Source of the DNA: a phage
Assembly (NCBI GenBank): GCA_037574385.1
Contig: GCA_037574385.1_4529.1
Direction: 5' to 3' (one strand)
Length of the DNA stretch: 64,000 bases
Shown here: one piece after another, positions 1 through 64,000 of the stretch
How positions within the stretch are numbered: the stretch's first letter is position 1
How the letters are laid out: every line of letters begins with the position of its first letter
Translations under genes and position numbers: made by a program
Notes under the pieces: generated by a model
Told to the model about the DNA's origin: nothing
The model's database searches: none
Seen by the model: only the letters and a program-made list of their open reading frames with translations

Positions 1-1
1 A

Positions 2-2215
2 GAAAACTATGCTTTGGCCACTGTTGTTACTTACCATGATAATAACGCATACGGCGACGGTCAAACTCTTTTAGGTTATTACCAAGGTGGTAATTATCAT
101 CATTATTTCCGCGGTAAGGGTACTACAAACATTAATACTCACGGCGGTTTGTTGGTTACTCCTGGTAATATTGACGTTATTGGCGGTTCTGTTAATATAG
201 ATGGTAGAAATAATTCTTCTACACTAATGTTTAGAGGCAACACAACAGGATACAGCTCGGTTGATAATATGGATATTAAAGTTTGGGGTAATACGTTTGT
301 TGATCCAAGCGGAGGTACCCGTAAAAACATTATGGAAATTTCTGATGCAACTAGCTGGATGAGCTATATTCAAAGACTTACTACTGGCGAAGTAGAAATG
401 AACGTTAATGGTTCATTTGAATCATCTGGTGTTACTGCTGGAGATAGAGGAGTTCACACAACAGGTGAAATTTCATCTGGAGCAGTGAATGCTCTTCGTA
501 TTTGGAACGCAGATTATGGAGCCATTTTTAGACGTTCAGAAGGCAGTCTTCATATTATTCCAACTGCTTATGGTGAAGGTAAACACGGTGATATCGGTCC
601 ACTTCGCCCGTTTAGTATGGCTTTAGATACTGGTAAAGTTACTATTCCAGATTTACAATCAAGTTACAATACGTTTGCTGCGAATGGCTATATTAAATTT
701 GTTGGTCATGGAGCAGGCGCTGGTGGTTATGATATTCAATATGTTCAAGCAGCTCCTATTTTCCAGGAAATTGACGATGATGCTATAAACAAATATTATC
801 CTATTGTTAAACAGAAGTTTTTAAACAGTAAAGCTGTTTGGTCTTTAGGTACTGAAATTAATTCGGGTACATTTGTTTTACACCATATCAAAGAAGATGG
901 TTCACAAGGCCATACATCAAGATTTAACGCTGACGGTACAGTTAACTTCCCGGATAACGTTCAAGTCGGTGGCGGTGAAGCTACTATTGCTCGCAATGGT
1001 AATATCTGGTCTGATATCTGGAAAACGTTTACTTCTGCCGGTGATACTACAAATATTCGCGATGCTATTGCGACTCGTGTTTCGAAAGAAGGCGACACGA
1101 TGACCGGCAAATTGACTTTATCTGCAGGTAACGATGCCCTTGTTTTAACTGCAGGTGCTGGTGCTTCATCACATATCCGTAGTGATGTAGGTGGTACAGG
1201 TAATTGGTATATAGGCAAAGGCGGTGCCGACAATGGTCTAGGTTTTTACAGTTACATTACACAAGGCGGTGTATACATAACAAATACCGGTGAAATATCG
1301 CTTTCTCCTCAAGGACAAGGAACATTTAATTTTAATAGAGACCGCCTTTATATAAATGCTAGTCAATGGGTTGCACATAAATCTGGCGCTTGGGGCGACC
1401 AATGGGGCTTAGAAGCTCCTGTATTTGTGGATTTTGGCTACGTCGGTAATGATAGTTATTATCCTATTATCAAAGGAAAATCAGTTATTACTAATGAAGG
1501 ATTTGTATCAGGCGTTGATTTTGGTATGCGCCGTACCCCTAATATGTGGGCACAAGGTATTATCCGTGTAGGCAACCAGGAAAACGGTTCAGACCCACAA
1601 GCCATCTATGAATTCCACAGTAACGGTACTTTTTATGCCCCTAGCCTACTTAAGAGCAATAGAGTATCAGCAGGTGGCGGTGACCCCGTATGGGCCGGGC
1701 CATGTATTGTTCTTGGCGATAATGACACAGGTCTAGTTTGGGAAGCAGATGGTATTTTCAACGCATACGCAAACGGACAAGGCGTGTTTAGTTTTAGAGC
1801 TGGTCTCGCACAAACATTTGGTAACGTATCTTTAAACGTTAACGCAGGTATGTATGTTCGTGATAACATTGATGTTAACGACGTTTATATCCGTTCTGAT
1901 ATTCGCTGTAAGTCAGAAATTAAGCTTATTAAGAACGCTCAAGAGAAATCTAAACTCTTAGGCGGCTATACTTATCTGCTTAAAAACTCTGTTACAGACG
2001 AAGTTAAACCATCTGCAGGTTTAATTGCTCAGGAAGTTCAAGAAGTATTGCCTGAACTTGTTTCTGAAGATAAAGAGACCGGACTGCTTCGTTTGAACTA
2101 TAACGGTATTATTGGTTTAAATACTGCCACTATCAACGAGCATACTGACGAAATCAAGGAATTGAAATCTGAAATTGCTGAGTTGAAAGCATTAATTAAA
2201 TCATTGATAAAATAA
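2..2215 (+). CDS. 37: long tail fibre distal subunit gp37, C-terminal part (5' truncated at window edge), with C-terminal intramolecular-chaperone/autocleavage domain
   Basis: Frame is open to position 2 (track start at 14 is a TTG). Gly/Asn/Thr-rich fibre-like sequence; last ~120 aa (DVYIRSDIRCKSEIKLI...GLIAQEVQEVLPELV...) resemble the S74-type intramolecular chaperone of fibre/endosialidase proteins; followed by gene 38. Confidence 0.8.
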   Translation, partial: ENYALATVVTYHDNNAYGDGQTLLGYYQGGNYHHYFRGKGTTNINTHGGLLVTPGNIDVIGGSVNIDGRNNSSTLMFRGNTTGYSSVDNMDIKVWGNTFVDPSGGTRKNIMEISDATSWMSYIQRLTTGEVEMNVNGSFESSGVTAGDRGVHTTGEISSGAVNALRIWNADYGAIFRRSEGSLHIIPTAYGEGKHGDIGPLRPFSMALDTGKVTIPDLQSSYNTFAANGYIKFVGHGAGAGGYDIQYVQAAPIFQEIDDDAINKYYPIVKQKFLNSKAVWSLGTEINSGTFVLHHIKEDGSQGHTSRFNADGTVNFPDNVQVGGGEATIARNGNIWSDIWKTFTSAGDTTNIRDAIATRVSKEGDTMTGKLTLSAGNDALVLTAGAGASSHIRSDVGGTGNWYIGKGGADNGLGFYSYITQGGVYITNTGEISLSPQGQGTFNFNRDRLYINASQWVAHKSGAWGDQWGLEAPVFVDFGYVGNDSYYPIIKGKSVITNEGFVSGVDFGMRRTPNMWAQGIIRVGNQENGSDPQAIYEFHSNGTFYAPSLLKSNRVSAGGGDPVWAGPCIVLGDNDTGLVWEADGIFNAYANGQGVFSFRAGLAQTFGNVSLNVNAGMYVRDNIDVNDVYIRSDIRCKSEIKLIKNAQEKSKLLGGYTYLLKNSVTDEVKPSAGLIAQEVQEVLPELVSEDKETGLLRLNYNGIIGLNTATINEHTDEIKELKSEIAELKALIKSLIK

Positions 2216-2220
2216 TAAAA

Positions 2221-2234
2221 GGGCCTTCGGGCCC
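2221..2234 (+). promoter_or_regulatory. intercistronic RNA hairpin GGGCC-UUCG-GGCCC between 37 and 38
   Basis: Perfect 5-bp GC stem with UUCG tetraloop, then U5 and GGAGG-N5-ATG of gene 38. Confidence 0.5.
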
Positions 2235-2245
2235 TGGAGGTTTTT

Positions 2246-3025
2246 ATGGCAGTAGTAGGAATACCTGGTTGGATTGGAACATCAGCAGTGGCTGAAACAG
2301 GTCAACGTTGGATGTCAGCAGCTTCTAGAGAATTACGTCTAGGGAACCCATCTTGGATGTCACAATTCGCTGGACGTTCAAGAGAAATTATTCACACTCT
2401 TGGAGCAGACCATAACTTTAATGGTCAATGGTTCCGTGACCGCTGTTTTGAAGCCGGTGGCGCTCCTATAGTGTTTAATATCACAGGCAACTTAGTATCA
2501 TATTCTAAAGACGTTCCTTTATTCTTCATGTATGGTGATACTCCTAACGAATATGTTACTTTGAATATTCATGGTGGTGTTCATATGTGGGGCCGAGGTG
2601 GTAATGGTAGCGTAAATGGAAGCCCAGGCACTAATGGCGGCGACGTAATCCAAAATGATATTGGTGGACGACTTCGCATTTGGAACTATGGCGTTATTGC
2701 ATCAGGTGGCGGTGGCGGGGGTGCAGTGTCGTTAAAGAATAGCTGGGATGCGTATGCTACAGCTGGTGGTGGCGGTGGCAGGCCATTTGGTCTTGGCGGC
2801 GGCGGTGTTAATTGGCCTGGTGGCAATGCTAGTTATGACGGTCCAGGTGGTGGCGGTAATACAAGTCAATTTGGTGGCGGCAATGGCGGTGATGCTGGGG
2901 GTGCTGGTGGTGACGGATGGGGCAGTCACTTATCTAGATCTGGGGGTGGTGCTCCTGGTAGAGCAGTATTCGGAAGTTCACCTTCATGGGGTGCTACAGG
3001 CACAATCTACGGCTCCTGGATTTAA
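2246..3025 (+). CDS. 38: tail fibre adhesin gp38 (T2-type receptor-recognising protein with glycine-rich motifs)
   Basis: 259 aa; conserved N-terminus MAVVG.PGWIG...QRWMS...[14 protein letters not shown]; C-terminal half has polyglycine runs (GGGGGG) separating short variable segments, as in T2/T6 gp38. Confidence 0.9.
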
Positions 3026-3043
3026 ACGATAATACCTCTCAAT

Positions 3044-3051
3044 TATAAATA
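3044..3051 (+). promoter_or_regulatory. late promoter TATAAATA upstream of t
   Basis: Exact TATAAATA ~20 nt upstream of the holin ATG; consensus of T4 gp55-dependent late promoters. Confidence 0.6.
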
Positions 3052-3070
3052 TTGATAAATGGGAGGTAAT

Positions 3071-3730
3071 ATGGCAGCACCAAAAGTATCATTTTCGCCT
3101 AGTGATATTTTATTTGGGTTGCTAGACCGCATTTTCAAAGATAACGCCTCTGGAAATATTCTTATTTCCAGAGTTGCTGTTGTAGTTCTTTTGTTCCTAA
3201 TGGCACTAATATGGTACAAAGGGAGTATTTTTATGGATTATTACGTGAGGTCGAAATATGATACTTACACAGAAGTAATTCAAAAAGAAAGAAATACACG
3301 ATTTGAATCTGCGGCTTTAGAACAACTACAAATAGTCCACGTCACATCAAGGGCGGATTTTAGTTCGGTGTATTCTTTCAGACCTAAAAATCTAAATTAT
3401 TTCGTCGACCTTATTGCGTATGAAGGTAAGTTACCTAGCACAGTAACTGAAAAATCTATGGGAGGATTTCCTGTCGATAAAACTACAGCAGAATATTCGG
3501 TCCATTTAAGTGGACTTCACTTTACTTCTAAAACAGATTTTGCTTTCTTACCTACCAAATCAAAAACTCCGGAACTGGCATATATGTATAGTTGTCCTTA
3601 CTTCAATTTGGATAACATATATGCTGGAACTGTTTCTATGTATTGGTATAAGGGGTCGGATGTGTTAAATGAAGAACGCTTGGCAGCAATATGCAACCAA
3701 GCAGCAAGGATATTAGGGCGGGCTAAATAA
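3071..3730 (+). CDS. t: holin T (lysis timing)
   Basis: Starts MAAPKVSFSPSDILFGLLDRIFKDNA, one TM segment, ends ...CNQAARILGRAK; high identity to T4 holin as I recall it. GGGAGG 5 nt upstream of ATG 3071 (track ORF begins at 3059). Confidence 0.9.
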   Translation: MAAPKVSFSPSDILFGLLDRIFKDNASGNILISRVAVVVLLFLMALIWYKGSIFMDYYVRSKYDTYTEVIQKERNTRFESAALEQLQIVHVTSRADFSSVYSFRPKNLNYFVDLIAYEGKLPSTVTEKSMGGFPVDKTTAEYSVHLSGLHFTSKTDFAFLPTKSKTPELAYMYSCPYFNLDNIYAGTVSMYWYKGSDVLNEERLAAICNQAARILGRAK

Positions 3731-4003
3731 TTAGTTGTTAGAATACATCGTCAAATGGCGATAAATATTTTCAAAACCTTCATTGAATTCACTAATCAGT
3801 GTTTTCTTTTCTTCGGCAGTTAAATTTGTAATTAGTTTTCTGAACGAATTCTGATTTAGCTGCCGACCATCTTTTTTAATTCCAATCTCATTCAAGAATC
3901 CGATGAAATTTGCTCGGTCTTCAACAATATCTTCCCTAGAGAATTTAATCAAAATAGAAGCAATAGTAATAATTTCACGTACGATTTCAATGTCTTTATT
4001 CAT
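3731..4003 (-). CDS. asiA: anti-sigma70 factor AsiA
   Basis: 90 aa, MNK.I..VREIIT.ASILIKFSREDIVE.RANFI.FLNEIG...NQNSFRK...EFNEGFE matches T4 AsiA. Confidence 0.9.
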   Translation of the reverse strand: MNKDIEIVREIITIASILIKFSREDIVEDRANFIGFLNEIGIKKDGRQLNQNSFRKLITNLTAEEKKTLISEFNEGFENIYRHLTMYSNN

Positions 4004-4049
4004 AACGTTTTATTCATTCCATTTGGTTGATACGAGTATAGTACCATTA

Positions 4050-4250
4050 TCAGTGTTGATTGTAAACAGCTTTTTCTACACTTTTAACGTAATCAATGTA
4101 GTCTTCCTGTTCATACGAGTGTAAGGCCAAGAACGTGGCTAATAGTTCATTATAGACTAAAGCCTCACGCTCACGTTCTGCCTCTACTACGTTCTGAAGA
4201 TTATGGCTCATATCATTCCTTATAACTATCAATGTAGTCCTGTATGTCAA
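4050..4250 (-). CDS. hypothetical early protein (66 aa)
   Basis: ORF in early-gene orientation between asiA and motA; 3' overlap with next ORF. Confidence 0.4.
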   Translation of the reverse strand: MTYRTTLIVIRNDMSHNLQNVVEAEREREALVYNELLATFLALHSYEQEDYIDYVKSVEKAVYNQH

Positions 4251-4500
4251 AGAATGACATTTCGTATTCTAGGACATTAAGAGCCCGTTCTTCAGTATAG
4301 TCAGAACCAAAGACGATAGTGATTTCACCAGGCTTCATATGATTGAAATCGACACTAAAAGGAATACGAGAACATACTTCGTCTGCCATATCTGCAACAA
4401 CACTACGATATACTTCTCGGTTAACCTGATAAAGCTCTGCAAGTTCTTCACAACGAATAACAAGTTCAGTGGCAGGATTTTCTTTGATTTTAGTAAGCAT
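4213..4500 (-). CDS. hypothetical early protein (95 aa); positional candidate for Arn-like anti-restriction protein
   Basis: Acidic 95-aa ORF at the position where T4 has arn; no sequence match verified. Confidence 0.45.
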   Translation of the reverse strand: MLTKIKENPATELVIRCEELAELYQVNREVYRSVVADMADEVCSRIPFSVDFNHMKPGEITIVFGSDYTEERALNVLEYEMSFFDIQDYIDSYKE

Positions 4501-4574
4501 AGTCTTTACCCTTATGTTTTTGTTTGCGTTTAGATTGAAGTTCTGATTTCTTCTTGTCCTTATGGACAGAAGCC

Positions 4575-4802
4575 TTATTGAAATCGTGTTTTGCTACAAG
4601 ATTGTTCATAATGATTTATAACCTCATTTAAACATTTATCGGTAAAAGAAAACTTTTTAGCCACAGAACATTCGATAATGTGCTCTTTCAAATCTTTAGG
4701 GTCGGTATAACCCATCTCAGTAATAAAGTGGCGAATTAAAGCTTTATTCTTATCATTAACAGAATTAAAATAATCTGCTTTAGAATCAATTATTCTCATC
4801 AT
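4575..4802 (-). CDS. hypothetical early protein (75 aa)
   Basis: ORF in operon orientation, tightly packed. Confidence 0.45.
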   Translation of the reverse strand: MMRIIDSKADYFNSVNDKNKALIRHFITEMGYTDPKDLKEHIIECSVAKKFSFTDKCLNEVINHYEQSCSKTRFQ

Positions 4803-5067
4803 CTAATTTCCTTAATTGATATTGCAGCGAGCTAATAATTTCTTCGTTCATTTTAATATACATGTCACGCAAGAAAGGTTTTAACCCTTCACGAATAATT
4901 GCTAATGTGTCACCTTTACATAGATTGACCAAATAAGGGTGATCTAAAGCGTCCCAACCAGGCTGATTAGCATACATGCCATAGTTTTCTTCCATCATAT
5001 GATTAAGACGTTTGATATCTTGGATACGTGATTCAATAGCATCTTTCTGGAGTTGTTTAATATTCAT
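4786..5067 (-). CDS. hypothetical early protein (93 aa)
   Basis: ORF in operon orientation. Confidence 0.45.
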   Translation of the reverse strand: MNIKQLQKDAIESRIQDIKRLNHMMEENYGMYANQPGWDALDHPYLVNLCKGDTLAIIREGLKPFLRDMYIKMNEEIISSLQYQLRKLDDENN

Positions 5068-5528
5068 TAATAAAGGTCCTCTGAATAAAGTTCTTTCTCA
5101 CTTCCACCACGTTCAATACGTACCTGTCCAGCATACGTTGCAATAATCATTGCTTCTTCACGAGTCCAGTAATTAGAGTATTGGTCAATAAAGCCTTGGT
5201 CGTCGCCACAAACTTGTTGCGAGACTAATTGAGGACCAACTATATCAAGTACTTCAGCCATATCTTTAGAGTAATGACGAACTCCAGGAATAACCAGAGT
5301 TCCACCACTCTTCAATTTAAACCTATTAGCTGCACATACTATAACACGTTGAACTTTTTGGTCATTGTTCCAATAGCACGTTTGCCAACAGATTTCAGGA
5401 ACTTCATTCATTATATCATCAGCAGAATAATTATAACCGTAGGACTGGAATTTTTCTGCTAGACTTTCAGGAGTCTCACGAGACAAGGCTAAATCTAATA
5501 GCTCTAAGCGTTCTTTAAATGATTTCAT
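5067..5528 (-). CDS. hypothetical early protein (153 aa)
   Basis: ORF in operon orientation; stop/start coupling with neighbours. Confidence 0.5.
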
Positions 5529-5854
5529 TTAAACCATTCCTTAATACGTTGCCAAATAGATTTTTGTGCTTGTTTATTTACACCAATCGAACGAATAACC
5601 GGTTGTGACTGCTGATATTCTTTATAATCTTCTTTATAGATTTCGTAAGCTGCATCAACAAATGAACTGATCGCTGCCATGTAGTTTTTACGAAGGCCAA
5701 ATGGCGCATCATTATTTTCACGAATAACCATATATTGGCCTGCTTTAATCTTTACAATTGTCCCTAAATAAGCCCCGTGGTACCAAATATCCCATCCTTC
5801 CTGAGTAGGTTCTGCACATTTACGAAGTTCGTTAATAATATTCAGCTTATTCAT
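5525..5854 (-). CDS. hypothetical early protein (109 aa)
   Basis: ORF in operon orientation; 4-nt overlap with upstream gene. Confidence 0.5.
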
Positions 5855-5864
5855 TATGTATTCC

Positions 5865-6497
5865 TCACAGTACGTTAGTTACAAGGGTAATGATTTCTTT
5901 GGACACATTAGGGAAGTCAATGTAAGTATATTTACCACCGATCTTAATCTTAACATCATTTTCAAGAGAAGTAAACAGCTTTGATTCAGCTTCTGACATG
6001 TTGTATGCAAAGATTCTAAGAGCGCCATCTCGTCGAATTTCAATTTGGCGAATACCTAGAACTCGTTTTGCAAATCGAACTTCCAAGTTACTACGGTTTT
6101 CACCAATTTCTTTAACTTCAACTTTATCTTTAATATTTTCAAAAACAAAGTTTGCTAATTCATGCATTTCAGGAGTAACTCCACGTGCTTTTCTAGTGTT
6201 ACGTTTCTGAAGAAGTTCTGGAGCATTTTCTTGAGCAAATAGGTCTGCAGCTTTTTGGATAATATCCATTGCTTCGCCGGTTGCCACAAGTCCATCACCG
6301 GATTTTTCGACTAAACCTTTCTTAATCAATACACCAATGTTAGAGTTAACAACTGATGCGTTGTATTCTGCTTCCAGAGCTTCACGGACATTGGCAGCAG
6401 TGGTGAAGTTGTTCTTAATGATATAAACCATTATTGCCGCAGTTTTTTCATTCAGAGCGTTTTCAGAAGCTTTGATGATGTAAGTAACTTTAGACAT
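5865..6497 (-). CDS. motA: middle-promoter transcriptional activator MotA
   Basis: 210 aa; MSKVTYIIKAS...NSNIGVLIKKGLVEKSGDGL...AQENAPELL matches T4 MotA. Confidence 0.9.
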   Translation of the reverse strand: MSKVTYIIKASENALNEKTAAIMVYIIKNNFTTAANVREALEAEYNASVVNSNIGVLIKKGLVEKSGDGLVATGEAMDIIQKAADLFAQENAPELLQKRNTRKARGVTPEMHELANFVFENIKDKVEVKEIGENRSNLEVRFAKRVLGIRQIEIRRDGALRIFAYNMSEAESKLFTSLENDVKIKIGGKYTYIDFPNVSKEIITLVTNVL

Positions 6498-6594
6498 TTT
6501 ATTTCTCCAATTTGGTTGTTTTGTTTTGATAGGTCTATAATATCACGTTTGAAGCACGTGTAAACTGTTTTATGAGAAAAAAAAATGCACAAAA

Positions 6595-6610
6595 GGGAGC
6601 TTCGGCTCCC
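6595..6610 (-). terminator. rho-independent terminator after gene 52
   Basis: GGGAGC/GCTCCC stem; on minus strand followed by UUUUGUGCAUUUUUUUUU. Confidence 0.6.
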
Positions 6611-6686
6611 TAATCGTGATTGTCCAACCAATACAGCCAAATCACTAGTGCAGCTATTGCACCGAGAAATCCTAAGGCTAAGGCAC

Positions 6687-8012
6687 TCAAAGTGCCTCCA
6701 AGTCTTTAGTGTACTCTGTCACAACATCGGTAGACTTCCAATACTCATTTTCTTCTTTCTTAGCTTTAGCTTCTTCTGCTAGTTTACGTGCTTCATCGGA
6801 AGTGATATGGAAGATGTTAAGACCTACCAGTTTATCAACATGTTCTTTATACATTTCGATTTGTGCTAGCTCTTCAGTCAAAGCTTTACGAGTCTTGCCC
6901 TGAATCACAATTTCACCACTGATAACTTTTTTGATGAAGTGTGCCTTAGCAAAAGCAAGTTTAAATGCTTTTTCAGATTCAAGGATTTTGTTGTCAATAC
7001 GTTTCTGAACGTAAGTCTTACGGACTTCAACAAAATCTTTGATTAAGTCTACTACATTATCGTAGACCGCTAATTTACCTTTTTCATTAATCACTGTGAT
7101 GTTTTGTGAACGACGTTCGATGAGACTAAAATCTTTCATGATTTTTTCATGACGTAGCTCTTCATCGTCTGGAAGCGAGTACTCTTTACGGAACTTCACC
7201 TTAAACCCAAATCCATGTTCACCACAATCATCTTCCCATGAGATTAGACCTTTATCTTCTAATGGGTCAAGAACCTTACTCACATACGTTTCACGGTCGA
7301 ATTTATATGGGATTTCAGTTATCTGCATTTGAGTACGAGATGTGAACTTATATGTTCCGTGAATCTCATAACGCCCATCAACTTCATGTACTTCACCACG
7401 GAATTCCGGGAATTCAACTTTTGGCTTAGTGACATTTTTACCTTGAAGAGCTTGTAATACAGCCTTTTTGACTGATTTAAAACTATGAGGCAGAATATTT
7501 GTTGCATAACCGGTTGCAATACCGGAGACACCATTCAAAAGAACTGTCGGAATAATAGGAAGATAGAATTTTGGTGGAATATGTTCTTTATCTTCATGAG
7601 TTGGAGCATATTCGGTATCTTTATAGACATTATAGAAATTTTTGCTTACACGAGCAAAAATATAACGAGATGCCGCAGCTTTTTGGACTGTTCTAGAACC
7701 AAAGTTGCCTTGGCCATCTAACAGTGGATAGTTGTTGTTCCATGTGTTAGCCATTAATGCACCTGCATCTTGTGCAGAAGATTCACCATGGTGATAACCT
7801 AAATCTGCAACACCACCCGCAATTGACGCAAGTTTATGAAATTTTTCTTTATTACCACGAGCCAAATCTAACGCACGATGGACCACAAAACGTTGAACCG
7901 GCTTAAATCCATCAATCATGTTTGGGATTGCACGGTTTTCAACGGTGTACATCGCATATGCTAAGGCTTCGTTATCAATAATACTTTTTAGATTACGAGA
8001 ATTCAATTGCAT
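6687..8012 (-). CDS. 52: DNA topoisomerase II medium subunit gp52 (GyrA-like)
   Basis: 441 aa with GyrA/ParC-like cleavage-core sequence; size and position match T4 gp52. Confidence 0.95.
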   Translation of the reverse strand: MQLNSRNLKSIIDNEALAYAMYTVENRAIPNMIDGFKPVQRFVVHRALDLARGNKEKFHKLASIAGGVADLGYHHGESSAQDAGALMANTWNNNYPLLDGQGNFGSRTVQKAAASRYIFARVSKNFYNVYKDTEYAPTHEDKEHIPPKFYLPIIPTVLLNGVSGIATGYATNILPHSFKSVKKAVLQALQGKNVTKPKVEFPEFRGEVHEVDGRYEIHGTYKFTSRTQMQITEIPYKFDRETYVSKVLDPLEDKGLISWEDDCGEHGFGFKVKFRKEYSLPDDEELRHEKIMKDFSLIERRSQNITVINEKGKLAVYDNVVDLIKDFVEVRKTYVQKRIDNKILESEKAFKLAFAKAHFIKKVISGEIVIQGKTRKALTEELAQIEMYKEHVDKLVGLNIFHITSDEARKLAEEAKAKKEENEYWKSTDVVTEYTKDLEAL

Positions 8013-8019
8013 ATTTTCA

Positions 8020-8157
8020 CCATATTAATGAACGAATAACCATTATAACATCTGAAATGAAAAGCACTACTTGGATTAGTCCAAACATCACACCGTAGTA
8101 CAGAACCGTAAGCAACAACAAGAGCCCGAAGGCTCCTGTTAAGATTTTCTTAATCAT
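8020..8157 (-). CDS. possible small hydrophobic protein (~46 aa), below ORF-track threshold
   Basis: Hand translation MIKKILTGAFGLLLLLTVLYYGVMFGLIQVVLFISDVIMVIRSLIW; ATG overlaps upstream stop (TAATG). A GAGCC-UUCG-GGCUC hairpin lies inside it, so it may be spurious. Confidence 0.3.
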
Positions 8158-8159
8158 TA

Positions 8160-8303
8160 CTCGCCTTTTAATACGTTAAGAAGAGCTAAGACTGCTAAGG
8201 TACCTTGTGATACGGCCTGTTGAAATACTGTTGTTTCGCCCGTAACTAAAGTGTTAACGAATAAAAACGACCAACACAGCAATGCAATAATCCATGCTAC
8301 CAT
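8160..8303 (-). CDS. possible small membrane protein (~48 aa); candidate ac-like peptide
   Basis: Hand translation MVAWIIALLCWSFLFVNTLVTGETTVFQQAVSQGTLAVLALLNVLKGE; sits where T4 has ac/stp between 52 and ndd. Confidence 0.35.
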
Positions 8304-8355
8304 TTTAATTACCTCAAAAATAAATTAAAGGCCTAACTTAATAGGTCCGTATAAA

Positions 8356-8802
8356 TTAGTAACTCTGCAGAATGAATTTGAAATTATCAGCCAGAAGACG
8401 GTTCATTTCAGTGAGTGTTTGATATTCTGACGTATGGTTGCGAGTGAATGCCAGAGCCAATTGACCTTTACCATAACCAGTGGTCAGTGGTTTCATGTTC
8501 TTAGCTGCAACAAAGATTACATCATATTCAATATTGTTAGTGCCCATGGTACGGGCTAGTTGCGAACGGCCTTGACGAATGTGAGAAAGAATTGCATCCA
8601 ACCCTTGTTTAGAACGTTGACGTCCTACAAAGAATCGTGCTGCTACTTGACGCCAATCAGATGAACCTTTAACAAAGAAGTAAAAACCTTCACGAGAACG
8701 AAACTCTTTAGAAACTTCAGAACCATATTCACCATTACGAACTACTGCAACAACTTCACCGCCAACTGCCAGAAGGTCTTTACGAGTTAAATATTTGGTC
8801 AT
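8356..8802 (-). CDS. ndd: nucleoid disruption protein Ndd
   Basis: 148 aa; ...[29 protein letters not shown]...[41 protein letters not shown] matches T4 Ndd. Confidence 0.85.
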
Positions 8803-8840
8803 GCTAATTTCCTCAATTGATTAATGTTTTTGTAATCCAT

Positions 8841-8876
8841 GAGAGCATTATACTCTGCTCTCAAGAGTTTGTACAA
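8841..8876 (-). promoter_or_regulatory. early promoter with -10 inside a hairpin loop (copy 1 of a 36-nt repeat)
   Basis: Minus strand TGTACAAACTCTTGAGAGCAGAGTATAATGCTCTC: -35-like, 17-nt spacer, TATAAT; GAGAGCA/TGCTCTC stem flanks the -10. Near-identical copy at 53237-53272. Confidence 0.5.
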
Positions 8877-8878
8877 TT

Positions 8879-9139
8879 TTATTCGGTCATATCAGAACGT
8901 TCAAAAAGCTCTTCAACAGTTAAACATTCGGTGTCATCCTCAATAAAGAATCGGGTCCAACACGTTGGGGCGATGCAGTTATGAGTTTGTCCAGCTATAG
9001 AAGCTACACGAATAAGCTGCTGACCATTATTCAGGACAAATTTTTCACCAATTTCAACATCTTTAAAAAGCTTAGCCATTTTGTATTCCTCATGTTTAAG
9101 TAGGACTACTATACCATAATCATACCGTGATGTAAACAA
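8879..9139 (-). CDS. hypothetical early protein (86 aa)
   Basis: ORF directly downstream of the promoter-hairpin; MAKLFKDVEIGEKF... Confidence 0.55.
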   Translation of the reverse strand: MFTSRYDYGIVVLLKHEEYKMAKLFKDVEIGEKFVLNNGQQLIRVASIAGQTHNCIAPTCWTRFFIEDDTECLTVEELFERSDMTE

Positions 9140-9329
9140 TTAAATTACATTAAAATATGTTAAAGCCAACCATGTTCCAGTGAACGAACATGCAATGTAA
9201 AAAACCGTATCACAAATTGTTTTTAGTACAATAAGAAGTGCATTTTTCATAAGTACCTCAATGCAATTGAAAATATTATACAAATCATAGGGATACTAAG
9301 CAACCATATTCCGATCCACATTTTAGAGC

Positions 9330-9593
9330 TCATATCTCAACTTCCGCGAGTTCCATATATCCTTTGCTGATAACCTCTTTAAGGTCTTTAGAAAGAATAA
9401 CATCAAAATGGTCGTTCATATGTCCATTAACCAGACGAGTTATTTCGGCTTCAGATGACATATAAGGCACGTCTGAGTCCCAATGAGATAGACCTAAATG
9501 GGTATAAATCATCCCTTCGTCGTCTGCGGTGTTGTACATTGAAACAAACTCACCTGTCACTTTATGTTTTGCGTAGAAAAATTTAAATTTCAT
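9330..9593 (-). CDS. hypothetical early protein (87 aa)
   Basis: ORF in operon orientation, preceded by a GGACTA...TAGTCC hairpin with embedded -10-like sequence (~9601-9640). Confidence 0.5.
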   Translation of the reverse strand: MKFKFFYAKHKVTGEFVSMYNTADDEGMIYTHLGLSHWDSDVPYMSSEAEITRLVNGHMNDHFDVILSKDLKEVISKGYMELAEVEI

Positions 9594-9661
9594 GATGTTA
9601 TCCTCTTTTAGATAGGACTACTGTATCATAGTCCTACTTAGTTGTAAACACTTTTATGAAA

Positions 9662-10282
9662 TTAAAGTTGAAGATACCACCCGTTGTAGTTGCTCTTGCG
9701 GACGATTTTCTTTAGGTCTTCATGGTCTCCCACGAACTTTATAGAATAAGAGAAGACGTCAGGTGAGGTTTCTTTGACATTCAATATAATAATACAGTCT
9801 GCAACTCGATGATTCAGGAATGGCCCTATGTTGATTCCGTTGCCACCCGGATAATCACCACTGTATCCTGTGGTAACAGAAATCCATTTAGAATCCATCT
9901 GATGTGTCTTGACTTCTACACGAATTCCACAATATTTAGGATGGGCTAACACGTCCCATGCATATGTGTACGGGTCTTCTACGTCTTCATTACCTTTATT
10001 AACATATCCGTCTAGCCAATTTGCTACTACATACTCTGCAAAGACTGCAACCTTACAACGTCGAACTACATCTTCTTTGTTTTGGTCTGGATTTTGGCTC
10101 AATGAATATCGAGCAGTGTCAGCAATCTTCACCTTCATTTCACTAGTCAAAAACTCATTCGACAGGATAAATGTCGGAAGATTCTTCAGTCTCAATAGTC
10201 CCAAGTTCGTCTTTACCATAGATACCTCTGATGTGTAGTTCGCCAAAATAAATGCGGTCTCCTTCTTCAAGATAGTTAGCAT
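9662..10282 (-). CDS. denB: endonuclease IV (DenB)-like protein; true start probably an internal Met giving ~185 aa
   Basis: Position between ndd region and rIIB as in T4; internal Met (MVKTNLGLLRLKN...) gives the T4 DenB length. Identity asserted from synteny and size, not verified. Confidence 0.55.
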   Translation of the reverse strand: MLTILKKETAFILANYTSEVSMVKTNLGLLRLKNLPTFILSNEFLTSEMKVKIADTARYSLSQNPDQNKEDVVRRCKVAVFAEYVVANWLDGYVNKGNEDVEDPYTYAWDVLAHPKYCGIRVEVKTHQMDSKWISVTTGYSGDYPGGNGINIGPFLNHRVADCIIILNVKETSPDVFSYSIKFVGDHEDLKKIVRKSNYNGWYLQL

Positions 10283-10493
10283 CTACCGGCGGGATTTCAA
10301 TAACAACTTCGTCGCATTCTAACCAGCCGTAGTGTGCATCACCAGGATGTTTTACCAATTTAGCACAATAAACTGATTTACACTTATGATGACCACGAAG
10401 ATTAGCAATTTTGGATTCTGATACGTCAAATGGATGAATCATAATTACCCCTAAAGAAAAAGGGGACCGAAGTCCCCAATTATTATTCTGCAA
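10155..10493 (-). CDS. hypothetical protein downstream of rIIB (start probably internal Met near 10442)
   Basis: ORF between rIIB and denB; track start overlaps rIIB; Cys/His-containing small protein. Confidence 0.4.
   Translation of the reverse strand: MQNNNWGLRSPFSLGVIMIHPFDVSESKIANLRGHHKCKSVYCAKLVKHPGDAHYGWLECDEVVIEIPPVDANYLEEGDRIYFGELHIRGIYGKDELGTIETEESSDIYPVE
10462..10477 (-). terminator. UUCG-tetraloop hairpin / terminator after rIIB
   Basis: Minus-strand RNA GGGGAC-UUCG-GUCCCC followed by UUUUUCUUU. Confidence 0.55.
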
Positions 10494-11418
10494 ACAATTC
10501 AGTAACGTCTGAAATTACTTCATAACGACAAGTACGCATCTTAGCATCACCATAGTCAACTGGGATGGATACAACATCACGTGGATGAACTTTAACCTTA
10601 ACAACTTTATCTGAGCTTGAACCAAAGTGGCGAATATAAGATTTAGCACAAACGTGGAGACCACGAGAACAGGTTTGAGTATCATCGTCGTTAACTCGAG
10701 TACGAGGCATTGAAACAACTTTACCTGGGGAGTTATCAAATGTACCACTATAGCAGTCTAAATAGTCCTTACGAACTACTTTCCACGCGTAGAAATGCCC
10801 ATCTTCAGTGATTTCAATATCATTTGCAACCAAGAAGTCGAATAAACGTTGTACAGCTTTTTCGCTCGGGTTTTCTAACAGGTTTTCAAGGAACGGCAGA
10901 TAGAATTTAAAGTCTTCGCCTTTTTCCATGGAATCAATAATACGATTAACCAGACCTGAACGAATTTCTATACCTTGATAAAATAAACTACCACCTTCAA
11001 TAGTAACATTACCGTCAACAAACTTAGTAATAGCTTTCTTGACGTTAATAAGTTCAACAGCTTTACTAAGGTTTCCTGCGACCAGATTAGCTTTAATTTC
11101 TTCAAAATTTGCATGACTTGATGGGGTCGCATTGTATGCTACGCGTCCTTCAATGATTGAAATAAATTTAGATGACGCGTTCCATACGATTTCTGGACGA
11201 TGTCCGCCGATAATAGGTTCATCATTTTCTGGGATCTGTTCTTCGTCTTCAAATTCAGCTGCTTTCTCTTCAGCTTTAAAATTCTTAACAATCTTACGAA
11301 GAGTATCTGTTGAAATGTCGAAGTAATCGGCAATTTCTTTACGAGTCCATTTGCCCGATTCAACCAGGCCGTAAGCTTCTAACTGTTCTTCTTGGGACAA
11401 GCATTTAATATTGTACAT
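10483..11418 (-). CDS. rIIB: rIIB protein
   Basis: 311 aa; N-terminal MYNIKCLSQEEQLEAYGLVESGKWTRKEIADYF... and overall length match T4 rIIB; directly downstream of rIIA. Confidence 0.9.
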   Translation of the reverse strand: MYNIKCLSQEEQLEAYGLVESGKWTRKEIADYFDISTDTLRKIVKNFKAEEKAAEFEDEEQIPENDEPIIGGHRPEIVWNASSKFISIIEGRVAYNATPSSHANFEEIKANLVAGNLSKAVELINVKKAITKFVDGNVTIEGGSLFYQGIEIRSGLVNRIIDSMEKGEDFKFYLPFLENLLENPSEKAVQRLFDFLVANDIEITEDGHFYAWKVVRKDYLDCYSGTFDNSPGKVVSMPRTRVNDDDTQTCSRGLHVCAKSYIRHFGSSSDKVVKVKVHPRDVVSIPVDYGDAKMRTCRYEVISDVTELFAE

Positions 11419-11427
11419 AATGTTTCC

Positions 11428-13641
11428 TTATTTGGCCGCTTCCACGGCCTTCATGAATTTAACGATTTGAGCGACTTGTTCTTTAGAAAGAGTACCACGT
11501 CGTCCCATGTATTCTGACACAATATGATAATTGGTTTCGAATTCAATAACCATTTTATCATCATTATCGTAAGCATTATCTTTAAGCTTATCGAAAATTT
11601 TAGCACACAATTCTAACTTTTTATTCAGTTCTCTGTTAGTAGCACCTGAGAATCGATTCCATCCCCAACGATTATTTACCGTTGAGAGTTTTGCAAAATC
11701 TTTACTGATTTCTTTGTTTTTAGAGCTAAAATACTTACTAAGGAAGTTAAGCTCTTCGTTACGAGTAATATGATTCAAATAAGGCTGTGCTCTACGACTT
11801 GGTGATACATACTCATCATAATCCACTTTATCAATTAGCGTAATATAGTCATTAATTGATTTTTCGAACAAGCATTCTACTTCGCCAAGTTTACGAACTT
11901 TCTTAGCAATCTGTGGACGAACTACAGTGAACTCTTTAATACCTGACAAATCAGCAATACGGGTCAAGAAATTGGAGTCATAGTTCAACCAACCTTTATC
12001 TGCGTCAAGACATTCAGCATTAGAACGATTACGAACTATAGCATAACCTTGGATTTCATCTGCTTCACTTGCTGGAATAAAGAGGTCTTCTGATACCCAA
12101 ACATCGTTTTCATTCTTAAAGAATCGATGAGCACTTGGCGATTTAGGACGAGGCTCATTAGTCCGTTTCCTGACTTCAATCCATGGCTTAACGATTTGTA
12201 AAAGCTCTGAAGTCTTGTACATGTTAATGTTGTCGCCGTCAAAGATAACTTTAAGGCGTTCCAGAAGTTTCATTGCATCTTCGTCTGTAGGGTCAACGAA
12301 TAGTACGCTTTTACCAAAACCGCGTGGAACTTTACCGGTTAATTTAACCTCGTCTTTAGACATTTCAATTGAATTAAGAGCTCGCATTAATGGAACGCGT
12401 CCCTTAACGTCGTCAATAACAATTTCAACGTTTTTAATGTTAATGCCAATCAGGCTGTTAATTGAAATAGTTGATGATGAGCTACCACTTTCACGAATAC
12501 GACGAAGACGAGGGGATTCAACGATATCGTATACGACGCCAAGATTACACCACTCAGGCCCCATTTTAAAACGTTTATACAACTCAGAATAAGTTAGTTG
12601 TTCTTTAGAGTATTTCAGTGATTCAATATTAGACCCAGCCTTTTCCATGTATTTACGAGCGGTATAGCCAAGAGAATCAATTTCACGGAACACATGACGT
12701 GGGTATTTACAATCAATCCATTTCTTAGAATCTTCAGCGAACAATTTAGCATCGATTTCTGCAACGCGTTTATGGATATTTGCTACTGTACGTTTATCAA
12801 ACGACAATGCTTCACGAGACGGAGCTACATCTAGTTCACCCATAGGGAATTTAATATAAGCTGTAGTGCATCGTGTCATCATCCATGTTTGTTCTTTAAT
12901 AACACTTCCGATTGGATAAACAATACCACCATAAACAGCCATGATATTACCACGTTCACCCCGTGGAGCTTCCTTGGCCAAATATACATCGTCAAATTCT
13001 GGGAAGTATTTAATATCTTTAACACCACGAACTTCTGCTATATCACCTAAAGGACGCATAACATATGCAATTTCAGATGCGAACTTTTCAAAATCTTCTG
13101 GGTTAACCGGTACGACTACTTCTACACCCGTACGGTCATCAGGACCCATCTTATCTACAAAGGTTGGCTTAATTTGAGGACCCGTGTCATCTTGGTAGAT
13201 TACGTAACCACGAACTTCACCGTTGTGATAAGACGTAAGGTTAAACGTATCGGTATATGCTAGCGGAGCTTTAGAGCCGAGCCCGAATCCACCAATGAAA
13301 TCGTTGCTCGATGTTTTAGTTGAAGCAAAATATGAGTTATAGATTCCTGGCTCTTCGTCATTACCTCGAATAGTGAAATCACTCATACCAGGACCAAAGT
13401 CTCGAACTACAAAACGTGGGTCTAAACGACCTGGAGCCTGAACAATAAACTTATCAGTGCAACCGTTAAGAATTTGTCCATCAATACAGTTTGTGATTAA
13501 TTCACGTACACAAGCCAATTCTTTGTTTGTATAAAGGTCATTAGACAAAATCTTATAAACTTTGCTATTGCCTTGAATAGTGAATGCTGTACTCTTACCG
13601 CCTGAACCAATAATCGTTTCTTTAGCCGTTTCAATAATCAT
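11428..13641 (-). CDS. rIIA: rIIA protein
   Basis: 737 aa, N-terminal GHKL-ATPase-like region; size and position match T4 rIIA. Confidence 0.95.
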   Translation of the reverse strand: MIIETAKETIIGSGGKSTAFTIQGNSKVYKILSNDLYTNKELACVRELITNCIDGQILNGCTDKFIVQAPGRLDPRFVVRDFGPGMSDFTIRGNDEEPGIYNSYFASTKTSSNDFIGGFGLGSKAPLAYTDTFNLTSYHNGEVRGYVIYQDDTGPQIKPTFVDKMGPDDRTGVEVVVPVNPEDFEKFASEIAYVMRPLGDIAEVRGVKDIKYFPEFDDVYLAKEAPRGERGNIMAVYGGIVYPIGSVIKEQTWMMTRCTTAYIKFPMGELDVAPSREALSFDKRTVANIHKRVAEIDAKLFAEDSKKWIDCKYPRHVFREIDSLGYTARKYMEKAGSNIESLKYSKEQLTYSELYKRFKMGPEWCNLGVVYDIVESPRLRRIRESGSSSSTISINSLIGINIKNVEIVIDDVKGRVPLMRALNSIEMSKDEVKLTGKVPRGFGKSVLFVDPTDEDAMKLLERLKVIFDGDNINMYKTSELLQIVKPWIEVRKRTNEPRPKSPSAHRFFKNENDVWVSEDLFIPASEADEIQGYAIVRNRSNAECLDADKGWLNYDSNFLTRIADLSGIKEFTVVRPQIAKKVRKLGEVECLFEKSINDYITLIDKVDYDEYVSPSRRAQPYLNHITRNEELNFLSKYFSSKNKEISKDFAKLSTVNNRWGWNRFSGATNRELNKKLELCAKIFDKLKDNAYDNDDKMVIEFETNYHIVSEYMGRRGTLSKEQVAQIVKFMKAVEAAK

Positions 13642-13653
13642 ATTTTTCTCTCA

Positions 13654-13854
13654 TCACAAGTTACGTTTAAAAATTTCTGCTACTTCAAGAAGTTCTTCTT
13701 TAGTAGCTGTATCGGTTTGTATTTTATATCGAATTTCTTTAAAGCGTTCTTTAAAGGACTCTGCTGACTCGATATCAAAAAATCTTTGGATAAGCCGGAA
13801 TTCCCGGAGCACTGCTTTATCAAAAAGTTCCAAGTCCACGTTATATGTTCTCAT
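13654..13854 (-). CDS. rIIA.1-like small protein (66 aa)
   Basis: Short ORF immediately upstream of rIIA as in T4. Confidence 0.6.
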   Translation of the reverse strand: MRTYNVDLELFDKAVLREFRLIQRFFDIESAESFKERFKEIRYKIQTDTATKEELLEVAEIFKRNL

Positions 13855-13879
13855 AATATTCTCTTCAGTAGATTCCTAG

Positions 13880-13930
13880 GGCACTATTACTAAAGACCAT
13901 ATAATCTATCATCTTATGTGTAATAGTGCC
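13880..13930 (-). promoter_or_regulatory. 11-bp stem-loop with -10-like element in the loop, between glycosyltransferase gene and rIIA.1
   Basis: GGCACTATTAC ... GTAATAGTGCC perfect inverted repeat; loop contains GATTATAT. Confidence 0.45.
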
Positions 13931-13946
13931 TCAGGCGATTCAGGAT

Positions 13947-15047
13947 TTACGCTGTGAAGATTTTATCCCACATTGCAACAACTGCATCTCGGTTATACTT
14001 CTTCCATACTGCTTCAGCACGTTTAACTCGAGCTTCGTATGTGTCAGTGAATTCTAATACAGCTTTTGTGTAAAGCGCAACTACTTCTTTCTTAGGAGTA
14101 GAGGAATCAATTTCTACACGCACAGTATCTGGGTCATATTCGAATGTCGCATGCGGATAATCCTTAAAAACTAACTGAATTACAGGGACACCTTTAGAAA
14201 TGGCTTCAATAGAACTATTCTCTACCGTACCTGTGTCAGGACACGTATTAATAAGTGCTTTAGCTGTTTTAAGACGTTCCATAATTTCACTGTGTGGAGC
14301 ATCAATAATAACAGGATACTTAGCCGGTGGTGCCCATTTACTAGGACAGTATCCTGCGCCATTTTCGCCTAGTGCTTTAATCGCTTCAAGAGCAACATCA
14401 GTACGACGCATTTTAGTGTCATAACGTTGTGCACTAATAATCAGATCAGTCGCCGGAAGAACTTCAGGTTTCTCATTCAAACAAATAACCGGATAATCTT
14501 CGGCTTCAAACAACGGATTTGCTCGCCAATAATCATAATCAATTTTGTCAGTCAGACCTGAAGTCATATAACAATATTTGCGTTCAAATTCACGGAAGGC
14601 TTTAGTAGGAGCATAACTCTTACCACCGTTCTTATGAATTTGAATAGTCTGGTCCCAAATTTGAACAATGCCACGAGATACCGGCTCAAACGGTGTTGCC
14701 ATAAAATTCTTATGAACTTTAGAGAGACCTGCGTCTTTAATTGCCTGAACGGTTAGTTTAGTCGGTTCCATTGTAACAACGAAATCGTACTCATTAATGC
14801 CGGCTAGTTCAACAATCTTACGAGCCATAGTATAACTCATACCTAGACTGAATTTAGTCAGATGACCAACAGGATGATGATTAACCTTCCAATCACCAAA
14901 CGTGTCATTATCAAAGCCGATATAATCAATATCAGCACCGATGGACACAAGATATTTCAACACATTTAAATGTACTGCTTCAAGACCACCTTGTACACGT
15001 TCTGGGTTAAACGGGACTGCGCGAGATGGGATAAACATAACTTTCAT
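13947..15047 (-). CDS. GT-B fold glycosyltransferase (candidate DNA sugar transferase)
   Basis: 366 aa; N-terminal Rossmann segment and C-terminal ENSSIEAISKGVPVIQ resembling the GT4 E-x7-E donor-binding motif; occupies the rIIA-39 gap. Confidence 0.55.
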   Translation of the reverse strand: MKVMFIPSRAVPFNPERVQGGLEAVHLNVLKYLVSIGADIDYIGFDNDTFGDWKVNHHPVGHLTKFSLGMSYTMARKIVELAGINEYDFVVTMEPTKLTVQAIKDAGLSKVHKNFMATPFEPVSRGIVQIWDQTIQIHKNGGKSYAPTKAFREFERKYCYMTSGLTDKIDYDYWRANPLFEAEDYPVICLNEKPEVLPATDLIISAQRYDTKMRRTDVALEAIKALGENGAGYCPSKWAPPAKYPVIIDAPHSEIMERLKTAKALINTCPDTGTVENSSIEAISKGVPVIQLVFKDYPHATFEYDPDTVRVEIDSSTPKKEVVALYTKAVLEFTDTYEARVKRAEAVWKKYNRDAVVAMWDKIFTA

Positions 15048-15073
15048 AATTAAGCCTTATTAAAATTAAAATG

Positions 15074-15091
15074 AAGCTCCCGAAGGAGCTT
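15074..15091 (-). terminator. UUCG-tetraloop hairpin / terminator after gene 39
   Basis: Minus-strand RNA AAGCUCC-UUCG-GGAGCUU followed by U-rich tract. Confidence 0.5.
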
Positions 15092-16907
15092 AGGACATCC
15101 ATTCTTTACGAAGTTCTGAATCATCACCCAACAACATTTCAAAGAGTTCTTTCCAATTTTCAGGAAGTTTAACTACGTCGTACACAGGGTTTTGAATCAT
15201 TTCACGATATTCTGACTTTTCAAGGGAGCCCAATCCCTTGATGTATCGAATACTATGCTTAGGCAGTGTATCTTTAGCTTCTTCATACTCAGCTACAGTA
15301 TAAAACCATTTTTGAGTTTTGCCGATTTGTGCAATAATTACAGGTGTTTTAACAAAGCGAATACGTCCTTGTTCAAACAATTCAGGCCAATTACTAAAGA
15401 AAGCAAGCAAAGCCGGATAGATACTTCCAAGACCGTCATGATCGGCATCGGTCATAATTGCAATATTACGATAGTTCGTATTCTCTGCCTTTTCACCAAG
15501 AATAAGACCTGTGATAGCACAGATATCAAAGAGCTCTTTGTTCTTCATCATATCGGCATATGACATACCCCAGCTATTCATCACCTTACCACGTAATGGG
15601 AATCCGCCGTGTAGTTCACGGTCACGAACATCAATGAGATATCCAATTGCCGAATCACCTTCTGTTAAAAACAATGTCGTATCTGCATCTTTACCGCATT
15701 GGTTAGCTTTAATATGCTTATGAACCTTAGCTTTAGTTGCCTTTTTAGCTGCTTTAGTTTCTGCAGCCTTTTCTGCTGCCAATTTACGAGCTAATGCTGC
15801 TTCAACAATAGGCATAATCAAGGCTTCGTTTTTAAGAAGTGCCTGAGCAATTTTCTTAGCATCTAATTGGATATGATTACGAATATCACCATACGTTGAC
15901 GTTAAACGTTCTTTAGTCTGAGAATCAAAACGCATGTTGCTCATGTCTCTAATAAACATCAACATTGTGAGACATTCTTTAACACGAGCTTTAGTGACTT
16001 CAATACCCTTATATTTCTTTTTAATACCCGGCAAAAGATGTTCGCAAATATCATCCATTACACATTCAACATGATGACCACCATTTTTAGTATGGATGTT
16101 ATTCACATAAGTTAAATGACGGAAGCCATCCGGTGATGTTGTGAATGCTATAGAGACTTTATCATTTTCTTGAATGATGTTATCTTCACCAAATTGTTTA
16201 GCAAATCGTTTAAAATTGCCATCAACCTTTTTACCATTAAATGTGAACTTGATATCAGGATAAACGACTGCCAATGTTTGAAGTCGGTCTAAAGTAATAT
16301 CTAAATAAATTTGAGATAAATTATGCTCTTCAAATGAAGTGAAATCAGGAGTGAAGATTACTTTAGTGCCTTTACCTTTAGATTTCTTAGAAGACCATGA
16401 TTTGTTTTCCATTCCGTTTGAACAGTTAACAGTGATTTCATTTTCGCCATCTGACGTGATGCCTGTAAACAACGTAGAGAAGATATTAGTTAAACTACTC
16501 CCGACGCCGTTCATACCACCTGTCTTGCGTTCAGAGTCGTCACCAAAGTTACCACCGGCCTTTGGAATAGTCCAGGCTGCTACAGGCCCAGGAATTTGTT
16601 CACCCGTTTGGTCGGTAACTAAACCTTGAGGAATACCACGTCCGTTATCTTCCACTGAAACTTGATTATTTTTAATTTGCACATCAATTTTATTTGCAAA
16701 CTTAAATGATGTACGAATAGCTTCATCAACCGAGTTGTCAATAATCTCATCGATTAATTTAACCAGACCAGGAACATATTCAACTTGTTGATATTTACCA
16801 AACAAAAAACGCTCATGTGCTTCTTTAGCTGAAGAACCAATATACATACCACTACGTTTCTTAATATGTTCTACATCTGACAGTACCTTAATTTCATTTT
16901 TAATCAT
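15090..16907 (-). CDS. 39: DNA topoisomerase II large subunit (GyrB-like), gp39 and gp60 as one uninterrupted ORF
   Basis: 605 aa: GHKL ATPase N-domain plus Toprim region; length equals T4 gp39 + gp60. Confidence 0.95.
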   Translation of the reverse strand: MIKNEIKVLSDVEHIKKRSGMYIGSSAKEAHERFLFGKYQQVEYVPGLVKLIDEIIDNSVDEAIRTSFKFANKIDVQIKNNQVSVEDNGRGIPQGLVTDQTGEQIPGPVAAWTIPKAGGNFGDDSERKTGGMNGVGSSLTNIFSTLFTGITSDGENEITVNCSNGMENKSWSSKKSKGKGTKVIFTPDFTSFEEHNLSQIYLDITLDRLQTLAVVYPDIKFTFNGKKVDGNFKRFAKQFGEDNIIQENDKVSIAFTTSPDGFRHLTYVNNIHTKNGGHHVECVMDDICEHLLPGIKKKYKGIEVTKARVKECLTMLMFIRDMSNMRFDSQTKERLTSTYGDIRNHIQLDAKKIAQALLKNEALIMPIVEAALARKLAAEKAAETKAAKKATKAKVHKHIKANQCGKDADTTLFLTEGDSAIGYLIDVRDRELHGGFPLRGKVMNSWGMSYADMMKNKELFDICAITGLILGEKAENTNYRNIAIMTDADHDGLGSIYPALLAFFSNWPELFEQGRIRFVKTPVIIAQIGKTQKWFYTVAEYEEAKDTLPKHSIRYIKGLGSLEKSEYREMIQNPVYDVVKLPENWKELFEMLLGDDSELRKEWMS

Positions 16908-16956
16908 GTTGTCTCCTCGTTATGAAGGTATTCTATCATCCGAAATCTAAAGCAAA

Positions 16957-16972
16957 AAGGGCCGAAGCCCTT
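16957..16972 (-). terminator. UUCG-tetraloop hairpin at 3' end of upstream gene
   Basis: Minus-strand RNA AAGGGC-UUCG-GCCCUU then U-rich. Confidence 0.45.
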
Positions 16973-17396
16973 ATTTAAATTTAATTTTCTGAAGTGCATC
17001 AATTGCAGCCAAACGCCCTTGTTCACTTTTAACTGTAATGACCACATCGCCTGATACGATCACCGAACCATCAACAAATTCTATAGAGTCTTTTTTGAAA
17101 TCGACAGCTGTATCTGGTTCCGGAACTTCTTCAAAGAATTTAAATTCTGCACCATAAATCAGAATATCACCTTGCATACTATGAATAGTTCGGCCATAAT
17201 CGCCTACGGCTTCTACAGCAATCATTGAAACACCGTAACCAATCATCTCTTCCACAATAAAATCTTTAGACAATAAAGTAGTATGCAGATTAGTATTAAG
17301 ACGTTTACCAGTCGTATTAAGAATTCTCAAGAAATTATCTTCCTGTCCTTTGATAATACGGTATTTCTTGCCAATTTCAAAACCTTTAAAAGCCAT
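16971..17396 (-). CDS. hypothetical early protein (141 aa)
   Basis: ORF in operon orientation. Confidence 0.55.
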   Translation of the reverse strand: MAFKGFEIGKKYRIIKGQEDNFLRILNTTGKRLNTNLHTTLLSKDFIVEEMIGYGVSMIAVEAVGDYGRTIHSMQGDILIYGAEFKFFEEVPEPDTAVDFKKDSIEFVDGSVIVSGDVVITVKSEQGRLAAIDALQKIKFK

Positions 17397-17398
17397 AA

Positions 17399-17578
17399 TT
17401 ATCCCTTCTTAAGTAAGTCGTAAAAACCACCGTTCACATGTTTAGGAGCAGAAACCCGACGAGTAGACAGACGATGACATTCAGGGCAAACATCGTTTTC
17501 TCGTTCAGAAATCCTTTTAATTTTTTCATATTCATGACCACAATCTTCAGATTGACATTTATAGTCGTATAACGGCAT
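17399..17578 (-). CDS. FmdB-like zinc-ribbon protein (59 aa, below ORF-track threshold)
   Basis: Hand translation MPLYDYKCQSEDCGHEYEKIKRISERENDVCPECHRLSTRRVSAPKHVNGGFYDLLKKG; MP.Y.Y.C..CGH.FE...CP.C pattern typical of FmdB zinc ribbons; stop abuts next gene start. Confidence 0.5.
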   Translation of the reverse strand: MPLYDYKCQSEDCGHEYEKIKRISERENDVCPECHRLSTRRVSAPKHVNGGFYDLLKKG

Positions 17579-17580
17579 TA

Positions 17581-18009
17581 TTATTCCTTAAAATGTGTTT
17601 TCAACATTTGATACAAAGACCATGCCTGGTCGTTATTTTCGATAGTAATCGTCATCACCGGAAATTCGGTCAATTCATCAAGTTCTTCAGAGTCTTGCTC
17701 TTCAGACGCTTGATATGGATTTCCAACTTCATCAAAAAACTCTGCTTCACTAGTAGAGAGCCAGATAAAGTTTTCATCAAGAATATCACCACCAGTTGCG
17801 TATCCAACCATGCCAGTAGATGTCACAATTTTAGTAGGTCGACCAAGATGGTCAACATCTAATACTTTAAATGGTTCCATGCCAAGACGTCGTGCATAAA
17901 TCCCATTATCAGTGTGGTTTTTAATAAACTCTTCTTGGACACGTTTATCTTTAAATTGGTACCATGAGTTAACGCGGAATTTATTAGCCATTAGTAAGTT
18001 TCCTTCCAA
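17581..18009 (-). CDS. hypothetical early protein (142 aa)
   Basis: ORF in operon orientation. Confidence 0.5.
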
Positions 18010-18263
18010 TAAGTTGTACCATTTTCAGTGATTTCACGGAAGATACCATAGATAGGCATTTCATCACCGAGTTTTTCGTAAACGTAAACCACTTCAGTGT
18101 AGCATAAAAATTCAGTCCAGTTTTTCTGTACAACAACTAAATCAGGATTAAACAGAACATCTTCAAACTCATCGATGTTTGAATCAGTAGTTACGTTTTT
18201 AATGATTTGACGTTTCATAATATTCTCCTCTTGTTTTGATAGGTCTATAGTATCATAGACCAT
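17991..18263 (-). CDS. hypothetical early protein (90 aa)
   Basis: ORF in operon orientation. Confidence 0.5.
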
Positions 18264-18275
18264 AGTTGTTGTACA

Positions 18276-18800
18276 TCATTTTAGCAAAATAAAATCAACT
18301 TGTTCTGCCAATGAACGTCTGAACATTAATTGACAACTTCCGAGGATGAAATCAGGTGCTTCATAGACCGCGATGTAGTATCCTTTAGCTTTCAAGAGTT
18401 CAACATCTACCTGGTCATCAAACCATGCATAAACCGCGTCAACACTTTCAAATCCAAAATAGAACCCTTGAGCCCAATCTTCACTCAATTCAAATGTGTG
18501 CTCAATTCTATAGTATCTTAAGATATTTTGTTCAAGGAGTTTATCTTCATTTACTGTAGGACGATTAGGGACATTATAGTTGTCGCCGTGATGGTAGAAA
18601 TTACCTGAGAGTATTCCATGTTTATCAAGGAACTCCCATGTTTCTTCAGAGTTGTCGGTGCCCGACCAACCGTAAGGTGAGCGAGGTTCTTTATTCCAAG
18701 AGGTTTCCCAAATTCTGACGGCTTTACCGTCTTCGATGGCAATTCCTGGTAATGATTCACGTTGAGTACAAAAACTACGTTCTACGCGGTAAACTAACAT
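18276..18800 (-). CDS. hypothetical early protein (174 aa)
   Basis: ORF preceded by RBS-sequestering hairpin/promoter element. Confidence 0.55.
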   Translation of the reverse strand: MLVYRVERSFCTQRESLPGIAIEDGKAVRIWETSWNKEPRSPYGWSGTDNSEETWEFLDKHGILSGNFYHHGDNYNVPNRPTVNEDKLLEQNILRYYRIEHTFELSEDWAQGFYFGFESVDAVYAWFDDQVDVELLKAKGYYIAVYEAPDFILGSCQLMFRRSLAEQVDFILLK

Positions 18801-18806
18801 ATTATT

Positions 18807-18847
18807 CTCCTCTGGTTGATACGGTTATAATATCAAAACCAGAGGAG
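18807..18847 (-). promoter_or_regulatory. 11-bp stem-loop with -10-like element in loop and Shine-Dalgarno in 3' arm
   Basis: CTCCTCTGGTT ... AACCAGAGGAG perfect inverted repeat; minus-strand 3' arm CAACCAGAGGAG is followed by AATAATATG. Confidence 0.5.
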
Positions 18848-18859
18848 AAGTAAACAACT

Positions 18860-19279
18860 TTATGCGAAAGCAGCCGGGCTATATTTTTTAATTTGGAATT
18901 CAGGAACTACCATGAACTGACCAGCGAAAACGATGTTATAAAGCTTAACACCATCTTCTACCCAACGGTCGCTAATAAATCCGGCGATTTGCTTAGTTTT
19001 CCATGGCGTTCCATCGGTTGCCGCAGCAATAGTGAATTCGTGGTCTTTTTCAACAGAAACTGATCTGCATAGTCCCCATTTGAACGCTTTTTCTTCTGGT
19101 TCAATGAATTGGCTTGAGACGTAGCCAATGTTGCCATCAGCATCACGAACTTTAACTTGATGTGGACTAAAGAGTCCACAACTTACAGAAAGAACTTCAA
19201 CCAACTTCCCAGCAACTTTAGAGCGAGAAGCAACAGATACATATACGTAATCACCAATAGAGAGATTTGCAATATTCAT
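18860..19279 (-). CDS. hypothetical protein, member of a 3-gene tandem paralog family
   Basis: C-terminal region shares ...GFISD.WVEDG.KLYNIVF.G.F.VV... with the next two genes. Confidence 0.6.
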   Translation of the reverse strand: MNIANLSIGDYVYVSVASRSKVAGKLVEVLSVSCGLFSPHQVKVRDADGNIGYVSSQFIEPEEKAFKWGLCRSVSVEKDHEFTIAAATDGTPWKTKQIAGFISDRWVEDGVKLYNIVFAGQFMVVPEFQIKKYSPAAFA

Positions 19280-19288
19280 AATAATTCC

Positions 19289-19774
19289 TTAAGCTTTACG
19301 AGGAGACACATAACGAGTGATTTCGGATTCTTTAACAACTCTGAAGTCACCTAAGAATACGATATTGTATAACTTTTCACCATCTTCAACCCATTGGTCA
19401 CTAATGAAGCCACACATAGTATCAGTTTTGCTTGGATAACCGTATTCATCGATGAAGTCAAATTCTTTATCAGTCTGGAATTCAACGCCTTTGCAAAGGG
19501 CCCATTTGAACTGTACATTATGCTCTGTGGATTCAACTTTTTCTCTTGAAGCAAAAGCACTACTCACAGGCGTTTCCAAGAACTTTGCACGAACATAAGC
19601 AAATTTGGTTTCCTGTGTCCCAAAACTAGGAATAATACGAACCTTTACCTCAGAATCTTCATCTTTAACGCCTTCTTTAAGTTGAATACTTACAACTTCG
19701 ACCAATTTTCCTGCGGCTTTAGAACGAGATTTGTTAGATACGCGAACGATTTCACCAATAATACCAAGATTCAT
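19289..19774 (-). CDS. hypothetical protein, tandem paralog 2 (start moved to MNLGIIGEIV)
   Basis: Track N-terminus (MLYIQGWMEYNEF) is the translated promoter repeat; internal Met is the likely start. Shares the C-terminal motif. Confidence 0.6.
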   Translation of the reverse strand: MNLGIIGEIVRVSNKSRSKAAGKLVEVVSIQLKEGVKDEDSEVKVRIIPSFGTQETKFAYVRAKFLETPVSSAFASREKVESTEHNVQFKWALCKGVEFQTDKEFDFIDEYGYPSKTDTMCGFISDQWVEDGEKLYNIVFLGDFRVVKESEITRYVSPRKA

Positions 19775-19804
19775 AATTTCTCTCTCTTTGTTTAAATTGA
19801 ATTC

Positions 19805-19833
19805 ATTATACTCCATCCATCCTTGGATGTACA
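19805..19833 (-). promoter_or_regulatory. early promoter-hairpin repeat, copy with compensatory stem variant
   Basis: Minus strand TGTACA-[CATCC AAGGAT GGATG]-GAG-TATAAT; stem CATCC/GGATG where the other copies have CAACC/GGTTG. Confidence 0.55.
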
Positions 19834-19836
19834 ACA

Positions 19837-20331
19837 TTAATTAAGGATATTAACCACAGCACTACGTGGAACTACACTAAAATCACCTGCATGAACAACG
19901 TTCAGAAGTTCAACACCGTCTTCAATCCACTGGTCAGTTACCCATCCATTTACTGGACCTGCGAAAGGACGTCGAATTGAAACATATTTACACAGCAAAT
20001 CAGTAGGCTCAATAGGCTTAATCAGAGTACCGTACATACAAGCGATATCCATATCAATACAGATGTCTTTAACGGGTTCTACTTCTTCAATCAACAGTTC
20101 AAAGTCTGTGCTTGGAAGGGCGGTAGTGGAAATTGTACCATATGAATTTTTAATTTCTAAGAATAACCAAGGGCCTTCAGCTTGTTTGATGAAGTTAACA
20201 ATAGTGAAACTATTGCCTTGAGTGGCACCTAAAATTTCACAAAACTTTTCGTAAGCTCGCACTGAAGCACTGTACCAGTTGATTTGTTTTTCGTCTTTCA
20301 GGATGTAAGTAGCCGTAGTATTGATATTCAT
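19837..20331 (-). CDS. hypothetical protein, tandem paralog 3 (164 aa); positional candidate for MotB-like protein
   Basis: Shares C-terminal ...GWVTDQWIEDGVELLNVVHAGDFSVV... motif; T4 has motB in this neighbourhood; not verified. Confidence 0.55.
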   Translation of the reverse strand: MNINTTATYILKDEKQINWYSASVRAYEKFCEILGATQGNSFTIVNFIKQAEGPWLFLEIKNSYGTISTTALPSTDFELLIEEVEPVKDICIDMDIACMYGTLIKPIEPTDLLCKYVSIRRPFAGPVNGWVTDQWIEDGVELLNVVHAGDFSVVPRSAVVNILN

Positions 20332-20362
20332 AATGTTTTTCCTGTTTGGTTAAGATAGAAAG

Positions 20363-20392
20363 ATTATACTCCAACCATCCTTGGTTGTAAAC
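20363..20392 (-). promoter_or_regulatory. early promoter-hairpin repeat (TTATACTCCAACCATCCTTGGTTGTAAACTG)
   Basis: Minus strand has GTTTACA, ~17-18-nt spacer containing CAACC..GGTTG stem, TATAAT; ~30 nt upstream of the gene start. Confidence 0.55.
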
Positions 20393-20397
20393 TGATT

Positions 20398-21075
20398 TTA
20401 TCGCTGTTTTACACTTAACGGGTCAGGATTCTCAGGGACATCTTCAAGGCCAAGCGCATAACGCTGAGCATATTTTAACATCAAAATATCTTTAGCACAA
20501 TCATGAATACTATCATGGGCAATGAATCCTTTTAGCGTACCCATAGGTAATGGACACATACTTAATCCTCGCGTCAACGAGTAAGCTTCGATTGCCGTAC
20601 GAATATCGCGTTGAGCCCAGAATTTAACCGGTTCTAATTTATCAGTATCAATATCTGGTTCAAGAACACCTTCATCACGATAGAGGTCACGAATCAAATC
20701 GACCAAGATCGGGAAGTCAAAGCTCATACCACGGCACCACATCTGTGATTTCCATTGGTCAACTTTATTAGCTCGACAATAATCTAAAAAGATTTTAATG
20801 CCTTCAAGCGTAGTGACATCGTCTTCAGACGGAGCCAGGTTTTTACGTGCTTCTGCTGATTGTTCTTTCCACCATTTCATAGTGGATTTAGCGAAAACTC
20901 GCTTCCCTTTTTGAGAAGCTAAATTAAATTTAATTCGCTTACCTCGTTGAACAAGTTCTTCAAATGTTTCAACAACTTCAGGGTCCGAATTATATGCAAT
21001 AACCGCAAGGTCAATAACAGCCGCTTTTGATGTATTGCCGAATGTTTCAAAATCTATAATAACATCAGTGCTCAT
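20398..21075 (-). CDS. dexA: exonuclease A (DexA), DnaQ-like 3'-5' exonuclease
   Basis: 225 aa; N-terminal IIDFETFG exonuclease motif; size and position upstream of dda as in T4. Confidence 0.85.
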   Translation of the reverse strand: MSTDVIIDFETFGNTSKAAVIDLAVIAYNSDPEVVETFEELVQRGKRIKFNLASQKGKRVFAKSTMKWWKEQSAEARKNLAPSEDDVTTLEGIKIFLDYCRANKVDQWKSQMWCRGMSFDFPILVDLIRDLYRDEGVLEPDIDTDKLEPVKFWAQRDIRTAIEAYSLTRGLSMCPLPMGTLKGFIAHDSIHDCAKDILMLKYAQRYALGLEDVPENPDPLSVKQR

Positions 21076-21084
21076 AATTTTCTC

Positions 21085-22398
21085 TCAAATAAAATGGACG
21101 TCAAAACGACCACGAGTCGTGCCGACATACAATAACTGTTTAGCTAATTCTGAATCGGCATAATGGATACAAGGTGTATAAACAAAGGCTGTGTCAACAG
21201 ACATACCCTGAGCCTTATGGAAGGTTGATACTGGTAGTGCCTTCACCTTAGTGAACATACGTTTAGCATCCCAGAATTCGCTCCATGGAGCTTTACCACC
21301 TTTATTCCAGAATTTGTATGTTTCTGCAGTCTTAGCCAAAAACAAATTGAATTTATAAAGCTCTTCTTCAGAAGAAATAACCTTTATATCTTCGCGGATG
21401 TATTCTTCATCATCCCCATATGTTTCTACTGTAAGATTCCAGTATCGTATCATATACTCGCCAGAAACACCACGTGCTTTAACGAATGTAGACGTTTCTA
21501 CAGCATCTCGAATACGAACGAATTGCCCGTTATTGAAAAGCATTTCGGTCATATTTTTGCCATCTAGCTTATATGTCTTAGTAAATGGCTCTTGTAGAAC
21601 AATGACCTCGTCTTTAATAAATGGCTTTTCTGTTTCAAGAAGTTTTCGGCGAATAATTGAATTCAACTTATCCACCGACTTATTTGTGAATGCCATCATT
21701 CGATTTTCGAAAAGGTCTTCAGGAGTTTTAACGACGTTAAAATAGTTCATCATATACGATTTAAGGTCTGTATATCCATGAACACCGTGCCCATCAACTA
21801 CTTTATCATAAATCCATTTGCCATTACGAATATCGGTCGCAACATCAATAATTGGTGCATTGCTACGTTTAACTTCTGTAAGGTTGCATTGCACGAAGTC
21901 TTTGTGAGTGAAGAAAGGACTTAGATACGCAGTTGATTCGCCGGGGTCCACTGGACGAATCTGACATCGGTCACCAATTCCAATTACTGTACACCATTTA
22001 GGGATACTAGCTAACATTATTTTAAACAGAGAACGGTCACACATTGACGCTTCATCAAATAACAGTACACGACACAAGGCTAAGTCGGGAACCTTTTTCT
22101 GTTCAAATAATACGTTTTCTTCGTATGTAGTTGGGTTGATTTTAAGAATGCTATGAATAGTCGATGCTTCTTGTCCAGCAAGTTTGCTTAGAACCTTTTT
22201 AGCAGCGTGTGTTGGTGCTGCTAAAATAATACCTGATTCTCCAGAAGAAATAAGGGCTTCAACGATGAATCTAGTAAGGGTTGTTTTACCTGTACCCGCA
22301 GGTCCATTAATAGTTACGTGATGTTTCTTTTCTTTAATAGCTTTCATAACAACGTTGAAGGCGTTTTTCTGGCCTTCAGTCAAGTCATCAAATGTCAT
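21085..22398 (-). CDS. dda: Dda DNA helicase (SF1)
   Basis: 437 aa; Walker A INGPAGTGKTT; matches T4 Dda in length and order. Confidence 0.9.
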   Translation of the reverse strand: MTFDDLTEGQKNAFNVVMKAIKEKKHHVTINGPAGTGKTTLTRFIVEALISSGESGIILAAPTHAAKKVLSKLAGQEASTIHSILKINPTTYEENVLFEQKKVPDLALCRVLLFDEASMCDRSLFKIMLASIPKWCTVIGIGDRCQIRPVDPGESTAYLSPFFTHKDFVQCNLTEVKRSNAPIIDVATDIRNGKWIYDKVVDGHGVHGYTDLKSYMMNYFNVVKTPEDLFENRMMAFTNKSVDKLNSIIRRKLLETEKPFIKDEVIVLQEPFTKTYKLDGKNMTEMLFNNGQFVRIRDAVETSTFVKARGVSGEYMIRYWNLTVETYGDDEEYIREDIKVISSEEELYKFNLFLAKTAETYKFWNKGGKAPWSEFWDAKRMFTKVKALPVSTFHKAQGMSVDTAFVYTPCIHYADSELAKQLLYVGTTRGRFDVHFI

Positions 22399-22706
22399 CG
22401 TAAAGTCCCTGCAATTGGAATACTAACAATACGGCCAGTATCTAGAATTCGTTGATACAATCTTTGCGTCTCTGCATCTAGTTTAACGTGTTTCATTTCA
22501 AGCTTATTAAACCAGAACTTACGCGGAGTTTCGACCATTCTTAGAACTCCCATTTTTAAATCTGTTTTATACTGTGTTTTCAAAGTATCGAAAACTTTAT
22601 CTGCAATATCCTTTCTAAAAAATACTGCAGGACGATATTCATCAAGAGGAACCGGGACAGTAAATCCTTCCATATCTCGATAAACTATTGCATATACATA
22701 AACCAT
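22395..22706 (-). CDS. dda.1-like small protein (103 aa)
   Basis: ORF overlapping the dda start by 4 nt. Confidence 0.55.
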   Translation of the reverse strand: MVYVYAIVYRDMEGFTVPVPLDEYRPAVFFRKDIADKVFDTLKTQYKTDLKMGVLRMVETPRKFWFNKLEMKHVKLDAETQRLYQRILDTGRIVSIPIAGTLR

Positions 22707-22708
22707 AA

Positions 22709-23455
22709 TTAACCTTTAACCAATTGGAATAATGATGCGCTAAGTGGTAAGCCACGTTTCAATTTTAATTTACCAATGAAACCAATCTTTTCAAAACGTT
22801 GCAAACCTTGGATAACTTTATCATATGTATCGAAAAGCGATTCAGCGTCAGTTAATTTAGTTTTAGTTTTCCAGTCAGAGCCTTTAAGAAGAACGTTGAG
22901 TTTAGTAAGTTCATGGCCTTCTGCTTGGTGTGAACCATTAATGCGTGCTTTCAAAGCAACAATTCTAAGTTTAGATTCGTTAGATAAAGGTTGATTTTTC
23001 ATCATGTTCGCCATATGCTTAACACGATTTTCACGTTTTGCTCGGATTTTTAAAATAGTACCATAAACCTTTTTAATTTGGGCCCATTTCTTCTCGTCGA
23101 GATTAAGTTTCTCTACTTTACGGACAGAAGGATTAGCGATACGTCTTGCAATGGCATCACGTTTCTCAATAAGTTCTTCTAATGTTAAATCAGAACGAGC
23201 CGTGTTATATTTTTTCTTAACTGGGATAACATTACCTTTAATGTAGCCGATATCGTTATCAAAACGTTCTAAGGATAATTTCTCACCTTCAACAGAGTTA
23301 TTGAAAGATTCACCTGAGTAAGCGCAGACCTTTTGATCAAGAATGTTTTTAAGGTAATTAAAGTCTAAGTTAAAATCCTTAGAGCGTCTCTTCGCAGAAG
23401 CTCTGGTGTGGTCAAGACGACGATTGATTTTGTTAATTTTATTATTTGATAACAT
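22709..23455 (-). CDS. srd: Srd-like protein (sigma-related, host transcription modulation)
   Basis: 248 aa basic protein at the T4 srd position (between mod genes and dda); size matches. Assignment by synteny. Confidence 0.5.
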   Translation of the reverse strand: MLSNNKINKINRRLDHTRASAKRRSKDFNLDFNYLKNILDQKVCAYSGESFNNSVEGEKLSLERFDNDIGYIKGNVIPVKKKYNTARSDLTLEELIEKRDAIARRIANPSVRKVEKLNLDEKKWAQIKKVYGTILKIRAKRENRVKHMANMMKNQPLSNESKLRIVALKARINGSHQAEGHELTKLNVLLKGSDWKTKTKLTDAESLFDTYDKVIQGLQRFEKIGFIGKLKLKRGLPLSASLFQLVKG

Positions 23456-23608
23456 AATATTTTCCTCTGTCTTACGGACGTTAGGTCATTTAGCTGATAA
23501 GCTTATAATATCATGCCCTCAGGTAGTGTACACTCTTTTTTTCGTAAAATGCTTTAATTTTTTATGTGTTATAATGGTTCTGAGTTCCATCCGGTTATTC
23601 CAATCCAG

Positions 23609-24217
23609 TCAGTAACTGACAATAGTCAGATTCCAGATTGTATAATTTCCATCTTGAATAATAGAATCTACACGCAGTGTAGTCCCTATAGGGAGCATAA
23701 ATTCACATTCGTCAGATATAAGTCTAGCATTAGACCGTCTTGTCGCTTCAGGGAAAGCTCCATTGAACTCACAAGACGGCGCAGCCAGAATCATATTAAG
23801 CATATGTTCACGGAAGTTGAAAGCAAATGGTGCATCTTTGATGCAGAACATATTAAATGTTCCATAAAAATTATATGAAGCAAAGTTACGTGCTACACCG
23901 AACACCGGGCTGAAGCTCATTACTCTGTCAAATTTAATAATACTACCAACGCCTTTATCATCAAGTGTGGCCATAGTTTTCTTAGAGATTCCACGATACA
24001 TTGTCTCAGGAACAGAAGACGACCAATTTCTACGAACAATTGCACTTAAATCTTGTTGGATGCTATCAGGCTTGTTTTCCATACACTGCCACAGTATACT
24101 TTGTTCAATGTCGCTGAATTGACTATCAATTTCGTACTGCAATACATCTTGATATTCGGGGTTTTGAGCACGACGAACCATTTCTTCAATTTCACACTCG
24201 TTATACGGCATAAACAT
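23609..24217 (-). CDS. ADP-ribosyltransferase, ModA/ModB family
   Basis: 202 aa; spaced R (YRGIS), S-x-S (MSFS) and E (ECEFMLP) elements; T4 ModA/ModB are ~200 aa at this locus. Confidence 0.6.
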   Translation of the reverse strand: MFMPYNECEIEEMVRRAQNPEYQDVLQYEIDSQFSDIEQSILWQCMENKPDSIQQDLSAIVRRNWSSSVPETMYRGISKKTMATLDDKGVGSIIKFDRVMSFSPVFGVARNFASYNFYGTFNMFCIKDAPFAFNFREHMLNMILAAPSCEFNGAFPEATRRSNARLISDECEFMLPIGTTLRVDSIIQDGNYTIWNLTIVSY

Positions 24218-24274
24218 TTAGGTTTCTCCTGTGGTTGATAAAGGTATAGTATCATCGTCGGTAGAGTTTGTACA

Positions 24275-24409
24275 CTAAAAATTCAACATTTTCAAATGAA
24301 TGATTTTGTATAATCGAGATAAAGGGTCATATTCTAAGTCTTCAATTTCCACAATCTCAAATCTAGAGATACTTGAGACCATGTACTCTTGTTCAGATTG
24401 ACATGTCAT
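24275..24409 (-). CDS. possible small protein (~44 aa, below threshold)
   Basis: GGAGG 6 nt upstream of ATG; hand translation MTCQSEQEYMVSSISRFEIVEIEDLEYDPLSRLYKIIHLKMLNF. Confidence 0.35.
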   Translation of the reverse strand: MTCQSEQEYMVSSISRFEIVEIEDLEYDPLSRLYKIIHLKMLNF

Positions 24410-24806
24410 GATAGACCTCCATTTAAAGATAAGCCTATCATAACACGAGAGGAGGGAATGTAAACTACTTTTTAAGCTTTCCGACTAAAGGTCCATCAGG
24501 GCCAGGTTGTTCTAACATGAATGGTGATGCTTTAAGAAGCAATGCCAACCCTTTCACCATTCGATACCATATCTCAAAGTCCTTTTTCTTGGTTTCCACT
24601 AAGAATTGCTCTTTCAAATGCTCTTTCATTTCCAAGGACTCCACGGTGGTGGGTCGTCATAATAAGAGGCAAGGTCTTTCAGGGCTTCAACAGGTAAACT
24701 AAAGCCATGTCGTTGTATAATACTATCTAGTTCATCAACAAGTTCACTACGATGCACTTTAGGAGCCTCAACTTCAGGCTCATCAAACATACTCATCAAG
24801 TCCATA

Positions 24807-25271
24807 TTATTCACCAAGATAAAAACTAGCCGGTTCAGAGAATGTTTCTAGTGCTACACCTTTTGTCTTAAAAAATTTCCAAATAGCTCGTTGCAAATGG
24901 GTTAAATCTGCTAATGATGTAATAAAGTATTTTTTGGCAAAATACTTATGGTCTCGCTTTTCAAACAGGTCTAAACGCTTTTCAGGATTCACATAAACGG
25001 CATTTTCTGTAGATTCATACCCTAAATCCTTTATGCCTTCTTCAAGACTAAACGGAGAATTTTTAGAATGAGTAATAGCTCCAACTCGCTCTACACGAAT
25101 TTTGTAACCTTTAGGAATCTGCAATTTGCAGAATTCTTCTACGATATATTGCGGATTATTTAGACTTTTGTTAATGAGAATAGCTATTTCTAGCGGAGTC
25201 TTATCTTCTACTGGTATATGTTTAAACGACTTGGCTTCAAGCAAATACATTTTAAATAGCATAGCATCCAT
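24807..25271 (-). CDS. hypothetical early protein (154 aa)
   Basis: ORF in operon orientation between mod and soc. Confidence 0.55.
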   Translation of the reverse strand: MDAMLFKMYLLEAKSFKHIPVEDKTPLEIAILINKSLNNPQYIVEEFCKLQIPKGYKIRVERVGAITHSKNSPFSLEEGIKDLGYESTENAVYVNPEKRLDLFEKRDHKYFAKKYFITSLADLTHLQRAIWKFFKTKGVALETFSEPASFYLGE

Positions 25272-25477
25272 TATAATTTCCTCAATGGTTCACCCATATA
25301 AAGTTTTACAATACGTTCGCCTTCATCTTCGACGAGCTTTTCTTCATGTTTCTGGAATTCTTTAGCCATATTCTCTTCAAGAACATCCAGCCAATCTTCT
25401 GGACCGACTCCATCATTCAAGCTTTTAAACCATTTTACTATTCTGTTCATTCGCAGCTCCCTGAGCTTGAACCACAA
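25271..25477 (-). CDS. hypothetical early protein (68 aa)
   Basis: ORF with start/stop coupling to neighbour. Confidence 0.5.
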   Translation of the reverse strand: MWFKLRELRMNRIVKWFKSLNDGVGPEDWLDVLEENMAKEFQKHEEKLVEDEGERIVKLYMGEPLRKL

Positions 25478-25770
25478 TCAGAATAACTTGACCCAGAATC
25501 ACCAGGCCAAGACGATACGTATGAATGATTATAACTTGAAGAGCTTGAAGCATTAACCTGTTTTGTTTTTGGACGAATAACTTCTTCCATCATTCCGTCA
25601 CCGATATATTCCCAACTTTTTTCGTGTGTATCAGGAATAGGCATCATACCTTCGCCTGGTTTAACAGCAAATAACTTCTTCAGTATCGTAAGCATTAATT
25701 GTTCCTCGAACAAAACGAACACCACCATCATCCCAACGGATTTCGGCATTAAATTTGACGTCTTCACCAT
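25447..25770 (-). CDS. hypothetical protein with Ser-rich C-terminal tail (start probably internal Met near 25647)
   Basis: C-terminus ...NASSSSSYNHSYVSSWPGDSGSSYSDCGSSSGSCE; track start overlaps upstream ORF. Confidence 0.4.
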   Translation of the reverse strand: MVKTSNLMPKSVGMMVVFVLFEEQLMLTILKKLFAVKPGEGMMPIPDTHEKSWEYIGDGMMEEVIRPKTKQVNASSSSSYNHSYVSSWPGDSGSSYSDCGSSSGSCE

Positions 25771-25888
25771 CCATCATGAATGAGTGTACGACTACATCAT
25801 CGTAATATCCAAGACCGTATTTCAACGAAACTTCTTGAGCAATCAAAGCACCTAATGTGTTATTAGGTTTAATCCAACGATTTAACAT
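25661..25888 (-). CDS. hypothetical early protein (75 aa)
   Basis: ORF in operon orientation upstream of Ser-rich ORF. Confidence 0.5.
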   Translation of the reverse strand: MLNRWIKPNNTLGALIAQEVSLKYGLGYYDDVVVHSFMMDGEDVKFNAEIRWDDGGVRFVRGTINAYDTEEVICC

Positions 25889-25964
25889 ATTGTTCTCCTC
25901 TTGAGTAGGTAAGAATATCTTAACACAGTTTTTAGTGGTTGTAAACTCTAGAAACGAAAAAAAA

Positions 25965-25986
25965 AAGGAATCCCGAAGGATTCCTT
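25965..25986 (-). terminator. rho-independent terminator after soc
   Basis: Minus-strand RNA AAGGAAUCC-UUCG-GGAUUCCUU followed by U9. Confidence 0.7.
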
Positions 25987-25993
25987 AAATTAT

Positions 25994-26230
25994 TTAACCG
26001 CTTACTGGTGTAGGGGTAAACATTGCGGCGTTCTTAGTTTTCCAAGTTGCTGCATCAGAAACGACATCAGAATAAGCTGCCTTTTCTGATGGAAAGATTT
26101 GGTAATGAGAATCTGCAATCCGATGTTCGTTTGAATAAATCTCAAACGGAACAGAAACTTCCATACCTTTAACTTCTTTACCTTCACCAGCTGGATGCGT
26201 GAAGGTTTTGATATTAACGAAACCACCCAT
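25994..26230 (-). CDS. soc: small outer capsid protein Soc
   Basis: 78 aa; ...VNIKTF......KEV.GMEVSVPF.IYS..H.I...HYQIFPSEKAAYS.V... matches T4 Soc. Confidence 0.9.
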   Translation of the reverse strand: MGGFVNIKTFTHPAGEGKEVKGMEVSVPFEIYSNEHRIADSHYQIFPSEKAAYSDVVSDAATWKTKNAAMFTPTPVSG

Positions 26231-26261
26231 AATAAACTCCTTTGTTGTTTAATTACAGGTG

Positions 26262-26269
26262 TATTTATA
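26262..26269 (-). promoter_or_regulatory. late promoter TATAAATA upstream of soc
   Basis: Plus-strand TATTTATA = minus-strand TATAAATA ~32 nt upstream of soc ATG. Confidence 0.6.
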
Positions 26270-26271
26270 AC

Positions 26272-26553
26272 TTACAATTTAGCAGCTTGGACTGCTTTAT
26301 TGGCTTCAGTCATTTTAGCTAGATTTTCAGCAGTAGGATTAGCAATGTATTCGGCTGTAGCTTGAGCAAAAACATTATGAGTTTCGATTACATTTTTAGC
26401 ATTTTCAGTATTCATATCAATTTCTTGTTTAGATAAATTTTTTAGTTGATTGGCTAAGAGTTCTACAAAGATTTCAACATTAGCGTTTTCAATTATAGCA
26501 TTAATATGCTTCTTACGAGCTTTCTTAAGCTGACGTTTATTTAAACGAGACAT
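26272..26553 (-). CDS. hypothetical protein (93 aa)
   Basis: ORF between 56 and soc. Confidence 0.5.
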   Translation of the reverse strand: MSRLNKRQLKKARKKHINAIIENANVEIFVELLANQLKNLSKQEIDMNTENAKNVIETHNVFAQATAEYIANPTAENLAKMTEANKAVQAAKL

Positions 26554-27089
26554 TAATAACCTCGGTCCTGACGAGCAAAGTTCTCGGCGTTTTTCAGGTA
26601 ATACAGTTTAAAGATTTCTTCTGCAGTCAGTCCAAGGCCATGGAACATATTCAGAACAAAGTGGAGGATATCAATCATTTCGAATTTAATTTCGAGCTGG
26701 TCTTCAGGAGACAACTCATCAATACGACGATTACGGAATTCAGCATGTTGTACTTTCCAAGGCTTCCATACACTGCTGGCAGCTTTTTCACCATTGCTCA
26801 TACCACCAAGTGAAGTCAGCAGTTCACGGAATTCATCATCAATATAATCTTTCTGATTACGCAGCCAATCAACAACATCGCCAGCAGTGGCCAATTCATC
26901 AGGATGTTTGTTATGTTCAGGCTTGTCATTTGCCAGACGAACCTGTAAAGATTTCTGCATATCAAGCATAACTTGCAGTGGGTCTTTATCTTCGTGAATC
27001 AGAGCATTAAAATAAGCTTCTTCTGCTTTATCAACACCAGAAATAAGTTGTGAACATTCGTTAAAGTGTGCCATTATTTTTCCTTTCAA
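26553..27089 (-). CDS. 56: dCTPase/dUTPase gp56 (MazG-like); probable start at MAHFNEC (~27074)
   Basis: ...MAHFNEC..LI.GVDKA......DPLQVMLDMQ..LQ.RLAN......DVV.W.R.QKD.IDDEFRELLTSLG...EIFKLYYLKN.ENFARQDRGY matches T4 gp56. Confidence 0.85.
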   Translation of the reverse strand: MKGKIMAHFNECSQLISGVDKAEEAYFNALIHEDKDPLQVMLDMQKSLQVRLANDKPEHNKHPDELATAGDVVDWLRNQKDYIDDEFRELLTSLGGMSNGEKAASSVWKPWKVQHAEFRNRRIDELSPEDQLEIKFEMIDILHFVLNMFHGLGLTAEEIFKLYYLKNAENFARQDRGY

Positions 27090-27163
27090 TTCAGTAATAA
27101 GTGAGTTAATTCTAACATTAATTTTATAAAGCGTAATAAATAATAGGTAACTAAGGAGATATT

Positions 27164-27361
27164 ATGTTTAAACTTCCATCGTTAATCAACGCTATTAAAG
27201 GCAATAAAAAGAAAACTGCTATCGCTGCAATAGTTGTAGGCGGCATTATTTCATGGAACTTCGGGATTGCACCATTGTTAGTTGCCCATGGTGTTATAGT
27301 TCCTTCTGTTCCATTGGATACTGTAGTTGATTTGGCCTTTGCTATTATAGGGCTTGTTTAA
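27164..27361 (+). CDS. small membrane protein (65 aa), lone plus-strand gene between 56 and 61
   Basis: AGGAG 6 nt upstream of ATG; KKK then hydrophobic TM stretch; only plus-strand ORF with a good RBS in this early region. Confidence 0.45.
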   Translation: MFKLPSLINAIKGNKKKTAIAAIVVGGIISWNFGIAPLLVAHGVIVPSVPLDTVVDLAFAIIGLV

Positions 27362-28380
27362 ATCTTCGAATAACGAGATAATCTCATTTTAGCATGCAAC
27401 CCACTTGAAATATTCTGTTTCATATATTCTAAAATTTCTTGTGGTGTTGCATTTTCTTTCATTACCATATCATTCACATCCTTTGATCTCCATGGAGCTC
27501 TATCCCAGAACATAACACGTTCGCCTGCATCTACTAATCGCTTCATACGAGCTATAGTATCCGGATGCCTAGGTTCATTATCCATTACCCATACCCGACG
27601 TTCTTTAAATGGTACCACATCTAAATCTATTGAGCCGCCTGTAATAGCGATTGCATTGGGTATGAATAAACTATCAATAGGGCCTTCCATTACCCAGACG
27701 TCTCCTTCCTTAACACGTTCAACACCATAAATTTTTGTTGCAGACTCAAACGCTTTAATAGTGATATATTTCTGAGGAGCATCTTTACGAAGTGCACGTC
27801 CTTGGAATGACTCGGCCTTCCCGTCTTTATTAAAAATAGGAATCACTAAACGTGGTTCAGGAATCTCTTTCTTATACGTACCAGGTTGAATTTTGTTAAC
27901 CAATTTAGGCCATTCTAATGTGAACCATAATCTGTTCCACGATTCTTTAGGAATACACCGAGACTTAACATATTTCACAATAGGATGCTCTTCAGGCAGC
28001 TTGTCCAGACGAGAACAAGACGGCAAAGAATTTATAGTCTTTTTCTCCGGTTCTGGTTTATGTTCAGGAACCTTTTCAATCTTTGGTTCCATTCTAGCTT
28101 TTTCTTTACGAACTTCCATTAGATATTCACGATAAAGATCTTCGTCATACTCTTTTAAGTATCCGGAAATTGTATTATGATATTGACAGTTATAGCAATG
28201 CACATTACCTGGAGTACCGCCATAATACCATCCGCGAGCTTTCATTGCATCTGTCTGAGAGTCGCCACAAACTGGACAACGAAACGTTAATTTAAATGTG
28301 CTTGAATTATTGATTTGTCTAAAACGAGGTAGGTGAGAAAACGCACGATAAGCAAATTCATTATCTATCCATTCAGCCAT
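27358..28380 (-). CDS. 61: DNA primase gp61
   Basis: 340 aa; N-terminal zinc ribbon CPVCGDS...CYNC and Toprim region; matches T4 gp61. Confidence 0.9.
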   Translation of the reverse strand: MAEWIDNEFAYRAFSHLPRFRQINNSSTFKLTFRCPVCGDSQTDAMKARGWYYGGTPGNVHCYNCQYHNTISGYLKEYDEDLYREYLMEVRKEKARMEPKIEKVPEHKPEPEKKTINSLPSCSRLDKLPEEHPIVKYVKSRCIPKESWNRLWFTLEWPKLVNKIQPGTYKKEIPEPRLVIPIFNKDGKAESFQGRALRKDAPQKYITIKAFESATKIYGVERVKEGDVWVMEGPIDSLFIPNAIAITGGSIDLDVVPFKERRVWVMDNEPRHPDTIARMKRLVDAGERVMFWDRAPWRSKDVNDMVMKENATPQEILEYMKQNISSGLHAKMRLSRYSKI

Positions 28381-28419
28381 AGTATTCTCCAGAGGCCTTA
28401 AATTAATAAGGCCATCATA

Positions 28420-28914
28420 TCACAACTTATTGATATTTACTTTAATTCGCTTTCTTTTCTTGGAAGGAATTTGTTCTGGACCTTTATTTACGACTGCACC
28501 TGTAGTTGTTCCTGATGCAATAGCTTGAGGACTGCCACCTGAATCACCAGCCACCATATCCTCAAATAAAGGGAGTTCTTTAAATATTTCTTTCTGCTGT
28601 TCTTCTGTAATGTTATAGCGGGATGCTACAGCACTCCAGGCAGACATCATTGAGGCCATTCCATTAAGACCCGGAACAGTGCTCATCATTCGCTTCATTG
28701 AACGAACTGAAGCATGAAAAGGTGTATAAGCCGCTTTCTCTTCAGGAGTGGAAGGACGTTTAAGAACACTTCCACGTTCGTCGATGATTTTGGCTTCATA
28801 CGCTTTCCATTCGGTAAAAGGTTTTTGCATTAGACGAATAAACTTATATGCATAAACTGAATCTATTGCAGTGTTAATAATACCCATAGGTACCTCCTGA
28901 GTATATTTAATCAA
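28420..28914 (-). CDS. 61.1-like hypothetical protein (164 aa)
   Basis: ORF immediately upstream of 61. Confidence 0.55.
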   Translation of the reverse strand: MIKYTQEVPMGIINTAIDSVYAYKFIRLMQKPFTEWKAYEAKIIDERGSVLKRPSTPEEKAAYTPFHASVRSMKRMMSTVPGLNGMASMMSAWSAVASRYNITEEQQKEIFKELPLFEDMVAGDSGGSPQAIASGTTTGAVVNKGPEQIPSKKRKRIKVNINKL

Positions 28915-29104
28915 TCACAAAGATCGCTTTATCACCGTTCGCATCTGTGACTTCATATGTAGTGTCTTCATAGTGTGGAATATTCCAAATTACACCGTCA
29001 TTAGCTTTTACGCTAATATGACATTGGTGTTTTGAAACAACTTCATAATCTTCAAAACTTGTAAAAACACTAATTTTAGAACCAGTGCAAATTGCAGTAG
29101 TCAT
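28907..29104 (-). CDS. hypothetical protein (65 aa)
   Basis: ORF in operon orientation. Confidence 0.45.
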   Translation of the reverse strand: MTTAICTGSKISVFTSFEDYEVVSKHQCHISVKANDGVIWNIPHYEDTTYEVTDANGDKAIFVID

Positions 29105-29105
29105 T

Positions 29106-29765
29106 TTAACCTCGATTCATAAATGCATTAAATATTTGGTCATCAACAGAAATTTCTAATTCGACTTCAATTGCTTCAGCCTTTTCTTCAGGTGGTAATT
29201 CGTATCCACACACTACAATTTTTTCATCGATATCAAAATATACAGAAGCAATATGATTAATGTTATTTTCAGTTAAGTCTAAATCAACATCAACATCTTT
29301 TTGACCTACACTTAAAGGATAACTAATACGGGTTATTTTATTATCTTTAACAAAGAGTCCACCAACATACTCTGTACTACGTTTGAAGTTTACACGTTTC
29401 CGAATTGAAAGATATGATGCATCTTTACCGTGAGCTCGGCTCATAGGACATAATGAATAACTAGAATAAGAGATATCAAATCCTACGCCTTCAACATGTG
29501 CCAGAGTATCATGAGTAAACCAATTATAGTCGTATGCCAAATCCATTAAATTATAATATGTGAACGGAACTGGATTAACGTCATACGTTGTACCTTTAAA
29601 ATCTGCCCAGGCAACGATTTCGTTATCTTTAACAATTACAAAAATTACACCAATATGGTATCCGTTATTATTTTCATTCGGCGTTATATTATAACATTGT
29701 GCATTAGGAAATTTACCATATTTAAATGGCGCGTTTTTGTGCATATAATAAATCATATTATTCAC
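29106..29765 (-). CDS. hypothetical protein (219 aa)
   Basis: ORF in operon orientation. Confidence 0.55.
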   Translation of the reverse strand: MNNMIYYMHKNAPFKYGKFPNAQCYNITPNENNNGYHIGVIFVIVKDNEIVAWADFKGTTYDVNPVPFTYYNLMDLAYDYNWFTHDTLAHVEGVGFDISYSSYSLCPMSRAHGKDASYLSIRKRVNFKRSTEYVGGLFVKDNKITRISYPLSVGQKDVDVDLDLTENNINHIASVYFDIDEKIVVCGYELPPEEKAEAIEVELEISVDDQIFNAFMNRG

Positions 29766-30051
29766 CTGTGATTTCGGTTACGATATCTTTGTTATCGAAA
29801 TTAGGGTCACAATACAAAACATAGTTGTACTGCATGATACCGCCAGACTTAAGTTGTTCAACAACTTTATTAACCATATTAGGACGGTCTCGTTTAGTGA
29901 TGTTCATGATATCAGAGAAGATTTGTTGTTCAACATCTTCTTGATTTGCAGTCATTGACCACTCACAGAGGTCTTTATCATAACCTGCTGTAACTGGAGC
30001 TGGTGCACATGATACTGCAAGTAAGATTGCTGCCAATGATAACTTTTTCAT
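29758..30051 (-). CDS. sp: Spackle (Sp) periplasmic protein
   Basis: 97 aa; signal peptide MKKLSLAAILLAVSCA..., GYDKDLCEWSMTA...MQYNYVLYCD.NF.NK.I..E..GE matches T4 Sp. Confidence 0.85.
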   Translation of the reverse strand: MKKLSLAAILLAVSCAPAPVTAGYDKDLCEWSMTANQEDVEQQIFSDIMNITKRDRPNMVNKVVEQLKSGGIMQYNYVLYCDPNFDNKDIVTEITGE

Positions 30052-30114
30052 TTTAACTCCTTAGTTGATTTGATAGGACTACTATACTATAGTCCATCTA
30101 TAATGTAAACAAGT

Positions 30115-30363
30115 TTATTCTTTTTCGCGAATAATAATTACTTGTTGAGGCTGCTGAGCAGATTTCTTTTCGGCAACGATAGACCAAATTAAAGTTCCAA
30201 TCCAACCAACCATCGTCCAGTTAAAGAGCAAAGATACAAAGAAGATTGCTGTTGTGCTTTTTGTGCCACGAATAAGTGCGATTACCCAAGGCAACATGTA
30301 AATGATGATTGAACCAATACCTGCGATTAAAACTGCTACTGAACTAGCTACGAATAATTCCAT
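30115..30363 (-). CDS. small membrane protein (82 aa, two TM segments)
   Basis: Hydrophobic ORF in operon orientation. Confidence 0.5.
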   Translation of the reverse strand: MELFVASSVAVLIAGIGSIIIYMLPWVIALIRGTKSTTAIFFVSLLFNWTMVGWIGTLIWSIVAEKKSAQQPQQVIIIREKE

Positions 30364-30424
30364 GTTAATTTCCTCTTGATTTGTTATGTTTATAGTATCT
30401 TGTTTTAACTTTGGCGTAAACCAA

Positions 30425-30793
30425 TTAATTAAATTTGTTTAAACGTTCAATACACTGGACGTAGTTATTCGCGATTTGTTTCTGGGTAGGCTCTTTACCA
30501 GTTGTTTCAATATAGCGAATGAATGCGATTTCAGTAGCCTGTAAGCAATGTTCTTTAACGCGTTGTTCTTTTGTCAATGCTACAGTATCAGAATCACGAT
30601 AACGTTGAGCATGGGCATCAGCTTGAATCATTCGATTACCTACAGTAACCGGGTCTTCCACTTCAACTTTAGGTTGGTTGTACTGTTTAACATTCGGGTT
30701 ATAAATCAATTGGCCAACATTATTAGGGATAAAGCCGTGAGCACCACATCCAGTTAATCCGAATACCATTGCTAAAGCGATTAATTTTTTCAT
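30425..30793 (-). CDS. putative lipoprotein (122 aa)
   Basis: Signal peptide plus lipobox MKKLIALAMVFGLTGC. Confidence 0.55.
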   Translation of the reverse strand: MKKLIALAMVFGLTGCGAHGFIPNNVGQLIYNPNVKQYNQPKVEVEDPVTVGNRMIQADAHAQRYRDSDTVALTKEQRVKEHCLQATEIAFIRYIETTGKEPTQKQIANNYVQCIERLNKFN

Positions 30794-30864
30794 TTCAATT
30801 TCCTCTGTAGTTGATAAAAAGATAGTAACACAGTATGTGGTGCTTGTAAACAGTTATTTTAAAA

Positions 30865-31074
30865 TTATCGAAAATCAGCTTCAAAAACTTTCTCGTCATT
30901 AATAAATGCTTTAACAAGTGCACTGTTCACTTCGGCGAGTTGTACCGCAACCCACTCGATTTCTTCACGATCACCTGATAACATGATATCTTTAGTGAAC
31001 ATCTCACCACTTTTAAACCAGCCAATAAAAGTAATTTTAGTTAATTTGCTCATATTTCCTCGCAAAATGCCCAT
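30865..31074 (-). CDS. hypothetical protein (69 aa)
   Basis: ORF in operon orientation. Confidence 0.45.
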   Translation of the reverse strand: MGILRGNMSKLTKITFIGWFKSGEMFTKDIMLSGDREEIEWVAVQLAEVNSALVKAFINDEKVFEADFR

Positions 31075-31367
31075 TCAGCGTGATAAACTGTAGCACCTTT
31101 AGTATCGTTCATTTGAACTACGTCTACCGGAGAAATTACTCGATAGAGACGTGGTTCACCTCCATAAGAGCGTGCTGCTCGTCCTGCATAAATCTTTGCT
31201 AAACCGATATCTTCAGTAAAGAATACACGATTCAAGTTTTTCTTACGTCCAGTTTCAGACAGAACTCCTGTTTCTTCAGGAGGACAAAGCATGTTTTCGA
31301 TGTTAGCTGAACTACTTGAACCGTGATAAAAAATCTTAAATTCTGCTTTACAATCGATGGTTTTCAT
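31050..31367 (-). CDS. hypothetical protein (105 aa)
   Basis: ORF preceded by promoter-hairpin element. Confidence 0.5.
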   Translation of the reverse strand: MKTIDCKAEFKIFYHGSSSSANIENMLCPPEETGVLSETGRKKNLNRVFFTEDIGLAKIYAGRAARSYGGEPRLYRVISPVDVVQMNDTKGATVYHAEWAFCEEI

Positions 31368-31373
31368 TTTGTT

Positions 31374-31414
31374 CTCCAGTAGTTGATAGGTCTATAATAA
31401 CACAACTACTGGAG
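31374..31414 (-). promoter_or_regulatory. 12-bp stem-loop with -10-like element in loop and Shine-Dalgarno in 3' arm
   Basis: CTCCAGTAGTTG ... CAACTACTGGAG perfect inverted repeat; minus strand GTTTAC-17 nt-TATTAT; 3' arm ...CTGGAGAACAAAATG. Confidence 0.5.
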
Positions 31415-31422
31415 AAGTAAAC

Positions 31423-31797
31423 TTAAAAACGTAATTTAGATATATCTGCGTTGATTTCGTTTTGGTTTGCGTCGTATGCAATTAAACGAACCGCTTTAGA
31501 TGGGTCATTCAATGCATAGAAATGATGGAACATTGCTCGAACGATATCACCATTTACGAGTTCTACCTGGATAGGAGAACCTTTTTCTAGTTGGAAATGT
31601 TCATAAGCTTTGATGGTTCGCAGATAATCAAGTTTTTGATTTCCGGCTCCAACAATTTGTACGATACGTTTGCCCATGTTTTCCATACGAGATACAATAG
31701 TTTTAGGAGCAAGAATAACGTAGGTTGCCAACGGAGAAACTACTTCAACAGTTGTGTTTTCGGTGATTGCAGTAAAAATTGCTTGAGACATATTCAT
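31423..31797 (-). CDS. hypothetical protein (124 aa)
   Basis: First ORF downstream of 41. Confidence 0.5.
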   Translation of the reverse strand: MNMSQAIFTAITENTTVEVVSPLATYVILAPKTIVSRMENMGKRIVQIVGAGNQKLDYLRTIKAYEHFQLEKGSPIQVELVNGDIVRAMFHHFYALNDPSKAVRLIAYDANQNEINADISKLRF

Positions 31798-31863
31798 AAT
31801 GTTTTCCTCTTGGTTGGTGTAAGTACATCATATCATGCCTAGAGGAAGATGTAAACCCCGAAA

Positions 31864-31879
31864 GGAGACCGAAGTCTCC
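31864..31879 (-). terminator. UUCG-tetraloop hairpin after gene 41
   Basis: Minus-strand RNA GGAGAC-UUCG-GUCUCC; U-rich flank mainly on the plus strand. Confidence 0.45.
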
Positions 31880-31885
31880 TTTTTA

Positions 31886-33328
31886 TTAAAATTTTAACTC
31901 ATTGGCTAAGCTATCTAGGTCAGCACGTGTTGCTTTGGCTTTACCTACGCGTTCCGTACGATTCACCTCTGCCTGACGCATCTGAGCACCTGCGTTTTCA
32001 TTTACTGTGTTAGGTGTGTTCATGCCTTCTTGCTCAATCTCAACCCATTTCTGATTGCCTTTACGTACACCCATCAAGAACTTGTTCCACTTATTCTTAT
32101 CACCATATCGTGATTTGATTTGTTTGATAAGTTGTTGTTCAGCTTGTGCAAGTTCTTCAGTTTCAATTACGGCCAACATGAAATCTGCCGTTGCTGGTAA
32201 ACCTGCTGATTCTGCAATATCACTCATGTTCATGTCTGAAGCATCCCATGCTGCACGTCCTACTTGAGCTGCAGTCCATAGAACTGTTTCAGATTCTACT
32301 GCTAATGCACGAAGTTCTTCTGCAATAGCTTTAACTAATGTGTAACTATTTTCAGTGTAAACTCTGATACGACAAGACCCACAAATACCTAAGTAATCGA
32401 CTATAATTACAGACGGCACAAAGTTCTTCTTAAGTTTCAATTCATTAAGCAATGCACGGAATGTATTAGCATTAGCTCCACCAGTAGGATACTGTTTGAC
32501 TACTAAACGTCCTAATGTTGATTTTGAACGCCATTTTTCCATCTTGGCTTTATATTCAGCATAAGATACGTTACCATCATCGATATCATCGAGTGATACG
32601 TCAAGCATGTTTGCATCTATACGCTTAGCACAAACTTCTTCAGCCATTTCCATGGAAATATAAAGAACATTATGTCCTGTTTGAAGATAATCTGCAGCAA
32701 GTGAACAAAGGCCTAAAGATTTACCAACGTTAACACCAGCCATTAAAACGTTCAGTGTACCTGTTTCTGCGCCACCTTTGGTGATTTTATTAAGAATGTT
32801 TAATTTGAACGGGACCTTACGTGCTTTATTTAGATAAGAAAGCCAGCGTGCTTCATAGTCTTCCATCCAGTCATGTCCAACATAACTATCGAACGAAATT
32901 GAAAGTGCTTGACGCATAATATCAGGAATAGCTCCTACGTCAGGCATTTTCTTGTTACGTTGTTCTGGAGGTAGTTCAGCATTAGACTGAATCTCAATGA
33001 TTTTGGATGTAGCATTATACATCGCTTTTTGCTGGACATATTTCTCAGTTTCTTTAACCAACCATTCGTGGTCTTCAGGAGTATCAGCCAATTTTTCAAT
33101 TAGGTCTGAAGTTCCTTTATATTCGGCTTCAGTTAAAGAACTGTTATCTAAAGCCACCTTTAATGCATTGATGGATGGCATTGCATTATATTCGTTAACG
33201 TGGCTCTTTATAATTTTAAAGACATTTTTTGCCGGTCCACGCTCAAAATACTCAGAATCCATATAAGGCCAGACCTTAGAAAAATAAGCCTGGTCGTATA
33301 CGAGATGAGACAAAATAATTTCTACCAC
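31886..33328 (-). CDS. 41: replicative DNA helicase gp41 (DnaB-like)
   Basis: 480 aa; Walker A GVNVGKSLG; DnaB-family architecture; matches T4 gp41. Confidence 0.95.
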   Translation of the reverse strand: MVEIILSHLVYDQAYFSKVWPYMDSEYFERGPAKNVFKIIKSHVNEYNAMPSINALKVALDNSSLTEAEYKGTSDLIEKLADTPEDHEWLVKETEKYVQQKAMYNATSKIIEIQSNAELPPEQRNKKMPDVGAIPDIMRQALSISFDSYVGHDWMEDYEARWLSYLNKARKVPFKLNILNKITKGGAETGTLNVLMAGVNVGKSLGLCSLAADYLQTGHNVLYISMEMAEEVCAKRIDANMLDVSLDDIDDGNVSYAEYKAKMEKWRSKSTLGRLVVKQYPTGGANANTFRALLNELKLKKNFVPSVIIVDYLGICGSCRIRVYTENSYTLVKAIAEELRALAVESETVLWTAAQVGRAAWDASDMNMSDIAESAGLPATADFMLAVIETEELAQAEQQLIKQIKSRYGDKNKWNKFLMGVRKGNQKWVEIEQEGMNTPNTVNENAGAQMRQAEVNRTERVGKAKATRADLDSLANELKF

Positions 33329-33337
33329 GATAACTCC

Positions 33338-33700
33338 TTAAAAGAATTTAAATTTTTTCTTGGTTCGTTCATTAAAAGCTTGTTGTACCTGCATTGTAAC
33401 ACATTTTTCAACATGCGGCGCAAGTTCTGCTTTTCTGTCCTGGTCAAGAACTGCAAAGTCCATTACGATTTTACCATCAACCCAATCTAGTTTTGTAATA
33501 TAGACTATATGATGGGAGCCGTCTTCAAGTGTAATCAGAATCTCTTGAATGACATTTTCCATTGCTGAACGGATAATTTTAAGAGATTCATTAAACACTC
33601 GTTCTTTGCGAATGTCTTCCCCTTCCGAAGAAGGGGATTCATCAACGATTTCTAGATTCAAATCATCGAGATTATTCATCGAAATCTTCCATTTCGTCAA
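33338..33700 (-). CDS. 40: gp40-like protein
   Basis: 120-aa ORF between uvsX and 41 as in T4. Confidence 0.6.
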   Translation of the reverse strand: MTKWKISMNNLDDLNLEIVDESPSSEGEDIRKERVFNESLKIIRSAMENVIQEILITLEDGSHHIVYITKLDWVDGKIVMDFAVLDQDRKAELAPHVEKCVTMQVQQAFNERTKKKFKFF

Positions 33701-34844
33701 GGTCGTTTTCTATATCTGCTGCAGATGGAGCATCAGAAGCTTTAACCGGAACTTTAGTTGTTGCTTTGCAATTAATAAGGTCGTTAACAGCGTCATCAAC
33801 TTCTTTAATAGAAGAGATAGCACCTAGTTTATATTTAGTTTCAATTGCATCTCGGAAAGGTTTGTGTTTAAACAACGGTCCCCAGAATTCTACACAATCA
33901 GTAGCTTTAGCACGCCATGATTTCTCTTCACGAATCATTTCGCCTGTTTCTTCGTCAAGGAATTCGCGAGCATACCACCCAGCTTTAGGCTTAACTACAA
34001 AACCAATTTCGGTTGCCATTTCTAGCAAGCCACTGAATGGGTCGATACCGCCATCAAAATTAACCGTGATCGGGAAAGTAGATTTCTCTTTAACTGTACG
34101 AGATTTTTCTGCTTTCAACGTGAAGTCATAACCGGTCAATTCTGTACCTTCTTTAACCTGACGTTTAGAGATAAAGAATACAGTGTTAGCAGAGTAAAGA
34201 ATACCTGTACCACCGCCCATAATCTCTTTAGGATATAGTCCGCCGATTTCCATTGCGGTATGGTTGATTGCAACACACGGAATATCTTTAATAGTCAGAT
34301 AAGGAGTCACAATGCGGAAAAGAGATTTAAGTGCCTTAGCACGAGACATATCACCTACGACTTTCTCGTTCAATGCATCTTCGGTTTCTTTCTTAGATGC
34401 AGTATTACCGATTGAATCGATAAAGATAATAACTTTATCACCGCGTTCAATTGCATCAAGCTGATTAGTCATATCAACTTTAAGTTGTTCGACAGACTGA
34501 ATTGGTGTATGAACTACACGGTCTAAATCAACACCCATTGAACGAAAATAAGATTCTGAAGCACCAAATTCCGAGTCATAAAACAAACAGATTGCATCTT
34601 TATATTTCTTCATATACGCTGCAACCATAGTCAGCCCAAACAATGTTTTAAAATGTTTAGAAGGTGCAGCAAAAATAGTCAAGCCTGATTGCAATCCTGC
34701 ATTCAGAGCACCACCTAGTGCAATATTCAACATCGGAATACGAGTAGGGACTTCATCACGATTATTAAACAGCTTAGACTTAGTCAAGTCTGCAGTCATT
34801 TTAGAAGTAGAAGCTTTAATCAGACGAGATTTTAAATCAGACAT
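33672..34844 (-). CDS. uvsX: UvsX recombinase (RecA-like)
   Basis: 390 aa RecA-fold ATPase with acidic C-terminal tail; matches T4 UvsX. Confidence 0.95.
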   Translation of the reverse strand: MSDLKSRLIKASTSKMTADLTKSKLFNNRDEVPTRIPMLNIALGGALNAGLQSGLTIFAAPSKHFKTLFGLTMVAAYMKKYKDAICLFYDSEFGASESYFRSMGVDLDRVVHTPIQSVEQLKVDMTNQLDAIERGDKVIIFIDSIGNTASKKETEDALNEKVVGDMSRAKALKSLFRIVTPYLTIKDIPCVAINHTAMEIGGLYPKEIMGGGTGILYSANTVFFISKRQVKEGTELTGYDFTLKAEKSRTVKEKSTFPITVNFDGGIDPFSGLLEMATEIGFVVKPKAGWYAREFLDEETGEMIREEKSWRAKATDCVEFWGPLFKHKPFRDAIETKYKLGAISSIKEVDDAVNDLINCKATTKVPVKASDAPSAADIENDLDEMEDFDE

Positions 34845-34943
34845 TGTATTTTTCCATAGGCATCATTATATTTTACTCATGTTTAAAAGATAAGATGATT
34901 ATATACTAAGAGTTATACAGCATTTAAAACTTTAAACAGGCTC

Positions 34944-35492
34944 TTAACGAGCCCATTTGATAATTTCTGTAATCAAATTATTACGTTCGCTTGCATTAAA
35001 TCCTATAACTTTGTTAGCACCATCATGATTAAGTAATTGATACGTTTGGATTTTGTTATGAATTGCAAACTCTTCAAAATGTGAAATGACTGTATTAAAA
35101 CCGAATGAAGACAAAGTAATAAGGTCGTCTTCAAAACTTTCAGTCATTTCGTTACGTGTTAAAATAATTGTGAACACATCATGGTTTTGGCAAAGACGAA
35201 TATAATCCTGTTCATAAACGTCAAGAACCGAGTCCGCATCTTGTCGAATACGTCCATAAACCCAGTTACTAATATATCCACGGTCTAATAGATAAATCTT
35301 AGTAGGGTCTAAATAATTCAACATCGTTTCGAAACAGCCAACTTCATTTCGAGACTTAACATCGAAACGCCCATCAACTGTTCGTTTAGGGAAATCAATC
35401 TTTACATATCTTTCACTAATTTCCATTATGTCATTAATGAAAGTTGTTTTACCAGCATTATCCGGTCCGTCTACTAAAATAATTTTAGCCAT
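34944..35492 (-). CDS. P-loop kinase (NMP-kinase/gluconokinase-like fold), substrate unknown
   Basis: 182 aa; Walker A LVDGPDNAGKTT at residues 5-16 and a later hhhhD Walker B-like segment. Confidence 0.55.
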   Translation of the reverse strand: MAKIILVDGPDNAGKTTFINDIMEISERYVKIDFPKRTVDGRFDVKSRNEVGCFETMLNYLDPTKIYLLDRGYISNWVYGRIRQDADSVLDVYEQDYIRLCQNHDVFTIILTRNEMTESFEDDLITLSSFGFNTVISHFEEFAIHNKIQTYQLLNHDGANKVIGFNASERNNLITEIIKWAR

Positions 35493-35493
35493 T

Positions 35494-36393
35494 TTATTCC
35501 TCGATTACGACATCTTCGTATTTAGGTATATTATACGGTGAAGAAATTAAAGCATTAAAGTAGATGAACTCACCAAGACCTGGATGGAATACTTCTTCAG
35601 GATTTTCGAAATATTGAATCTTCGGACGTCCTTTAAGAATTTGATAGTACTCAGTTTTAGTTGGTTTAAAAATTCGAATCAGCGCTTCTTCAGGGTACTT
35701 ATTTCTGTCGAAGCTAATATTTGGATCTGTTATATAAAGCGGTTGGCCTAATTGAATTGCACATTCAACCACTTGTTCAAAACGATAGCACGGGTCACTA
35801 ATTCGAAATGGATGAAAAATACCATCTAGATGAATAGGAGCCAAATCACCTACAAGACGCTGCATGATGGAAGGACGTATAACTTTCTGCGTTACGATAA
35901 TCTTATTACCATCTGCACCTGCGTTAACCAGCACTTCCTTTTGACGTTCATTCAACACAGTAGTTTGAAGTGAACGATTAACCGACAACATATCGGTTTT
36001 TAAGAATTCATCAATATAAAAGCGTGGTTTATTAGGGTCTGTAGTGATATTGAAATTGAATTCCACATCAAAAGCGCCATCATATCCAGTGATATCTGTG
36101 ATTAGAAAATCACAATCATAATAAGCAATTAATGAATCAACCACAAATTCATTTTCAGACCAGAAATATTTACGAGTGTTATACGCGTTATCTTTATACC
36201 ATAATGGAACAAACTTAAATTCCGGGAAAAGACGTTCACATTCTTTAATATCAGATGCATTACGTGGATATGTAATCACATCACCCGGATTAGCACGGTG
36301 CAAATGAAGTTGGAAGTTGCCATCCTTAAGGATAGCATACTGTCCAGTTTCATAAGACCGCATACTCAAGATTGGTACGCGGAAAATAGCCAT
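35494..36393 (-). CDS. hypothetical protein (299 aa) at the position of T4 beta-gt; candidate transferase
   Basis: No motif recognised; placed between uvsX and the hydroxymethylase where T4 encodes beta-glucosyltransferase. Confidence 0.5.
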   Translation of the reverse strand: MAIFRVPILSMRSYETGQYAILKDGNFQLHLHRANPGDVITYPRNASDIKECERLFPEFKFVPLWYKDNAYNTRKYFWSENEFVVDSLIAYYDCDFLITDITGYDGAFDVEFNFNITTDPNKPRFYIDEFLKTDMLSVNRSLQTTVLNERQKEVLVNAGADGNKIIVTQKVIRPSIMQRLVGDLAPIHLDGIFHPFRISDPCYRFEQVVECAIQLGQPLYITDPNISFDRNKYPEEALIRIFKPTKTEYYQILKGRPKIQYFENPEEVFHPGLGEFIYFNALISSPYNIPKYEDVVIEE

Positions 36394-37109
36394 TAGTCAA
36401 GGAATCCTTTAACATAATCAAAATCACGTTCAAACACATGGGCACTTACCATGGTATGAGTATAATCACCAACTTCTACACCGCATTCGTTAGCGATATA
36501 ATGAAGTAATTTTCCTTGGAGATAAAAATCCAACTGCATAACAACAGCACAGTTCTGAGAACGCATATGGCAGTGCGTATAAAGCTTACCATCACGAATA
36601 TAATAAGTAACTGAGTCAGTACATGGATATTCAAGCGTTTCGTCTGAATCAAGCAAAGCCTGATCAGAACTTTCTAGAATTTGGAACACAACTCTTCGGG
36701 AGTTAGGCTTCTCTTTAAGTTCTTTTAGAAGAGCTGGTAATTGGGCCGCAATGCGAGGACCATAGAAAGTGTTGAAGTTCGCCGGCAAAACATCTGATTT
36801 TGGTTTAGAAATAAATTTAGCGACATTAGGATATGCCTTAAACGCTTCTTCTGCGTTGGTACCACCAGAAATCATAAACTTCCAGAAGTCTTCGGCATAT
36901 TCATAAGAGATGCGGTTAATACGTGGGTCGGTCATTTTGAATGATGATGGAGTGTCAACAACTACTGTCATAGACCCAATTTCATTACAACGTCCAATAC
37001 GAGAATCAGTTACGAATTCCGGGTTTTCTAAAATTTCACGATTGACTGCTTTAAATGCGGTTTGAAAATCTGCGGCTTTGATATATTTCATTGTGTTATG
37101 TTTTCCCAT
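36393..37109 (-). CDS. thymidylate-synthase-family pyrimidine nucleotide hydroxymethylase (divergent gp42-like)
   Basis: 238 aa; SRRVVFQILES, EYPCTDSVTYYIRDGKL and VSAHVFERDF align with TS / dCMP-hydroxymethylase motifs (catalytic Cys in PCT). Confidence 0.6.
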   Translation of the reverse strand: MGKHNTMKYIKAADFQTAFKAVNREILENPEFVTDSRIGRCNEIGSMTVVVDTPSSFKMTDPRINRISYEYAEDFWKFMISGGTNAEEAFKAYPNVAKFISKPKSDVLPANFNTFYGPRIAAQLPALLKELKEKPNSRRVVFQILESSDQALLDSDETLEYPCTDSVTYYIRDGKLYTHCHMRSQNCAVVMQLDFYLQGKLLHYIANECGVEVGDYTHTMVSAHVFERDFDYVKGFLD

Positions 37110-37151
37110 GTTTACCTCAATACAATTTATTATATACTCAATTCGTAAAGC

Positions 37152-37391
37152 TTATTTGAATTTCTTGACAATGTTGATATAACGTAAAGCTTCAGCATCG
37201 ATACTTCCAAGGACACTATGAAGAAATGCATCAGCGTAGTATTCCAATTGAATAGGTTCTTTAATCACTTTAGCCGCTTTGGTTTCAAACAGGCCCATCA
37301 GGGCCTTTTTAAGAATTTGTTCGTTGCTGTTAATTTTCGTAGTCAAAATCTCTTCATTAAGTTGGTGGTTAAAAGTTTTTCTAGAAATCAT
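37152..37391 (-). CDS. hypothetical protein (79 aa)
   Basis: ORF within the cassette. Confidence 0.45.
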   Translation of the reverse strand: MISRKTFNHQLNEEILTTKINSNEQILKKALMGLFETKAAKVIKEPIQLEYYADAFLHSVLGSIDAEALRYINIVKKFK

Positions 37392-38563
37392 TCCGGGTAC
37401 CTCAAAGCGTCATCAGAGTTAGTTATATCAATAATAGATATAGAGTTTTCTGCTAACCCATTTTTAGATAATTGACGTTTATAATATCTTTCACAATATG
37501 TACACGTTGACCCACAGATTTCATTAGCACAATCAAAATCAGGATGTCTGAACCACCTTTTTTCTAAAAAGCCATCTAACAAAGAGGTTTCAATATTTAC
37601 TGTATGTGAAAACTCAGTCTCATTTTCAAGAGTGAAAATAGTCTCTAAAGGCTTCCACAGTTCTAACAAATTACCTTCAAACTTTTCAGAAGCGTATGCT
37701 TCAAGAACTTTCAAAATGTAGTCTGTGCTACCTGTACGTCCTGAAACTTTGAATTGAGTGATACCAATATCATTATAAAGTTTCAAATCTTGAGGACGAA
37801 CAAAACGAGTTCTCAACCAGTTAAATGGGTCTGTATCACGAGCTTTAATACAGTGCTGCATTGGATATCCATTTAAGGATTTAGCATCATCAGCTGTAAC
37901 ATCAGTACTATGGAAAATATAGCAAGAGTCACGATAGCTACAATGTGTTGTATACCCTTTACCAGCATTAGAACAGAACTCATTTACAAGAACTTCAAAT
38001 ATTATATTGTTCTTATTGCAAAACTCTGCTGCACGCTTCAGGAAAGAAACTGAACGGTTCTTATGAATTCCACAGCAGACCTTTTTGATATTATATTGGT
38101 CATGCAAGTATTTGATTTGAGTTACGGCATCGACATGTAGAATTGTTGAAACTTCAATCTCAATATCTTTATTGACTTCACGAACAATTTCCATAACAAC
38201 AGGGTTAGCGATAGTAATACGCCATACGCCTATTGACCAAAGATACTGAACATAATCCTGAATAGCTTTCTTCTTCCACTCAACTAGTTCTCTTTTTGAA
38301 CCAGGATTTATCGTGTTGAGTGTATAGTTAAAGCAAATACCTAATTCGTTACAACGTTTAACGTAGTCTTCTAACATCTTTTTGTCAACGTCAGGAAGCC
38401 TAAAATCAGGTCTGGCTGCTACAAAAGCCATTTCTCTTGTAGAGCCATATACTTCGTTTATCAAGCTATTAGGATAGGTTTTATTGAGCTCTACGATTTT
38501 ATCAAGAAGAGCTAAATCAAAATTCGTTCCGATTTTAAAAGTATTCATTTTTTTGCATCTCAC
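37388..38563 (-). CDS. Cys-rich hypothetical protein (391 aa), possibly metal/Fe-S binding
   Basis: Several conserved-looking Cys; C-terminal C-x4-C-x3-C-x2-C (CANEICGSTCTYC). No family assignable by eye. Confidence 0.5.
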   Translation of the reverse strand: MRCKKMNTFKIGTNFDLALLDKIVELNKTYPNSLINEVYGSTREMAFVAARPDFRLPDVDKKMLEDYVKRCNELGICFNYTLNTINPGSKRELVEWKKKAIQDYVQYLWSIGVWRITIANPVVMEIVREVNKDIEIEVSTILHVDAVTQIKYLHDQYNIKKVCCGIHKNRSVSFLKRAAEFCNKNNIIFEVLVNEFCSNAGKGYTTHCSYRDSCYIFHSTDVTADDAKSLNGYPMQHCIKARDTDPFNWLRTRFVRPQDLKLYNDIGITQFKVSGRTGSTDYILKVLEAYASEKFEGNLLELWKPLETIFTLENETEFSHTVNIETSLLDGFLEKRWFRHPDFDCANEICGSTCTYCERYYKRQLSKNGLAENSISIIDITNSDDALRYPE

Positions 38564-38604
38564 GTTAATTGATGCGATGGTTTTTGCAGGTCTTACTTAA
38601 ATTA

Positions 38605-39006
38605 TTATAGATTCGGTTTATATGATTTAAATGTTTCGAATTCGCCTTTATTCATAAGAGCTTTGAATTCGTCAGGACGCATAGCTTTGTCGTCGATAAT
38701 CCAATCATATACTGGTTTATGTGTTAGCAAATTATGGTACTTCAAGCCAATGTTTGCCAAGTTCTGAATCAGACTTGGGAGAATGTCAATTGCTATACGT
38801 CCAGGACCTACTGACTTCATACCACGAGCAGTGTAAAGCGTTATGGTATGCCCTGCATCATACAGGGCATTAATGGCAGACACCATTTCGACGTCTGGTT
38901 TGAAGTTCACGTAATCGCGATTGTTATTCCATTCTGTGATGCAATCATCGACATCAAAACAAAGATTAAGCATGTTTTCTACACGGTGCATTAGATTTGT
39001 TCCCAT
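38605..39006 (-). CDS. small HAD-superfamily phosphatase
   Basis: 133 aa; motif I FDVDDCIT near N-terminus; later T/S and K/D motifs consistent with a capless HAD phosphatase. Confidence 0.55.
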   Translation of the reverse strand: MGTNLMHRVENMLNLCFDVDDCITEWNNNRDYVNFKPDVEMVSAINALYDAGHTITLYTARGMKSVGPGRIAIDILPSLIQNLANIGLKYHNLLTHKPVYDWIIDDKAMRPDEFKALMNKGEFETFKSYKPNL

Positions 39007-40676
39007 TGATGAGTGATATCGCCACCGATTGGACGATAAGAAACACCAGTTTCTTTATCAGTTAGTACCCATTTACCAGGATTTTTTGTAATCAGAGTAG
39101 CCGTTACAGGTTCTGCTACGTCATAACTAATAGAGCCGTCTTGAAGTACACGGCCCATGTTACGTAATTGCTTAGTTAGAAGTTCCATACCTTTATAATA
39201 TGCGGCTACCGCTTTAAGTGGATTATTCTTGAAATAACCACCTAATGCAATCCAGATAATTGCCACTGCCAAATGATGATACTCGTTAAACGAACTCATC
39301 TTTCCATATTTGTAAACTAATGGATTGATGTTAATAGTCACATTACAAGTTGTTTCATCAATAATAAACTGGCCCCAGGTCGGATTAGCGTTGAATTCAT
39401 CATAACCTGAAACAGCATAAAGCACTTTAGCTTCATCATACAATTTTGGCCCGTAAATCTTGGTTTCACCAAAATATCCACGAGGGTCGATAAACTTGAC
39501 TTCGCCGTTATCAGTAATCATAGTATTACTGAAGTTCGGGTCACCGTGAATAACAGAGTACTGTCCCTGAGAACGGTTATGATAACGAATAAGGTGTTCT
39601 AAAGCTTGTTTCAGCATTGGCTTCAGACGTCCAATCTTAGTGTAGTTCACGTGTGTGATTTTACCAAATGAATCAATCAATGGCTGAATGCTTTCACAAC
39701 GATCAATAACTTTCGTATAGAACTCTTTAGTGAAATCACGACGAACAGTTTCAGGACTTACAAAATAAATGTCTGTGTTAAATTTCAGTGCATCTAAAAT
39801 TGCATCAATAATTTGTGGACGAGCAAGACTTGATTTGGATTTAATATATTCAAATGCTGGCTTACCTTTAATGCGTTCCATTTCAAAGTTATTTTCATTA
39901 ACAGAAACTAACTGAGGAACTGAATCTGATTTCACTTTCAAATACCATGAAATCTCATCTTTTTGAAGAGCTCGACCTTGTTCAGTTAATGCGAATTTAG
40001 TTACAGTTTCTTCACCAATTTCAACCGCATTAAAACTACGATTAAGTTCACGAACTTCATGAGCTTTTTCAAGTTTAGGCATATCACCAAGGTCGATGAT
40101 ATTCATAAGCTCTGATTTATTGAATGCGCCGCTGTAAAGGAATTCTACAAAATCACGTCCTTTGCAGTATTCGTGAATTTCCTCATCAGTAGAACCCATG
40201 TAGAATTCCCAGTCTTTGAACTGATAAATTCCTACAACATTACCGCCTGTTGCACCTACATTAGTGATATTTTCACCATCGAAATTATATCGACATTCAT
40301 CACCTTTAACATAGATTGCGTTAACATTCCAAGACCATGAACCAAAATCAGGAATAATATCACACCAGTTAACAACTACGTTATGGCCGTCTAAATCTTT
40401 GTGTAATTTAGCAAGAGCATAAGCAGAACCATACGCTTCATCAACTGTACGAATAGTCACATTGAACCCTTCTTGCTCACAATAAGCTCGAACAGTTTCA
40501 GCAAATTTTGAATGAACTACTACAATAATTTCATCTGCGCCAAGGTCAGAATAAATTGTATACAAATTGCTCAGAATAGTGTCTTGTTTATAGTTCACAA
40601 GAACTTTTGGAATATGGTGAGTAATTGGATATAAACGAGTTGCCAATCCAGCACCAAGAATAACAGCTTTTTTCAT
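38991..40676 (-). CDS. bifunctional sugar-1-phosphate nucleotidyltransferase / APH-type anomeric sugar kinase
   Basis: 561 aa; N-terminal ILGAGLATRLYP (G-x-G-x-R nucleotidyltransferase signature); C-terminal HGDPNFSNTMI...KFIDPRG matching the APH/choline-kinase catalytic loop. Confidence 0.65.
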   Translation of the reverse strand: MKKAVILGAGLATRLYPITHHIPKVLVNYKQDTILSNLYTIYSDLGADEIIVVVHSKFAETVRAYCEQEGFNVTIRTVDEAYGSAYALAKLHKDLDGHNVVVNWCDIIPDFGSWSWNVNAIYVKGDECRYNFDGENITNVGATGGNVVGIYQFKDWEFYMGSTDEEIHEYCKGRDFVEFLYSGAFNKSELMNIIDLGDMPKLEKAHEVRELNRSFNAVEIGEETVTKFALTEQGRALQKDEISWYLKVKSDSVPQLVSVNENNFEMERIKGKPAFEYIKSKSSLARPQIIDAILDALKFNTDIYFVSPETVRRDFTKEFYTKVIDRCESIQPLIDSFGKITHVNYTKIGRLKPMLKQALEHLIRYHNRSQGQYSVIHGDPNFSNTMITDNGEVKFIDPRGYFGETKIYGPKLYDEAKVLYAVSGYDEFNANPTWGQFIIDETTCNVTININPLVYKYGKMSSFNEYHHLAVAIIWIALGGYFKNNPLKAVAAYYKGMELLTKQLRNMGRVLQDGSISYDVAEPVTATLITKNPGKWVLTDKETGVSYRPIGGDITHQWEQI

Positions 40677-40713
40677 GTTGAAGTCCTCATTGGTAAGTAG
40701 GTGTATTGTACAC

Positions 40714-40860
40714 TATTCTAGTTAAAGCATTCATACTTTGCCTGTAGACCAATCATAATCCATCCAATTACAAGTGTTGGAATCATTACTGGAGCCGTTA
40801 AGCTCCAGTAGATAGTCATGACAAGCATCAATAGTAAAAGTCCTATTGTTATTGCTTTCA
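40714..40860 (-). CDS. possible small membrane protein (~48 aa, below threshold); positional candidate for Imm-like protein
   Basis: Hand translation MKAITIGLLLLMLVMTIYWSLTAPVMIPTLVIGWIMIGLQAKYECFN; ATG overlaps the upstream stop (ATGA). Confidence 0.35.
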
Positions 40861-41493
40861 TTGTTCGCCTCGTAACATGGCACCTAGTGCACCGCCAGGG
40901 TGGAACTTAAGGAAATCATTAGAGGTAAATCCGCGTTCAGACGAAAGGTTGATAGCGAACGTATCGATAAGCGCTAACAACAATGTAGTGGACATAGTCG
41001 GAGCTAAAGAGTTCTCGTCAACTTCTACCGCGATACCGGTACAGAATGTATAATCAAAAAGAGCTTCGTATTCTTGTGGAATGTCAGGGTTACAATGTAA
41101 CAGAATCTGTTTAACCTGAGGACGAATCATACGAAGATGTTTAGCAACACCTATCATTTCTTCAGTCTTACCAGAACGACTGATGTGAACTAATACATCA
41201 TTAGGTGCAATGAATCCTGCATCACCGTGAGAATAATGCCCAGTGTTCAAATACATGCTAGGAATACCTAGTGAAGCAAAAGTCTCGGAAGCTTTAGTTG
41301 CGATATTAGCGTTCTTACCAACACCTGTAATAATTACACGACTTTCATAATTACTCAGTCCTGGGCGTCGAAGAGTTTCTAGAATAGCATTATAACGAGC
41401 AGGGTTTTGACTAATTACTTTGGCCATAGCGGCCAAAGAAGAAGCTTGTTTTATGATTGCGTCAATAGCGATAGTGATTGGTGTAGTTTTCAT
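40858..41493 (-). CDS. SIS-domain sugar-phosphate isomerase, D-arabinose-5-phosphate isomerase (KdsD/GutQ)-like
   Basis: 211 aa; ITGVGKNANIATKASETFASLGIPS matches the SIS phosphosugar-binding motif; single SIS domain without CBS domains. Confidence 0.65.
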   Translation of the reverse strand: MKTTPITIAIDAIIKQASSLAAMAKVISQNPARYNAILETLRRPGLSNYESRVIITGVGKNANIATKASETFASLGIPSMYLNTGHYSHGDAGFIAPNDVLVHISRSGKTEEMIGVAKHLRMIRPQVKQILLHCNPDIPQEYEALFDYTFCTGIAVEVDENSLAPTMSTTLLLALIDTFAINLSSERGFTSNDFLKFHPGGALGAMLRGEQ

Positions 41494-41533
41494 ATTTCTC
41501 TCATTTAATTAGTTTACCGTCCTTGGCATTATA

Positions 41534-44245
41534 TCAAAAATCGAACATATCGAACAGAGATGCTTTCTTCTCGTAATCGAGTTTCGCTGCTGATGTGAAT
41601 CCTTCAAGTGGTTTAATAAATGTCTTCTCAAGGAGAACCGTGTAGTCCATCCAATGAAGTACGTCGTCTTTAATTAAATCTGTGATTTCAGTACCAGAAG
41701 GCCATGCGATACATTTATCACCGAATGGGTTTCCTTCACGTAAAGGCAGAACATATACTTTTTCACCTTCTACAACTTGTGGTGCATCAATATTACCTTT
41801 GATAGCCCGGTTATACGTTAGAATTCCACGAATATGGAACGGGCATTTGGGACCCGGGAATCCACCTACATCATATTTAGCAATGTTATTCGCAGAAGAT
41901 ACCGACGCGATGCTAATATAATTCAATTGACGGAATTCTTTTTCAAACTCTTTAAAATACTCTTGTAATGATTCTTCACCTTCCTGAAGCATACGACGAA
42001 TACATTCCTTAAGAGCTTTCTGTACCGCTTTAGGAGTTGAAGATTTCTGTGTTTCGAGACCCATGATTTTGAGTTTAGGCTTAGCGTAACGAGTACCTTC
42101 CATATCCCACACGTTTAATGCATAACGTTTCTTACCAGTCCAAAATCCGCCAATACCTTTAGAACCGAGCGGAGGACCAGCGATAGCTTCTCGGTCCATG
42201 AACATCAAATGTTGCTTATTATTCATGTATTCGCACATTTCACGGAAACCTCTATCAATAGCAGGTTCCATACGTTCACGAGCGAACTTATCTAAGAAGT
42301 CTACCCAATGGTTGGTATCACGGAATTTAGATTCACCAACCTTATCAATAATTTTATCTGCAGATACATAAATGGAGTCTGTATCACCGTATAGAACGAA
42401 AGCTTCACCTTCTGTACCACAAACTTCGTTCAGATATTCATTAACTTTACGTTCAATCCACTGTAAAGCCATTTGCCCGAATGTTGTGATTGCAGTAGCA
42501 TTACGCAAATCATAATAACGGAACCAAACGTTGCCAAGTGCACCATAAAGTGAGTTGATAAGCAATTTACGGTTAATCTGTGCAGTCATACCTGCAACTT
42601 CAGTACGTTGAGCTCTAAACAACATTTCATTAAGAGATTTAGCAGACAACTTTTTAATCTTTTCTTTAATCTCGTCAGTGAAGTCGAAACGATAATCAAC
42701 ATCTAATGGTTCGTCAACAGAAAGATTAGGATTATGCAATGCCTCTTTAATTATTTCACCATTACGTTGAGCTGCAAGCATGTAACCTTTATGTTCTTTA
42801 CGCTGATTAAAGACCTTAGTGATTTCAGTTGGAACTACACCATCACGGTCTTTATAATACATCATGCCATTAGGAGAGCAACTGTACACATCTGAAGGAC
42901 GTTCAGCAACAGCGTTAATATAATCATGTAATGGAGCTACTTTAAACGTTCCTGCTATTGTTTCTGGGCTAATATTCACTTGGCGAATAATACTTGGATA
43001 CAGAGATGTAAGGTCGAAACTCATTACATATTTGTATCGATTTGGAATAGGTTCCTTAACAAAAGCGCCTGGGTAAGGTTGAACCGGGTGAGAACGACCT
43101 TGTGGAATCACCTTGTTCTGCTCTTTAAGGCTATTAAAAATAATAGCATCCCATGTTTTAATTGGGCTAAACACAGATTGAATCTGTATCTTAGCATAAT
43201 AACCCATGTCCAAACTCAAGTTGATGAACTGACGCTTAGCATCAATTTGCAATACACGATACACGTCGATAATGTTATAAGAAATATATCGTTGGTGATT
43301 GCTTTCACGAAGCTTAGAAATAGGGCCGTCATATTTCAGTTTACCAACGTTCAATTCAAATTCTGAAATGTAATCCAGAGAATACGACGGTTGATTGGTA
43401 AAAGAGAATTTTTTGTAAAGGTCAATGTAATCAAGAACAGAGATACCGAACAATGTAATGATTTCACGAGAACCATACATGTTTTCGATAACTTTAACAT
43501 GAGTTTTACGATGTGGTGATAAACGTTTCGCAGTAGATTCGCCAAAAATATTCTTGATTCGGTTATACACATATGGAATATCAAATGACTCAACGTTCCA
43601 TCCGGTTAAAATGACAGGAGTTTTCTGTTGCCAGAAGTTGAGATATTCCATCAACAATTCTTTTTCGTTATCGAACGGCATATAAATGATTTTATCAATA
43701 ATTTCGGATGGAACTTCATCACCACCTTGTTCTTGAAGCTTAGCAGCGATTTCAATAGACCATTCTTCTACATTACCATATGGAGAATTCAATAGATCAA
43801 ATACGTAAAACCTGTCGTCAATTGAGTCATAATGAGTGATAGCATCAATCGGATGTTTTGCTTGTGACGGCTCAGGGAACCCATCCGGAGATGTTACTTC
43901 GATGTCGAAGTTAGCCACACGAATTTTTGTATGGTCGTATTTGATTTCATAGTTATAAGTGTCAGACAAATACGCCAATTTGAAATCGTCCATGCCAAGT
44001 GCTTCAAGTCCGATATCTTCCATGCGTTTAATCCATTGGGAGGCATCACGCATATTAGCGAACAACTTACGAGTACACGACTTACCGTAGATATCGAAAT
44101 ATTTCGTAGCCTGACTTTCTGGACAATGAGCAAACAGTGATGGTTTATATTCTACTTCACGAGTACGTTCACGGCCATTAGAATCGATGTAACGTTCAAA
44201 AATTGAATCACCGATCTGTTCAACCGTTAAGTAAAATTCTTTCAT
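41534..44245 (-). CDS. 43: DNA polymerase gp43 (family B)
   Basis: 903 aa; exonuclease motifs, YGDTDS polymerase motif; N-terminus MKEFYLTVEQIGDSIFERYIDSNGRERTREVEYKPSLFAH... matches my memory of RB69 gp43. Confidence 0.97.
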   Translation of the reverse strand: MKEFYLTVEQIGDSIFERYIDSNGRERTREVEYKPSLFAHCPESQATKYFDIYGKSCTRKLFANMRDASQWIKRMEDIGLEALGMDDFKLAYLSDTYNYEIKYDHTKIRVANFDIEVTSPDGFPEPSQAKHPIDAITHYDSIDDRFYVFDLLNSPYGNVEEWSIEIAAKLQEQGGDEVPSEIIDKIIYMPFDNEKELLMEYLNFWQQKTPVILTGWNVESFDIPYVYNRIKNIFGESTAKRLSPHRKTHVKVIENMYGSREIITLFGISVLDYIDLYKKFSFTNQPSYSLDYISEFELNVGKLKYDGPISKLRESNHQRYISYNIIDVYRVLQIDAKRQFINLSLDMGYYAKIQIQSVFSPIKTWDAIIFNSLKEQNKVIPQGRSHPVQPYPGAFVKEPIPNRYKYVMSFDLTSLYPSIIRQVNISPETIAGTFKVAPLHDYINAVAERPSDVYSCSPNGMMYYKDRDGVVPTEITKVFNQRKEHKGYMLAAQRNGEIIKEALHNPNLSVDEPLDVDYRFDFTDEIKEKIKKLSAKSLNEMLFRAQRTEVAGMTAQINRKLLINSLYGALGNVWFRYYDLRNATAITTFGQMALQWIERKVNEYLNEVCGTEGEAFVLYGDTDSIYVSADKIIDKVGESKFRDTNHWVDFLDKFARERMEPAIDRGFREMCEYMNNKQHLMFMDREAIAGPPLGSKGIGGFWTGKKRYALNVWDMEGTRYAKPKLKIMGLETQKSSTPKAVQKALKECIRRMLQEGEESLQEYFKEFEKEFRQLNYISIASVSSANNIAKYDVGGFPGPKCPFHIRGILTYNRAIKGNIDAPQVVEGEKVYVLPLREGNPFGDKCIAWPSGTEITDLIKDDVLHWMDYTVLLEKTFIKPLEGFTSAAKLDYEKKASLFDMFDF

Positions 44246-44291
44246 TTAATTTCCTTTAGACGAGTTATTGTCTTTTGTTTGTTGATGAACT

Positions 44292-44323
44292 TATTATACT
44301 CCAAATGGGACCGAAGTCCCATT
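44292..44323 (-). promoter_or_regulatory. UUCG hairpin immediately followed by -10 TATAAT between regA and 43
   Basis: Minus strand CAAUGGGAC-UUCG-GUCCCAUU then TGGAGTATAAT. Confidence 0.5.
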
Positions 44324-44326
44324 GCT

Positions 44327-44704
44327 TTAATTACCAATTGTATATTTTGCTTTCAAAGTCCAGTCATCTTTCTGTTTAAAAGAGATAACTCGGAAGTTAT
44401 TAGTCAGGCTAAATAGATCTTCACGAGCAGAGTCTTCAATAACAATCAATCCCCAGTCTTCAAGCAACTGAGCAATCGAATCACGTCGCTGATAGTCTTC
44501 GCCGTCAATATCAACCTGGCGTCCATCCATACGCAACATTTCTTTAAAGTGGACAATATAGTACTTACCTTGCTTTTGGAGGATATGACAAGACTGGTAA
44601 AGGACTTTATCTTTGTTATTAGCGATGCCCATACGGGTCAAAGTCTCTTTGACTTTCAGAAAATCTTCAGGGTTCTTCAATTTAATTTCAATCATTTTTA
44701 CCAT
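44327..44704 (-). CDS. regA: translational repressor RegA
   Basis: 125 aa; ...[51 protein letters not shown]...[12 protein letters not shown]...KYTIGN matches T4 RegA. Confidence 0.95.
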
Positions 44705-45261
44705 TCCAATGCTAATTTTTTAAATTGTTTTTGTTCTTTCACGTTTTTGGTAACTTCTTTGAGAAATTCATCAGTGACCATGGCCTTCAGTTCTTTAAGG
44801 ACTATTGGCAACTTGTTATTTTTTTCAAGGAGCCGCTTATACTCGGTAGCATCATTCATGTTGATTGTGTAATGTTTCATCAACAGTTTGATAACTAGTA
44901 ACTCTGAAGTGTCTTCGACTAGTTTAGCCCATTTAGAGAATCGACGACCACGCGGAATTGCCGCCATCATATAGTTGAAGTGCGCTTCATCACTTAATTC
45001 AGAACCGACTAAGTTCATCATGTAAACGGCTGGCATACATTCTGGGAACTGGGATAATGAGTTCTCAACCATAAATTTTGAGTAGTCGACCTGAGCAATT
45101 GACATAGATTTCTTTTCGTTAATAGCATTAATGATTTTAAAGAATTCATTCTCAGGTTTTTCTTTAAACATATCAGCACATTTTTGAATCGCATCAGCGT
45201 CATTAGACTTCCATGCAATTTGGTGCTCGTTAAGCTGGACGTCATCATCGAATAAGTTCAT
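44698..45261 (-). CDS. 62: clamp loader small subunit gp62
   Basis: 187 aa; ...QLNEHQ.AW.S.D...FKEK.ENEFF.II.AIN.K...[25 protein letters not shown]... matches T4 gp62. Confidence 0.9.
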
Positions 45262-45262
45262 A

Positions 45263-46225
45263 TTATTTCCAAGTCAGTTCGCAGGTCAGCTGAAGAAGCA
45301 TATACATAACATGTAATTCAATATTACTTGCTAGTCCATGAAACTTATTATTTTCGCCTGCAATTTCGTAAAGCGAAATAATACTTTTACCAGGTGCAAC
45401 TTGGTCATAACATTCTGAAACTAATTTATCGATGAACCACGAATAATCTGCAGCATATTTTGGAGCTAATGCACGAAGCTGTTTGATATCTTTGTTCTTC
45501 ATTGCTTCGATAACATCAGAGACTGTGCCACGGTCATTAGTTACGATAGACAGAATACCTGCATCAAGAACACCTTTAGACGAGTACTGGTCTAATTGGC
45601 CGATTGTGCGACGAAAGTCTGGGAAGTTCTTTTTAACCAGAGCTGCAACAACTTTCATATCAGCGATTTCGATATTTTCGTTCTTACAGATTTCAACCAT
45701 ACGATGAATCATTTTCTTCATCATCGAGATTTTATCTTCTTCGGTTGGACGACCGAATTCGATAACTCGACAACGGCTACGTAATGGTTCAATAATTCCG
45801 TCAATATTGTTAGCAGTGATAATAATAGAGCAGTTACTAGAGAATTCTTCCATAAACGTACGAAGGTGACGTTGTGATTCGGCGAGGCCACTACGGTCAA
45901 ATTCATCAATAACAATAACTTTAGGCTTGCCTTCCATTGAGACTGAACGAGCGAATGCAGTTAACGGACCACGAACAAAATCAATCTTACAATCAGAACC
46001 GTTGACGAACATCATTTCGGCATTGATATCGTTACATAATGCTTTTGCTACAGTTGTTTTACCTGTACCAGGAGAAGGAGAGTGCAAAATAATATGAGGA
46101 AGTTTTCCTTTAGATACTAAAGACTTGAATGTTTCATGGTCATACGCAGGCAGAATACATTCGTCAATGGAAGAAGGACGATATTTCTGTTCTAGAATGT
46201 GTTCTTTAGAATTGATAGTAATCAT
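45263..46225 (-). CDS. 44: clamp loader ATPase gp44
   Basis: 320 aa AAA+; Walker [11 protein letters not shown]; matches T4 gp44. Confidence 0.95.
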
Positions 46226-46300
46226 GTAATTTTCCTCATTATCATTAAACTGGAGGATTTCTCCTCCATAATCGTATCACATTAAACTTAAAGCTTTGAC

Positions 46301-46987
46301 TTAGAAGTCGTGAGTAGAATCGGCTTCCATTGCAATAACATAACTTACTTGAGAGCTTTCAAACTTGGCTGCAACTTTATCACCAGCTCCCCACAACATT
46401 ACTTTATAGTTACCTGGCTGGATTTTCATATTAGCCATATTGATTACGAAGTTAAAGTTATTAGAACCATCATAATCGGTAAGAGTCAAAGAATACTTAG
46501 GACGAGTTAGTCCAGAATCTTCAACTTTATTATAACCGTTGATAACAATTTTACCATCTTTATTTGTAATAGCAATTGTATCAATCTGAAGACCACGTGA
46601 AACTCGAAGCAATTGTTGAAGGTCCTCAGCTTTAATTTCAGTAATCACCGAAGCCACCGGGAATTGAATTGGCTTATTAGGAAAAACAATGGTGCTCTTG
46701 TCGGCAGCAGGCCAATAAACTGTGGAACGTGTATCTGCAATTTTAATATTGCCATCGGTGTGCATTGAAATTTCAGCATCATCAGACACTAGACTCAAAA
46801 TGCTTAAGAAGCTATTCAAATCATAAAGTGCTACGTCAAAATCAATTTCATCAGAGATATTTGCTTCCGCATAAGTGGTGCCATTAACTGCACGAGTCAT
46901 AATAAATTTACCTTGACTCAGCAGAATGCCTGAGTTAATAGAGGCAAAGTTTTTCAGAATAGCGATAGTATCTTTAGACAGTTTCAT
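46301..46987 (-). CDS. 45: sliding clamp gp45 (start at MKLSKDT)
   Basis: Track ORF starts 15 nt upstream (to 47002); MKLSKDT..LKNFA.INSGI...FIMTRAVNGTTYAEANISD... matches T4 gp45. Confidence 0.9.
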   Translation of the reverse strand: MKLSKDTIAILKNFASINSGILLSQGKFIMTRAVNGTTYAEANISDEIDFDVALYDLNSFLSILSLVSDDAEISMHTDGNIKIADTRSTVYWPAADKSTIVFPNKPIQFPVASVITEIKAEDLQQLLRVSRGLQIDTIAITNKDGKIVINGYNKVEDSGLTRPKYSLTLTDYDGSNNFNFVINMANMKIQPGNYKVMLWGAGDKVAAKFESSQVSYVIAMEADSTHDF

Positions 46988-47027
46988 TTTATTTCCTTTC
47001 AAGACAATTCAAAGTTTAACAAATTTA

Positions 47028-47444
47028 TTATGCAGCAACCATTTGCTTTTTAATAGCTTCAGGCAGTGATTCAATATATTCTGGAATTTTAGAAGCAACA
47101 ATTTCGCCGGCTGCAATTAGTTGTTCGTCGGCATCAACACAATAGAAATCTTCCAGGCGCTCAGAACCATCTTTATCAAGAACGATTTTTCCACCAGCTT
47201 CAATAGAATCTTTATAGTGCTTACGCATCAGATGAATCCACATATCAGATACATCGTTATCAATAAAACCATAAATCATAAAACGAGTTTCTTGTGGCAA
47301 AGATTGAAGCTTTTTAGCACTTGCGTCATCACAATGCAGGACCCATGCTTTACGAACACGATTATGGTTATGCGGGTTAGCGTCAGTACGGATAGAAGTA
47401 ACTTTCAGATCAGCAGCAGTGAAACCTTTAGCAGTAGTAAACAT
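47028..47444 (-). CDS. rpbA: RNA polymerase binding protein RpbA
   Basis: 138-aa ORF directly downstream of 45 as in T4. Confidence 0.65.
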   Translation of the reverse strand: MFTTAKGFTAADLKVTSIRTDANPHNHNRVRKAWVLHCDDASAKKLQSLPQETRFMIYGFIDNDVSDMWIHLMRKHYKDSIEAGGKIVLDKDGSERLEDFYCVDADEQLIAAGEIVASKIPEYIESLPEAIKKQMVAA

Positions 47445-47456
47445 ATTATTTCTCTC

Positions 47457-47657
47457 TTATTCGTAGAAGTCGGTAACTGTCCATGCGGAATTGCGATTAG
47501 ACATTATTTTATTATACTCATCTTTAAAAGCAGATTTGAGCATTTGTTCAGTAACAATATGTTCTTCACCTGAAAACGTATTGGTCAAAACATATTTTTT
47601 AATTTCAGGGACAACGAGAAGATGATGTCCGGTTGAATACTCCATGTTGTTCTCCAT
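47457..47657 (-). CDS. 45.2-like small protein (66 aa)
   Basis: Short ORF between 46 and rpbA as in T4. Confidence 0.55.
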   Translation of the reverse strand: MENNMEYSTGHHLLVVPEIKKYVLTNTFSGEEHIVTEQMLKSAFKDEYNKIMSNRNSAWTVTDFYE

Positions 47658-47699
47658 TTAATTTGATGTGGTCATTATAACCACATCGTGTTAAAGCGT

Positions 47700-49388
47700 T
47701 TATGAAACAGTCATTACAGTAAATCGTCCAACTTTGCTCATCTGAAGATGTTGTCCATAAGCTTGTGGGTCATGGTCTCTGTGACTAATTATAAACACGT
47801 TTGCATCGGTTAGAGAGTTAAGAATCGTTGAAATAGCTTTAATACCTTCAGAATCAGTCGCGGAATCCATGACTTCGTCCATAATTAATGTATTGATTCT
47901 AACACCAGAGACCTTTTCAGCAATATCTCGCCATGTAAACAACAACGCGATATCAATGCGTGCTTTTTCACCTTGACTAAATGAAGCATAACTAAAATCT
48001 TCACGGCCGCGTGATTTTATAGATTCATTGAATTCTTCGTCAATAGAAAACACATAATCAGCTTCCATGATTTTAAGATAATGGTTAATCTGCTTGTTGA
48101 ACAGAGGCACATATTTTTTAATGATAGCACCTTTAATACCAGAATCTTTTAACATATCTGTGATAATACCACGATGGTATTTTTCAAGAACGATATCCGA
48201 TTTTGTTTTAATGATTTTATCAAGTTCTTTTTGAAGCAAAGCTATCTCATCGGCATGGTCGATAAATTCCGCCGAGGCTTGTTCTATTGCAGCTTTAACT
48301 TTCTTAGCTTTATCAATAGTAGCAATCATTGCTTGTTTCTTTGTACGAATATCGGATGCAAGGTCCTGTTTAGTCTTAACATTAGCTCTATATTCGTCCA
48401 CTAGGACACTCAGATTATCTCTGTGACAGGTAAGTTGCTCGAATGAGTGATTACATTCATGAAGCTTATCGGTAATCTTAGAGACAATAGGATCGCCCTG
48501 GTGCAACTGTGATGCACAAGTAGGACATGTACCGCCATCGTGATACATCTTAATAACTTTGTTATATGAGTCAATTTTAGATTTAATCAAGAATGCTTCT
48601 TGTCCTATCTTGTTGAATGCCTCAGTAGGGTCTTCATCAAGAACGATATTAAGTAGTCGCTCATTAGCTTCTTCGATTTCTGCTTTTAATGAACGAGCTT
48701 CTTTGGCTAGGTCGTCATACATATTCTGTAGACGTGCTACATTATCGCCAGATAATTTCTTTTGGCGTTCGATATTCTCGTTATAAATCTTAATTTGTTG
48801 GATAATACCATCTTTCTTGGCATCGAGAACTTGTCCCTGGGAATTAAGTTCTCGAACTTGAGACTTATTGATTTTATCCATTTCAGCGAGTGTGCCGACT
48901 TCTAAAAGGTCTTCGACAAGTTTTCTACGAGCAGGGGTGCTAAGAGCCATGAAAGGGGTATACCCTGCCGTCCCAAGCACAACGATCTGTTTAAAAGACG
49001 CGTATGACATTCCGATGCTACGTTCAAATTCTTCTTGGAAGTCGCGACTGCTGGCAGATTCATCAAGACGAACACCGTTAACGGAGATTTCGAAAATATT
49101 GGGCTTTTGGCCACGTTTAATGAAGTATTTTTTATCATCGAATTCCATCCAAAGCTCAACTAAGAGCTCTTTCTTGTTCGTGCTATTAATGATTTGTCCT
49201 TTCTTAACATCACGAAATGGTTTACCGAAAAGTCCGAAAGTAATGGCTTCTAACATCGTAGATTTACCACCGCCATTTTTACCAGTGATTAATGTCTTTT
49301 GGACTTTATCTAATTGGATATCAATAGGATTCCCACCTACCGACATGATGTTTTGATAACGAACACGATTTAATTTAAATGATTTCAT
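47700..49388 (-). CDS. 46: recombination endonuclease subunit gp46 (Rad50/SbcC-like)
   Basis: 562 aa; Walker A GKNGGGKSTMLEA, central coiled coil with CPTC zinc hook, C-terminal ABC signature/Walker B. Confidence 0.95.
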   Translation of the reverse strand: MKSFKLNRVRYQNIMSVGGNPIDIQLDKVQKTLITGKNGGGKSTMLEAITFGLFGKPFRDVKKGQIINSTNKKELLVELWMEFDDKKYFIKRGQKPNIFEISVNGVRLDESASSRDFQEEFERSIGMSYASFKQIVVLGTAGYTPFMALSTPARRKLVEDLLEVGTLAEMDKINKSQVRELNSQGQVLDAKKDGIIQQIKIYNENIERQKKLSGDNVARLQNMYDDLAKEARSLKAEIEEANERLLNIVLDEDPTEAFNKIGQEAFLIKSKIDSYNKVIKMYHDGGTCPTCASQLHQGDPIVSKITDKLHECNHSFEQLTCHRDNLSVLVDEYRANVKTKQDLASDIRTKKQAMIATIDKAKKVKAAIEQASAEFIDHADEIALLQKELDKIIKTKSDIVLEKYHRGIITDMLKDSGIKGAIIKKYVPLFNKQINHYLKIMEADYVFSIDEEFNESIKSRGREDFSYASFSQGEKARIDIALLFTWRDIAEKVSGVRINTLIMDEVMDSATDSEGIKAISTILNSLTDANVFIISHRDHDPQAYGQHLQMSKVGRFTVMTVS

Positions 49389-49633
49389 ATGTATTCTCTT
49401 CGAATGAAGTCCTCTACATATTTTAACATGTCATCCCTATCAGCAAAATATTCATCTAGTTCTGCATACATAACAACACCCGGTGCGTACTCACAGGTAA
49501 CATACATTGTTCCAAAGAAACGAGGAGTTGATTCCTCGCAATTCTCAGTCCATTCAACGATACCAATATAACCGTCACCAATACTAAATTCATGACGATG
49601 GATTTCATAATCAGTCTTCGTCATTATACGCAT
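49385..49633 (-). CDS. 46.1-like small protein (82 aa)
   Basis: ORF between 47 and 46. Confidence 0.5.
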   Translation of the reverse strand: MRIMTKTDYEIHRHEFSIGDGYIGIVEWTENCEESTPRFFGTMYVTCEYAPGVVMYAELDEYFADRDDMLKYVEDFIRREYI

Positions 49634-49868
49634 CCTCGATACATGCTTCAGCCATTTTAAGAATAGAGCCAGGAGTATCGTTGTCCATTATATTAAAGCT
49701 AAATTCAATAGCCCAGTCGGTGCAGACATGAACTGCTTTAACTTCATTGCCTTCAACGCGTAATGGCTCAATCCAATACTTGATGGTGTTCTCGAATCCA
49801 TCATCATCTTTAACGTCTATTTCAACTTCAAGCCCGAGCCCAGCATTGTTAAATTCATCTAAAGTCAT
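49611..49868 (-). CDS. 46.2-like small protein (85 aa)
   Basis: ORF between 47 and 46. Confidence 0.5.
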   Translation of the reverse strand: MTLDEFNNAGLGLEVEIDVKDDDGFENTIKYWIEPLRVEGNEVKAVHVCTDWAIEFSFNIMDNDTPGSILKMAEACIEDAYNDED

Positions 49869-50884
49869 TGTGTTGCCTCAATATAAAGTTCGTTGGAATA
49901 TTTGACCAGCGCTTCTCTGTCTTCGTCTGAGATATCTGGAATCGCGTCAATATATTCTTTAATGATATCTTGAAGTGATTTAATCTCGATTTCCTGGTCG
50001 TCATCAGATTCAACACTGTTATCAACTTTAGAAACCATACGAAGAGAGTGAACTACTTTTTCAAGTTCAGATTCAAACTTAGTCAACTCTGAATCAATTT
50101 CTGATACTATAACACGTACGGCTAGATTAGTATAATCAGAATAATTGATTTTGCCTTTAAACGGATAAGTGATTCGTCGATGCCATGTCGTTTCATTGGG
50201 AATAAATTCCATACGTTCAACGTCGGTGTCAAATACCCAGAATCCGCGAGGATCATTCTCGTCACCTGCAGTAAGGGTCCATGGTGTCCCAATATATTTG
50301 ACGTTAGCAGCTTCAGAGATTGTGTGGAAGTGGCCGGACCAGACTTGTTTATAGGTCTTTAAGAAATCAGGTTCAAGCCCATGAGACTTCATTCCTTTAT
50401 AGAAATAAAAGCCGTTCAGTTCCCAGTGCCCAACACAATACGCAGCAGAAGAAGTCTTGATATGCTCTAAGATTTCACCTGTATTTTCTTCACACATCCA
50501 TGGAACGATATCAATCAGACATCCGTCAAAATCTACAGTAGTTGGATGTTCATAAATAGTAAAGTTTTCAAATTGAGTTAACAATTCAGAAACAGTGTTA
50601 GGTGTTATTGTATTCTTAAACGCCATGTCATGGTTTCCTATCGTGACATGAACGTGAATGCCTGCCTTAGAAATCATATCAACTATTTCACGATTGAATT
50701 CCATCGTACGATGTGTAATTGCTTTACGGACGTCGAACCAATCACCGTACTGAATCCAAGTTTTAATCCCGTGTTTCTTAGAGTATTCAATTGCTTGACG
50801 AATACCATCACGTTGAATATCTTGGACCCATGGGTCGTCCTGTTTAACGCCGATATGGAAGTCACCTAAATGTAAAATTTTCAT
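49865..50884 (-). CDS. 47: recombination nuclease gp47 (Mre11/SbcD-like); start at MKILHLGDFH
   Basis: Calcineurin-like phosphoesterase motifs (LHLGDFHIG, GNHD, GHFH); track ORF extends 27 nt further upstream (to 50911). Confidence 0.9.
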   Translation of the reverse strand: MKILHLGDFHIGVKQDDPWVQDIQRDGIRQAIEYSKKHGIKTWIQYGDWFDVRKAITHRTMEFNREIVDMISKAGIHVHVTIGNHDMAFKNTITPNTVSELLTQFENFTIYEHPTTVDFDGCLIDIVPWMCEENTGEILEHIKTSSAAYCVGHWELNGFYFYKGMKSHGLEPDFLKTYKQVWSGHFHTISEAANVKYIGTPWTLTAGDENDPRGFWVFDTDVERMEFIPNETTWHRRITYPFKGKINYSDYTNLAVRVIVSEIDSELTKFESELEKVVHSLRMVSKVDNSVESDDDQEIEIKSLQDIIKEYIDAIPDISDEDREALVKYSNELYIEATQ

Positions 50885-51024
50885 AAGTCTAACGCCGTTA
50901 TCGCAATGCAAAATAAAACCACAGAAATTAATCCATCTGGGGTACTAAAGAAACCTATCCAACACGCCCTAGTGAATAGATAGAAGGCTAATATCAATAT
51001 AGTCACACCTAAAAATATAATCAT
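50881..51024 (-). CDS. possible small membrane protein (~47 aa, below threshold)
   Basis: Hand translation MIIFLGVTILILAFYLFTRACWIGFFSTPDGLISVVLFCIAITALDL; stop overlaps gp47 ATG (ATGA). Confidence 0.35.
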   Translation of the reverse strand: MIIFLGVTILILAFYLFTRACWIGFFSTPDGLISVVLFCIAITALDL

Positions 51025-51071
51025 ATGTTTTCCTCATTAGTTGGTTCATTTTATCATCCAGAATATAAAGC

Positions 51072-51100
51072 AAAAAAAAAGGAAGCACTAGGCTTCCTTT
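51072..51100 (-). terminator. rho-independent terminator at the alpha-gt locus
   Basis: GGAAGC/GCTTCC stem with 5-nt loop; minus strand followed by U9. Confidence 0.65.
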
Positions 51101-51260
51101 CCAATTAACACACCGTACAGAGGTTCGCGATTAGACGTGAACTTGATAGGCTTATACGTAATAGTACCTTCATTTTCTGCTTTAATACGAGCGGCTTCAA
51201 ATTGAAGTATCATCTCATTTTTGTCAGATTTAATCTTATCAAAATCCATCGAATTCGTCA
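51087..51260 (-). CDS. possible small protein (~57 aa, below threshold) ending inside the terminator loop
   Basis: GAGG 8 nt upstream of ATG; hand translation MTNSMDFDKIKSDKNEMILQFEAARIKAENEGTITYKPIKFTSNREPLYGVLIGKEA. Confidence 0.35.
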
Positions 51261-51410
51261 TTCATAAAACCTCTTAAACTTTTTCGTATTCGTAATTCAT
51301 AAGCTTAAAAATCTGGGTGTTCGTCTTTCATTAGCCACCTGTCCACGTTATCATCGTTTCCACCATTTCTTAACTTGAAATGAATCAACCCTGCGTTCAG
51401 CTTCAGACGT

Positions 51411-51734
51411 TTAAACTTTGTTTGAACTAGCGCCATTAATGATGTCCTCAATAGCCTGACGAGTAGTAACCCACTGGATTTTAATTAACTTGTCATTATA
51501 CGGTTGTCGTAGAATATCCCGAGATTTCTTAATAGCATATTCATAAGCTTCGAAGTTGTTTTGAATTGCTGCTTCTTGAGCATGAGCATAAAGTCGATTT
51601 AGTTCGAAACGATTCTTTTTAAGAATCTTTTCGGATTTTTTACGTGCTTCAGCTTCATTTTTCTTTTGTATTTCTTGTAGCATTTTAGCTACTGCATCTT
51701 CTGCTTCTTTATTTTCAATAATCTCGGTAGTCAT
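51411..51734 (-). CDS. hypothetical protein (107 aa), 55-downstream
   Basis: Charged, helical ORF in operon orientation. Confidence 0.5.
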   Translation of the reverse strand: MTTEIIENKEAEDAVAKMLQEIQKKNEAEARKKSEKILKKNRFELNRLYAHAQEAAIQNNFEAYEYAIKKSRDILRQPYNDKLIKIQWVTTRQAIEDIINGASSNKV

Positions 51735-51735
51735 A

Positions 51736-51945
51736 TTATCTCATTAAATTAAAATAAAAACGTCCGTCCTCTTCAATACAGAACTCGTACTCAACTGGAG
51801 TCCCATTTATTGAAAATGACACGTCATGTGGGTTCAAAGGGTCGATGTCAAAATTAATTTTAAATTCTCGACCCAACAGTTTTACCAAATAAGGGATTGC
51901 TTCGTCAAAAGGTTCTTCTAAGTAGTTAGAGATGTCAATTGTCAT
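51736..51945 (-). CDS. hypothetical small protein downstream of 55 (start at internal Met)
   Basis: Track ORF overlaps the 55 coding end; internal [17 protein letters not shown]... start removes the overlap. Confidence 0.45.
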
Positions 51946-52510
51946 CCTCATATAAAAAATCCAAACTAGGCGAATCGCTAACAACTTCCTTCTTTTCAGC
52001 CCCAGGAGCTTTATAAGCGGATTCTTCATAATGCGTCATTTTATCGTAGATGTCTTGAATAAACGTTTCATCTACCAACGCTACCATATCATCGTCATGA
52101 CTGTCGTAGACATTATGAACGAAGTAACTATATTTCTTTGCAACTTCCTTACGTTCTTTTTTGATACGTTGGACAAAAGCATTAAAACAAGCTCGAGTTA
52201 TGTATGCATGTGGGTTATTGTACTTAGTTTCGTCGAAATTATGAAGTCCCTTAATAGAGGCTTCAATCCCATCTGCAATCATCTCCTGCTTCCAAGACTG
52301 GGTATACCCTGAAAAGTTGAAACGTTTGGACAGGCCTTCGGCGATAAGCATAATTGCTAAACCGATGGTATCATTCTGACGAATAATTTTGTTTGGGTCT
52401 TTATTATTTAAGAGCTCCTTTTTCCACTCGATTATAGCAGCGAGAAGCTCTTTATTATTCACATAGTTATTTTTAGGTTTTTGTTCAGTCATAAGTACCT
52501 CTTGGCTCAA
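51935..52510 (-). CDS. 55: late-transcription sigma factor gp55
   Basis: ...[148 protein letters not shown] matches T4 gp55. Confidence 0.95.
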
Positions 52511-52647
52511 TTCATAGGTCTATTATATCATAATATTTAGAGACCTATCTTAAAGCACGAGATACTATCAAAGATACGTAACTTTCATAAAGTTGACGAC
52601 TTAAAATTCACCAAACTTTTCTTCGGTTATAGCAATTCTAGATAGTT

Positions 52648-52875
52648 TCATTCTAATTCCTTCGCTGCAAATAAGGCAGCATCCAACGAATCAAATTGGT
52701 CAACGAAATCAATATTCAACGCATCGTCAACCGTAGCATATAACCACCATTGTTTGAATTCGTATTCTAGAATAAATCCAGGACCTTCAATCTGAGGAAG
52801 ACCTAGGCTATTTGTACCAACTTCGTAACCAGCTAGACGCAGGTCATTAATCAAAGTTTCTGTTAATACGCTCAT
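52648..52875 (-). CDS. hypothetical protein (75 aa)
   Basis: ORF in operon orientation between nrdG and 55. Confidence 0.5.
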   Translation of the reverse strand: MSVLTETLINDLRLAGYEVGTNSLGLPQIEGPGFILEYEFKQWWLYATVDDALNIDFVDQFDSLDAALFAAKELE

Positions 52876-53243
52876 TTTGCCGCCTTAACAATTTTCAGGT
52901 CAATGAATTTTTTCTTACGTTGATTTTTCATACGACGGATAGTCTTTTCAGAGATTTCATGTTTCTGATAAGCTTTAGATTCAACACCAAATGCAGCAAC
53001 GTCAAATTCAGAAAGAATATATTGTACTAGAATTTCACGAATAGAATTACGTCCAATTTTCTGGTCGTGTTTTTGCATGATTTCATAAAGACGGAATTCC
53101 CACGCGTCAAGAACTTGAGGAGTAACAATATTGCCGGATTCCAGAAGAGCAACAACTTTATCGAAAGCGAAAGAATTAACTACGTTTTTGATTTTAGTAG
53201 ACATATTATTTTCCTCGGTTATTTTATTATCCAACGAGAGCAT
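52872..53243 (-). CDS. hypothetical protein (123 aa)
   Basis: ORF immediately downstream of the promoter-hairpin repeat. Confidence 0.55.
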   Translation of the reverse strand: MLSLDNKITEENNMSTKIKNVVNSFAFDKVVALLESGNIVTPQVLDAWEFRLYEIMQKHDQKIGRNSIREILVQYILSEFDVAAFGVESKAYQKHEISEKTIRRMKNQRKKKFIDLKIVKAAK

Positions 53244-53272
53244 TATACTCTGCTCTCAAGAGTCTGTACACT
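53237..53272 (-). promoter_or_regulatory. early promoter with -10 inside a hairpin loop (copy 2 of the 36-nt repeat)
   Basis: GAGAGCATTATACTCTGCTCTCAAGAGTCTGTACA, one mismatch to copy at 8841-8876. Confidence 0.5.
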
Positions 53273-53510
53273 ATTTTTTAAGCATGAAAAGCAAGTAATT
53301 TGTATCACGTGGAGTAATATCAACACCCATATCAAAGATGCCTTTATAGATTGGGTATTTGTTTTCGGTTGTATCGAAGCTGAAACTATTTCCATCACAT
53401 CTAACAGTAATGGCATCTGTTAAAATGTCATACTCAATCCTAACAATTGAATCCCCAATTTTAACGTCGAGGTGTTTTTTGAATTTGATAAAATCTAATT
53501 CTTCGGCCAT
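53271..53510 (-). CDS. hypothetical protein (79 aa)
   Basis: ORF in operon orientation. Confidence 0.45.
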   Translation of the reverse strand: MAEELDFIKFKKHLDVKIGDSIVRIEYDILTDAITVRCDGNSFSFDTTENKYPIYKGIFDMGVDITPRDTNYLLFMLKK

Positions 53511-53570
53511 GATATTTTCCTCATTTTAAGACGATAGGAAGAAGTGTTATCTTCCTACTATCGTAAACTA

Positions 53571-53783
53571 TTAACCGAACTTTTTAGCACCTTTCCAGCC
53601 TTCGTACATAACTGCACAAGTCAATAGTACAGCATGTTGGCATTCTTTGTATTTGTAAACCCAGAACCAGCGTAAGAAGTCTTCATCCTCAACGCCGTTG
53701 AGTTTCATGTTGGCAAAGAATTCTGCACGTTCTTCACGAAGTTGCCATGACACAATATTTTCAGGATTCATTTTATATTCCAT
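53571..53783 (-). CDS. hypothetical protein (70 aa)
   Basis: ORF in operon orientation. Confidence 0.45.
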   Translation of the reverse strand: MEYKMNPENIVSWQLREERAEFFANMKLNGVEDEDFLRWFWVYKYKECQHAVLLTCAVMYEGWKGAKKFG

Positions 53784-53995
53784 GCCCCATTTTCATCGAT
53801 GAACTTAATCCAGTCATTTACAGACCATTTAGTTGTATCACCCTTTGGATTAACATTTAAAGTATATAATCCCTGCTTAAAAAGCATTCGTTTGATATTC
53901 ATAATTTCCTCAACTGTAACGATAACATTCGTTAGCTTTACGTTTGGCTTCAGTATGAGAAGTATTATAATCATAATCTTCTTTACTGTAAACAT
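53768..53995 (-). CDS. hypothetical protein (75 aa)
   Basis: ORF in operon orientation; overlaps the next ORF. Confidence 0.4.
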   Translation of the reverse strand: MFTVKKIMIIILLILKPNVKLTNVIVTVEEIMNIKRMLFKQGLYTLNVNPKGDTTKWSVNDWIKFIDENGAWNIK

Positions 53996-54230
53996 CCTTT
54001 TTCAACTTACGAACTTCTTTGCGGAGTTGTCGATTCATTTCGTTCTTGACTTCAGAATCAACACCTTTCGTACGTTTCCATTTATCTGAGCGGAAGATGT
54101 TTTCAACCATGTCTTTGTGGCTAACACCATCAGGAGCTTTACGCTTACCAAAATAGTCGTAATCGCGAACTTTCAAATCTTTACGACGATATGTTTTACC
54201 CATAAGTACCTCAGAGGTTGATTGATACAA
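53910..54230 (-). CDS. hypothetical basic protein (106 aa)
   Basis: ORF in operon orientation. Confidence 0.45.
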   Translation of the reverse strand: MYQSTSEVLMGKTYRRKDLKVRDYDYFGKRKAPDGVSHKDMVENIFRSDKWKRTKGVDSEVKNEMNRQLRKEVRKLKKDVYSKEDYDYNTSHTEAKRKANECYRYS

Positions 54231-54459
54231 TGCGTTTGATAAAATTCACTTCACTTACTGAAAGGTCTTTAAGGCCAATTGCTTCTAAACGCTGAGTAAG
54301 CGTCAACATCGGGATATAATCCCATTGAGTTTTATTTGCTTGATAAGTACGAACGCCATTAGCAATTTCAACATGCAAATCTGAAATGGTAACGAATACC
54401 GGTCGCTCATCATTAACTTTAAGGGTTAGAACAACTTTCTTTGAATCTAAACTAATCAT
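54211..54459 (-). CDS. hypothetical protein (82 aa)
   Basis: ORF in operon orientation. Confidence 0.45.
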   Translation of the reverse strand: MISLDSKKVVLTLKVNDERPVFVTISDLHVEIANGVRTYQANKTQWDYIPMLTLTQRLEAIGLKDLSVSEVNFIKRIVSINL

Positions 54460-54800
54460 AGTTTAATTTCCTTCGCGATTGAACAGAAGATACCACGGTC
54501 ACAAAGCATTTCACCGATTTCTGGATATTTGATTGAACGATACCAAACATCCAGGCTTGAAATTCTGGTTATCCGTACTGCATTACCATTGACAGAATAG
54601 TACTGGTCAACCTTAATTTCTTTATCTTCAATTGTCATTTTGTTTTCCTCTGTGGTAGATGGTGTTAATCTTAACATATCTATCGAGGATGTAAACTGGT
54701 TTATGAAAATATTTTCGATTTGAGAGGGGCACAAGGAGATAGCGAAGTGAAGATTCCAATGGATTATATTAGAAATGAGATAAAGAAGACCAGGCGGCAC
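54456..54800 (-). CDS. hypothetical protein (114 aa)
   Basis: ORF in operon orientation. Confidence 0.45.
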   Translation of the reverse strand: MPPGLLYLISNIIHWNLHFAISLCPSQIENIFINQFTSSIDMLRLTPSTTEENKMTIEDKEIKVDQYYSVNGNAVRITRISSLDVWYRSIKYPEIGEMLCDRGIFCSIAKEIKL

Positions 54801-54804
54801 CTGG

Positions 54805-55101
54805 TCAATCTTCTATGATATCAGAGTCGTATCCTAATGAAATCAAGGACTTTTTAAACTCTGCAATATTCTTTTGTTTCTTATCATTTAAAAATATGAC
54901 AGGATAACGAATATTAAGTGAAGTGAATCCTGCACGTTTAGCAAGAGATACGATTAAAGGACGGTCATATTCAATCTTACCATTATTAGTGAGGACTTTA
55001 TAAAATGTATAAGGAGCATTGAGCTCCTTTAAAAGTTTTGTAACGGTATAACATCCTGGACAACGTCCTACTTCTTCAGGGATGCCATAGATTTCAATCT
55101 T
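54805..55101 (-). CDS. glutaredoxin-like protein (NrdH-like); start codon uncertain
   Basis: KIEIYGIPEEVGRCPGCYTVTKLL...: glutaredoxin fold start with CPGC active site. Track ORF (to 55257) overlaps the upstream gene; no in-frame ATG directly before the domain. Confidence 0.5.
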   Translation of the reverse strand, partial: KIEIYGIPEEVGRCPGCYTVTKLLKELNAPYTFYKVLTNNGKIEYDRPLIVSLAKRAGFTSLNIRYPVIFLNDKKQKNIAEFKKSLISLGYDSDIIED

Positions 55102-55411
55102 ATTCTTTAAGTTCGAGTTTTGTTCCACGAGAAATAATTCCTTGATACGCCCAGTATGGCGGGTTAACAGAATCCTCACCAGAGTTTTCTTCAGGAAAAT
55201 AAACCTGGATAACGAAGCCGGATTCATCAAAGGTGAAATAAGTAGTAGGCAGTTCACCTAACAAATCGGCACGAGCGTTGATTTCTTCGAGGTCTTGTTC
55301 ACGTCCAGCCCAGAAGCTTGGGTTCAGACTACATTCATAGAAATAATAGTCATTACCGAACATATCAAACCCCTTCCAACTCTCTACCACGTACCGCTCA
55401 AAACTAATCAT
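55100..55411 (-). CDS. hypothetical acidic protein (103 aa)
   Basis: ORF in operon orientation upstream of glutaredoxin-like ORF. Confidence 0.5.
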   Translation of the reverse strand: MISFERYVVESWKGFDMFGNDYYFYECSLNPSFWAGREQDLEEINARADLLGELPTTYFTFDESGFVIQVYFPEENSGEDSVNPPYWAYQGIISRGTKLELKE

Positions 55412-55413
55412 AA

Positions 55414-55629
55414 TTAAGCCTTTTTATCAAGAACAGAATTCAGTTTATTAGTAATTTTGTCCAAACGTTCATTGAATTCGCTGGAGGATAAACCCTTTTC
55501 CGGAGAAATTAAACTAATCACGAAAAATACACCAGTAAAAGGAATAAGAAAAATAGCTCCAACTGCCATAAACAGAAAGAATGTTACAGTTGTAAGAAAA
55601 TCAGCTAAACCTTTACGAAATTTATACAT
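55414..55629 (-). CDS. small membrane protein (71 aa)
   Basis: Two hydrophobic segments; operon orientation. Confidence 0.45.
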   Translation of the reverse strand: MYKFRKGLADFLTTVTFFLFMAVGAIFLIPFTGVFFVISLISPEKGLSSSEFNERLDKITNKLNSVLDKKA

Positions 55630-55743
55630 ATTTACCCTTAATTAATTAACCAAGCATTGATAAGCACTAAACTATATTGCGAATAAAATTCTGGACCAAA
55701 ATGAAAAATCATATCATTTATAGTATCCATAATATAATTCAAT

Positions 55744-56214
55744 TTAATCATGTTTCCACACCCCATCGGTATTTGACCAAAGTCGCTGATTATCTGATCC
55801 TCGCCACAGCTTTTTAGTCGGAAGATTTTTCTCATACTTCCCATCAATAATAACATCAACATATTTAAGCATTTCTAGCTGTTTAATATCTTCAAACTTA
55901 TATCCTGTCCACAACCAAATGCTTTTATTGGGATAAAGATTTTTAATAGTTTGAACCACAGAGTGAATAACATCTCGGTTATCAGGATAGAGAGGGTCGC
56001 CTCCAGTTATAGTCAATCCTTCTATATAATCATTATTCAAACATTGAATTAATTGTTCTAGTGTTTCACCAGTGAATGGAGCACCATTTCTAGCATTCCA
56101 TGTTGATTTATTATAACACCCTTCGCATTTATGCAAACAACCTGTAACGAAAAGAACGACCCTACAACCAGGGCCATTAACAAAATCGCAAGGATAAAAT
56201 CTATCATAATTCAT
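55744..56214 (-). CDS. nrdG: anaerobic ribonucleotide reductase activating protein NrdG (radical SAM)
   Basis: 156 aa; C-x3-C-x2-C (CLHKCEGC) near N-terminus; directly downstream of nrdD. Confidence 0.9.
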   Translation of the reverse strand: MNYDRFYPCDFVNGPGCRVVLFVTGCLHKCEGCYNKSTWNARNGAPFTGETLEQLIQCLNNDYIEGLTITGGDPLYPDNRDVIHSVVQTIKNLYPNKSIWLWTGYKFEDIKQLEMLKYVDVIIDGKYEKNLPTKKLWRGSDNQRLWSNTDGVWKHD

Positions 56215-58028
56215 TGGTGTTTAACCCTATGCATGATTTCTTTATTTTTACCGAGATTAAATCCGCGTTCGTTCGGATTTCCCAAATAACCGCACGTTCT
56301 TCTTATTGTGTTCATCTTTTTAGGATCAGTTTCTCCGCAAACTGAACAAACAAATCCGTTTTCAGTAGGAGTCATTTCATGGGTACTTCCGCATGTAAAA
56401 CATTTATCCACTGGCATATTAACACCAAAATAATCTAAATGTTGTGCAGCATAATCCCAGACGGCCTCAAGTCCTTTTAAGTTATTTTTCATATCAGGAA
56501 GTTCAACATAAGAAATGTGACCACCTGTCGCAATGAAATGATATGGCGCTTCACGAGAAATCTTTTCAAACGGAGTAATATTTTCTTCTACTGAAACGTG
56601 GAAACTATTAGTGTACCAGCCTTTATCGGTAACATCTTTTACACTTCCGTATTTTTCTGTATCAAGTTTACAGAAGCGATAACAAAGGTTTTCAGCAGGA
56701 GTCGAATATAAACTAAAAGCAAATCCAGTTCTTTCAGTCCACTGTTTAAGATGAGCATTCATTTTAGTTAAAATTTCTTGCCCAATATCACGACCGACAA
56801 GAATATTCAATTCGTGAATACCAATGTATCCCAAAGACACTGAACTTCTACCGTTTTTAAATAACTCAATTATGTCGTCATCAGGTTTAAGACGAACACC
56901 GAATGCACCTTCTTGGTAAAGAATAGGAGCAACAGTCGCTTTAACTCCTTTTAAGGAACTAATTCTACACATCAAGGCTTCAAAACACAGATCCATTCGT
57001 TCATTGAATAATTCAACAAATTTCTGTTCATTGAACTGTGTTCCAATATAAGAATCTAATGCGATACGAGGAAGATTCAGCGTTACAACACCTAGATTAT
57101 TACGCCCATCAAGAATTTCATTACCGGTTGAATCTTTCCACACACTCAAGAAACTACGGCAACCCATTGGAGAAACTGGAACTGAAGAACCGGTAATAAC
57201 TTTGTTATTCTTAACCGAAATGATGTCAGGATACATTCTTTTGCTTGCACATTCTAAAGCAAGCTGCTTAATATCATAGTTCGGGTCGTCTTTATAAAGA
57301 TTAACACCTTCTTCAATGAACATAACAAGTTTAGGGAAAATAGGAGTTATCCCATCACGTCCAAGACCTTTAATCCGATTTTTCAGAATTGCTTTCTGAA
57401 TCATTCGTTCAGTCCAATCGGTTCCCATGCCAAATGTAATTGTTACAAAAGGCGTTTGTCCATTTGAACTAAAGAGAGTATTTACTTCATATTCATAAGC
57501 TTGGAATGCATCGTATACGTCTTTTTCTGTTTTAGATTGAGCATAATTCAACGCATCAGCGATTTGCCATTTTTCTGCATCTTCAACATGTTTAGCGTAT
57601 GTGCGTTTAACATAAGGAGAAAGAACTTTATCGACATTCGCAAATGTAGTTCCGCCATACTGATGTGAAGCAACTTGTGCGGTAATTTGTGCCATAATTG
57701 CAGTAGCAACACCAATTGATTTAGGCGTTTCAATTTGAGCATTGCCTAATTTAAATCCATTCTCAAGCATCCCCTTTAAATCGACTAAACAGCAATTAGT
57801 AAATGGAAGAGCAGGAGAATAATCAATATCATGCATGTGGATAATTCCACTTTCATGCGCATTCATAATAAAAGACGGGACCATATTTTTGGCAATGTGC
57901 TTAGACACAATACCAGCCATAAGGTCCCGTTGAGTTGGAAAAACACGAGAATCTTTATTAGCATTCTCGTTCAAAAGATCTTTATTAGTTTTATGAATTA
58001 ATCCTTCAATTTCTTTTTCAATTTTCAT
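56211..58028 (-). CDS. nrdD: anaerobic ribonucleoside-triphosphate reductase NrdD
   Basis: 605 aa; C-terminal zinc site (C..C...C..C) and glycyl-radical motif RTCGYLG; uninterrupted (no intron). Confidence 0.95.
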   Translation of the reverse strand: MKIEKEIEGLIHKTNKDLLNENANKDSRVFPTQRDLMAGIVSKHIAKNMVPSFIMNAHESGIIHMHDIDYSPALPFTNCCLVDLKGMLENGFKLGNAQIETPKSIGVATAIMAQITAQVASHQYGGTTFANVDKVLSPYVKRTYAKHVEDAEKWQIADALNYAQSKTEKDVYDAFQAYEYEVNTLFSSNGQTPFVTITFGMGTDWTERMIQKAILKNRIKGLGRDGITPIFPKLVMFIEEGVNLYKDDPNYDIKQLALECASKRMYPDIISVKNNKVITGSSVPVSPMGCRSFLSVWKDSTGNEILDGRNNLGVVTLNLPRIALDSYIGTQFNEQKFVELFNERMDLCFEALMCRISSLKGVKATVAPILYQEGAFGVRLKPDDDIIELFKNGRSSVSLGYIGIHELNILVGRDIGQEILTKMNAHLKQWTERTGFAFSLYSTPAENLCYRFCKLDTEKYGSVKDVTDKGWYTNSFHVSVEENITPFEKISREAPYHFIATGGHISYVELPDMKNNLKGLEAVWDYAAQHLDYFGVNMPVDKCFTCGSTHEMTPTENGFVCSVCGETDPKKMNTIRRTCGYLGNPNERGFNLGKNKEIMHRVKHQ

Positions 58029-58498
58029 TTTAAACTCTTTCTAAGCTGCTTTTTGAATGAAGATATTAATTGTGTTTTAGTATCAGATTCATTATATTCA
58101 AATCCTCTTTGAAGCATCTCAGCCATCATTTCCTCTTTACCTAGTCTTGAGAACTCTTTAGTTTTGTCTGGAACAAAATTAGGATGGATATTATTATCAG
58201 AATAATCTTGTTTCAAATAAGCAAGAAGAGCTTCAAGCCATTCGAGGTAATCAACGTTTTGACCTTTCAAACCGGAACGGTTGAACTTATGCTTCATTTG
58301 ACCTTCTGCTGCGTTGCACAGATTACAGAGTAATCCACGAACTCTACCGGCTTTTGGCCCGTTTAATTCATGGTCGTGGTCAAGATGGTTACCTTGAACA
58401 TCAGAGTCTAATTCACGGCGGCAAATAGGACACTTACCGTTCTGTGCATCATAAAATTTTTGTTTTTCTTCTTTATATTTTGCGCCTGATAATAACAT
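58025..58498 (-). CDS. 49: endonuclease VII (gp49), Holliday-junction resolvase
   Basis: 157 aa; ...KEEKQKFYDAQNGKC.IC.REL..DVQ.NHLDHDHELNGPKAG.VRGLLCNLCNAAEGQMKHKFNRSGLKGQ.VDYLEWLE matches T4 EndoVII. Confidence 0.95.
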   Translation of the reverse strand: MLLSGAKYKEEKQKFYDAQNGKCPICRRELDSDVQGNHLDHDHELNGPKAGRVRGLLCNLCNAAEGQMKHKFNRSGLKGQNVDYLEWLEALLAYLKQDYSDNNIHPNFVPDKTKEFSRLGKEEMMAEMLQRGFEYNESDTKTQLISSFKKQLRKSLK

Positions 58499-58503
58499 GA
58501 TAA

Positions 58504-58535
58504 ACCCTTACCTTAAATAGATAAGGGTATTTATA
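58504..58535 (-). promoter_or_regulatory. late promoter TATAAATA overlapping an RBS-sequestering hairpin upstream of gene 49
   Basis: Minus strand TATAAATA (plus 58528-58535) followed by ACCCTTA...TAAGGGT stem, ~30 nt upstream of ATG. Confidence 0.55.
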
Positions 58536-58537
58536 AT

Positions 58538-58735
58538 TTAGTAAACTTTATAAAAGTTACGATGAGAACGTTTAGCTTTGCGAAGCTGACGTTTAGTAGG
58601 ACGAACTGTAAATGGTTGTCCAGAGAAAAAATTCGGATCGGTTTTAATAAGCAAATACCAATCATGCTTGCCATTTTTTAATAAACGGTACAATAATTTA
58701 ACTTGCATAATAATCTCTTCCCATTTCCATATCAA
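58538..58735 (-). CDS. hypothetical basic protein (65 aa)
   Basis: ORF upstream of gene 49. Confidence 0.45.
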   Translation of the reverse strand: MIWKWEEIIMQVKLLYRLLKNGKHDWYLLIKTDPNFFSGQPFTVRPTKRQLRKAKRSHRNFYKVY

Positions 58736-58836
58736 TTAATTCATTTATTGAAGGTTCATCATAACATGGTTCTTCGTCGTTGTAAACTGTTTCGACGTCT
58801 GGCTCGACTGTCTCCCATCGAGCAGAATACCACGGT

Positions 58837-59046
58837 TTAACCCCGGAGTTTATTGAGCTCTTCATAATCAATCCAGGATTCTAGCCCAGATGGCAAATCA
58901 GATTCAATTTCCCAAAGAAGCTCTTCAATTTTCTGAAGACGATCTAATTCTTCAACAGGAATAGTAACCATTGATGGAGCTCTTGCTGCACTAATATCGT
59001 ATATCATATTTACCCCAGTTTGACCATACAATCGCCGTATTTCCAC
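58837..59046 (-). CDS. hypothetical protein (69 aa)
   Basis: ORF in operon orientation. Confidence 0.45.
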   Translation of the reverse strand: MEIRRLYGQTGVNMIYDISAARAPSMVTIPVEELDRLQKIEELLWEIESDLPSGLESWIDYEELNKLRG

Positions 59047-59225
59047 TTAGAAATAGACTTTTCGCCATTAGAATAATAAACTTCTAGTTTAGCACGATTA
59101 TTTTTAATTTGAATAATCTTTGCTGTCATCAAAGTTCCATACCCATAATAAACTGCAACTTCGTCACCTACATATACTGCGTTTCCACGGTAGTCATGGA
59201 TATAATCAGTTCCTTCAAGCATCAT
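59010..59225 (-). CDS. hypothetical protein (71 aa)
   Basis: ORF in operon orientation; overlaps neighbour. Confidence 0.45.
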   Translation of the reverse strand: MMLEGTDYIHDYRGNAVYVGDEVAVYYGYGTLMTAKIIQIKNNRAKLEVYYSNGEKSISKWKYGDCMVKLG

Positions 59226-59485
59226 TTAAAATATTCTCGCAGTTGGTCAAATCCACCAATGTGACTTCCGTCAGGAGCAAATACTTGAGGCATAGTCAAT
59301 CCAACTTGTGATTCACGTCCAAGCTTAACCAAAAGCTCAGTAATTTTCTCATCGTCGAACACACCTTTTTCCGGCATAACATTAATGAATTCGAACGGCT
59401 GTTTCTTAACAGTCAACAATCGTTTCGCATTATCACAATAAATGCATTTATGAATAGTAGAGTCATACCCGTACACTTTAAACAT
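59222..59485 (-). CDS. nrdC: glutaredoxin-like thioredoxin NrdC (start at MFKVYGY)
   Basis: MFKVYGYDS.IHKC.YCDNAKRLLTVKKQPFEFIN.MPEKGVFDDEKI.ELL.KLGR..Q.GLTMPQVFAPDGSHIGGFDQLREYFK matches T4 NrdC; track ORF begins 18 nt upstream (to 59503). Confidence 0.9.
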   Translation of the reverse strand: MFKVYGYDSTIHKCIYCDNAKRLLTVKKQPFEFINVMPEKGVFDDEKITELLVKLGRESQVGLTMPQVFAPDGSHIGGFDQLREYFK

Positions 59486-59891
59486 TATTTTTCCTTTCGT
59501 CAATTAAGCAATTAACACCCAATACAATACATGTAATAAAACCTGTGATACAGATAGAAACTAACAACACTGTACCAAAGAACCAAATCAGGTTATCTTT
59601 ACTATTTTGTTGAATATCCATCTCGCGAATTTCTATAGCTATCGTATCACCTTTATTCAGAAGCGTATAAAACGATGGTGATACATGCCTGTCAAAAACT
59701 CGTCCTTGCTCATCTTTATAGACTGCAATAAATTCTAATTTAGAATATTTTCCTGTAGATTGGCCTGAGATTAATTCCACTACCTCCACAGGAATTACTT
59801 TAGTTTCCATATAAGTATTCTGGCTGTTCCAAATGAATGGAATAATGGCAAAAACTAAAGCTGCAATAAAACAACGAAGACTATATCTCAT
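59478..59891 (-). CDS. membrane protein (137 aa, N- and C-terminal TM segments)
   Basis: Hydrophobic termini; operon orientation. Confidence 0.5.
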   Translation of the reverse strand: MRYSLRCFIAALVFAIIPFIWNSQNTYMETKVIPVEVVELISGQSTGKYSKLEFIAVYKDEQGRVFDRHVSPSFYTLLNKGDTIAIEIREMDIQQNSKDNLIWFFGTVLLVSICITGFITCIVLGVNCLIDERKNNV

Positions 59892-60196
59892 TATAATGTT
59901 CTCTCAAATTTGTGGAAGCATTTACGGCATTTCAATTTCAGGTTATCAGTGGTCCAGTTAACCAATTGAACCTGAATAGTTCCACATTCCGGACACGGAT
60001 GTTTTGCTGCCGATTTGGCAGCATTTTCACGTCGTTCAACCATTTTCATTATTTCGTTCCATGCCGGAGGAACGAACTCTTCTTTACCATGAATTTTATC
60101 TCGCTGAACAAATTCAATCTTTGAACTATCGTCAATAAACTTAACTAAGCTGTGATTAGTGTTCATATCAATATCCTCTAAAAGACGTAGTTTCAT
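59891..60196 (-). CDS. zinc-ribbon protein (101 aa)
   Basis: CPECG ... CRKC four-Cys pattern in C-terminal half. Confidence 0.5.
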   Translation of the reverse strand: MKLRLLEDIDMNTNHSLVKFIDDSSKIEFVQRDKIHGKEEFVPPAWNEIMKMVERRENAAKSAAKHPCPECGTIQVQLVNWTTDNLKLKCRKCFHKFERTL

Positions 60197-61146
60197 TATA
60201 ACACCTCAATGGCATTTCGTAAACCATCCGCTTTCGCATTCAGAGCTTTTAACGATTTAGTTTGTTCTTTAATCTGGGCTTCGACTTCTTTCAGACGAGA
60301 TTTGAGATATTCACGTTCTTCTCTTAAGTTATCAACTTTTTCTGCTTTAGGCTCTTTAATAGGCTTAGGCTTATACTCGTTAGGGTTCTTCAGTTTAATT
60401 TTAATTCGAGAACTGAATAACATTGAACCGTTATCTTCGGTTTCGTCGAACATTTCAACAACATCCATAGTCTGTAACATCATGCGAAGTTTATAAGACA
60501 GAGAACGAACGGTTTTATTGTGCTTCTTAATTTCTTCAGCTTTCATGGTACCGAGATTACGTGAGTAGTAATAAGGAACCTGGATATCAATTGATAACGA
60601 CGCGGTGCCATTACCAGTTGGTTTGAATACTGCAGTAACCCAATCTTTAACATGAACTTTATTTGTACGATCATCGCCGCCTGTGAATAATTTACATGAA
60701 TGTTTAAAAAGCATATTCACTTGGTTATTGAATTCACAAGCAAATTTATCAGCAAATTTAGTTTCAGGAATGGTAGATAACCAATCAGCCAAATGAGTCT
60801 TTTTAACATCATTAACAATAGTGAATTCAACCAAATCGGTTTTAGATGTCACAGATTTAATAAAGCTCGGCTTCATAAAGTTTTTAATGTTATCGCGAGC
60901 TACAGTAGAAGATAATAAACGAGAACGTTTGAACCATTGAAGCAGTGTCCCTAATGAATGAGAATACGCATTCTGAGTATCTTTACAGATATGATTTTCT
61001 TGGCCTGTGTATGTACCAAAATCGCGAAGAATACCACTTACTACATCTCGGTGTGGAACATCAAATCCTAGTGCACCAGTAGCGCGCTGAGCATGAACGT
61101 TAGCGATAAGACCGGCAAAGTATTCAATGTAATGTGAACGTGTCAT
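60196..61146 (-). CDS. hypothetical protein with C-terminal coiled coil (316 aa)
   Basis: Globular N-domain plus heptad-like C-terminus (LREEREYLKSRLKEVEAQIKEQTKSLKALNAKADGL); own promoter repeat upstream. Confidence 0.6.
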   Translation of the reverse strand: MTRSHYIEYFAGLIANVHAQRATGALGFDVPHRDVVSGILRDFGTYTGQENHICKDTQNAYSHSLGTLLQWFKRSRLLSSTVARDNIKNFMKPSFIKSVTSKTDLVEFTIVNDVKKTHLADWLSTIPETKFADKFACEFNNQVNMLFKHSCKLFTGGDDRTNKVHVKDWVTAVFKPTGNGTASLSIDIQVPYYYSRNLGTMKAEEIKKHNKTVRSLSYKLRMMLQTMDVVEMFDETEDNGSMLFSSRIKIKLKNPNEYKPKPIKEPKAEKVDNLREEREYLKSRLKEVEAQIKEQTKSLKALNAKADGLRNAIEVL

Positions 61147-61174
61147 AATATTTTCCTCTCGTTAAGATAGATTC

Positions 61175-61203
61175 ATTATACTCCAACCATCCTTGGTTGT
61201 AAA
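61175..61203 (-). promoter_or_regulatory. early promoter-hairpin repeat
   Basis: Identical to the 20363-20392 copy (ATTATACTCCAACCATCCTTGGTTGTAAA). Confidence 0.55.
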
Positions 61204-61208
61204 CTGAT

Positions 61209-62165
61209 TTATGATTTTAATGCATTCATTGCGTTAAAAAGTTTAGAGTACTGCAACTGGAGATTGGTCACCACCTGTTGAGCATCACGAAGCTTAGCTT
61301 GTGCCTTATCAAGTTCAACAGACAGTTGGTCTACAGTAGCCTTGATTTGATTGTAATGATAATCTTCAGCCGGAAGAAGGTCATTAGAAACATTTAGTTT
61401 TGCTGCCGACAGTTTGCACACATTTGGCAAACCTTTAAACATACCAGATTGTGCTGGAGAATATGCGCCTAGAACCTCTGCATTACCGACTGGTGTTGAT
61501 GTAATATTGCCTTCGAACGTTGCATTTTCCTTTTTAAGATTTTTATAATATTCAGAGTCTTTGTGCCACCATGGTGCAGGAACCTTTTTACCAATAGATA
61601 CACGAGCCTGGATAGCGATATGGCCCTTATTCTTGATAGGGTCGATAATATTAAGCTCACGAGAATAAATTGCTTTAATCTGGTGGATATTATCACCTAA
61701 AACTTCCAACGCTTGGTGGAATACACGAGCAACGTTATCATTCTTAGGTTTATACGTAAGAGTGAACTCGTTCTCACTGATAACCATGGTTTCTAACTTA
61801 TCGTAAGTATATTTCAAATGCTTCATGTTAATTGCTTGAGGACGAATACGAGAAGCAATGGCCATCAGATTGTTAAGGTTATTTCTGAACTGTTTAGCAA
61901 AATATTGTCCATAACCGCCAATACAAAAATTACGAAGTTTCTGTTTGGCCAGTAAACGACTGAACTCACCGTTTTTAATGAACTCTTTAACGGGTGTGTT
62001 AGTAACACATTCAAATTGAGTAAACTTACGAGAAGTAATCCCATAATATGAACAGATTTCCTCAATCTCTTCAGGAGTCTTTACAGGCATACGGATAGGA
62101 TTAGGTCCTGGAGTATATGCGTTCGAGGTAAATTCTTTGATAAGTTCTCTACGTGTAATAGCCAT
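61209..62165 (-). CDS. hypothetical protein with C-terminal coiled coil (start moved to MAITRREL)
   Basis: Track N-terminus (MMYNQGWLEYNNF) is translated promoter repeat; C-terminal LSVELDKAQAKLRDAQQVVTNLQLQYSKL coiled coil. Confidence 0.6.
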   Translation of the reverse strand: MAITRRELIKEFTSNAYTPGPNPIRMPVKTPEEIEEICSYYGITSRKFTQFECVTNTPVKEFIKNGEFSRLLAKQKLRNFCIGGYGQYFAKQFRNNLNNLMAIASRIRPQAINMKHLKYTYDKLETMVISENEFTLTYKPKNDNVARVFHQALEVLGDNIHQIKAIYSRELNIIDPIKNKGHIAIQARVSIGKKVPAPWWHKDSEYYKNLKKENATFEGNITSTPVGNAEVLGAYSPAQSGMFKGLPNVCKLSAAKLNVSNDLLPAEDYHYNQIKATVDQLSVELDKAQAKLRDAQQVVTNLQLQYSKLFNAMNALKS

Positions 62166-62192
62166 TTTATATTCCTCATGTTGAAAAAAATT

Positions 62193-62222
62193 ATTATACT
62201 CCAACCATCCTTGGTTGTACAT
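62193..62222 (-). promoter_or_regulatory. early promoter-hairpin repeat
   Basis: ATTATACTCCAACCATCCTTGGTTGTACA; same element with -35 variant. Confidence 0.55.
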
Positions 62223-63217
62223 CATTCCTTAAGAAGTTTTACTACCTGAATAAGATTAGCTCGTTCTGTTTTATTTTTACCGTTCAGTCCGGCCAATCGC
62301 GAGATTTCATCGTCAGTTTGTTGAATAGTTACATTAAGTTCATTAATCAAAGCTTCAAAGTATTTGATTTGCTCAGCATGTTTTGATTCAAATTTCTGAA
62401 CCGGAATAACGTCTTGGTTCAGTTCATCAATAAGGTCTTTAAGAGCATCTTCTTGGTTGATATCATATTCAACTTCTTTTATTTCTTCAACGAGCTCGTC
62501 TTTATATCTAACGTCTTTTAGTCCTGGTGCTGGTCCTGAAATCTCTTCTTTAAGAGTACAAACATATCCAATACGGTATCCAGTTCCGTCTCGCTTGATA
62601 TCAACTTCGTCGATAAATCCACAATGTTTAAGTCCAGAGCCGATTATGTCAAAATATCCTTGACGTCGTCCTTCAAACGTTACACGAACTACTAAGACAG
62701 TTTTGCCACCAACCTTTTGAAGCTCACATTTATAAAAGTCTGTTGAACCTGAATAACGTGGATGAGTTTTAAAGTTCATCTGACGATCTAAGCCCATTTG
62801 TAAACGTGCTGTTACGGCCATAAAACGTGTTTGGTTCTCGTTAAGATGAGCAACGATCCATTTCAAAGGCATTTTACACTGTTCACGTCCGAACAAATCA
62901 GTACGTCCTAGATTACGCAGGATGTTGTTAGAGTTAATCATCGACAGAACGTTAAGTTTATTCAGCGCGCTGAAGATTCCATCAGCCATTGATTTTCCAT
63001 AACCTTTACACGCTTTAATAAGTGCTCGCGGCAGATTAGCATAGATTTCGGACGGCATATGAAAATCAAATTTACTAGTCAGTAATTGATGAACTTGGAT
63101 AGCAATTTGCTCATAATTAAGTGCTCTGCGATCGTTATGGTCTTTAAACCACACTTTAATCTGTGAAGCACATAAACCGTTAATTTCATGTTTTACCGCA
63201 TCAGATGTAATGCTCAT
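62222..63217 (-). CDS. hypothetical protein with long C-terminal coiled coil (331 aa)
   Basis: C-terminal ~100 aa highly charged heptad-like; preceded by variant promoter-hairpin (ATTATAACCCGTCCTTGGGTAAA). Confidence 0.6.
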   Translation of the reverse strand: MSITSDAVKHEINGLCASQIKVWFKDHNDRRALNYEQIAIQVHQLLTSKFDFHMPSEIYANLPRALIKACKGYGKSMADGIFSALNKLNVLSMINSNNILRNLGRTDLFGREQCKMPLKWIVAHLNENQTRFMAVTARLQMGLDRQMNFKTHPRYSGSTDFYKCELQKVGGKTVLVVRVTFEGRRQGYFDIIGSGLKHCGFIDEVDIKRDGTGYRIGYVCTLKEEISGPAPGLKDVRYKDELVEEIKEVEYDINQEDALKDLIDELNQDVIPVQKFESKHAEQIKYFEALINELNVTIQQTDDEISRLAGLNGKNKTERANLIQVVKLLKE

Positions 63218-63279
63218 AACTATTTCCTCAGATTGAATTGGAACTCAAAACCATTATAACCCGTCCTTGGGTAAAGCGT

Positions 63280-63807
63280 TTATGCGTGAACCGTCTTTAA
63301 ACGTTCTTCAAATTTCCGAAGAGTACTAATACGTTCTGATTTCTGTTTTGTGTAGTTTGCAATACGTTCTGAAGTGAGAGCGTATCGTTCGTTTACTGTT
63401 TCTTTCATGAAGTCAGGGATTTCACGAGAAGCTTTAATTTCATCAAACTTATCGATTACTGCCTGGTCTTCAGCGATTAAATTTTCGTACATCTCGATAT
63501 CTTTCTTGATAAACTCGATATCTTCCTGGGTTACTTTGGATAAACGAGATGCTTTATCCTTTTTGTACTGCTCGTTAGTTTCACGAGACCAGAATAATGT
63601 ACGTTTTTTATTAGTGTTTTTGTAGACTTCCACAATTCCAACCGAATCGATGATAACAATCCAATTCCAGCGAGATTTGAAAATCTGACCTCCGTCCACG
63701 GTAATCTCGTTACCATAAGCAACGTCATTAAAGAACTTGCTTTGTGCTTCAGATTTAAATTTACCGTCGTTATAATTTACCAGGTTGAAAATATCTTTAG
63801 CGTTCAT
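63280..63807 (-). CDS. hypothetical coiled-coil protein (175 aa)
   Basis: Charged helical C-terminal half; preceded by promoter/hairpin region 63811-63850. Confidence 0.55.
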   Translation of the reverse strand: MNAKDIFNLVNYNDGKFKSEAQSKFFNDVAYGNEITVDGGQIFKSRWNWIVIIDSVGIVEVYKNTNKKRTLFWSRETNEQYKKDKASRLSKVTQEDIEFIKKDIEMYENLIAEDQAVIDKFDEIKASREIPDFMKETVNERYALTSERIANYTKQKSERISTLRKFEERLKTVHA

Positions 63808-64000
63808 GTTTTACCTCCAGTAGTTGATAGGTCTATAATAACATAACCATAGACCTTGTAAACAACTAAAAGAAACTTTTTTCGGTATTTTTTCCACTGA
63901 ACCAAACAGACTTCGGGATTTTTTGTAATTTTTCAGATTTAAGTTTCTCTTCCTGTTCTTTCTTATATACACCCTTGTCGTACTGGAGCATCTCTATGGC

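Follow-up and report, generated by a model that had tools for sequence, protein, structure and literature searches.

Bacteriophage T4 carries the alpha-glucosyltransferase gene, a-gt, between genes 47 and 55. The reference genome of RB69, in contrast, has been annotated with an alpha-gt-less slot at this place since 2003, and BlastP comparisons found RB69 to be devoid of T4-type glucosyltransferases (Thomas et al. 2018, PMC6024577). Its modified base is 5-hydroxycytosine, not hydroxymethylcytosine, as determined by LC-MS and NMR (PMC13326640), and the formation of arabinosyl-5-hydroxycytosine has been attributed to a set of RB69 genes (Lee et al. 2026, PMC13326640). For one of the products, gp48, the enzyme activity was demonstrated (PMC13326640), and two others, gp3 and gp46:47, are reported to adopt the GT-B fold, the fold class of the a-gt and b-gt enzymes (PMC6024577; PMC13326640). 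The absence of a-gt, b-gt, and ba-gt from RB69-type phages and their replacement by arabinose modification have been published together with chemistry and enzymology (2018, 2025, 2026), and the alpha-gt-less slot of arabinose-type phages is known and already in print (Thomas 2018; Lee 2026). Another described system is that of PeSL and PmSL elements, composites of a stem-loop terminator and a promoter. They occur in a hyperplastic region at the borders of single-gene indels, and the Mot box version, PmSL, is known from vibriophage nt-1 (Arbiol 2010, PMC2839356; Comeau 2014, PMC4122927). RB69 is mentioned in neither of these two papers, and a description of the a-gt slot in terms of PeSL or PmSL was not found.

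In this study, we analyzed a 64,000-nucleotide stretch of phage DNA (GenBank assembly GCA_037574385.1, contig GCA_037574385.1_4529.1), hereafter called the window. It is approximately 97 to 98% identical at the nucleotide level to Mosigvirus records, including Mizar and ESh27, and by this measure its source is an RB69-like Mosigvirus, a T4-type phage. The slot is oriented entirely on the minus strand and contains homologs of gene 47, 47.1, a-gt.2, a broken a-gt.3, a-gt.4, a-gt.5, and gene 55, in this order (Table 1). The original prediction had pointed out that T4 encodes a-gt between 47 and 55, which the T4 genome confirms, and that nothing of glycosyltransferase size occupies the interval here. 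Indeed, no such ORF was found between genes 47 and 55, and tblastn searches of the window with T4 a-gt, b-gt, and mobB returned nothing (all E > 0.2). The span assigned to the slot, 50881 to 51260, does cover 47.1, the hairpin, and a-gt.2, but it is not the whole interval, and the a-gt.3 remnant had been missed. The slot of the window is the usual alpha-gt-less version of a variable region in T4-type genomes. An Rfam scan of positions 49800 to 52600 gave a single chance miRNA match far under threshold, a repeat search of the slot revealed nothing meaningful, and the late promoter motif TATAAATA was absent from 50800 to 52600.

Table 1. Features of the 47-55 slot and of the arabinose modification genes in the window
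Feature	Position	Strand	Basis
gp3 homolog	13947-15047		99.2% RB69 gp3
gp46:47 homolog, single 299-aa ORF	35494-36393		98-99% RB69 ORFs 46 + 47
gp48 homolog, ThyA-like 5-hydroxy-dCMP synthase	36393-37109		99.2% RB69 gp48; Pfam Thymidylat_synt; only 25% T4 gp42
UDP-arabinose supply, third gene	38605-39006		97-99% RB69
UDP-arabinose supply, NTP_transferase and kinase-like matches	38991-40676		97-99% RB69
UDP-arabinose supply, SIS-domain gene	40858-41493		97-99% RB69
Gene 47, SbcD-like recombination nuclease subunit, 339 aa	49865..50884	-	76% aa T4 gp47; 100% RB69 gp47; Pfam Metallophos
47.1 homolog, 47 aa, two predicted transmembrane segments	50881..51024	-	76% aa T4 gp47.1; phrog_6693 full-length, E=1.6e-27
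Mosaic patch vs RB69 (47.1, promoter, hairpin, a-gt.2 allele, a-gt.3/a-gt.2 spacer)	50885..51352	.	Identity to RB69
Predicted MotA-type middle promoter look-alike	51048..51072	-	Exact consensus match
Intrinsic-terminator-like hairpin GGAAAGGAAGC-CUAGU-GCUUCCUUUUU and U-run	51073..51102	-	Terminator scan and fold
a-gt.2 homolog, 57 aa, DUF5486, Dhakavirus/Gaprivervirus-type allele	51088..51261	-	Pfam E=6.5e-19; phrog_2140
a-gt.3 remnant, 43-aa ORF	51305..51436	-	Alignment with Mizar, ATK47, RPN187
a-gt.4 homolog, 107 aa, DUF2654	51411..51734	-	58% T4 a-gt.4; 100% RB69; Pfam E=1e-27
a-gt.5 homolog, 69-71 aa, DUF5491	51736..51951	-	47% T4 a-gt.5; 100% RB69; Pfam
Gene 55, late sigma factor, 185 aa	51935..52492	-	91% T4 gp55
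Region nearly identical to T4 P55 middle-promoter region (GTGCTTTAAGATAGGTCT...TATAAT)	52515..52560, approximate	-	T4 sequence around mapped start 40180

The small genes of the slot are conserved prereplicative genes without known function. What had been described as a 47-aa membrane ORF is the 47.1 homolog, which contains two hydrophobic segments according to its Kyte-Doolittle profile and whose end shares 4 nt (ATGA) with the start of gene 47. This gene is also found in Mizar, ESh27, Dhakavirus CLB_P2, T4, and RB27 and is missing in RB69, ATK47, RPN187, and VR25. The idea that its presence tracks with a-gt was rejected, as Dhakavirus and the window phage have 47.1 without a-gt. Only 63 bp separate it from a-gt.2, the product of which is 57% identical to that of T4 and only 56% identical to that of RB69. 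Of two further ORFs predicted to be about 100 aa long, the 107-aa one is a-gt.4. The other, a 97-aa ORF at 51736 to 52029, was discarded as an over-extension into gene 55; the true gene is a-gt.5, which starts at 51945 or 51951, the alignment with T4 a-gt.5 beginning at the latter position. Depending on the start, a-gt.5 and the 3' end of gene 55 share 11 to 17 nt.

Gene a-gt.3 has been disrupted by a private 121-bp internal deletion and a frameshift, with the junction GGGTT at 51391 to 51387. The resulting ORF consists of 16 native residues followed by 27 that are out of frame. T4 a-gt.3 matches the remnant in two different frames, phrog_1648 covers it only over profile positions 1 to 19 of 67, and the junction had no occurrence in IMG/VR. 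Across the mosaic patch, identity to RB69 drops from 97 to 100% to about 50 to 60%, and there is a 141-bp insertion. The patch is present at 95 to 99% identity in only four records. Beyond these, the best matches share about 83 to 90% of nucleotides and include CLB_P2, a confirmed Dhakavirus; overall, the patch is closest to Dhakavirus and Gaprivervirus.

As originally noted, the 57-aa ORF (a-gt.2) ends within the loop of a hairpin. Its TAG stop codon (51090 to 51088) is contained in the loop CUAGU, and the 5' arm encodes the final residues GKEA. The stem-loop (51102 to 51076) has 10 to 11 bp, a 5-nt loop, and a folding energy of -12.6 kcal/mol, and the fold is more stable than those of 199 out of 200 shuffled sequences (z = -2.9). 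It is followed directly by a run of nine U residues, so that the arrangement of an intrinsic terminator, a stable stem-loop and then a U-run on the transcribed strand, is present. Six sequence-distinct alleles from five genera all have a hairpin at this position, each of them perfectly paired. Their stems differ by compensatory changes, with two to three different pair types at seven of the first eight stem positions. These pairs were tabulated from individual folds, as the MAFFT alignment of the cassette had the stem arms out of register. ATK47 has an ARNold terminator annotated at the matching site, and Mineola has one behind a-gt; these are predictions too. Judging from these sequence features, we infer that the hairpin of the window terminates transcription. 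It had been called a strong terminator. The hairpin, its U-run, and its conserved position bear this out, but the attribute "strong" is unsupported: the stem contains only four G-C pairs, and a generic terminator scan alone showed no enrichment in this region (2 found versus 1.8 expected). Its loop also differs from the UUCG tetraloop in the alleles of RB69, T4, and KMB19.

Adjacent to the hairpin is a predicted middle promoter. The consensus of such promoters is (a/t)3TGCTTtA-N11-13-TAtaaT (PMC2988021; PMC1524935), and the window contains TTTTGCTTTA-N12-TAAAAT at 51075 to 51048, in which the Mot box TGCTTTA (51072 to 51066) is separated by a 12-nt spacer from the -10 element TAAAAT (51053 to 51048). 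The Mot box pattern occurs eight times in the window compared to 1.0 expected, and the window encodes both MotA (5865 to 6497; Pfam MotA_activ and MotCF) and AsiA (3731 to 4003; Pfam AsiA). A predicted start near 51041 would yield a leader of approximately 17 nt with the Shine-Dalgarno sequence GAGG ahead of 47.1. The corresponding cassettes of T4 agree to within 0 to 1 nt with the published starts of P47 (36576) and PmobB (38682), two experimentally mapped middle promoters (Hinton 2010, PMC2988021). By this analogy, the promoter is expected to fire in the window phage. The P55-like region is probably where those transcripts arise that cover 55 and a-gt.5 to a-gt.2 and reach as far as the hairpin. 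A transcript from this promoter would cross a-gt.5 to a-gt.2 and then be stopped or stabilized by the hairpin and U-run, and the MotA/AsiA-dependent middle promoter right after the hairpin would restart transcription into 47.1, 47, 46.2, 46.1, and 46.

In addition to the slot, we evaluated the genes for DNA modification. The full RB69 set is present in the window at 97 to 99% amino acid identity: gp3, gp45, gp46:47, gp48, gp50, gp51, gp52:53, and arabinose-5-P isomerase. For the gp3 homolog, the PDB contains two near-identical entries, 9iqz and 9ir0, named GT4-like glycosyltransferase (E=2.6e-248 for 9iqz). A PDB sequence search with the gp46:47 homolog gave no match, Pfam contains no family for either arabinosyltransferase, and a single-sequence AlphaFold2 model of the gp46:47 homolog was unusable (pLDDT 36.5); the GT-B assignment rests on RB69 gp46:47, which is 98 to 99% identical and has already been modeled (PMC13326640). 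Supply of UDP-arabinose is represented by the arabinose-5-P isomerase, a phosphatase, and a kinase/nucleotidyltransferase fusion. Moreover, the "b-gt slot" upstream of uvsX is filled: the ThyA-like gp48 comes first and the glycosyltransferase gp46:47 next, mirroring the T4 order 42, b-gt, uvsX. According to the published scheme, gp48 would form 5-hydroxy-dCMP, gp51, gp52:53, and the arabinose-5-P isomerase would provide the UDP-arabinose donor, and the GT-B enzymes gp46:47 and gp3 would attach one and then a second arabinose. Very probably, DNA of the window phage is glycosylated by this RB69 pathway, the slot is the ordinary alpha-gt-less form, and the hairpin-promoter cassette ends its run of small genes. 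The original prediction that unrelated genes carry out the glycosylation is borne out by the full arabinose set, but "unrelated" applies at the BLAST level only, since the GT-B fold is in common. This reading holds because a-gt, b-gt, and ba-gt are without match and the RB69 pathway is complete in the window. Across the Tevenvirinae genera sampled, the a-gt slot is commonly empty. By itself, an empty slot is no evidence for alternative glycosylation, or weak evidence at most, since phages of Karamvirus, Gaprivervirus, and Dhakavirus also lack a-gt there. Karamvirus relatives glucosylate with b-gt or ba-gt encoded elsewhere.

The window represents only about 38% of a genome of approximately 169 kb, and an a-gt, b-gt, or ba-gt homolog beyond it would mean that the phage is glucosylated after all. 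We consider this very unlikely. In the window, tblastn with a-gt of T4 and RB27 gave a best E value of 2.6, and neither T4 b-gt (351 aa) nor RB27 ba-gt (280 aa) had a match under E=0.3. The glucosyltransferase search that had been proposed was run on the whole genome of ESh27 (168,955 bp), the nearest complete relative. There, b-gt and T2-type ba-gt had no match at E<=1 by tblastn, in agreement with the predicted absence of b-gt, and mobB was likewise absent. The sole match to T4 a-gt, at 19376 to 19555 (E=0.042, 69 aa), lies inside a 200-aa ORF and involves only a-gt residues 18 to 86. For the rest of the genome, absence rests on the relatives ESh27 and RB69. Homologs of a-gt were detected in 657 of 50,697 phage records, essentially Tequatrovirus and Klebsiella Jiaodavirus-like phages; only 10 of the 657 fall under 60% identity, yet about 150 Mosigvirus records exist. 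Furthermore, the arabinose pathway in the window is not only complete but intact. It is likewise extremely improbable that the small ORFs arose by chance in a noncoding spacer left by deletion of alpha-gt. They are short (47 to 107 aa) and of no known function, but the intact ones match curated families over their full length (E values of 1e-13 to 1e-37), the slot proteins are 47 to 76% identical to their T4 counterparts with T4-style overlapping starts and stops retained, and a-gt.4 was kept in all six T4-like genomes compared (Nolan 2006).

As an alternative to termination, the hairpin could chiefly be an mRNA 3'-end stabilizer or processing barrier, with most polymerase reading through into 47.1 and 47, like the early-transcript extension of T4. 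Middle genes of T4 are expressed by early-transcript read-through as well as from middle promoters (PMC2988021). In most hairpin alleles, the loop is a C(UUCG)G tetraloop, which is very stable, and the U-run after the T4 a-gt.2 hairpin is poor (UAUAUUGC). This tetraloop was reportedly described by Tuerk and colleagues in 1988 as typical of T4 intercistronic hairpins. However, the uninterrupted U-run behind the window stem fits an intrinsic terminator, and we regard a predominantly stabilizing function as rather unlikely. Both roles are compatible. A single hairpin followed by TGCTTTA-N11-12-TAnAAT is located at the a-gt.2>47 junction of the window, Mizar, RB69, ATK47, RPN187, VR25, and CLB_P2, and KMB19 has a variant form. 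Phages without alpha-gt have one cassette; in T4, RB27, and Klebsiella phage Mineola, a cassette flanks a-gt on either side. In Tequatrovirus and Jiaodavirus, alpha-gt is a single-gene module between two cassettes, to which T4 adds the homing-endonuclease gene mobB. A stem-loop with a promoter is found at indel borders between related phages, as in PeSL/PmSL, and the cassettes may have mediated gain or loss of alpha-gt. We tentatively propose that a-gt is a single-gene module in two "PmSL" cassettes, that 51048 to 51102 is the empty site, that modification genes of the slot were gained, lost, and exchanged between genera by cassette recombination, and that the Dhakavirus-like patch is a trace of such an exchange. 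Secondary loss, in which an ancestral a-gt was deleted by recombination between its two flanking cassettes and was not gained by Tequatrovirus and Jiaodavirus, is possible but somewhat doubtful. That two genera with a-gt of only 66% amino acid identity have the gene in exactly the same slot and between the same pair of cassettes suggests old residency, and direct cassette repeats would permit deletion (PeSL model, PMC2839356). On the other hand, Mosigvirus, Gaprivervirus, Karamvirus, and Dhakavirus are all single-cassette, and annotations of cyanophage and Vi1-like relatives place 47 directly next to 55, which favors a small ancestral slot. Promoter-core pairwise similarity singles out neither T4 cassette as the ortholog of the one in the window, and cassette similarity does not polarize gain versus loss.

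By these results, the window belongs firmly to Mosigvirus, and its gene set for arabinosyl-5-hydroxycytosine is intact. Together with the middle promoter, the predicted terminator forms a conserved unit that corresponds to T4 P47 and PmobB and marks the borders of the a-gt module; this unit may account for the coming and going of the module. In comparison with known systems, RB69 (NC_004928, RB69p066-p071) resembles the window in having 47, a-gt.2, a-gt.3, a-gt.4, a-gt.5, and 55 without a-gt and a hairpin and Mot box cassette ahead of gene 47. The window differs from it by the presence of 47.1, a distinct a-gt.2 allele with a different hairpin that holds the stop codon in its loop, and the broken a-gt.3. 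T4 shares homologs of 47.1, a-gt.2, a-gt.4, a-gt.5, 47, and 55 (47 to 91% amino acid identity) and has a cassette after a-gt.2 and before 47.1. Unlike the window, which has one cassette and neither gene, T4 contains a-gt (400 aa) and mobB between two cassettes. In T4, 47.1 is not on the P47 transcript because the -10 element of P47 overlaps the 47.1 ATG, whereas in the window the predicted leader with its Shine-Dalgarno sequence precedes 47.1. The cassette of the window is like PeSL/PmSL in layout. Dhakavirus and Gaprivervirus phages (CLB_P2 and VR25) also lack a-gt and match the patch at 83 to 90% nucleotide identity; CLB_P2 shares 47.1 and the a-gt.2 stop codon in the hairpin loop, and VR25 has an identical hairpin sequence. 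In contrast to these two phages, in which a-gt.3 is intact, the window carries the patch between flanking genes that are RB69-type rather than Dhakavirus-type.

The interval between genes 47 and 55, where T4 carries the alpha-glucosyltransferase gene (a-gt), was mapped using the ORF listing, the raw sequence, and tblastn of T4 proteins from NC_000866. All genes in this region are located on the minus strand. The original prediction that the slot holds only small ORFs was confirmed, with small corrections, by ORF listing, tblastn, Pfam, and PHROGs, and every one of these ORFs was assigned to a PHROGs family of unknown function. Of the two ORFs of approximately 100 aa that had been described, the 107-aa one is a-gt.4, whereas the 97-aa one is a-gt.5 over-extended upstream into gene 55.

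Genes of the 47-55 interval and homologs of RB69 arabinosylation genes in the window
Feature	Coordinates	Strand	Identity or family
Gene 47	49865-50884	minus	76% aa to T4
47.1 (47 aa, two hydrophobic segments)	50881-51024	minus	76% to T4
a-gt.2 (57 aa)	51088-51261	minus	Pfam DUF5486
a-gt.3 remnant	51305-51436	minus	
a-gt.4 (107 aa)	51411-51734	minus	DUF2654
a-gt.5 (69-71 aa)	51736-51945/51951	minus	DUF5491
Gene 55	51935-52492	minus	91% to T4
RB69 gp3 homolog	13947-15047		99.2%
RB69 gp45 homolog	34944-35492		98.4%
RB69 gp46:47 homolog (one 299-aa ORF)	35494-36393		98-99%
RB69 gp48 homolog	36393-37109		99.2%
RB69 gp50 homolog	37388-38563		99.0%
RB69 gp51 homolog	38605-39006		99.2%
RB69 gp52:53 homolog (one 561-aa ORF)	38991-40676		97-98%
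Arabinose-5-P isomerase homolog (RB69)	40858-41493		97.6%

A 121-bp deletion in a-gt.3, between GGGTT pentamers that form a 5-bp direct repeat in intact relatives, leaves a frameshifted 43-aa ORF. Since the junction (GGGTT at 51391-51387, minus strand) was not found in any phage-collection record or IMG/VR contig, it may represent either a deletion private to this genome or an error in the assembly. Homologs of a-gt.2 are labeled "prohead core protein protease" or "head maturation protease" in some records (e.g., phage UPEC07) and in phrog_17354; these labels seem to reflect annotation drift, given that the protein has 57 aa and belongs to DUF5486.

The slot and 14 kb between genes 61 and 43 share 97 to 98% nucleotide identity with Mosigvirus genomes, the best matches being Mizar and ESh27. 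In the RB69 reference genome, the annotated order is 47, a-gt.2, a-gt.3, a-gt.4, a-gt.5, 55, without a-gt, so a slot lacking this gene has been documented since the deposition of that genome. Small ORFs alone also separate 47 and 55 in Mosigvirus RPN187, Gaprivervirus VR25, Karamvirus KMB19, and Dhakavirus CLB_P2, and the two genes are annotated as direct neighbors in cyanophage and Vi1-like relatives. Because other genera are also empty at this position and the Karamvirus relatives CC31, KMB20, and PG7 still carry beta-glucosyltransferase (b-gt) and beta-alpha-glucosyltransferase (ba-gt) genes adjoining gene 42, an empty slot is not diagnostic by itself. The feature is real and was rightly described and interpreted, but it is ordinary and already known.

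Neither T4 a-gt, b-gt, and mobB (a homing-endonuclease gene of the T4 slot) nor the T2-type ba-gt of RB27 had a match within the window. The tblastn check was extended to ESh27, which among full-length relatives sharing this slot is the closest; in its complete, concatenated genome, b-gt and ba-gt had no match at E<=1. The sole a-gt match (19376-19555; E=0.042) aligned the N-terminal Rossmann region with a 200-aa hypothetical protein at 27.5% identity over 69 aa and is probably due to chance; the protein is too short for a glycosyltransferase. Apart from this weak match, the predicted absence of both T4 genes held in the window and in ESh27. RB69 likewise lacks T4-type glucosyltransferases by BlastP (Thomas et al. 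2018, PMC6024577). Homologs of a-gt occurred in 657 of 50,697 phage records, comprising 504 Tequatrovirus at >=80% identity and 143 Klebsiella Jiaodavirus-like phages at ~66%, with only 10 below 60%; b-gt homologs were present in 126 records.

The proposal that DNA glycosylation is performed by unrelated genes was right in substance and already published. RB69 DNA carries mono- and di-arabinosyl-5-hydroxycytosine in place of cytosines; the modified base is 5-hydroxycytosine, not hmC, gp48 makes 5-hydroxy-dCMP, and arabinosyl transfer is proposed to be carried out first by gp46:47 and then by gp3 (Lee et al. 2026, PMC13326640). Homologs of these genes are present in the window (see table), and Pfam, where models exist, concurs (thymidylate-synthase fold, U32 peptidase, nucleotidyltransferase and kinase-like, SIS). 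PDB 9iqz/9ir0, entries named as a GT4-like glycosyltransferase, are nearly identical to the gp3 homolog. The term "unrelated" is accurate only in terms of BLAST similarity, since the arabinosyltransferases are reported to have the GT-B fold, like a-gt and b-gt (PMC6024577, PMC13326640). The T4 position 42 - b-gt - uvsX is occupied by gp48 - gp46:47 - gp45 - uvsX (34944-37109), with the ThyA-like gp48 homolog followed by that of gp46:47 upstream of uvsX; given this synteny, the "beta-gt slot" is not empty but holds the first arabinosyltransferase. The imm and imm.1 genes are located apart from it, at 30118-30793. The counterparts of RB69 ORFs 46/47 and 52/53 each form one continuous ORF here, which supports the published view that sequencing errors caused the splits in the RB69 reference sequence.

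The stretch on which the original prediction centered is a mosaic patch. While gp47, a-gt.4, and a-gt.5 match their RB69 counterparts at 100% identity, a-gt.2 shares only 56% aa identity, and RB69 lacks 47.1. The non-RB69-type patch (~50885-51352; 47.1, promoter, hairpin, and a-gt.2 allele) is common to only four records at 95 to 99%, the Mosigvirus phages Mizar, ESh27, TH12, and CCU7. The best matches beyond these, including the confirmed Dhakavirus CLB_P2, reach ~83 to 90% nucleotide identity.

As predicted, the 57-aa ORF ends within a hairpin: the a-gt.2 TAG stop lies in the loop of GGAAAGGAAGC-CUAGU-GCUUCCUUUUU (51102-51076), which is followed by further U. Its position in the loop is a property of this allele. 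CLB_P2 also has the stop in the loop and VR25 has an identical hairpin, whereas in RB69 and T4 the stop is at the stem base. The "strong terminator" is present as hairpin and U-run, but it is rather half of a composite cassette. Within the 63-bp spacer between a-gt.2 and 47.1, the U-run is directly followed by TGCTTTA, 12 nt, and TAAAAT (51072-51048), a putative Mot-box middle promoter. This pattern has 8 matches in the window versus 1.0 expected, a number reached by none of the shuffles, and the window encodes MotA (5865-6497) and AsiA (3731-4003). Further exact matches on the minus strand (16930-16954, 35530-35554, 39399-39424, and 40705-40729) lie just upstream of gene 39, gp45/uvsX (inside the gp46:47 3' end), and gp52:53; MotA control of arabinose-pathway genes is suggested.

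The experimentally identified T4 middle promoters P47 and PmobB (P-alpha-gt.1) start at 36576 and 38682 (Hinton 2010, PMC2988021); in the two T4 cassettes, the -10 elements lie 7 and 6 nt upstream of these sites. The window cassette is thus the counterpart of mapped MotA-dependent promoters. Transcription is predicted to start near 51041, so that 47.1 would be preceded by a leader of ~17 nt containing the Shine-Dalgarno sequence GAGG. Upstream of gene 55, the sequence is almost identical to that of the T4 P55 region. One unit would likely run from P55 through 55, a-gt.5, a-gt.4, the a-gt.3 remnant, and a-gt.2 to the hairpin, and another from the P47-like promoter through 47.1, 47, 46.2, 46.1, and 46; we infer that, in this phage, transcription terminates at the hairpin and the promoters are active. 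In T4, the P47 -10 hexamer overlaps the annotated 47.1 ATG (12583-12590 of the sequence compared) and the start lies inside 47.1, so that T4 47.1, unlike that of the window, is not translatable from this transcript.

A hairpin followed by a Mot box occurs at the a-gt.2>47 junction in Mizar, RB69, ATK47, RPN187, VR25, and CLB_P2, and in looser form in KMB19. Six hairpin alleles differ in sequence yet are all perfectly paired, with two or three Watson-Crick pair types at seven of stem positions 1 to 8. The T-run between hairpin and Mot box comprises 6 nt in RB69 and VR25, 7 in Mizar, 9 in the window (51073-51081), and 10 in RPN187, which alters hairpin-to-promoter spacing. T4 has two cassettes, one between a-gt.2 and mobB and the other between a-gt and 47.1, and two are also found in the mobB-less T2-type phage RB27 and in Klebsiella phage Mineola. 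The Mineola a-gt annotation seems to begin 54 nt upstream of the true start (2147-2200 of the sequence compared), the extension engulfing the hairpin and promoter; a T4-like N terminus (MKINILMARGLEGCG) begins at ~2201.

The a-gt gene lies between two cassettes in all three a-gt-bearing arrangements examined, whereas those without it have one. It is plausible that cassettes bound an a-gt module, which would add to the mechanistic reading of the "terminator" an account of the module's limits. Promoter-core similarity did not single out either T4 cassette as the counterpart of the single window cassette, so gain in Tequatrovirus/Jiaodavirus and loss elsewhere both stand. In studies that did not treat RB69 or, apparently, the 47-55 slot, PeSL/PmSL "mobile regulatory cassettes" are described at the edges of indels in hyperplastic regions of T4-type genomes (Arbiol 2010, PMC2839356; Comeau 2014, PMC4122927), and the cassettes described here have this same architecture.

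Follow-up and report, generated by a model that had tools for sequence, protein, structure and literature searches.

In the RB69-like phage analyzed here, the recombination endonuclease VII (EndoVII) gene, gene 49, is preceded by an exact T4-type late promoter motif that runs into the base of a hairpin containing the Shine-Dalgarno (SD) sequence of the gene. Most likely (we put the probability at about 85%), synthesis of EndoVII in this phage is timed by a dual-transcript, hairpin-gated mechanism of the kind described for T4, in which long early transcripts fold and mask the ribosome-binding site (RBS) whereas short late transcripts, initiated within the hairpin, leave it accessible. An initial annotation of the window (the entire 64,000-nt stretch of phage DNA that was analyzed) had noted this arrangement; the observation is confirmed and its interpretation is supported, the element being the ortholog of a known T4 device that has already been studied experimentally. 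Because the T4 case was worked out in 1988 and the RB69 late promoter was predicted in 2006, the window adds no new principle. The additions are modest, namely covariation across phages of several host genera, which indicates that the helix is under selection, a perfect consensus promoter in place of the T4 variant, and the lack of conservation of the start codon of the nested T4 product gp49'. The element would explain how a nuclease that acts on branched DNA is held back until packaging despite the location of its gene in the early region, and it provides a clean example of timing that depends on where the transcript begins and not on a regulator protein. The coordinates of all features are collected in Table 1.

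Table 1. Features in and around the gene 49 leader and related elements elsewhere in the window; promoter, start site and hairpin entries are predictions.
Feature	Coordinates	Strand	Remarks
Gene 49, recombination endonuclease VII (EndoVII), 157 aa	58025..58498	minus	AUG 58498-58496
T4-type late promoter of gene 49, exact TATAAATA	58528..58535	minus	taken as -13..-6
Predicted late transcription start	58520..58524	minus	best guess A58522, from the -13..-6 rule
Hairpin 5' arm, ACCCUUAUCU	58519..58528	minus	starts on the final A of the promoter octamer
Hairpin loop, AUUUA	58514..58518	minus	from folding
Hairpin 3' arm, AGGUAAGGGU	58504..58513	minus	from folding and covariation
Shine-Dalgarno sequence, UAAGGG	58505..58510	minus	6 nt before AUG; wholly in the 3' arm
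Small ORF upstream of gene 49 (RB69ORF087c homologue, DUF7279)	58538..58708	minus	stop TAA 58540-58538
nrdD	56211-58028		directly after gene 49 in minus-strand order
MotA-type middle promoter inside gene 49	58083-58116	minus	TGCTTCA 58116-58110, 13-nt spacer, TATAAT 58096-58091, start near 58083
gp55 late sigma factor	51935..52492	minus	phrog_234 'late sigma transcription factor', E = 3.7e-68
Soc-like gene, 78 aa, with exact TATAAATA	25994-26269	minus	ATG 26230; motif 26269-26262
Third exact TATAAATA, before the t holin gene	3044-3051	plus	SD GGAGG, ATG 3071 (site 3044-3073)

The gene 49 promoter and hairpin

The initial annotation had framed the element in terms of T4, but the source phage is RB69-like (Mosigvirus), with a gene 49 region 97-98% identical to that of RB69 and its relatives. 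The gene 49 ORF matches the Pfam families Endonuclease_7 (PF02945) and Endonuc-dimeris (PF09124) as well as the PHROG of endonuclease VII (phrog_423), and annotated homologues are present in RB69 and T4. The upstream genes nrdC, 49.1 and the DUF7279 ORF lie on the same strand and overlap or abut each other. The stop codon of the DUF7279 ORF is located 2 nt before the late promoter motif, and this ORF would be crossed by any long RNA that is able to fold the hairpin. The gene for gp55, the trans-acting factor required by T4-type late promoters, is also present in the window; it was recognized through PHROGs only, as the NCBIfam search yielded no model matching this ORF.

On the minus strand, the region reads ...TAC TAA AT TATAAATA CCCTTATCT ATTTA AGGTAAGGGT TTATC ATG TTA TTA..., and the octamer TATAAATA, found exactly at 58535-58528 where a minus-strand late promoter motif had been annotated, is a perfect match to the T4 late consensus. 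In T4, the consensus octamer is positioned at -13 to -6 (Nolan et al., 2006, PMC1524935; sequence and position are also given in PMC2988020), and at the homologous position of RB69 the late promoter Pl:47792 has been predicted (Nolan et al., 2006, PMC1524935 supplement). The octamer, the gp55 gene in the same window and a late gene in the correct orientation downstream together identify 58535-58528 as a probable T4-type late promoter. If the octamer occupies positions -13 to -6, then +1 is predicted to fall on A58522, base 7 of the 10-nt 5' arm, in agreement with the late start within this arm proposed in the initial annotation, and the late RNA would lack ACCCUU, to which the SD is complementary. 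As the TATA box and the base of the stem overlap, use of this promoter would make it almost impossible for late 5' ends to lie before the entire hairpin.

Exact copies of TATAAATA are scarce in the 64-kb window (3 compared to 7.6 expected; 97 of 100 shuffles contain at least 3), which suggests avoidance of stray late promoters in a mostly early region. All three copies are located, on the correct strand, 20-32 nt upstream of the starts of genes with late functions, namely those for the t holin, the Soc-like protein and EndoVII. The gene 49 copy is followed immediately by CCC, unlike the T4 late promoters, which tend to be AT-rich just after the TATA box (PMC2988020), so this promoter might be weaker than its perfect octamer suggests. 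The CCCTTA downstream of the TATA box (58522-58527, minus strand) is constrained to pair with the purine-rich SD and may represent a trade-off between promoter strength and masking.

Folding of the leader with RNAfold yields a single dominant helix of 10 bp, including one G.U pair, closed by a 5-nt loop (MFE -12.9 kcal/mol). The 7-bp stem ACCCTTA (58528-58522)/TAAGGGT (58510-58504) of the initial annotation is present but constitutes only the outer part of this helix, and the promoter motif described as abutting the stem is indeed adjacent to it but, in fact, overlaps it, the last A of the motif being the first paired base. The overlap of the 3' arm with the RBS is as annotated: UAAGGG (58510-58505) lies fully within the arm and pairs with ACCCUUA. 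The single-sequence evidence that this combination is not accidental is modest. The 66-nt segment folds with a z score of only -2.05 (8 of 200 shuffles fold as well), and 1 of 2000 shuffles produces a 10-bp helix that starts from the final A of the motif. Taken with the fact that TATAAATA is not over-represented in the window, the z score would be compatible with an AT-rich octamer and a short inverted repeat having come together by chance in an intergenic spacer that is itself AT-rich, an explanation that is decided by the comparison with relatives described below.

In partition-function folding, the SD has a probability of 0.001 of being unpaired in five long RNAs that differ in their 5' ends, compared to 0.53-0.55 for RNAs that begin at 58520-58523 and 0.46 if the first base is 58524; that the SD is only about 55% unpaired in the modeled late RNA is due to weak residual pairings. 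In the model, then, early read-through RNA folds and late RNA frees the RBS (SD unpaired 0.001 versus about 0.54), as had been proposed. The same contrast is predicted across the 28 distinct leaders defined below, for which the mean accessibility of positions -15 to +3 is 0.24 in the long and 0.52 in the late RNA, with the higher value in the late RNA in 27 of the 28. By the modeled sequestration of the SD and the predicted start inside the 5' arm, the gene 49 leader would belong to the class formed by T4 e, soc, 49 and I-TevI.

Conservation and covariation among relatives

A scan of viral contigs with the gene 49 protein yielded 44 loci (97-52% identity), which together with the window and T4 provide 28 distinct leaders. 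In each of the 28, xxTAAATA precedes an 8-12 bp hairpin (-8.5 to -13.9 kcal/mol) that extends into the SD or the AUG, and in all but one (L040, with a 2-nt offset) the hairpin begins at the last A of the motif. Among the 27 distinct motif-to-start segments, 24 pair without interruption over 8 bp or more exactly from this A, and for none of them do more than 12 of 2000 shuffles equal the stem; in the remaining 3, the pairing reaches into the AUG or the stem starts 2 nt later.

A plain MAFFT alignment of the leaders placed the 3' arms out of register and was replaced by arms anchored on the last A of TAAATA, from which a covariation set of 8 outer pairs in 15 distinct arm sets was derived. In this set, 98.3% of the cells are paired, in an alignment that is partly fitted and leans towards structure inasmuch as the 3' arm was picked for best pairing and only the 5' arm is fixed, by the motif. 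Changes on both sides of the helix (compensatory) are observed at 6 of the 8 pairs, with position 2 occurring as CG, GC, UA and AU. The covariation score is 0.856, compared to 0.288 in shuffles (none of 500 reach the observed value) and 0.07-0.20 for slid partners. Judged on these sequences, the comparative evidence that the arrangement of promoter and hairpin exceeds chance is decisive, and the conservation with compensatory changes indicates that the hairpin structure is under selection. We therefore consider a chance co-occurrence to be excluded by the covariation. Also at odds with chance are the retention of the arrangement in every distinct leader, the 38 of 40 nt shared with T4 although the flanking upstream gene differs, and the position of all TATAAATA copies before late genes.

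The relatives with this arrangement include the Aeromonas phages Aeh1 and PX29, Morganella phage MP1, close relatives of Klebsiella and Enterobacter phages, and Escherichia phages. The leaders of the Aeh1 group carry CTAAATA, which is the late consensus reported for Aeh1 (PMC1524935). The cassette thus persists in phages of Escherichia, Klebsiella, Enterobacter, Morganella and Aeromonas despite the shifted late consensus in Aeh1 and different upstream genes, and the promoter-in-hairpin combination may be an ancient, co-evolving cis-regulatory unit located before gene 49 in T4-like phages. We found no account of family-wide covariation of this hairpin in Rfam or in reviews.

A conserved stem-loop at an initiation region could, in principle, be bound by a protein, and T4 RegB cleaves within SD sequences whereas RegA binds initiation regions, so that the hairpin could serve as a target that a protein or an RNase (such as RegB, RegA or RNase III) recognizes or processes instead of being a passive mask of the RBS. 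We consider this very improbable. The RegB target GGAG is absent from the hairpin of the window and from relatives of the GAGGUGA type, and the loop varies among relatives in both sequence and length (3-15 nt) while the pairing is kept, which fits a structural mask rather than a sequence-specific site. Moreover, an Rfam search of 58300-58800 returned nothing near the gathering score. Processing of the hairpin by RegB in particular was rejected on account of the missing GGAG. A DNA cruciform serving as an autoregulatory target of EndoVII was also considered and found no support; the arms span 10 bp, and the loop variability fits an RNA mask.

Timing of EndoVII synthesis and the question of termination

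Under the masking mechanism, RNA polymerase would proceed early and at middle times from upstream promoters through nrdC, 49.1 and the DUF7279 ORF into gene 49, and in the resulting long RNAs the hairpin (58528-58504) would bury the SD and keep EndoVII synthesis low. At late times, gp55-RNA polymerase acting at TATAAATA (58535-58528) would start near A58522, inside the 5' arm; the late RNA, without ACCCUU, could not form the inhibitory helix, and the open RBS would permit translation of EndoVII at the time when branched DNA must be resolved for packaging. We infer the existence of the read-through RNA in this phage, as well as the size of the translational effect of the hairpin, from these features. 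Matches to sigma-70-like promoters upstream of gene 49 are at the chance level (30 found compared to 29.8 expected), so the consensus scan does not locate the source of the early RNA.

In T4, gene 49 is reportedly transcribed both early and late from different promoters, and a hairpin is said to hide the first RBS in the long transcripts, as described by Barth, Powell, Trupin and Mosig in 1988 (Genetics 120:329). Of the 40 nt that span promoter and AUG, 38 are the same in the window and in T4, and the two phages share the orthologous gene and the position before it, the identical hairpin sequence ACCCTTATCTATTTAAGGTAAGGGT, the same SD and the overlap of the last A of the promoter with the base of the stem. 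The T4 promoter reads AATAAATA, whereas the perfect TATAAATA of the window is a better match to the consensus; position -2 relative to the AUG is C in the window and T in T4, and the gene upstream of 49 is pin in T4 but the DUF7279 ORF in the window. This identity, together with the inclusion of T4 gene 49 among the genes, along with e, soc and I-TevI, in which the SD and/or the AUG is sequestered in an RNA helix (Uzan and Miller, 2010, PMC3014915), bears out the match to the classical T4 arrangement claimed in the initial annotation. The same logic of RBS sequestration combined with late promoters has been set out with reference to Barth et al. 1988 (Edgell et al., 2010, PMC2988022), where the gene is printed as '39', apparently a misprint for 49. 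T4 e, soc and I-TevI as well as Aeh1 mobE are all late genes situated in early or middle transcription units. They carry hairpins that mask the SD or the AUG, have late promoters within or downstream of the 5' arm, and follow the same scheme of a masked long early RNA and an open short late RNA. Their sequences are, however, unrelated to that of the gene 49 leader, and gene e has two late promoters.

A different role for the hairpin is suggested by its resemblance to the intrinsic terminators of T4-like phages: like these, it occupies a short intergenic spacer, has a stem of about 10 bp and precedes a few U residues. The hairpin might be mainly an intrinsic (rho-independent) terminator or a 3'-end stabilizer that closes the upstream early unit (nrdC ... 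49.1, DUF7279 ORF), in which case essentially all gene 49 RNA would come from the late promoter, and nrdD would be transcribed from the middle promoter located within gene 49. At RB69 47738-47760, TransTerm indeed called this very hairpin as a 9-bp terminator, '49<--RB69ORF087c', at 98% confidence (PMC1524935 supplement), and the stem, in which 4 of the 10 pairs are G-C, is followed by UUAUCAUGUU. The predicted MotA-type promoter, the elements of which are identical in T4, implies that nrdD has a promoter of its own and needs no read-through; the start of the T4 promoter PnrdD (P49.1) is printed as '6440', presumably 46440 (Hinton, 2010, citing Barth 1988).

The details of the element speak against termination as its main function. 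The U-tract is poor, the 8 nt that follow the stem (tail UUAUCAUG) including 4 T, and a terminator consensus scan of the window did not flag the gene 49 hairpin or detect any strong terminator-like site between the upstream genes and gene 49. The T-rich tail of most relatives consists of conserved codons, ATG TTA TTG (ATGTTATT), and in the most divergent ones (L041-L047) only 1-3 of the 8 nt are T although the hairpin is still kept. Unlike in the terminators of T4-like phages, the U-tract is thus weak and not conserved, and conservation instead concerns the way in which the hairpin overlaps the late promoter on one side and the SD or AUG on the other. Furthermore, T4 gene 49 RNA is classed as 'early' in time-resolved omics data, in which the protein was not detected (PMC9697503, supplementary file 4). 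Given the identical hairpin in T4, this indicates that RNA crosses the hairpin before the late promoters become active and argues against full termination at this site. A predominantly terminating hairpin is, accordingly, improbable in our estimate. A bifunctional hairpin, which masks the RBS and at the same time acts as a partial terminator or insulator separating gene 49 from the early nrdC/49.1 unit, while nrdD relies on the internal MotA-type promoter of gene 49, is somewhat more probable but still unlikely. We favor masking of the RBS as the role of the hairpin.

Related elements and variation around gene 49

The Soc-like gene represents a second copy of the late-promoter-in-hairpin arrangement in the window. 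In its long RNAs, a helix formed by CACCUGUAAU and AUUAUGGGUG covers the AUG, rather than the SD as in gene 49, and the 5' arm would be absent from an RNA initiated at the predicted +1 (26256). This helix appears only if the coding start is included in the folded segment. No hairpin was found in the t holin leader, and when all TAAATA sites of the window that precede an ORF start were scanned, no other strong motif-anchored hairpin was detected within a leader.

Within gene 49 itself, the internal GUG that starts the nested 12-kDa gp49' of T4 is replaced by GTT in the window (codon 53, 58340-58342, minus strand) and in RB69, so that the nested product cannot be made in the same way in the phage of the window. 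Codon 53 is GTA in four loci with a T4-type leader (L006, L007, L009 and L010) and GTT, GTC or ATT in most other relatives. From these sequences, gp49' seems to be specific to T4 and a few other phages.

Compared to RB69 (L002, 1699-2283), about 600 bp are missing at 58698-58735 of the window, between 49.1 and the DUF7279 ORF. In RB69, this segment contains pin (Lon protease inhibitor) and RB69ORF089c, and the shorter form that lacks both genes is common to several close relatives (PHB12, phiE142).

What the first reader, a model, noticed from the sequence alone, without database searches (positions are those of the whole stretch)
60196..63807. Tandem array of four early genes encoding globular-N / coiled-coil-C proteins, each with its own promoter cassette
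Four consecutive ORFs (316, ~318, 331, 175 aa) in the nrdC-distal hyperplastic region have dissimilar N-terminal domains but all end in long charged heptad-like helices. Each is preceded by its own copy or variant of the promoter-hairpin repeat. Independent strong early expression of modular coiled-coil proteins is the kind of pattern seen for host-takeover or anti-defence factors; function is unknown.
Basis: inference. Interest (0 to 1): 0.5.

Follow-up and report, generated by a model that had tools for sequence, protein, structure and literature searches.

The report
T-even phage NrdC.3/5/6 anti-defence paralogs
The four genes are this RB69-like phage's copies of T4 genes nrdC.8, nrdC.6, nrdC.5 and nrdC.3; at least two, probably three, are diverged copies of one fast-evolving protein family whose only studied member (T4 NrdC.5) disarms the bacterial Dsr1 immune protein.

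Summary
Four minus-strand ORFs of 175, 331, 318 and 316 aa each have a promoter-like site just upstream. The window is a Mosigvirus (RB69-like T-even phage), 96-97% identical to many GenBank phages. The genes are homologues of T4 nrdC.8, nrdC.6, nrdC.5 (Pfam DUF7235) and nrdC.3.

Three points need correcting:
- The N-terminal domains are not unrelated. Profile-profile alignment joins NrdC.3/NrdC.4 to NrdC.5 over about 250 columns (P 5e-8). The link survives removal of the C-terminal helix (P 9e-7). NrdC.6 is a probable member (P 0.003). NrdC.8 is unrelated and much more conserved.
- Only the three ~320-aa proteins show a significant C-terminal heptad signal, over about 45 residues.
- The promoter-hairpin cassettes are the known PeSL elements. 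One of the four (nrdC.6) is a MotA-type middle promoter, not an early one.

The anti-defence guess has published support. T4 NrdC.5 restores infection on Dsr1-carrying E. coli (Srikant 2022), and Dsr1 senses the major capsid protein (Nature 2026).

These are known genes. The paralogy is a modest new insight.

The parts
63280..63807 (-). ORF4, 175 aa, NrdC.8 homologue. It is conserved and unrelated to the other three proteins.
   Evidence: 83% identical to T4 NrdC.8. phrog_2274, E 5e-106. Found in 746 phage records at mostly 80-99% identity. No heptad signal. hhalign against the other families gives P > 0.17.
63829..63862 (-). Early promoter TTTACA-16-TATTAT upstream of ORF4. An 11-bp hairpin spans the spacer and the -10 element (PeSL-like).
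   Evidence: Scan. Hairpin energy -13.4 kcal/mol, z -4.0. The relative SA79RD has an overlapping terminator and early promoter annotated here. The -35 element and flanks are conserved in T4-type phages.
62222..63217 (-). ORF3, 331 aa, NrdC.6 homologue. Probable member of the paralogue family.
   Evidence: 30-33% identical to Tequatrovirus NrdC.6. phrog_2257, E 4e-127. Precomputed Pfam PF26899. hhalign of the merged NrdC.3/4/5 profile against NrdC.6: global P 0.0029, 0 of 60 column shuffles reach it; local P 0.019.
63253..63277 (-). MotA-box middle-type promoter (GCTT-N15-TATAAT) upstream of ORF3. It carries a degenerate copy of the CCAAGGA(C/T)GG core.
   Evidence: Sequence. The same element is annotated as a middle promoter in SA79RD. 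Identical in four Mosigvirus loci. The hairpin is not significant.
61209..62165 (-). ORF2, 318 aa, NrdC.5-family protein (Pfam DUF7235). Candidate Dsr1 inhibitor.
   Evidence: PF23882: 391.5 bits against a cut-off of 30. T4 NrdC.5 scores 420.6 bits on the same model. 24% identical to T4 NrdC.5 over 304 aa. Same position in the gene order. Function of the T4 protein: PMC9391042.
62193..62221 (-). PeSL cassette upstream of ORF2: TGTACA-17-TATAAT. The spacer holds the hairpin CAACCA-AGGA-TGGTTG.
60196..61146 (-). ORF1, 316 aa, NrdC.3 homologue. Paralogue of NrdC.4 and NrdC.5.
   Evidence: 56% identical to T4 NrdC.3. phrog_1435, which also holds T4 NrdC.4. The NrdC.3 profile finds a NrdC.4 homologue at E 3e-6 among 1.84 billion proteins. 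hhalign of NrdC.3/4 against NrdC.5: P 4.7e-8 over 254 columns. AlphaFold model: pLDDT 71.4.
61175..61203 (-). PeSL cassette upstream of ORF1: TTTACA-17-TATAAT with the same hairpin. It is an exact 27-nt repeat of the cassette at 62193-62219.
60202..60327 (-). C-terminal coiled-coil-like helix of ORF1 (aa 274-315).
   Evidence: Helix with pLDDT 74-85. Heptad score maximum at aa 279-306, reached by 0 of 300 shuffles.
61215..61373 (-). C-terminal coiled-coil-like helix of ORF2 (aa 265-317).
   Evidence: Helix in the otherwise poor model. Heptad score maximum at aa 274-301, reached by 0 of 300 shuffles.
62228..62401 (-). C-terminal heptad-like region of ORF3 (aa 273-330).
   Evidence: Heptad score maximum at aa 281-308, reached by 1 of 300 shuffles. 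Conserved in the 295-aa Tequatrovirus NrdC.6 proteins.

Best explanation
The region is the Mosigvirus version of the T4 nrdC.8-nrdC.6-nrdC.5-nrdC.3 block. These are accessory prereplicative genes, each behind its own PeSL-type cassette.

Transcription (inferred from consensus matches and the PeSL literature). Host sigma-70 RNA polymerase would transcribe ORF4, ORF2 and ORF1 from T4-type early promoters straight after infection. ORF3 would follow from a MotA-dependent middle promoter. The hairpins would attenuate read-through and supply short homologies for recombination.

Proteins.
- ORF1 and ORF2 belong, with T4 NrdC.4, to one fast-diverging paralogous family. This is shown by profile comparison.
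- ORF3 is probably a member as well. This is inferred from weaker statistics.
- The ORF1 model has an N-terminal helical bundle, an alpha/beta domain, a disordered variable linker and a ~45-residue C-terminal coiled coil.

Function (inferred). The coiled coil makes the protein an oligomer. The rapidly evolving globular part binds a host immune protein. This extends one experiment: T4 NrdC.5 neutralises the SIR2 NADase Dsr1. Dsr1 fires when its sensor binds the late-made major capsid protein. An early-made NrdC.5-type protein therefore most likely occupies or locks Dsr1 before capsid protein appears. This would resemble DSAD1 blocking DSR2.
- ORF2 would do this for Dsr1 or a Dsr1 variant met by Mosigviruses.
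- ORF1 and ORF3 would target other sensors or sensor variants.
- ORF4 (NrdC.8) is a separate, conserved early protein whose role I cannot assign.
For: Identity:
- The window is 96-97% identical to Mosigvirus genomes.
- Family assignments.

Paralogy:
- NrdC.3 against NrdC.4: hhalign P 4e-6 over 234 columns.
- The NrdC.3 profile retrieves a NrdC.4 homologue at E 2.9e-6 in a library of 1.84 billion proteins.
- NrdC.3/4 against NrdC.5: global score 43.2, probability 93%, P 4.7e-8, z 17 against column shuffles.
- With the last 60 residues removed, the score is still 36.2, P 8.8e-7, and 0 of 40 shuffles reach it.
- Shared collinear motifs are visible in alignment A6: M-x-TR-xx-I-xx-F, SRLLS-x6-L-x-NF and the C-terminal L-xx-A-xxx-L.
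- phrog_26858 matches NrdC.4 across most of its length and matches the NrdC.5 and ORF2 C-termini.
- The merged alignment raised AlphaFold confidence to pLDDT 71 and pTM 0.64. ORF2 with its own family alone gave pLDDT 39.
- NrdC.6: P 0.003, 0 of 60 shuffles reach it.

Fast evolution (identity, window against T4):
- Paralogue family: NrdC.5 24.6%, NrdC.6 30%, NrdC.3 56%.
- Neighbours: NrdC 91%, gp49 88.5%, NrdD 99%.

Function:
- PMC9391042: nrdC.5 rescues a deletion phage on cells carrying Dsr1.
- PMC13581612: the Dsr1 sensor recognises the major capsid protein.
- DSAD1/DSR2 is the precedent for a sensor-blocking phage protein.
- No enzymatic or structural-protein domain was found.

Promoters. 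PeSL papers: PMC2839356 and PMC4122927.
Against: - Only one family member, from a different phage and 24% identical to ORF2, has any functional data. That paper reports no binding or mechanism.
- The paralogy statistics rest on shallow alignments (Neff 1.5-2.7). Local hhalign scores between families are weak.
- The NrdC.6 link is only suggestive.
- No heptad predictor with calibrated statistics was available. Oligomerisation is inferred.
- Promoter calls are consensus matches. The generic scan finds no more sites than shuffles do (25 against 20.9 +/- 5.1). No transcript data for this phage were examined.
- In T4, nrdC.5 and nrdC.6 have no promoter of their own. One promoter per gene is therefore not a family property.
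Confidence: 0.55

Rival explanations
1. The proteins are host-takeover factors. They would bind and redirect host housekeeping machinery such as RNA polymerase, the nucleoid, proteases or the division apparatus, rather than immune proteins. The Dsr1 effect of T4 NrdC.5 would then be indirect, for example through slower NAD+ loss or altered timing.
Against: The genes are lost without cost on laboratory hosts, and the nrdC.5 phenotype is specific to a Dsr1-carrying host. Extreme divergence between closely related phages (24-30% against about 90% for neighbours) fits a variable immune target better than conserved host machinery. The genes are confined to T-even coliphages: only 5 representatives among 1.84 billion proteins.
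Confidence: 0.2
2. The alpha/beta domain mimics a virion protein fold (tail-terminator-like). The proteins would be early-made decoys for pattern-recognition sensors such as Avs or Dsr that detect conserved structural proteins.
Confidence: 0.12
3. The ORFs are largely passenger cargo of mobile PeSL cassettes. They would be kept by recombination and hitch-hiking rather than by selection for a function in the phage.
For: PeSL-flanked ORFans are shuffled, deleted and even circularised (PMC2839356). Gene content differs between T4 and this phage: nrdC.4 is absent here and nrdC.7 has moved. T4's own nrdC.6 is frameshifted. A NrdC.4 gene is split in one locus, L006.
Against: Intact full-length ORFs are present in 650-750 sequenced phages. 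Conserved motifs and architecture persist across 24% identity. One member has a demonstrated fitness role.
Confidence: 0.08

Closest known systems
T4 NrdC.5 (Pfam DUF7235 / PF23882, phrog_2351), the anti-Dsr1 protein of Srikant, Guegler and Laub 2022
   Same: ORF2 matches the same Pfam model end to end: 391 bits, against 421 bits for T4 NrdC.5. It has the same length class. It has the same position between nrdC.6 and nrdC.3/4. It has the same C-terminal helix ending in KL-x-NA-x-NAL.
   Different: Only 24% identical to T4 NrdC.5. tblastn with ORF2 finds Mosigviruses only (133 records). ORF2 has its own PeSL promoter, whereas T4 nrdC.5 has none. Activity against Dsr1 is untested for the Mosigvirus type.
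T4 NrdC.3 / NrdC.4 (phrog_1435) and NrdC.6 (phrog_2257), uncharacterised T-even early ORFs
   Same: ORF1 is the NrdC.3 orthologue (56% identical). ORF3 is the NrdC.6 orthologue (30-33% identical). The architecture is shared with NrdC.5.
   Different: The databases keep these as separate families. Here NrdC.3, NrdC.4 and NrdC.5 are joined statistically and NrdC.6 tentatively. This phage lacks nrdC.4.
PeSL cassettes (promoter-early stem-loops; Arbiol 2010, Comeau 2014)
   Same: They are repeated sigma-70-like early promoters of the T4/PST type (TTTACW-N17-TAYWAT) joined to a stem-loop. They lie in hyperplastic regions in front of non-core ORFs. A middle-promoter variant (PmSL) is also described.
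   Different: Here the small stem-loop lies inside the promoter spacer rather than beside it, and it has no T-run. The stems differ between copies while staying complementary, around a constant AGGA loop (AACCA/TGGTT, ATCCA/TGGAT, CCACA/TGTGG, AGCCA/TGGCT).
DSAD1, the SPbeta inhibitor of the SIR2 defence protein DSR2
   Same: It is a phage protein that neutralises a SIR2 NADase whose sensor recognises a late virion protein. I propose it as the working analogy.
   Different: No sequence or fold relationship was tested or claimed. The host, the target (DSR2 sensing the tail tube) and the protein size all differ. The NrdC.5 mechanism is unknown.

Membership tests
Pfam DUF7235 / T4 NrdC.5 family | Whole-protein score above the Pfam gathering threshold for PF23882 | tested here: met
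   ORF2 scores 391.5 bits against a cut-off of 30, covering profile positions 1-307. T4 NrdC.5 scores 420.6 bits. ORF1, ORF3 and ORF4 do not match.
Pfam DUF7235 / T4 NrdC.5 family | Same position in the gene order as T4 nrdC.5 (between nrdC.6 and nrdC.4/nrdC.3) | tested here: met
   Gene order in the window compared with the T4 record.
Pfam DUF7235 / T4 NrdC.5 family | Counteracts Dsr1 (the family's only known activity) | not testable with these tools
   Known for T4 NrdC.5 only (PMC9391042). ORF2 is 24% identical to it.
NrdC.3/NrdC.4 family (phrog_1435; Pfam PF26897 in the precomputed table) | Significant full-length profile match | tested here: met
   ORF1: E 4.6e-104 over 1-316. T4 NrdC.3 (E 5.5e-101) and NrdC.4 (E 5.6e-168) hit the same model.
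Proposed NrdC.3/4/5(/6) superfamily | Statistically supported, collinear, full-length profile-profile alignment that includes the N-terminal domain | tested here: met
   NrdC.3/4 against NrdC.5: P 4.7e-8 over 254 columns. N-domain alone: P 8.8e-7 over 204 columns, reached by 0 of 40 shuffles.
Proposed NrdC.3/4/5(/6) superfamily | The same test applied to NrdC.6 (ORF3) | tested here: inconclusive
   Merged profile against NrdC.6: global P 0.0029 (0 of 60 shuffles reach it), local P 0.019 (1 of 60). Pairwise family tests give P 0.006-0.23.
Proposed NrdC.3/4/5(/6) superfamily | The same test applied to NrdC.8 (ORF4) | tested here: not met
   P 0.17-0.74, no better than shuffles.
Coiled-coil proteins | Heptad periodicity of hydrophobic residues beyond what composition gives, in a predicted long helix | tested here: met
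   ORF1, ORF2 and ORF3: 0-1 of 300 shuffles reach the observed score. Helices at 274-315 and 265-317. ORF4 fails: 35 of 300 shuffles reach it. The score is home-made, not COILS or DeepCoil.
PeSL cassettes | T4-type early promoter (TTTACW-N17-TAYWAT) joined to a stem-loop, repeated in hyperplastic regions | tested here: met
   ORF1 and ORF2 cassettes are identical. Four copies in the window against 0 expected. Hairpin energies are -6.9 to -13.4 kcal/mol. The definition is taken from PMC4122927.
PeSL cassettes | The stem-loop acts as a terminator or attenuator, and the cassettes mediate recombination | not testable with these tools
   The small hairpins have no T-run. The loss of nrdC.4 and the move of nrdC.7 relative to T4 are consistent with recombination but do not prove it.
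Thioredoxin (label carried by many GenBank records for these ORFs) | Thioredoxin-fold domain match | tested here: not met
   No thioredoxin family appears in the Pfam or NCBIfam scans. The label is propagated from the nrdC.x locus names.

The most novel reading that the evidence does not exclude
NrdC.3, NrdC.4, NrdC.5 and NrdC.6 form a multigene family of coiled-coil oligomers. Their alpha/beta domain imitates a virion-protein fold (tail-terminator-like). Made before any late protein, each paralogue pre-emptively plugs a different bacterial pattern-recognition sensor, such as Dsr1, Avs7-type or other Avs sensors. The family diversifies by PeSL-mediated duplication and shuffling. It would be a phage decoy repertoire that mirrors the host's sensor repertoire.
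Probability: 0.1. Interest if true: 0.8.

Novelty: new member of a known kind. Interest (0 to 1): 0.4.

Why it matters
T-even phages are the main model for phage-host conflict, yet most genes in their hyperplastic regions have no assigned function. If the anti-Dsr1 protein NrdC.5 is one member of a paralogous family, then NrdC.3, NrdC.4 and NrdC.6 become specific candidates for new anti-defence proteins. Between them these genes occur in about 650-750 sequenced phages. That gives a testable hypothesis: each paralogue disarms a different sensor or sensor variant. It would also be an example of counter-defence repertoires growing by tandem duplication between mobile promoter cassettes. For annotation, the analysis corrects the widespread 'thioredoxin' label on these genes and the wrong 338-aa start.

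Tried and rejected
- Pairwise BLASTP among the four proteins found nothing significant.
- Default local hhalign on small alignments gave E 0.014-0.19, uninformative on its own.
- Sequence searches of the PDB with three family profiles and ORF4 gave no hit below E 0.29.
- PADLOC and NCBIfam gave only chance-level coiled-coil hits.
- AlphaFold of ORF2 with its own shallow family gave pLDDT 39, unusable apart from the terminal helix.
- Foldseek of the ORF1 model against the PDB found nothing significant.
- Attempts to deepen the alignments failed because the families are confined to T-even phages. IMG/VR gave only 7 loci. The NrdC.3 profile found only 5 representatives among 1.84 billion proteins. 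The word-indexed searches found 33, 19 and 4 clusters.
- HMM searches of all 96 window ORFs of 80 aa or more found no further paralogues.
- I considered and rejected an enzymatic route such as NAD+ regeneration, because no catalytic domain was found.
- I considered and rejected a structural-virion role, because the promoters are early or middle and the genes are dispensable in T4.

Full report
**What is there.** The window is a Mosigvirus, an RB69-like T-even coliphage. The stretch 59800-64000 is 96-97% identical at the DNA level to more than a hundred GenBank phages. The annotated relative SA79RD has the same gene order.

All genes of the finding lie on the minus strand:
- ORF4: 63280-63807, 175 aa.
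- ORF3: 62222-63217, 331 aa.
- ORF2: 61209-62165, 318 aa.
- ORF1: 60196-61146, 316 aa.

Downstream come a NrdC.2-like zinc-ribbon ORF, a NrdC.7-like membrane ORF and nrdC itself.

The longest ORF at the ORF2 position starts at 62225 (338 aa). That extension is the translated promoter cassette, and a 1-nt indel puts it out of frame in three relatives.

**Identity of the genes.** BLAST against the T4 proteins gave:
- ORF1 = NrdC.3, 56% identical.
- ORF2 = NrdC.5, 24% identical over 304 residues.
- ORF3 = NrdC.6, 30-33% identical.
- ORF4 = NrdC.8, 83% identical.

Profile libraries agree:
- ORF2 and T4 NrdC.5 both match Pfam DUF7235 end to end, at 391 and 421 bits against a cut-off of 30.
- ORF1, T4 NrdC.3 and T4 NrdC.4 all fall in phrog_1435.
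- ORF3 and T4 NrdC.6 fall in phrog_2257.
- ORF4 falls in phrog_2274.

This phage has no nrdC.4, and its nrdC.7 has moved.

The families are narrow:
- The word-indexed search of 5.8 billion protein clusters found only 33, 19 and 4 clusters, all T-even-like.
- An exhaustive HMM search of 1.84 billion representatives with the NrdC.3 profile found 5.
- No relative has a solved structure.

**Coiled coils.** No calibrated predictor was available, so I used a simple heptad-register score with whole-sequence shuffles.
- In ORF1, ORF2 and ORF3 the protein-wide maximum lies in the last ~45 residues. Between 0 and 1 of 300 shuffles reach it.
- AlphaFold places single long helices at ORF1 274-315 and ORF2 265-317.
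- ORF4 does not pass: 35 of 300 shuffles reach its maximum.

The claim therefore holds for three proteins of the four, and the helices are moderate in length rather than long.

**Are the N-terminal domains really dissimilar?**
- Pairwise BLAST says yes. By eye, however, the proteins share collinear motifs.
- I built family alignments from the window, from seven IMG/VR loci, from T4 and from database hits, and compared them with hhalign.
- NrdC.3 against NrdC.4 gives P 4e-6 over 234 columns.
- Independently, the NrdC.3 profile retrieves a protein 43% identical to T4 NrdC.4 at E 2.9e-6 in the 1.84-billion library.
- The merged NrdC.3/4 profile aligns globally with the NrdC.5 family. The score is 43.2, probability 93%, P 4.7e-8 over 254 columns, and z 17 against column-shuffled controls.
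- After removing the last 60 residues from every sequence, to exclude coiled-coil similarity, the score is still 36.2, P 8.8e-7 over 204 columns, and 0 of 40 shuffles reach it.
- Alignment A6 shows the shared residues, including the N-terminal M-x-TR-xx-I-xx-F.
- ORF1 and ORF2 are therefore diverged paralogues.
- For NrdC.6 the evidence is suggestive only. The merged NrdC.3/4/5 profile against NrdC.6 gives global P 0.0029 (0 of 60 shuffles reach it) and local P 0.019.
- NrdC.8 shows no relationship (P > 0.17).
- No further paralogue exists in the 64-kb window.

**Structure.**
- ORF2 with its own shallow family gave an unusable model, pLDDT 39.
- ORF1 with the merged NrdC.3 + NrdC.4-like + NrdC.5 alignment gave pLDDT 71.4 and pTM 0.64.
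- The ORF1 model has a five-helix N-terminal bundle (3-88). It has an alpha/beta domain with six strands and two long helices (93-252). A low-confidence linker (253-273) and the terminal helix follow.
- The linker is also where Mosigvirus ORF2 and ORF3 sequences carry insertions and deletions.
- Foldseek against BFVD finds NrdC.3 itself. It then finds uncharacterised 318-374-aa proteins of Acinetobacter, Serratia and Erwinia T4-like phages at E 3e-6 to 6e-5. The fold may therefore be wider in Straboviridae than the sequence families suggest.

**Promoter cassettes.** Each gene has a promoter-like site in the short gap upstream.
- ORF1 and ORF2 share an exact 27-nt cassette.
- A search with its 26-nt core (ACAACCAAGGATGGTTGGAGTATAAT) finds four copies in the window against 0 expected.
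- The promoter spacer of this cassette forms the hairpin CAACCA-AGGA-TGGTTG.
- The fourth copy (19805) and the T4 nrdC.4 and nrdC.3 cassettes keep the AGGA loop. Their stems differ (ATCCA/TGGAT, CCACA/TGTGG, AGCCA/TGGCT) while staying complementary, which points to selection on the hairpin.
- ORF4 has a different early promoter inside a stronger hairpin (-13.4 kcal/mol).
- ORF3 has a MotA-box middle promoter, annotated as such in SA79RD.
- These elements are the promoter-early stem-loops (PeSLs and PmSLs) of Arbiol 2010 and Comeau 2014. Those papers describe them as terminator/promoter units that mediate modular shuffling in hyperplastic regions.
- In T4, nrdC.5 and nrdC.6 have no promoter of their own.

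**Function.**
- The only experimental datum is from Srikant, Guegler and Laub 2022 (PMC9391042).
- A T4 clone with a compensatory deletion could not infect ECOR17. Disrupting dsr1 restored infection.
- Cloned dsr1 protected MG1655 against that clone. Expressing the early gene nrdC.5 restored plating.
- Dsr1 is a SIR2 NADase. A 2026 Nature paper shows that its sensor, shared with Avs7, recognises the major capsid protein.
- An early protein that disarms a sensor of a late protein most plausibly binds it beforehand. DSAD1 does this to DSR2.
- The paralogue family evolves far faster than its neighbours. Identity to T4 is 24.6% for NrdC.5, 30% for NrdC.6 and 56% for NrdC.3. It is 91% for NrdC, 88.5% for gp49 and 99% for NrdD. 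This fits an arms race.
- I therefore read ORF1 to ORF3 as an array of oligomeric anti-defence proteins with diversified specificity. ORF2 is the candidate Dsr1 inhibitor. ORF4 is a separate conserved early protein.
- Direct binding, oligomerisation and the targets of ORF1 and ORF3 are all inferences.

**Novelty.** The genes, the cassettes and the anti-Dsr1 activity of the T4 homologue are all known. What this analysis adds is the statistical link that makes NrdC.3, NrdC.4, NrdC.5 and probably NrdC.6 one family, and a first architecture for it. That is useful for choosing candidates, but it is not a new kind of system.

Noticed in passing
window 18860-20388, minus strand: A second array of paralogues flanked by PeSL cassettes. 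Three ORFs (19837-20331, 19289-19837 and 18860-19279) share a C-terminal motif, GF(I/V)(S/T)D-x-W(V/I)EDG..L-x-N(I/V)V. They lie downstream of dexA-like and dda-like genes. Two of them are preceded by the same 26-nt cassette as ORF1 and ORF2. The copy at 20363-20388 is exact. The copy at 19805-19830 has a compensatory stem change.
   Followed up: partly
window 62166-62225 and 19775-19837: The longest ORFs at both sites begin M(M/L)Y(N/I)QGW(L/M)EYN-x-F. This is simply the translated PeSL cassette, so it is a recurring false N-terminal extension. In relatives a 1-nt indel puts the stretch at 62166-62225 out of frame.
   Followed up: yes
L002 (T4 NC_000866) 9067-9894: The T4 reference nrdC.6 (275 aa) is frameshifted within its C-terminal helix. 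Other Tequatroviruses encode 295 aa ending ...EREKLIKIVDLLKS. The DNA for that tail is still present upstream of T4 nrdC.5.
   Followed up: partly
window 60196-63807, and many GenBank relatives: Many GenBank records label all the nrdC.x ORFs 'thioredoxin'. None has a thioredoxin domain. The label is propagated from the locus name.
   Followed up: yes
window 60195-60223, minus strand: A sigma-70-like promoter (TTTACG-17-TATAAT with an extended TG) lies inside the 3' end of ORF1. It sits just before the NrdC.2-like ORF, whose ATG overlaps the ORF1 stop codon. It is annotated as an early promoter in SA79RD.
   Followed up: no
window 59478-59891: The NrdC.7-like membrane protein (40% identical to T4 NrdC.7) lies between nrdC.2 and nrdC here. 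In T4 it lies between nrdC.8 and nrdC.6. This is a local rearrangement next to PeSL cassettes.
   Followed up: no
window 61175-61203 and 62193-62221; L002 upstream of nrdC.3 and nrdC.4: The PeSL hairpin loop AGGA is invariant while the stems covary. In the window cassettes and the T4 nrdC.3 cassette (not the T4 nrdC.4 one) a GGAG lies at the 3' edge of the stem. GGAG is the RegB endoribonuclease motif, so read-through transcripts might be processed there. RegB moderately cleaves the nrdC.8 Shine-Dalgarno sequence in T4 (PMC1702504).
   Followed up: no
L006 4909-5994: In one IMG/VR Tequatrovirus contig the nrdC.4 gene is split into ORFs of 193 and 158 aa. It is an apparent pseudogene, consistent with turnover of these paralogues.
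   Followed up: no
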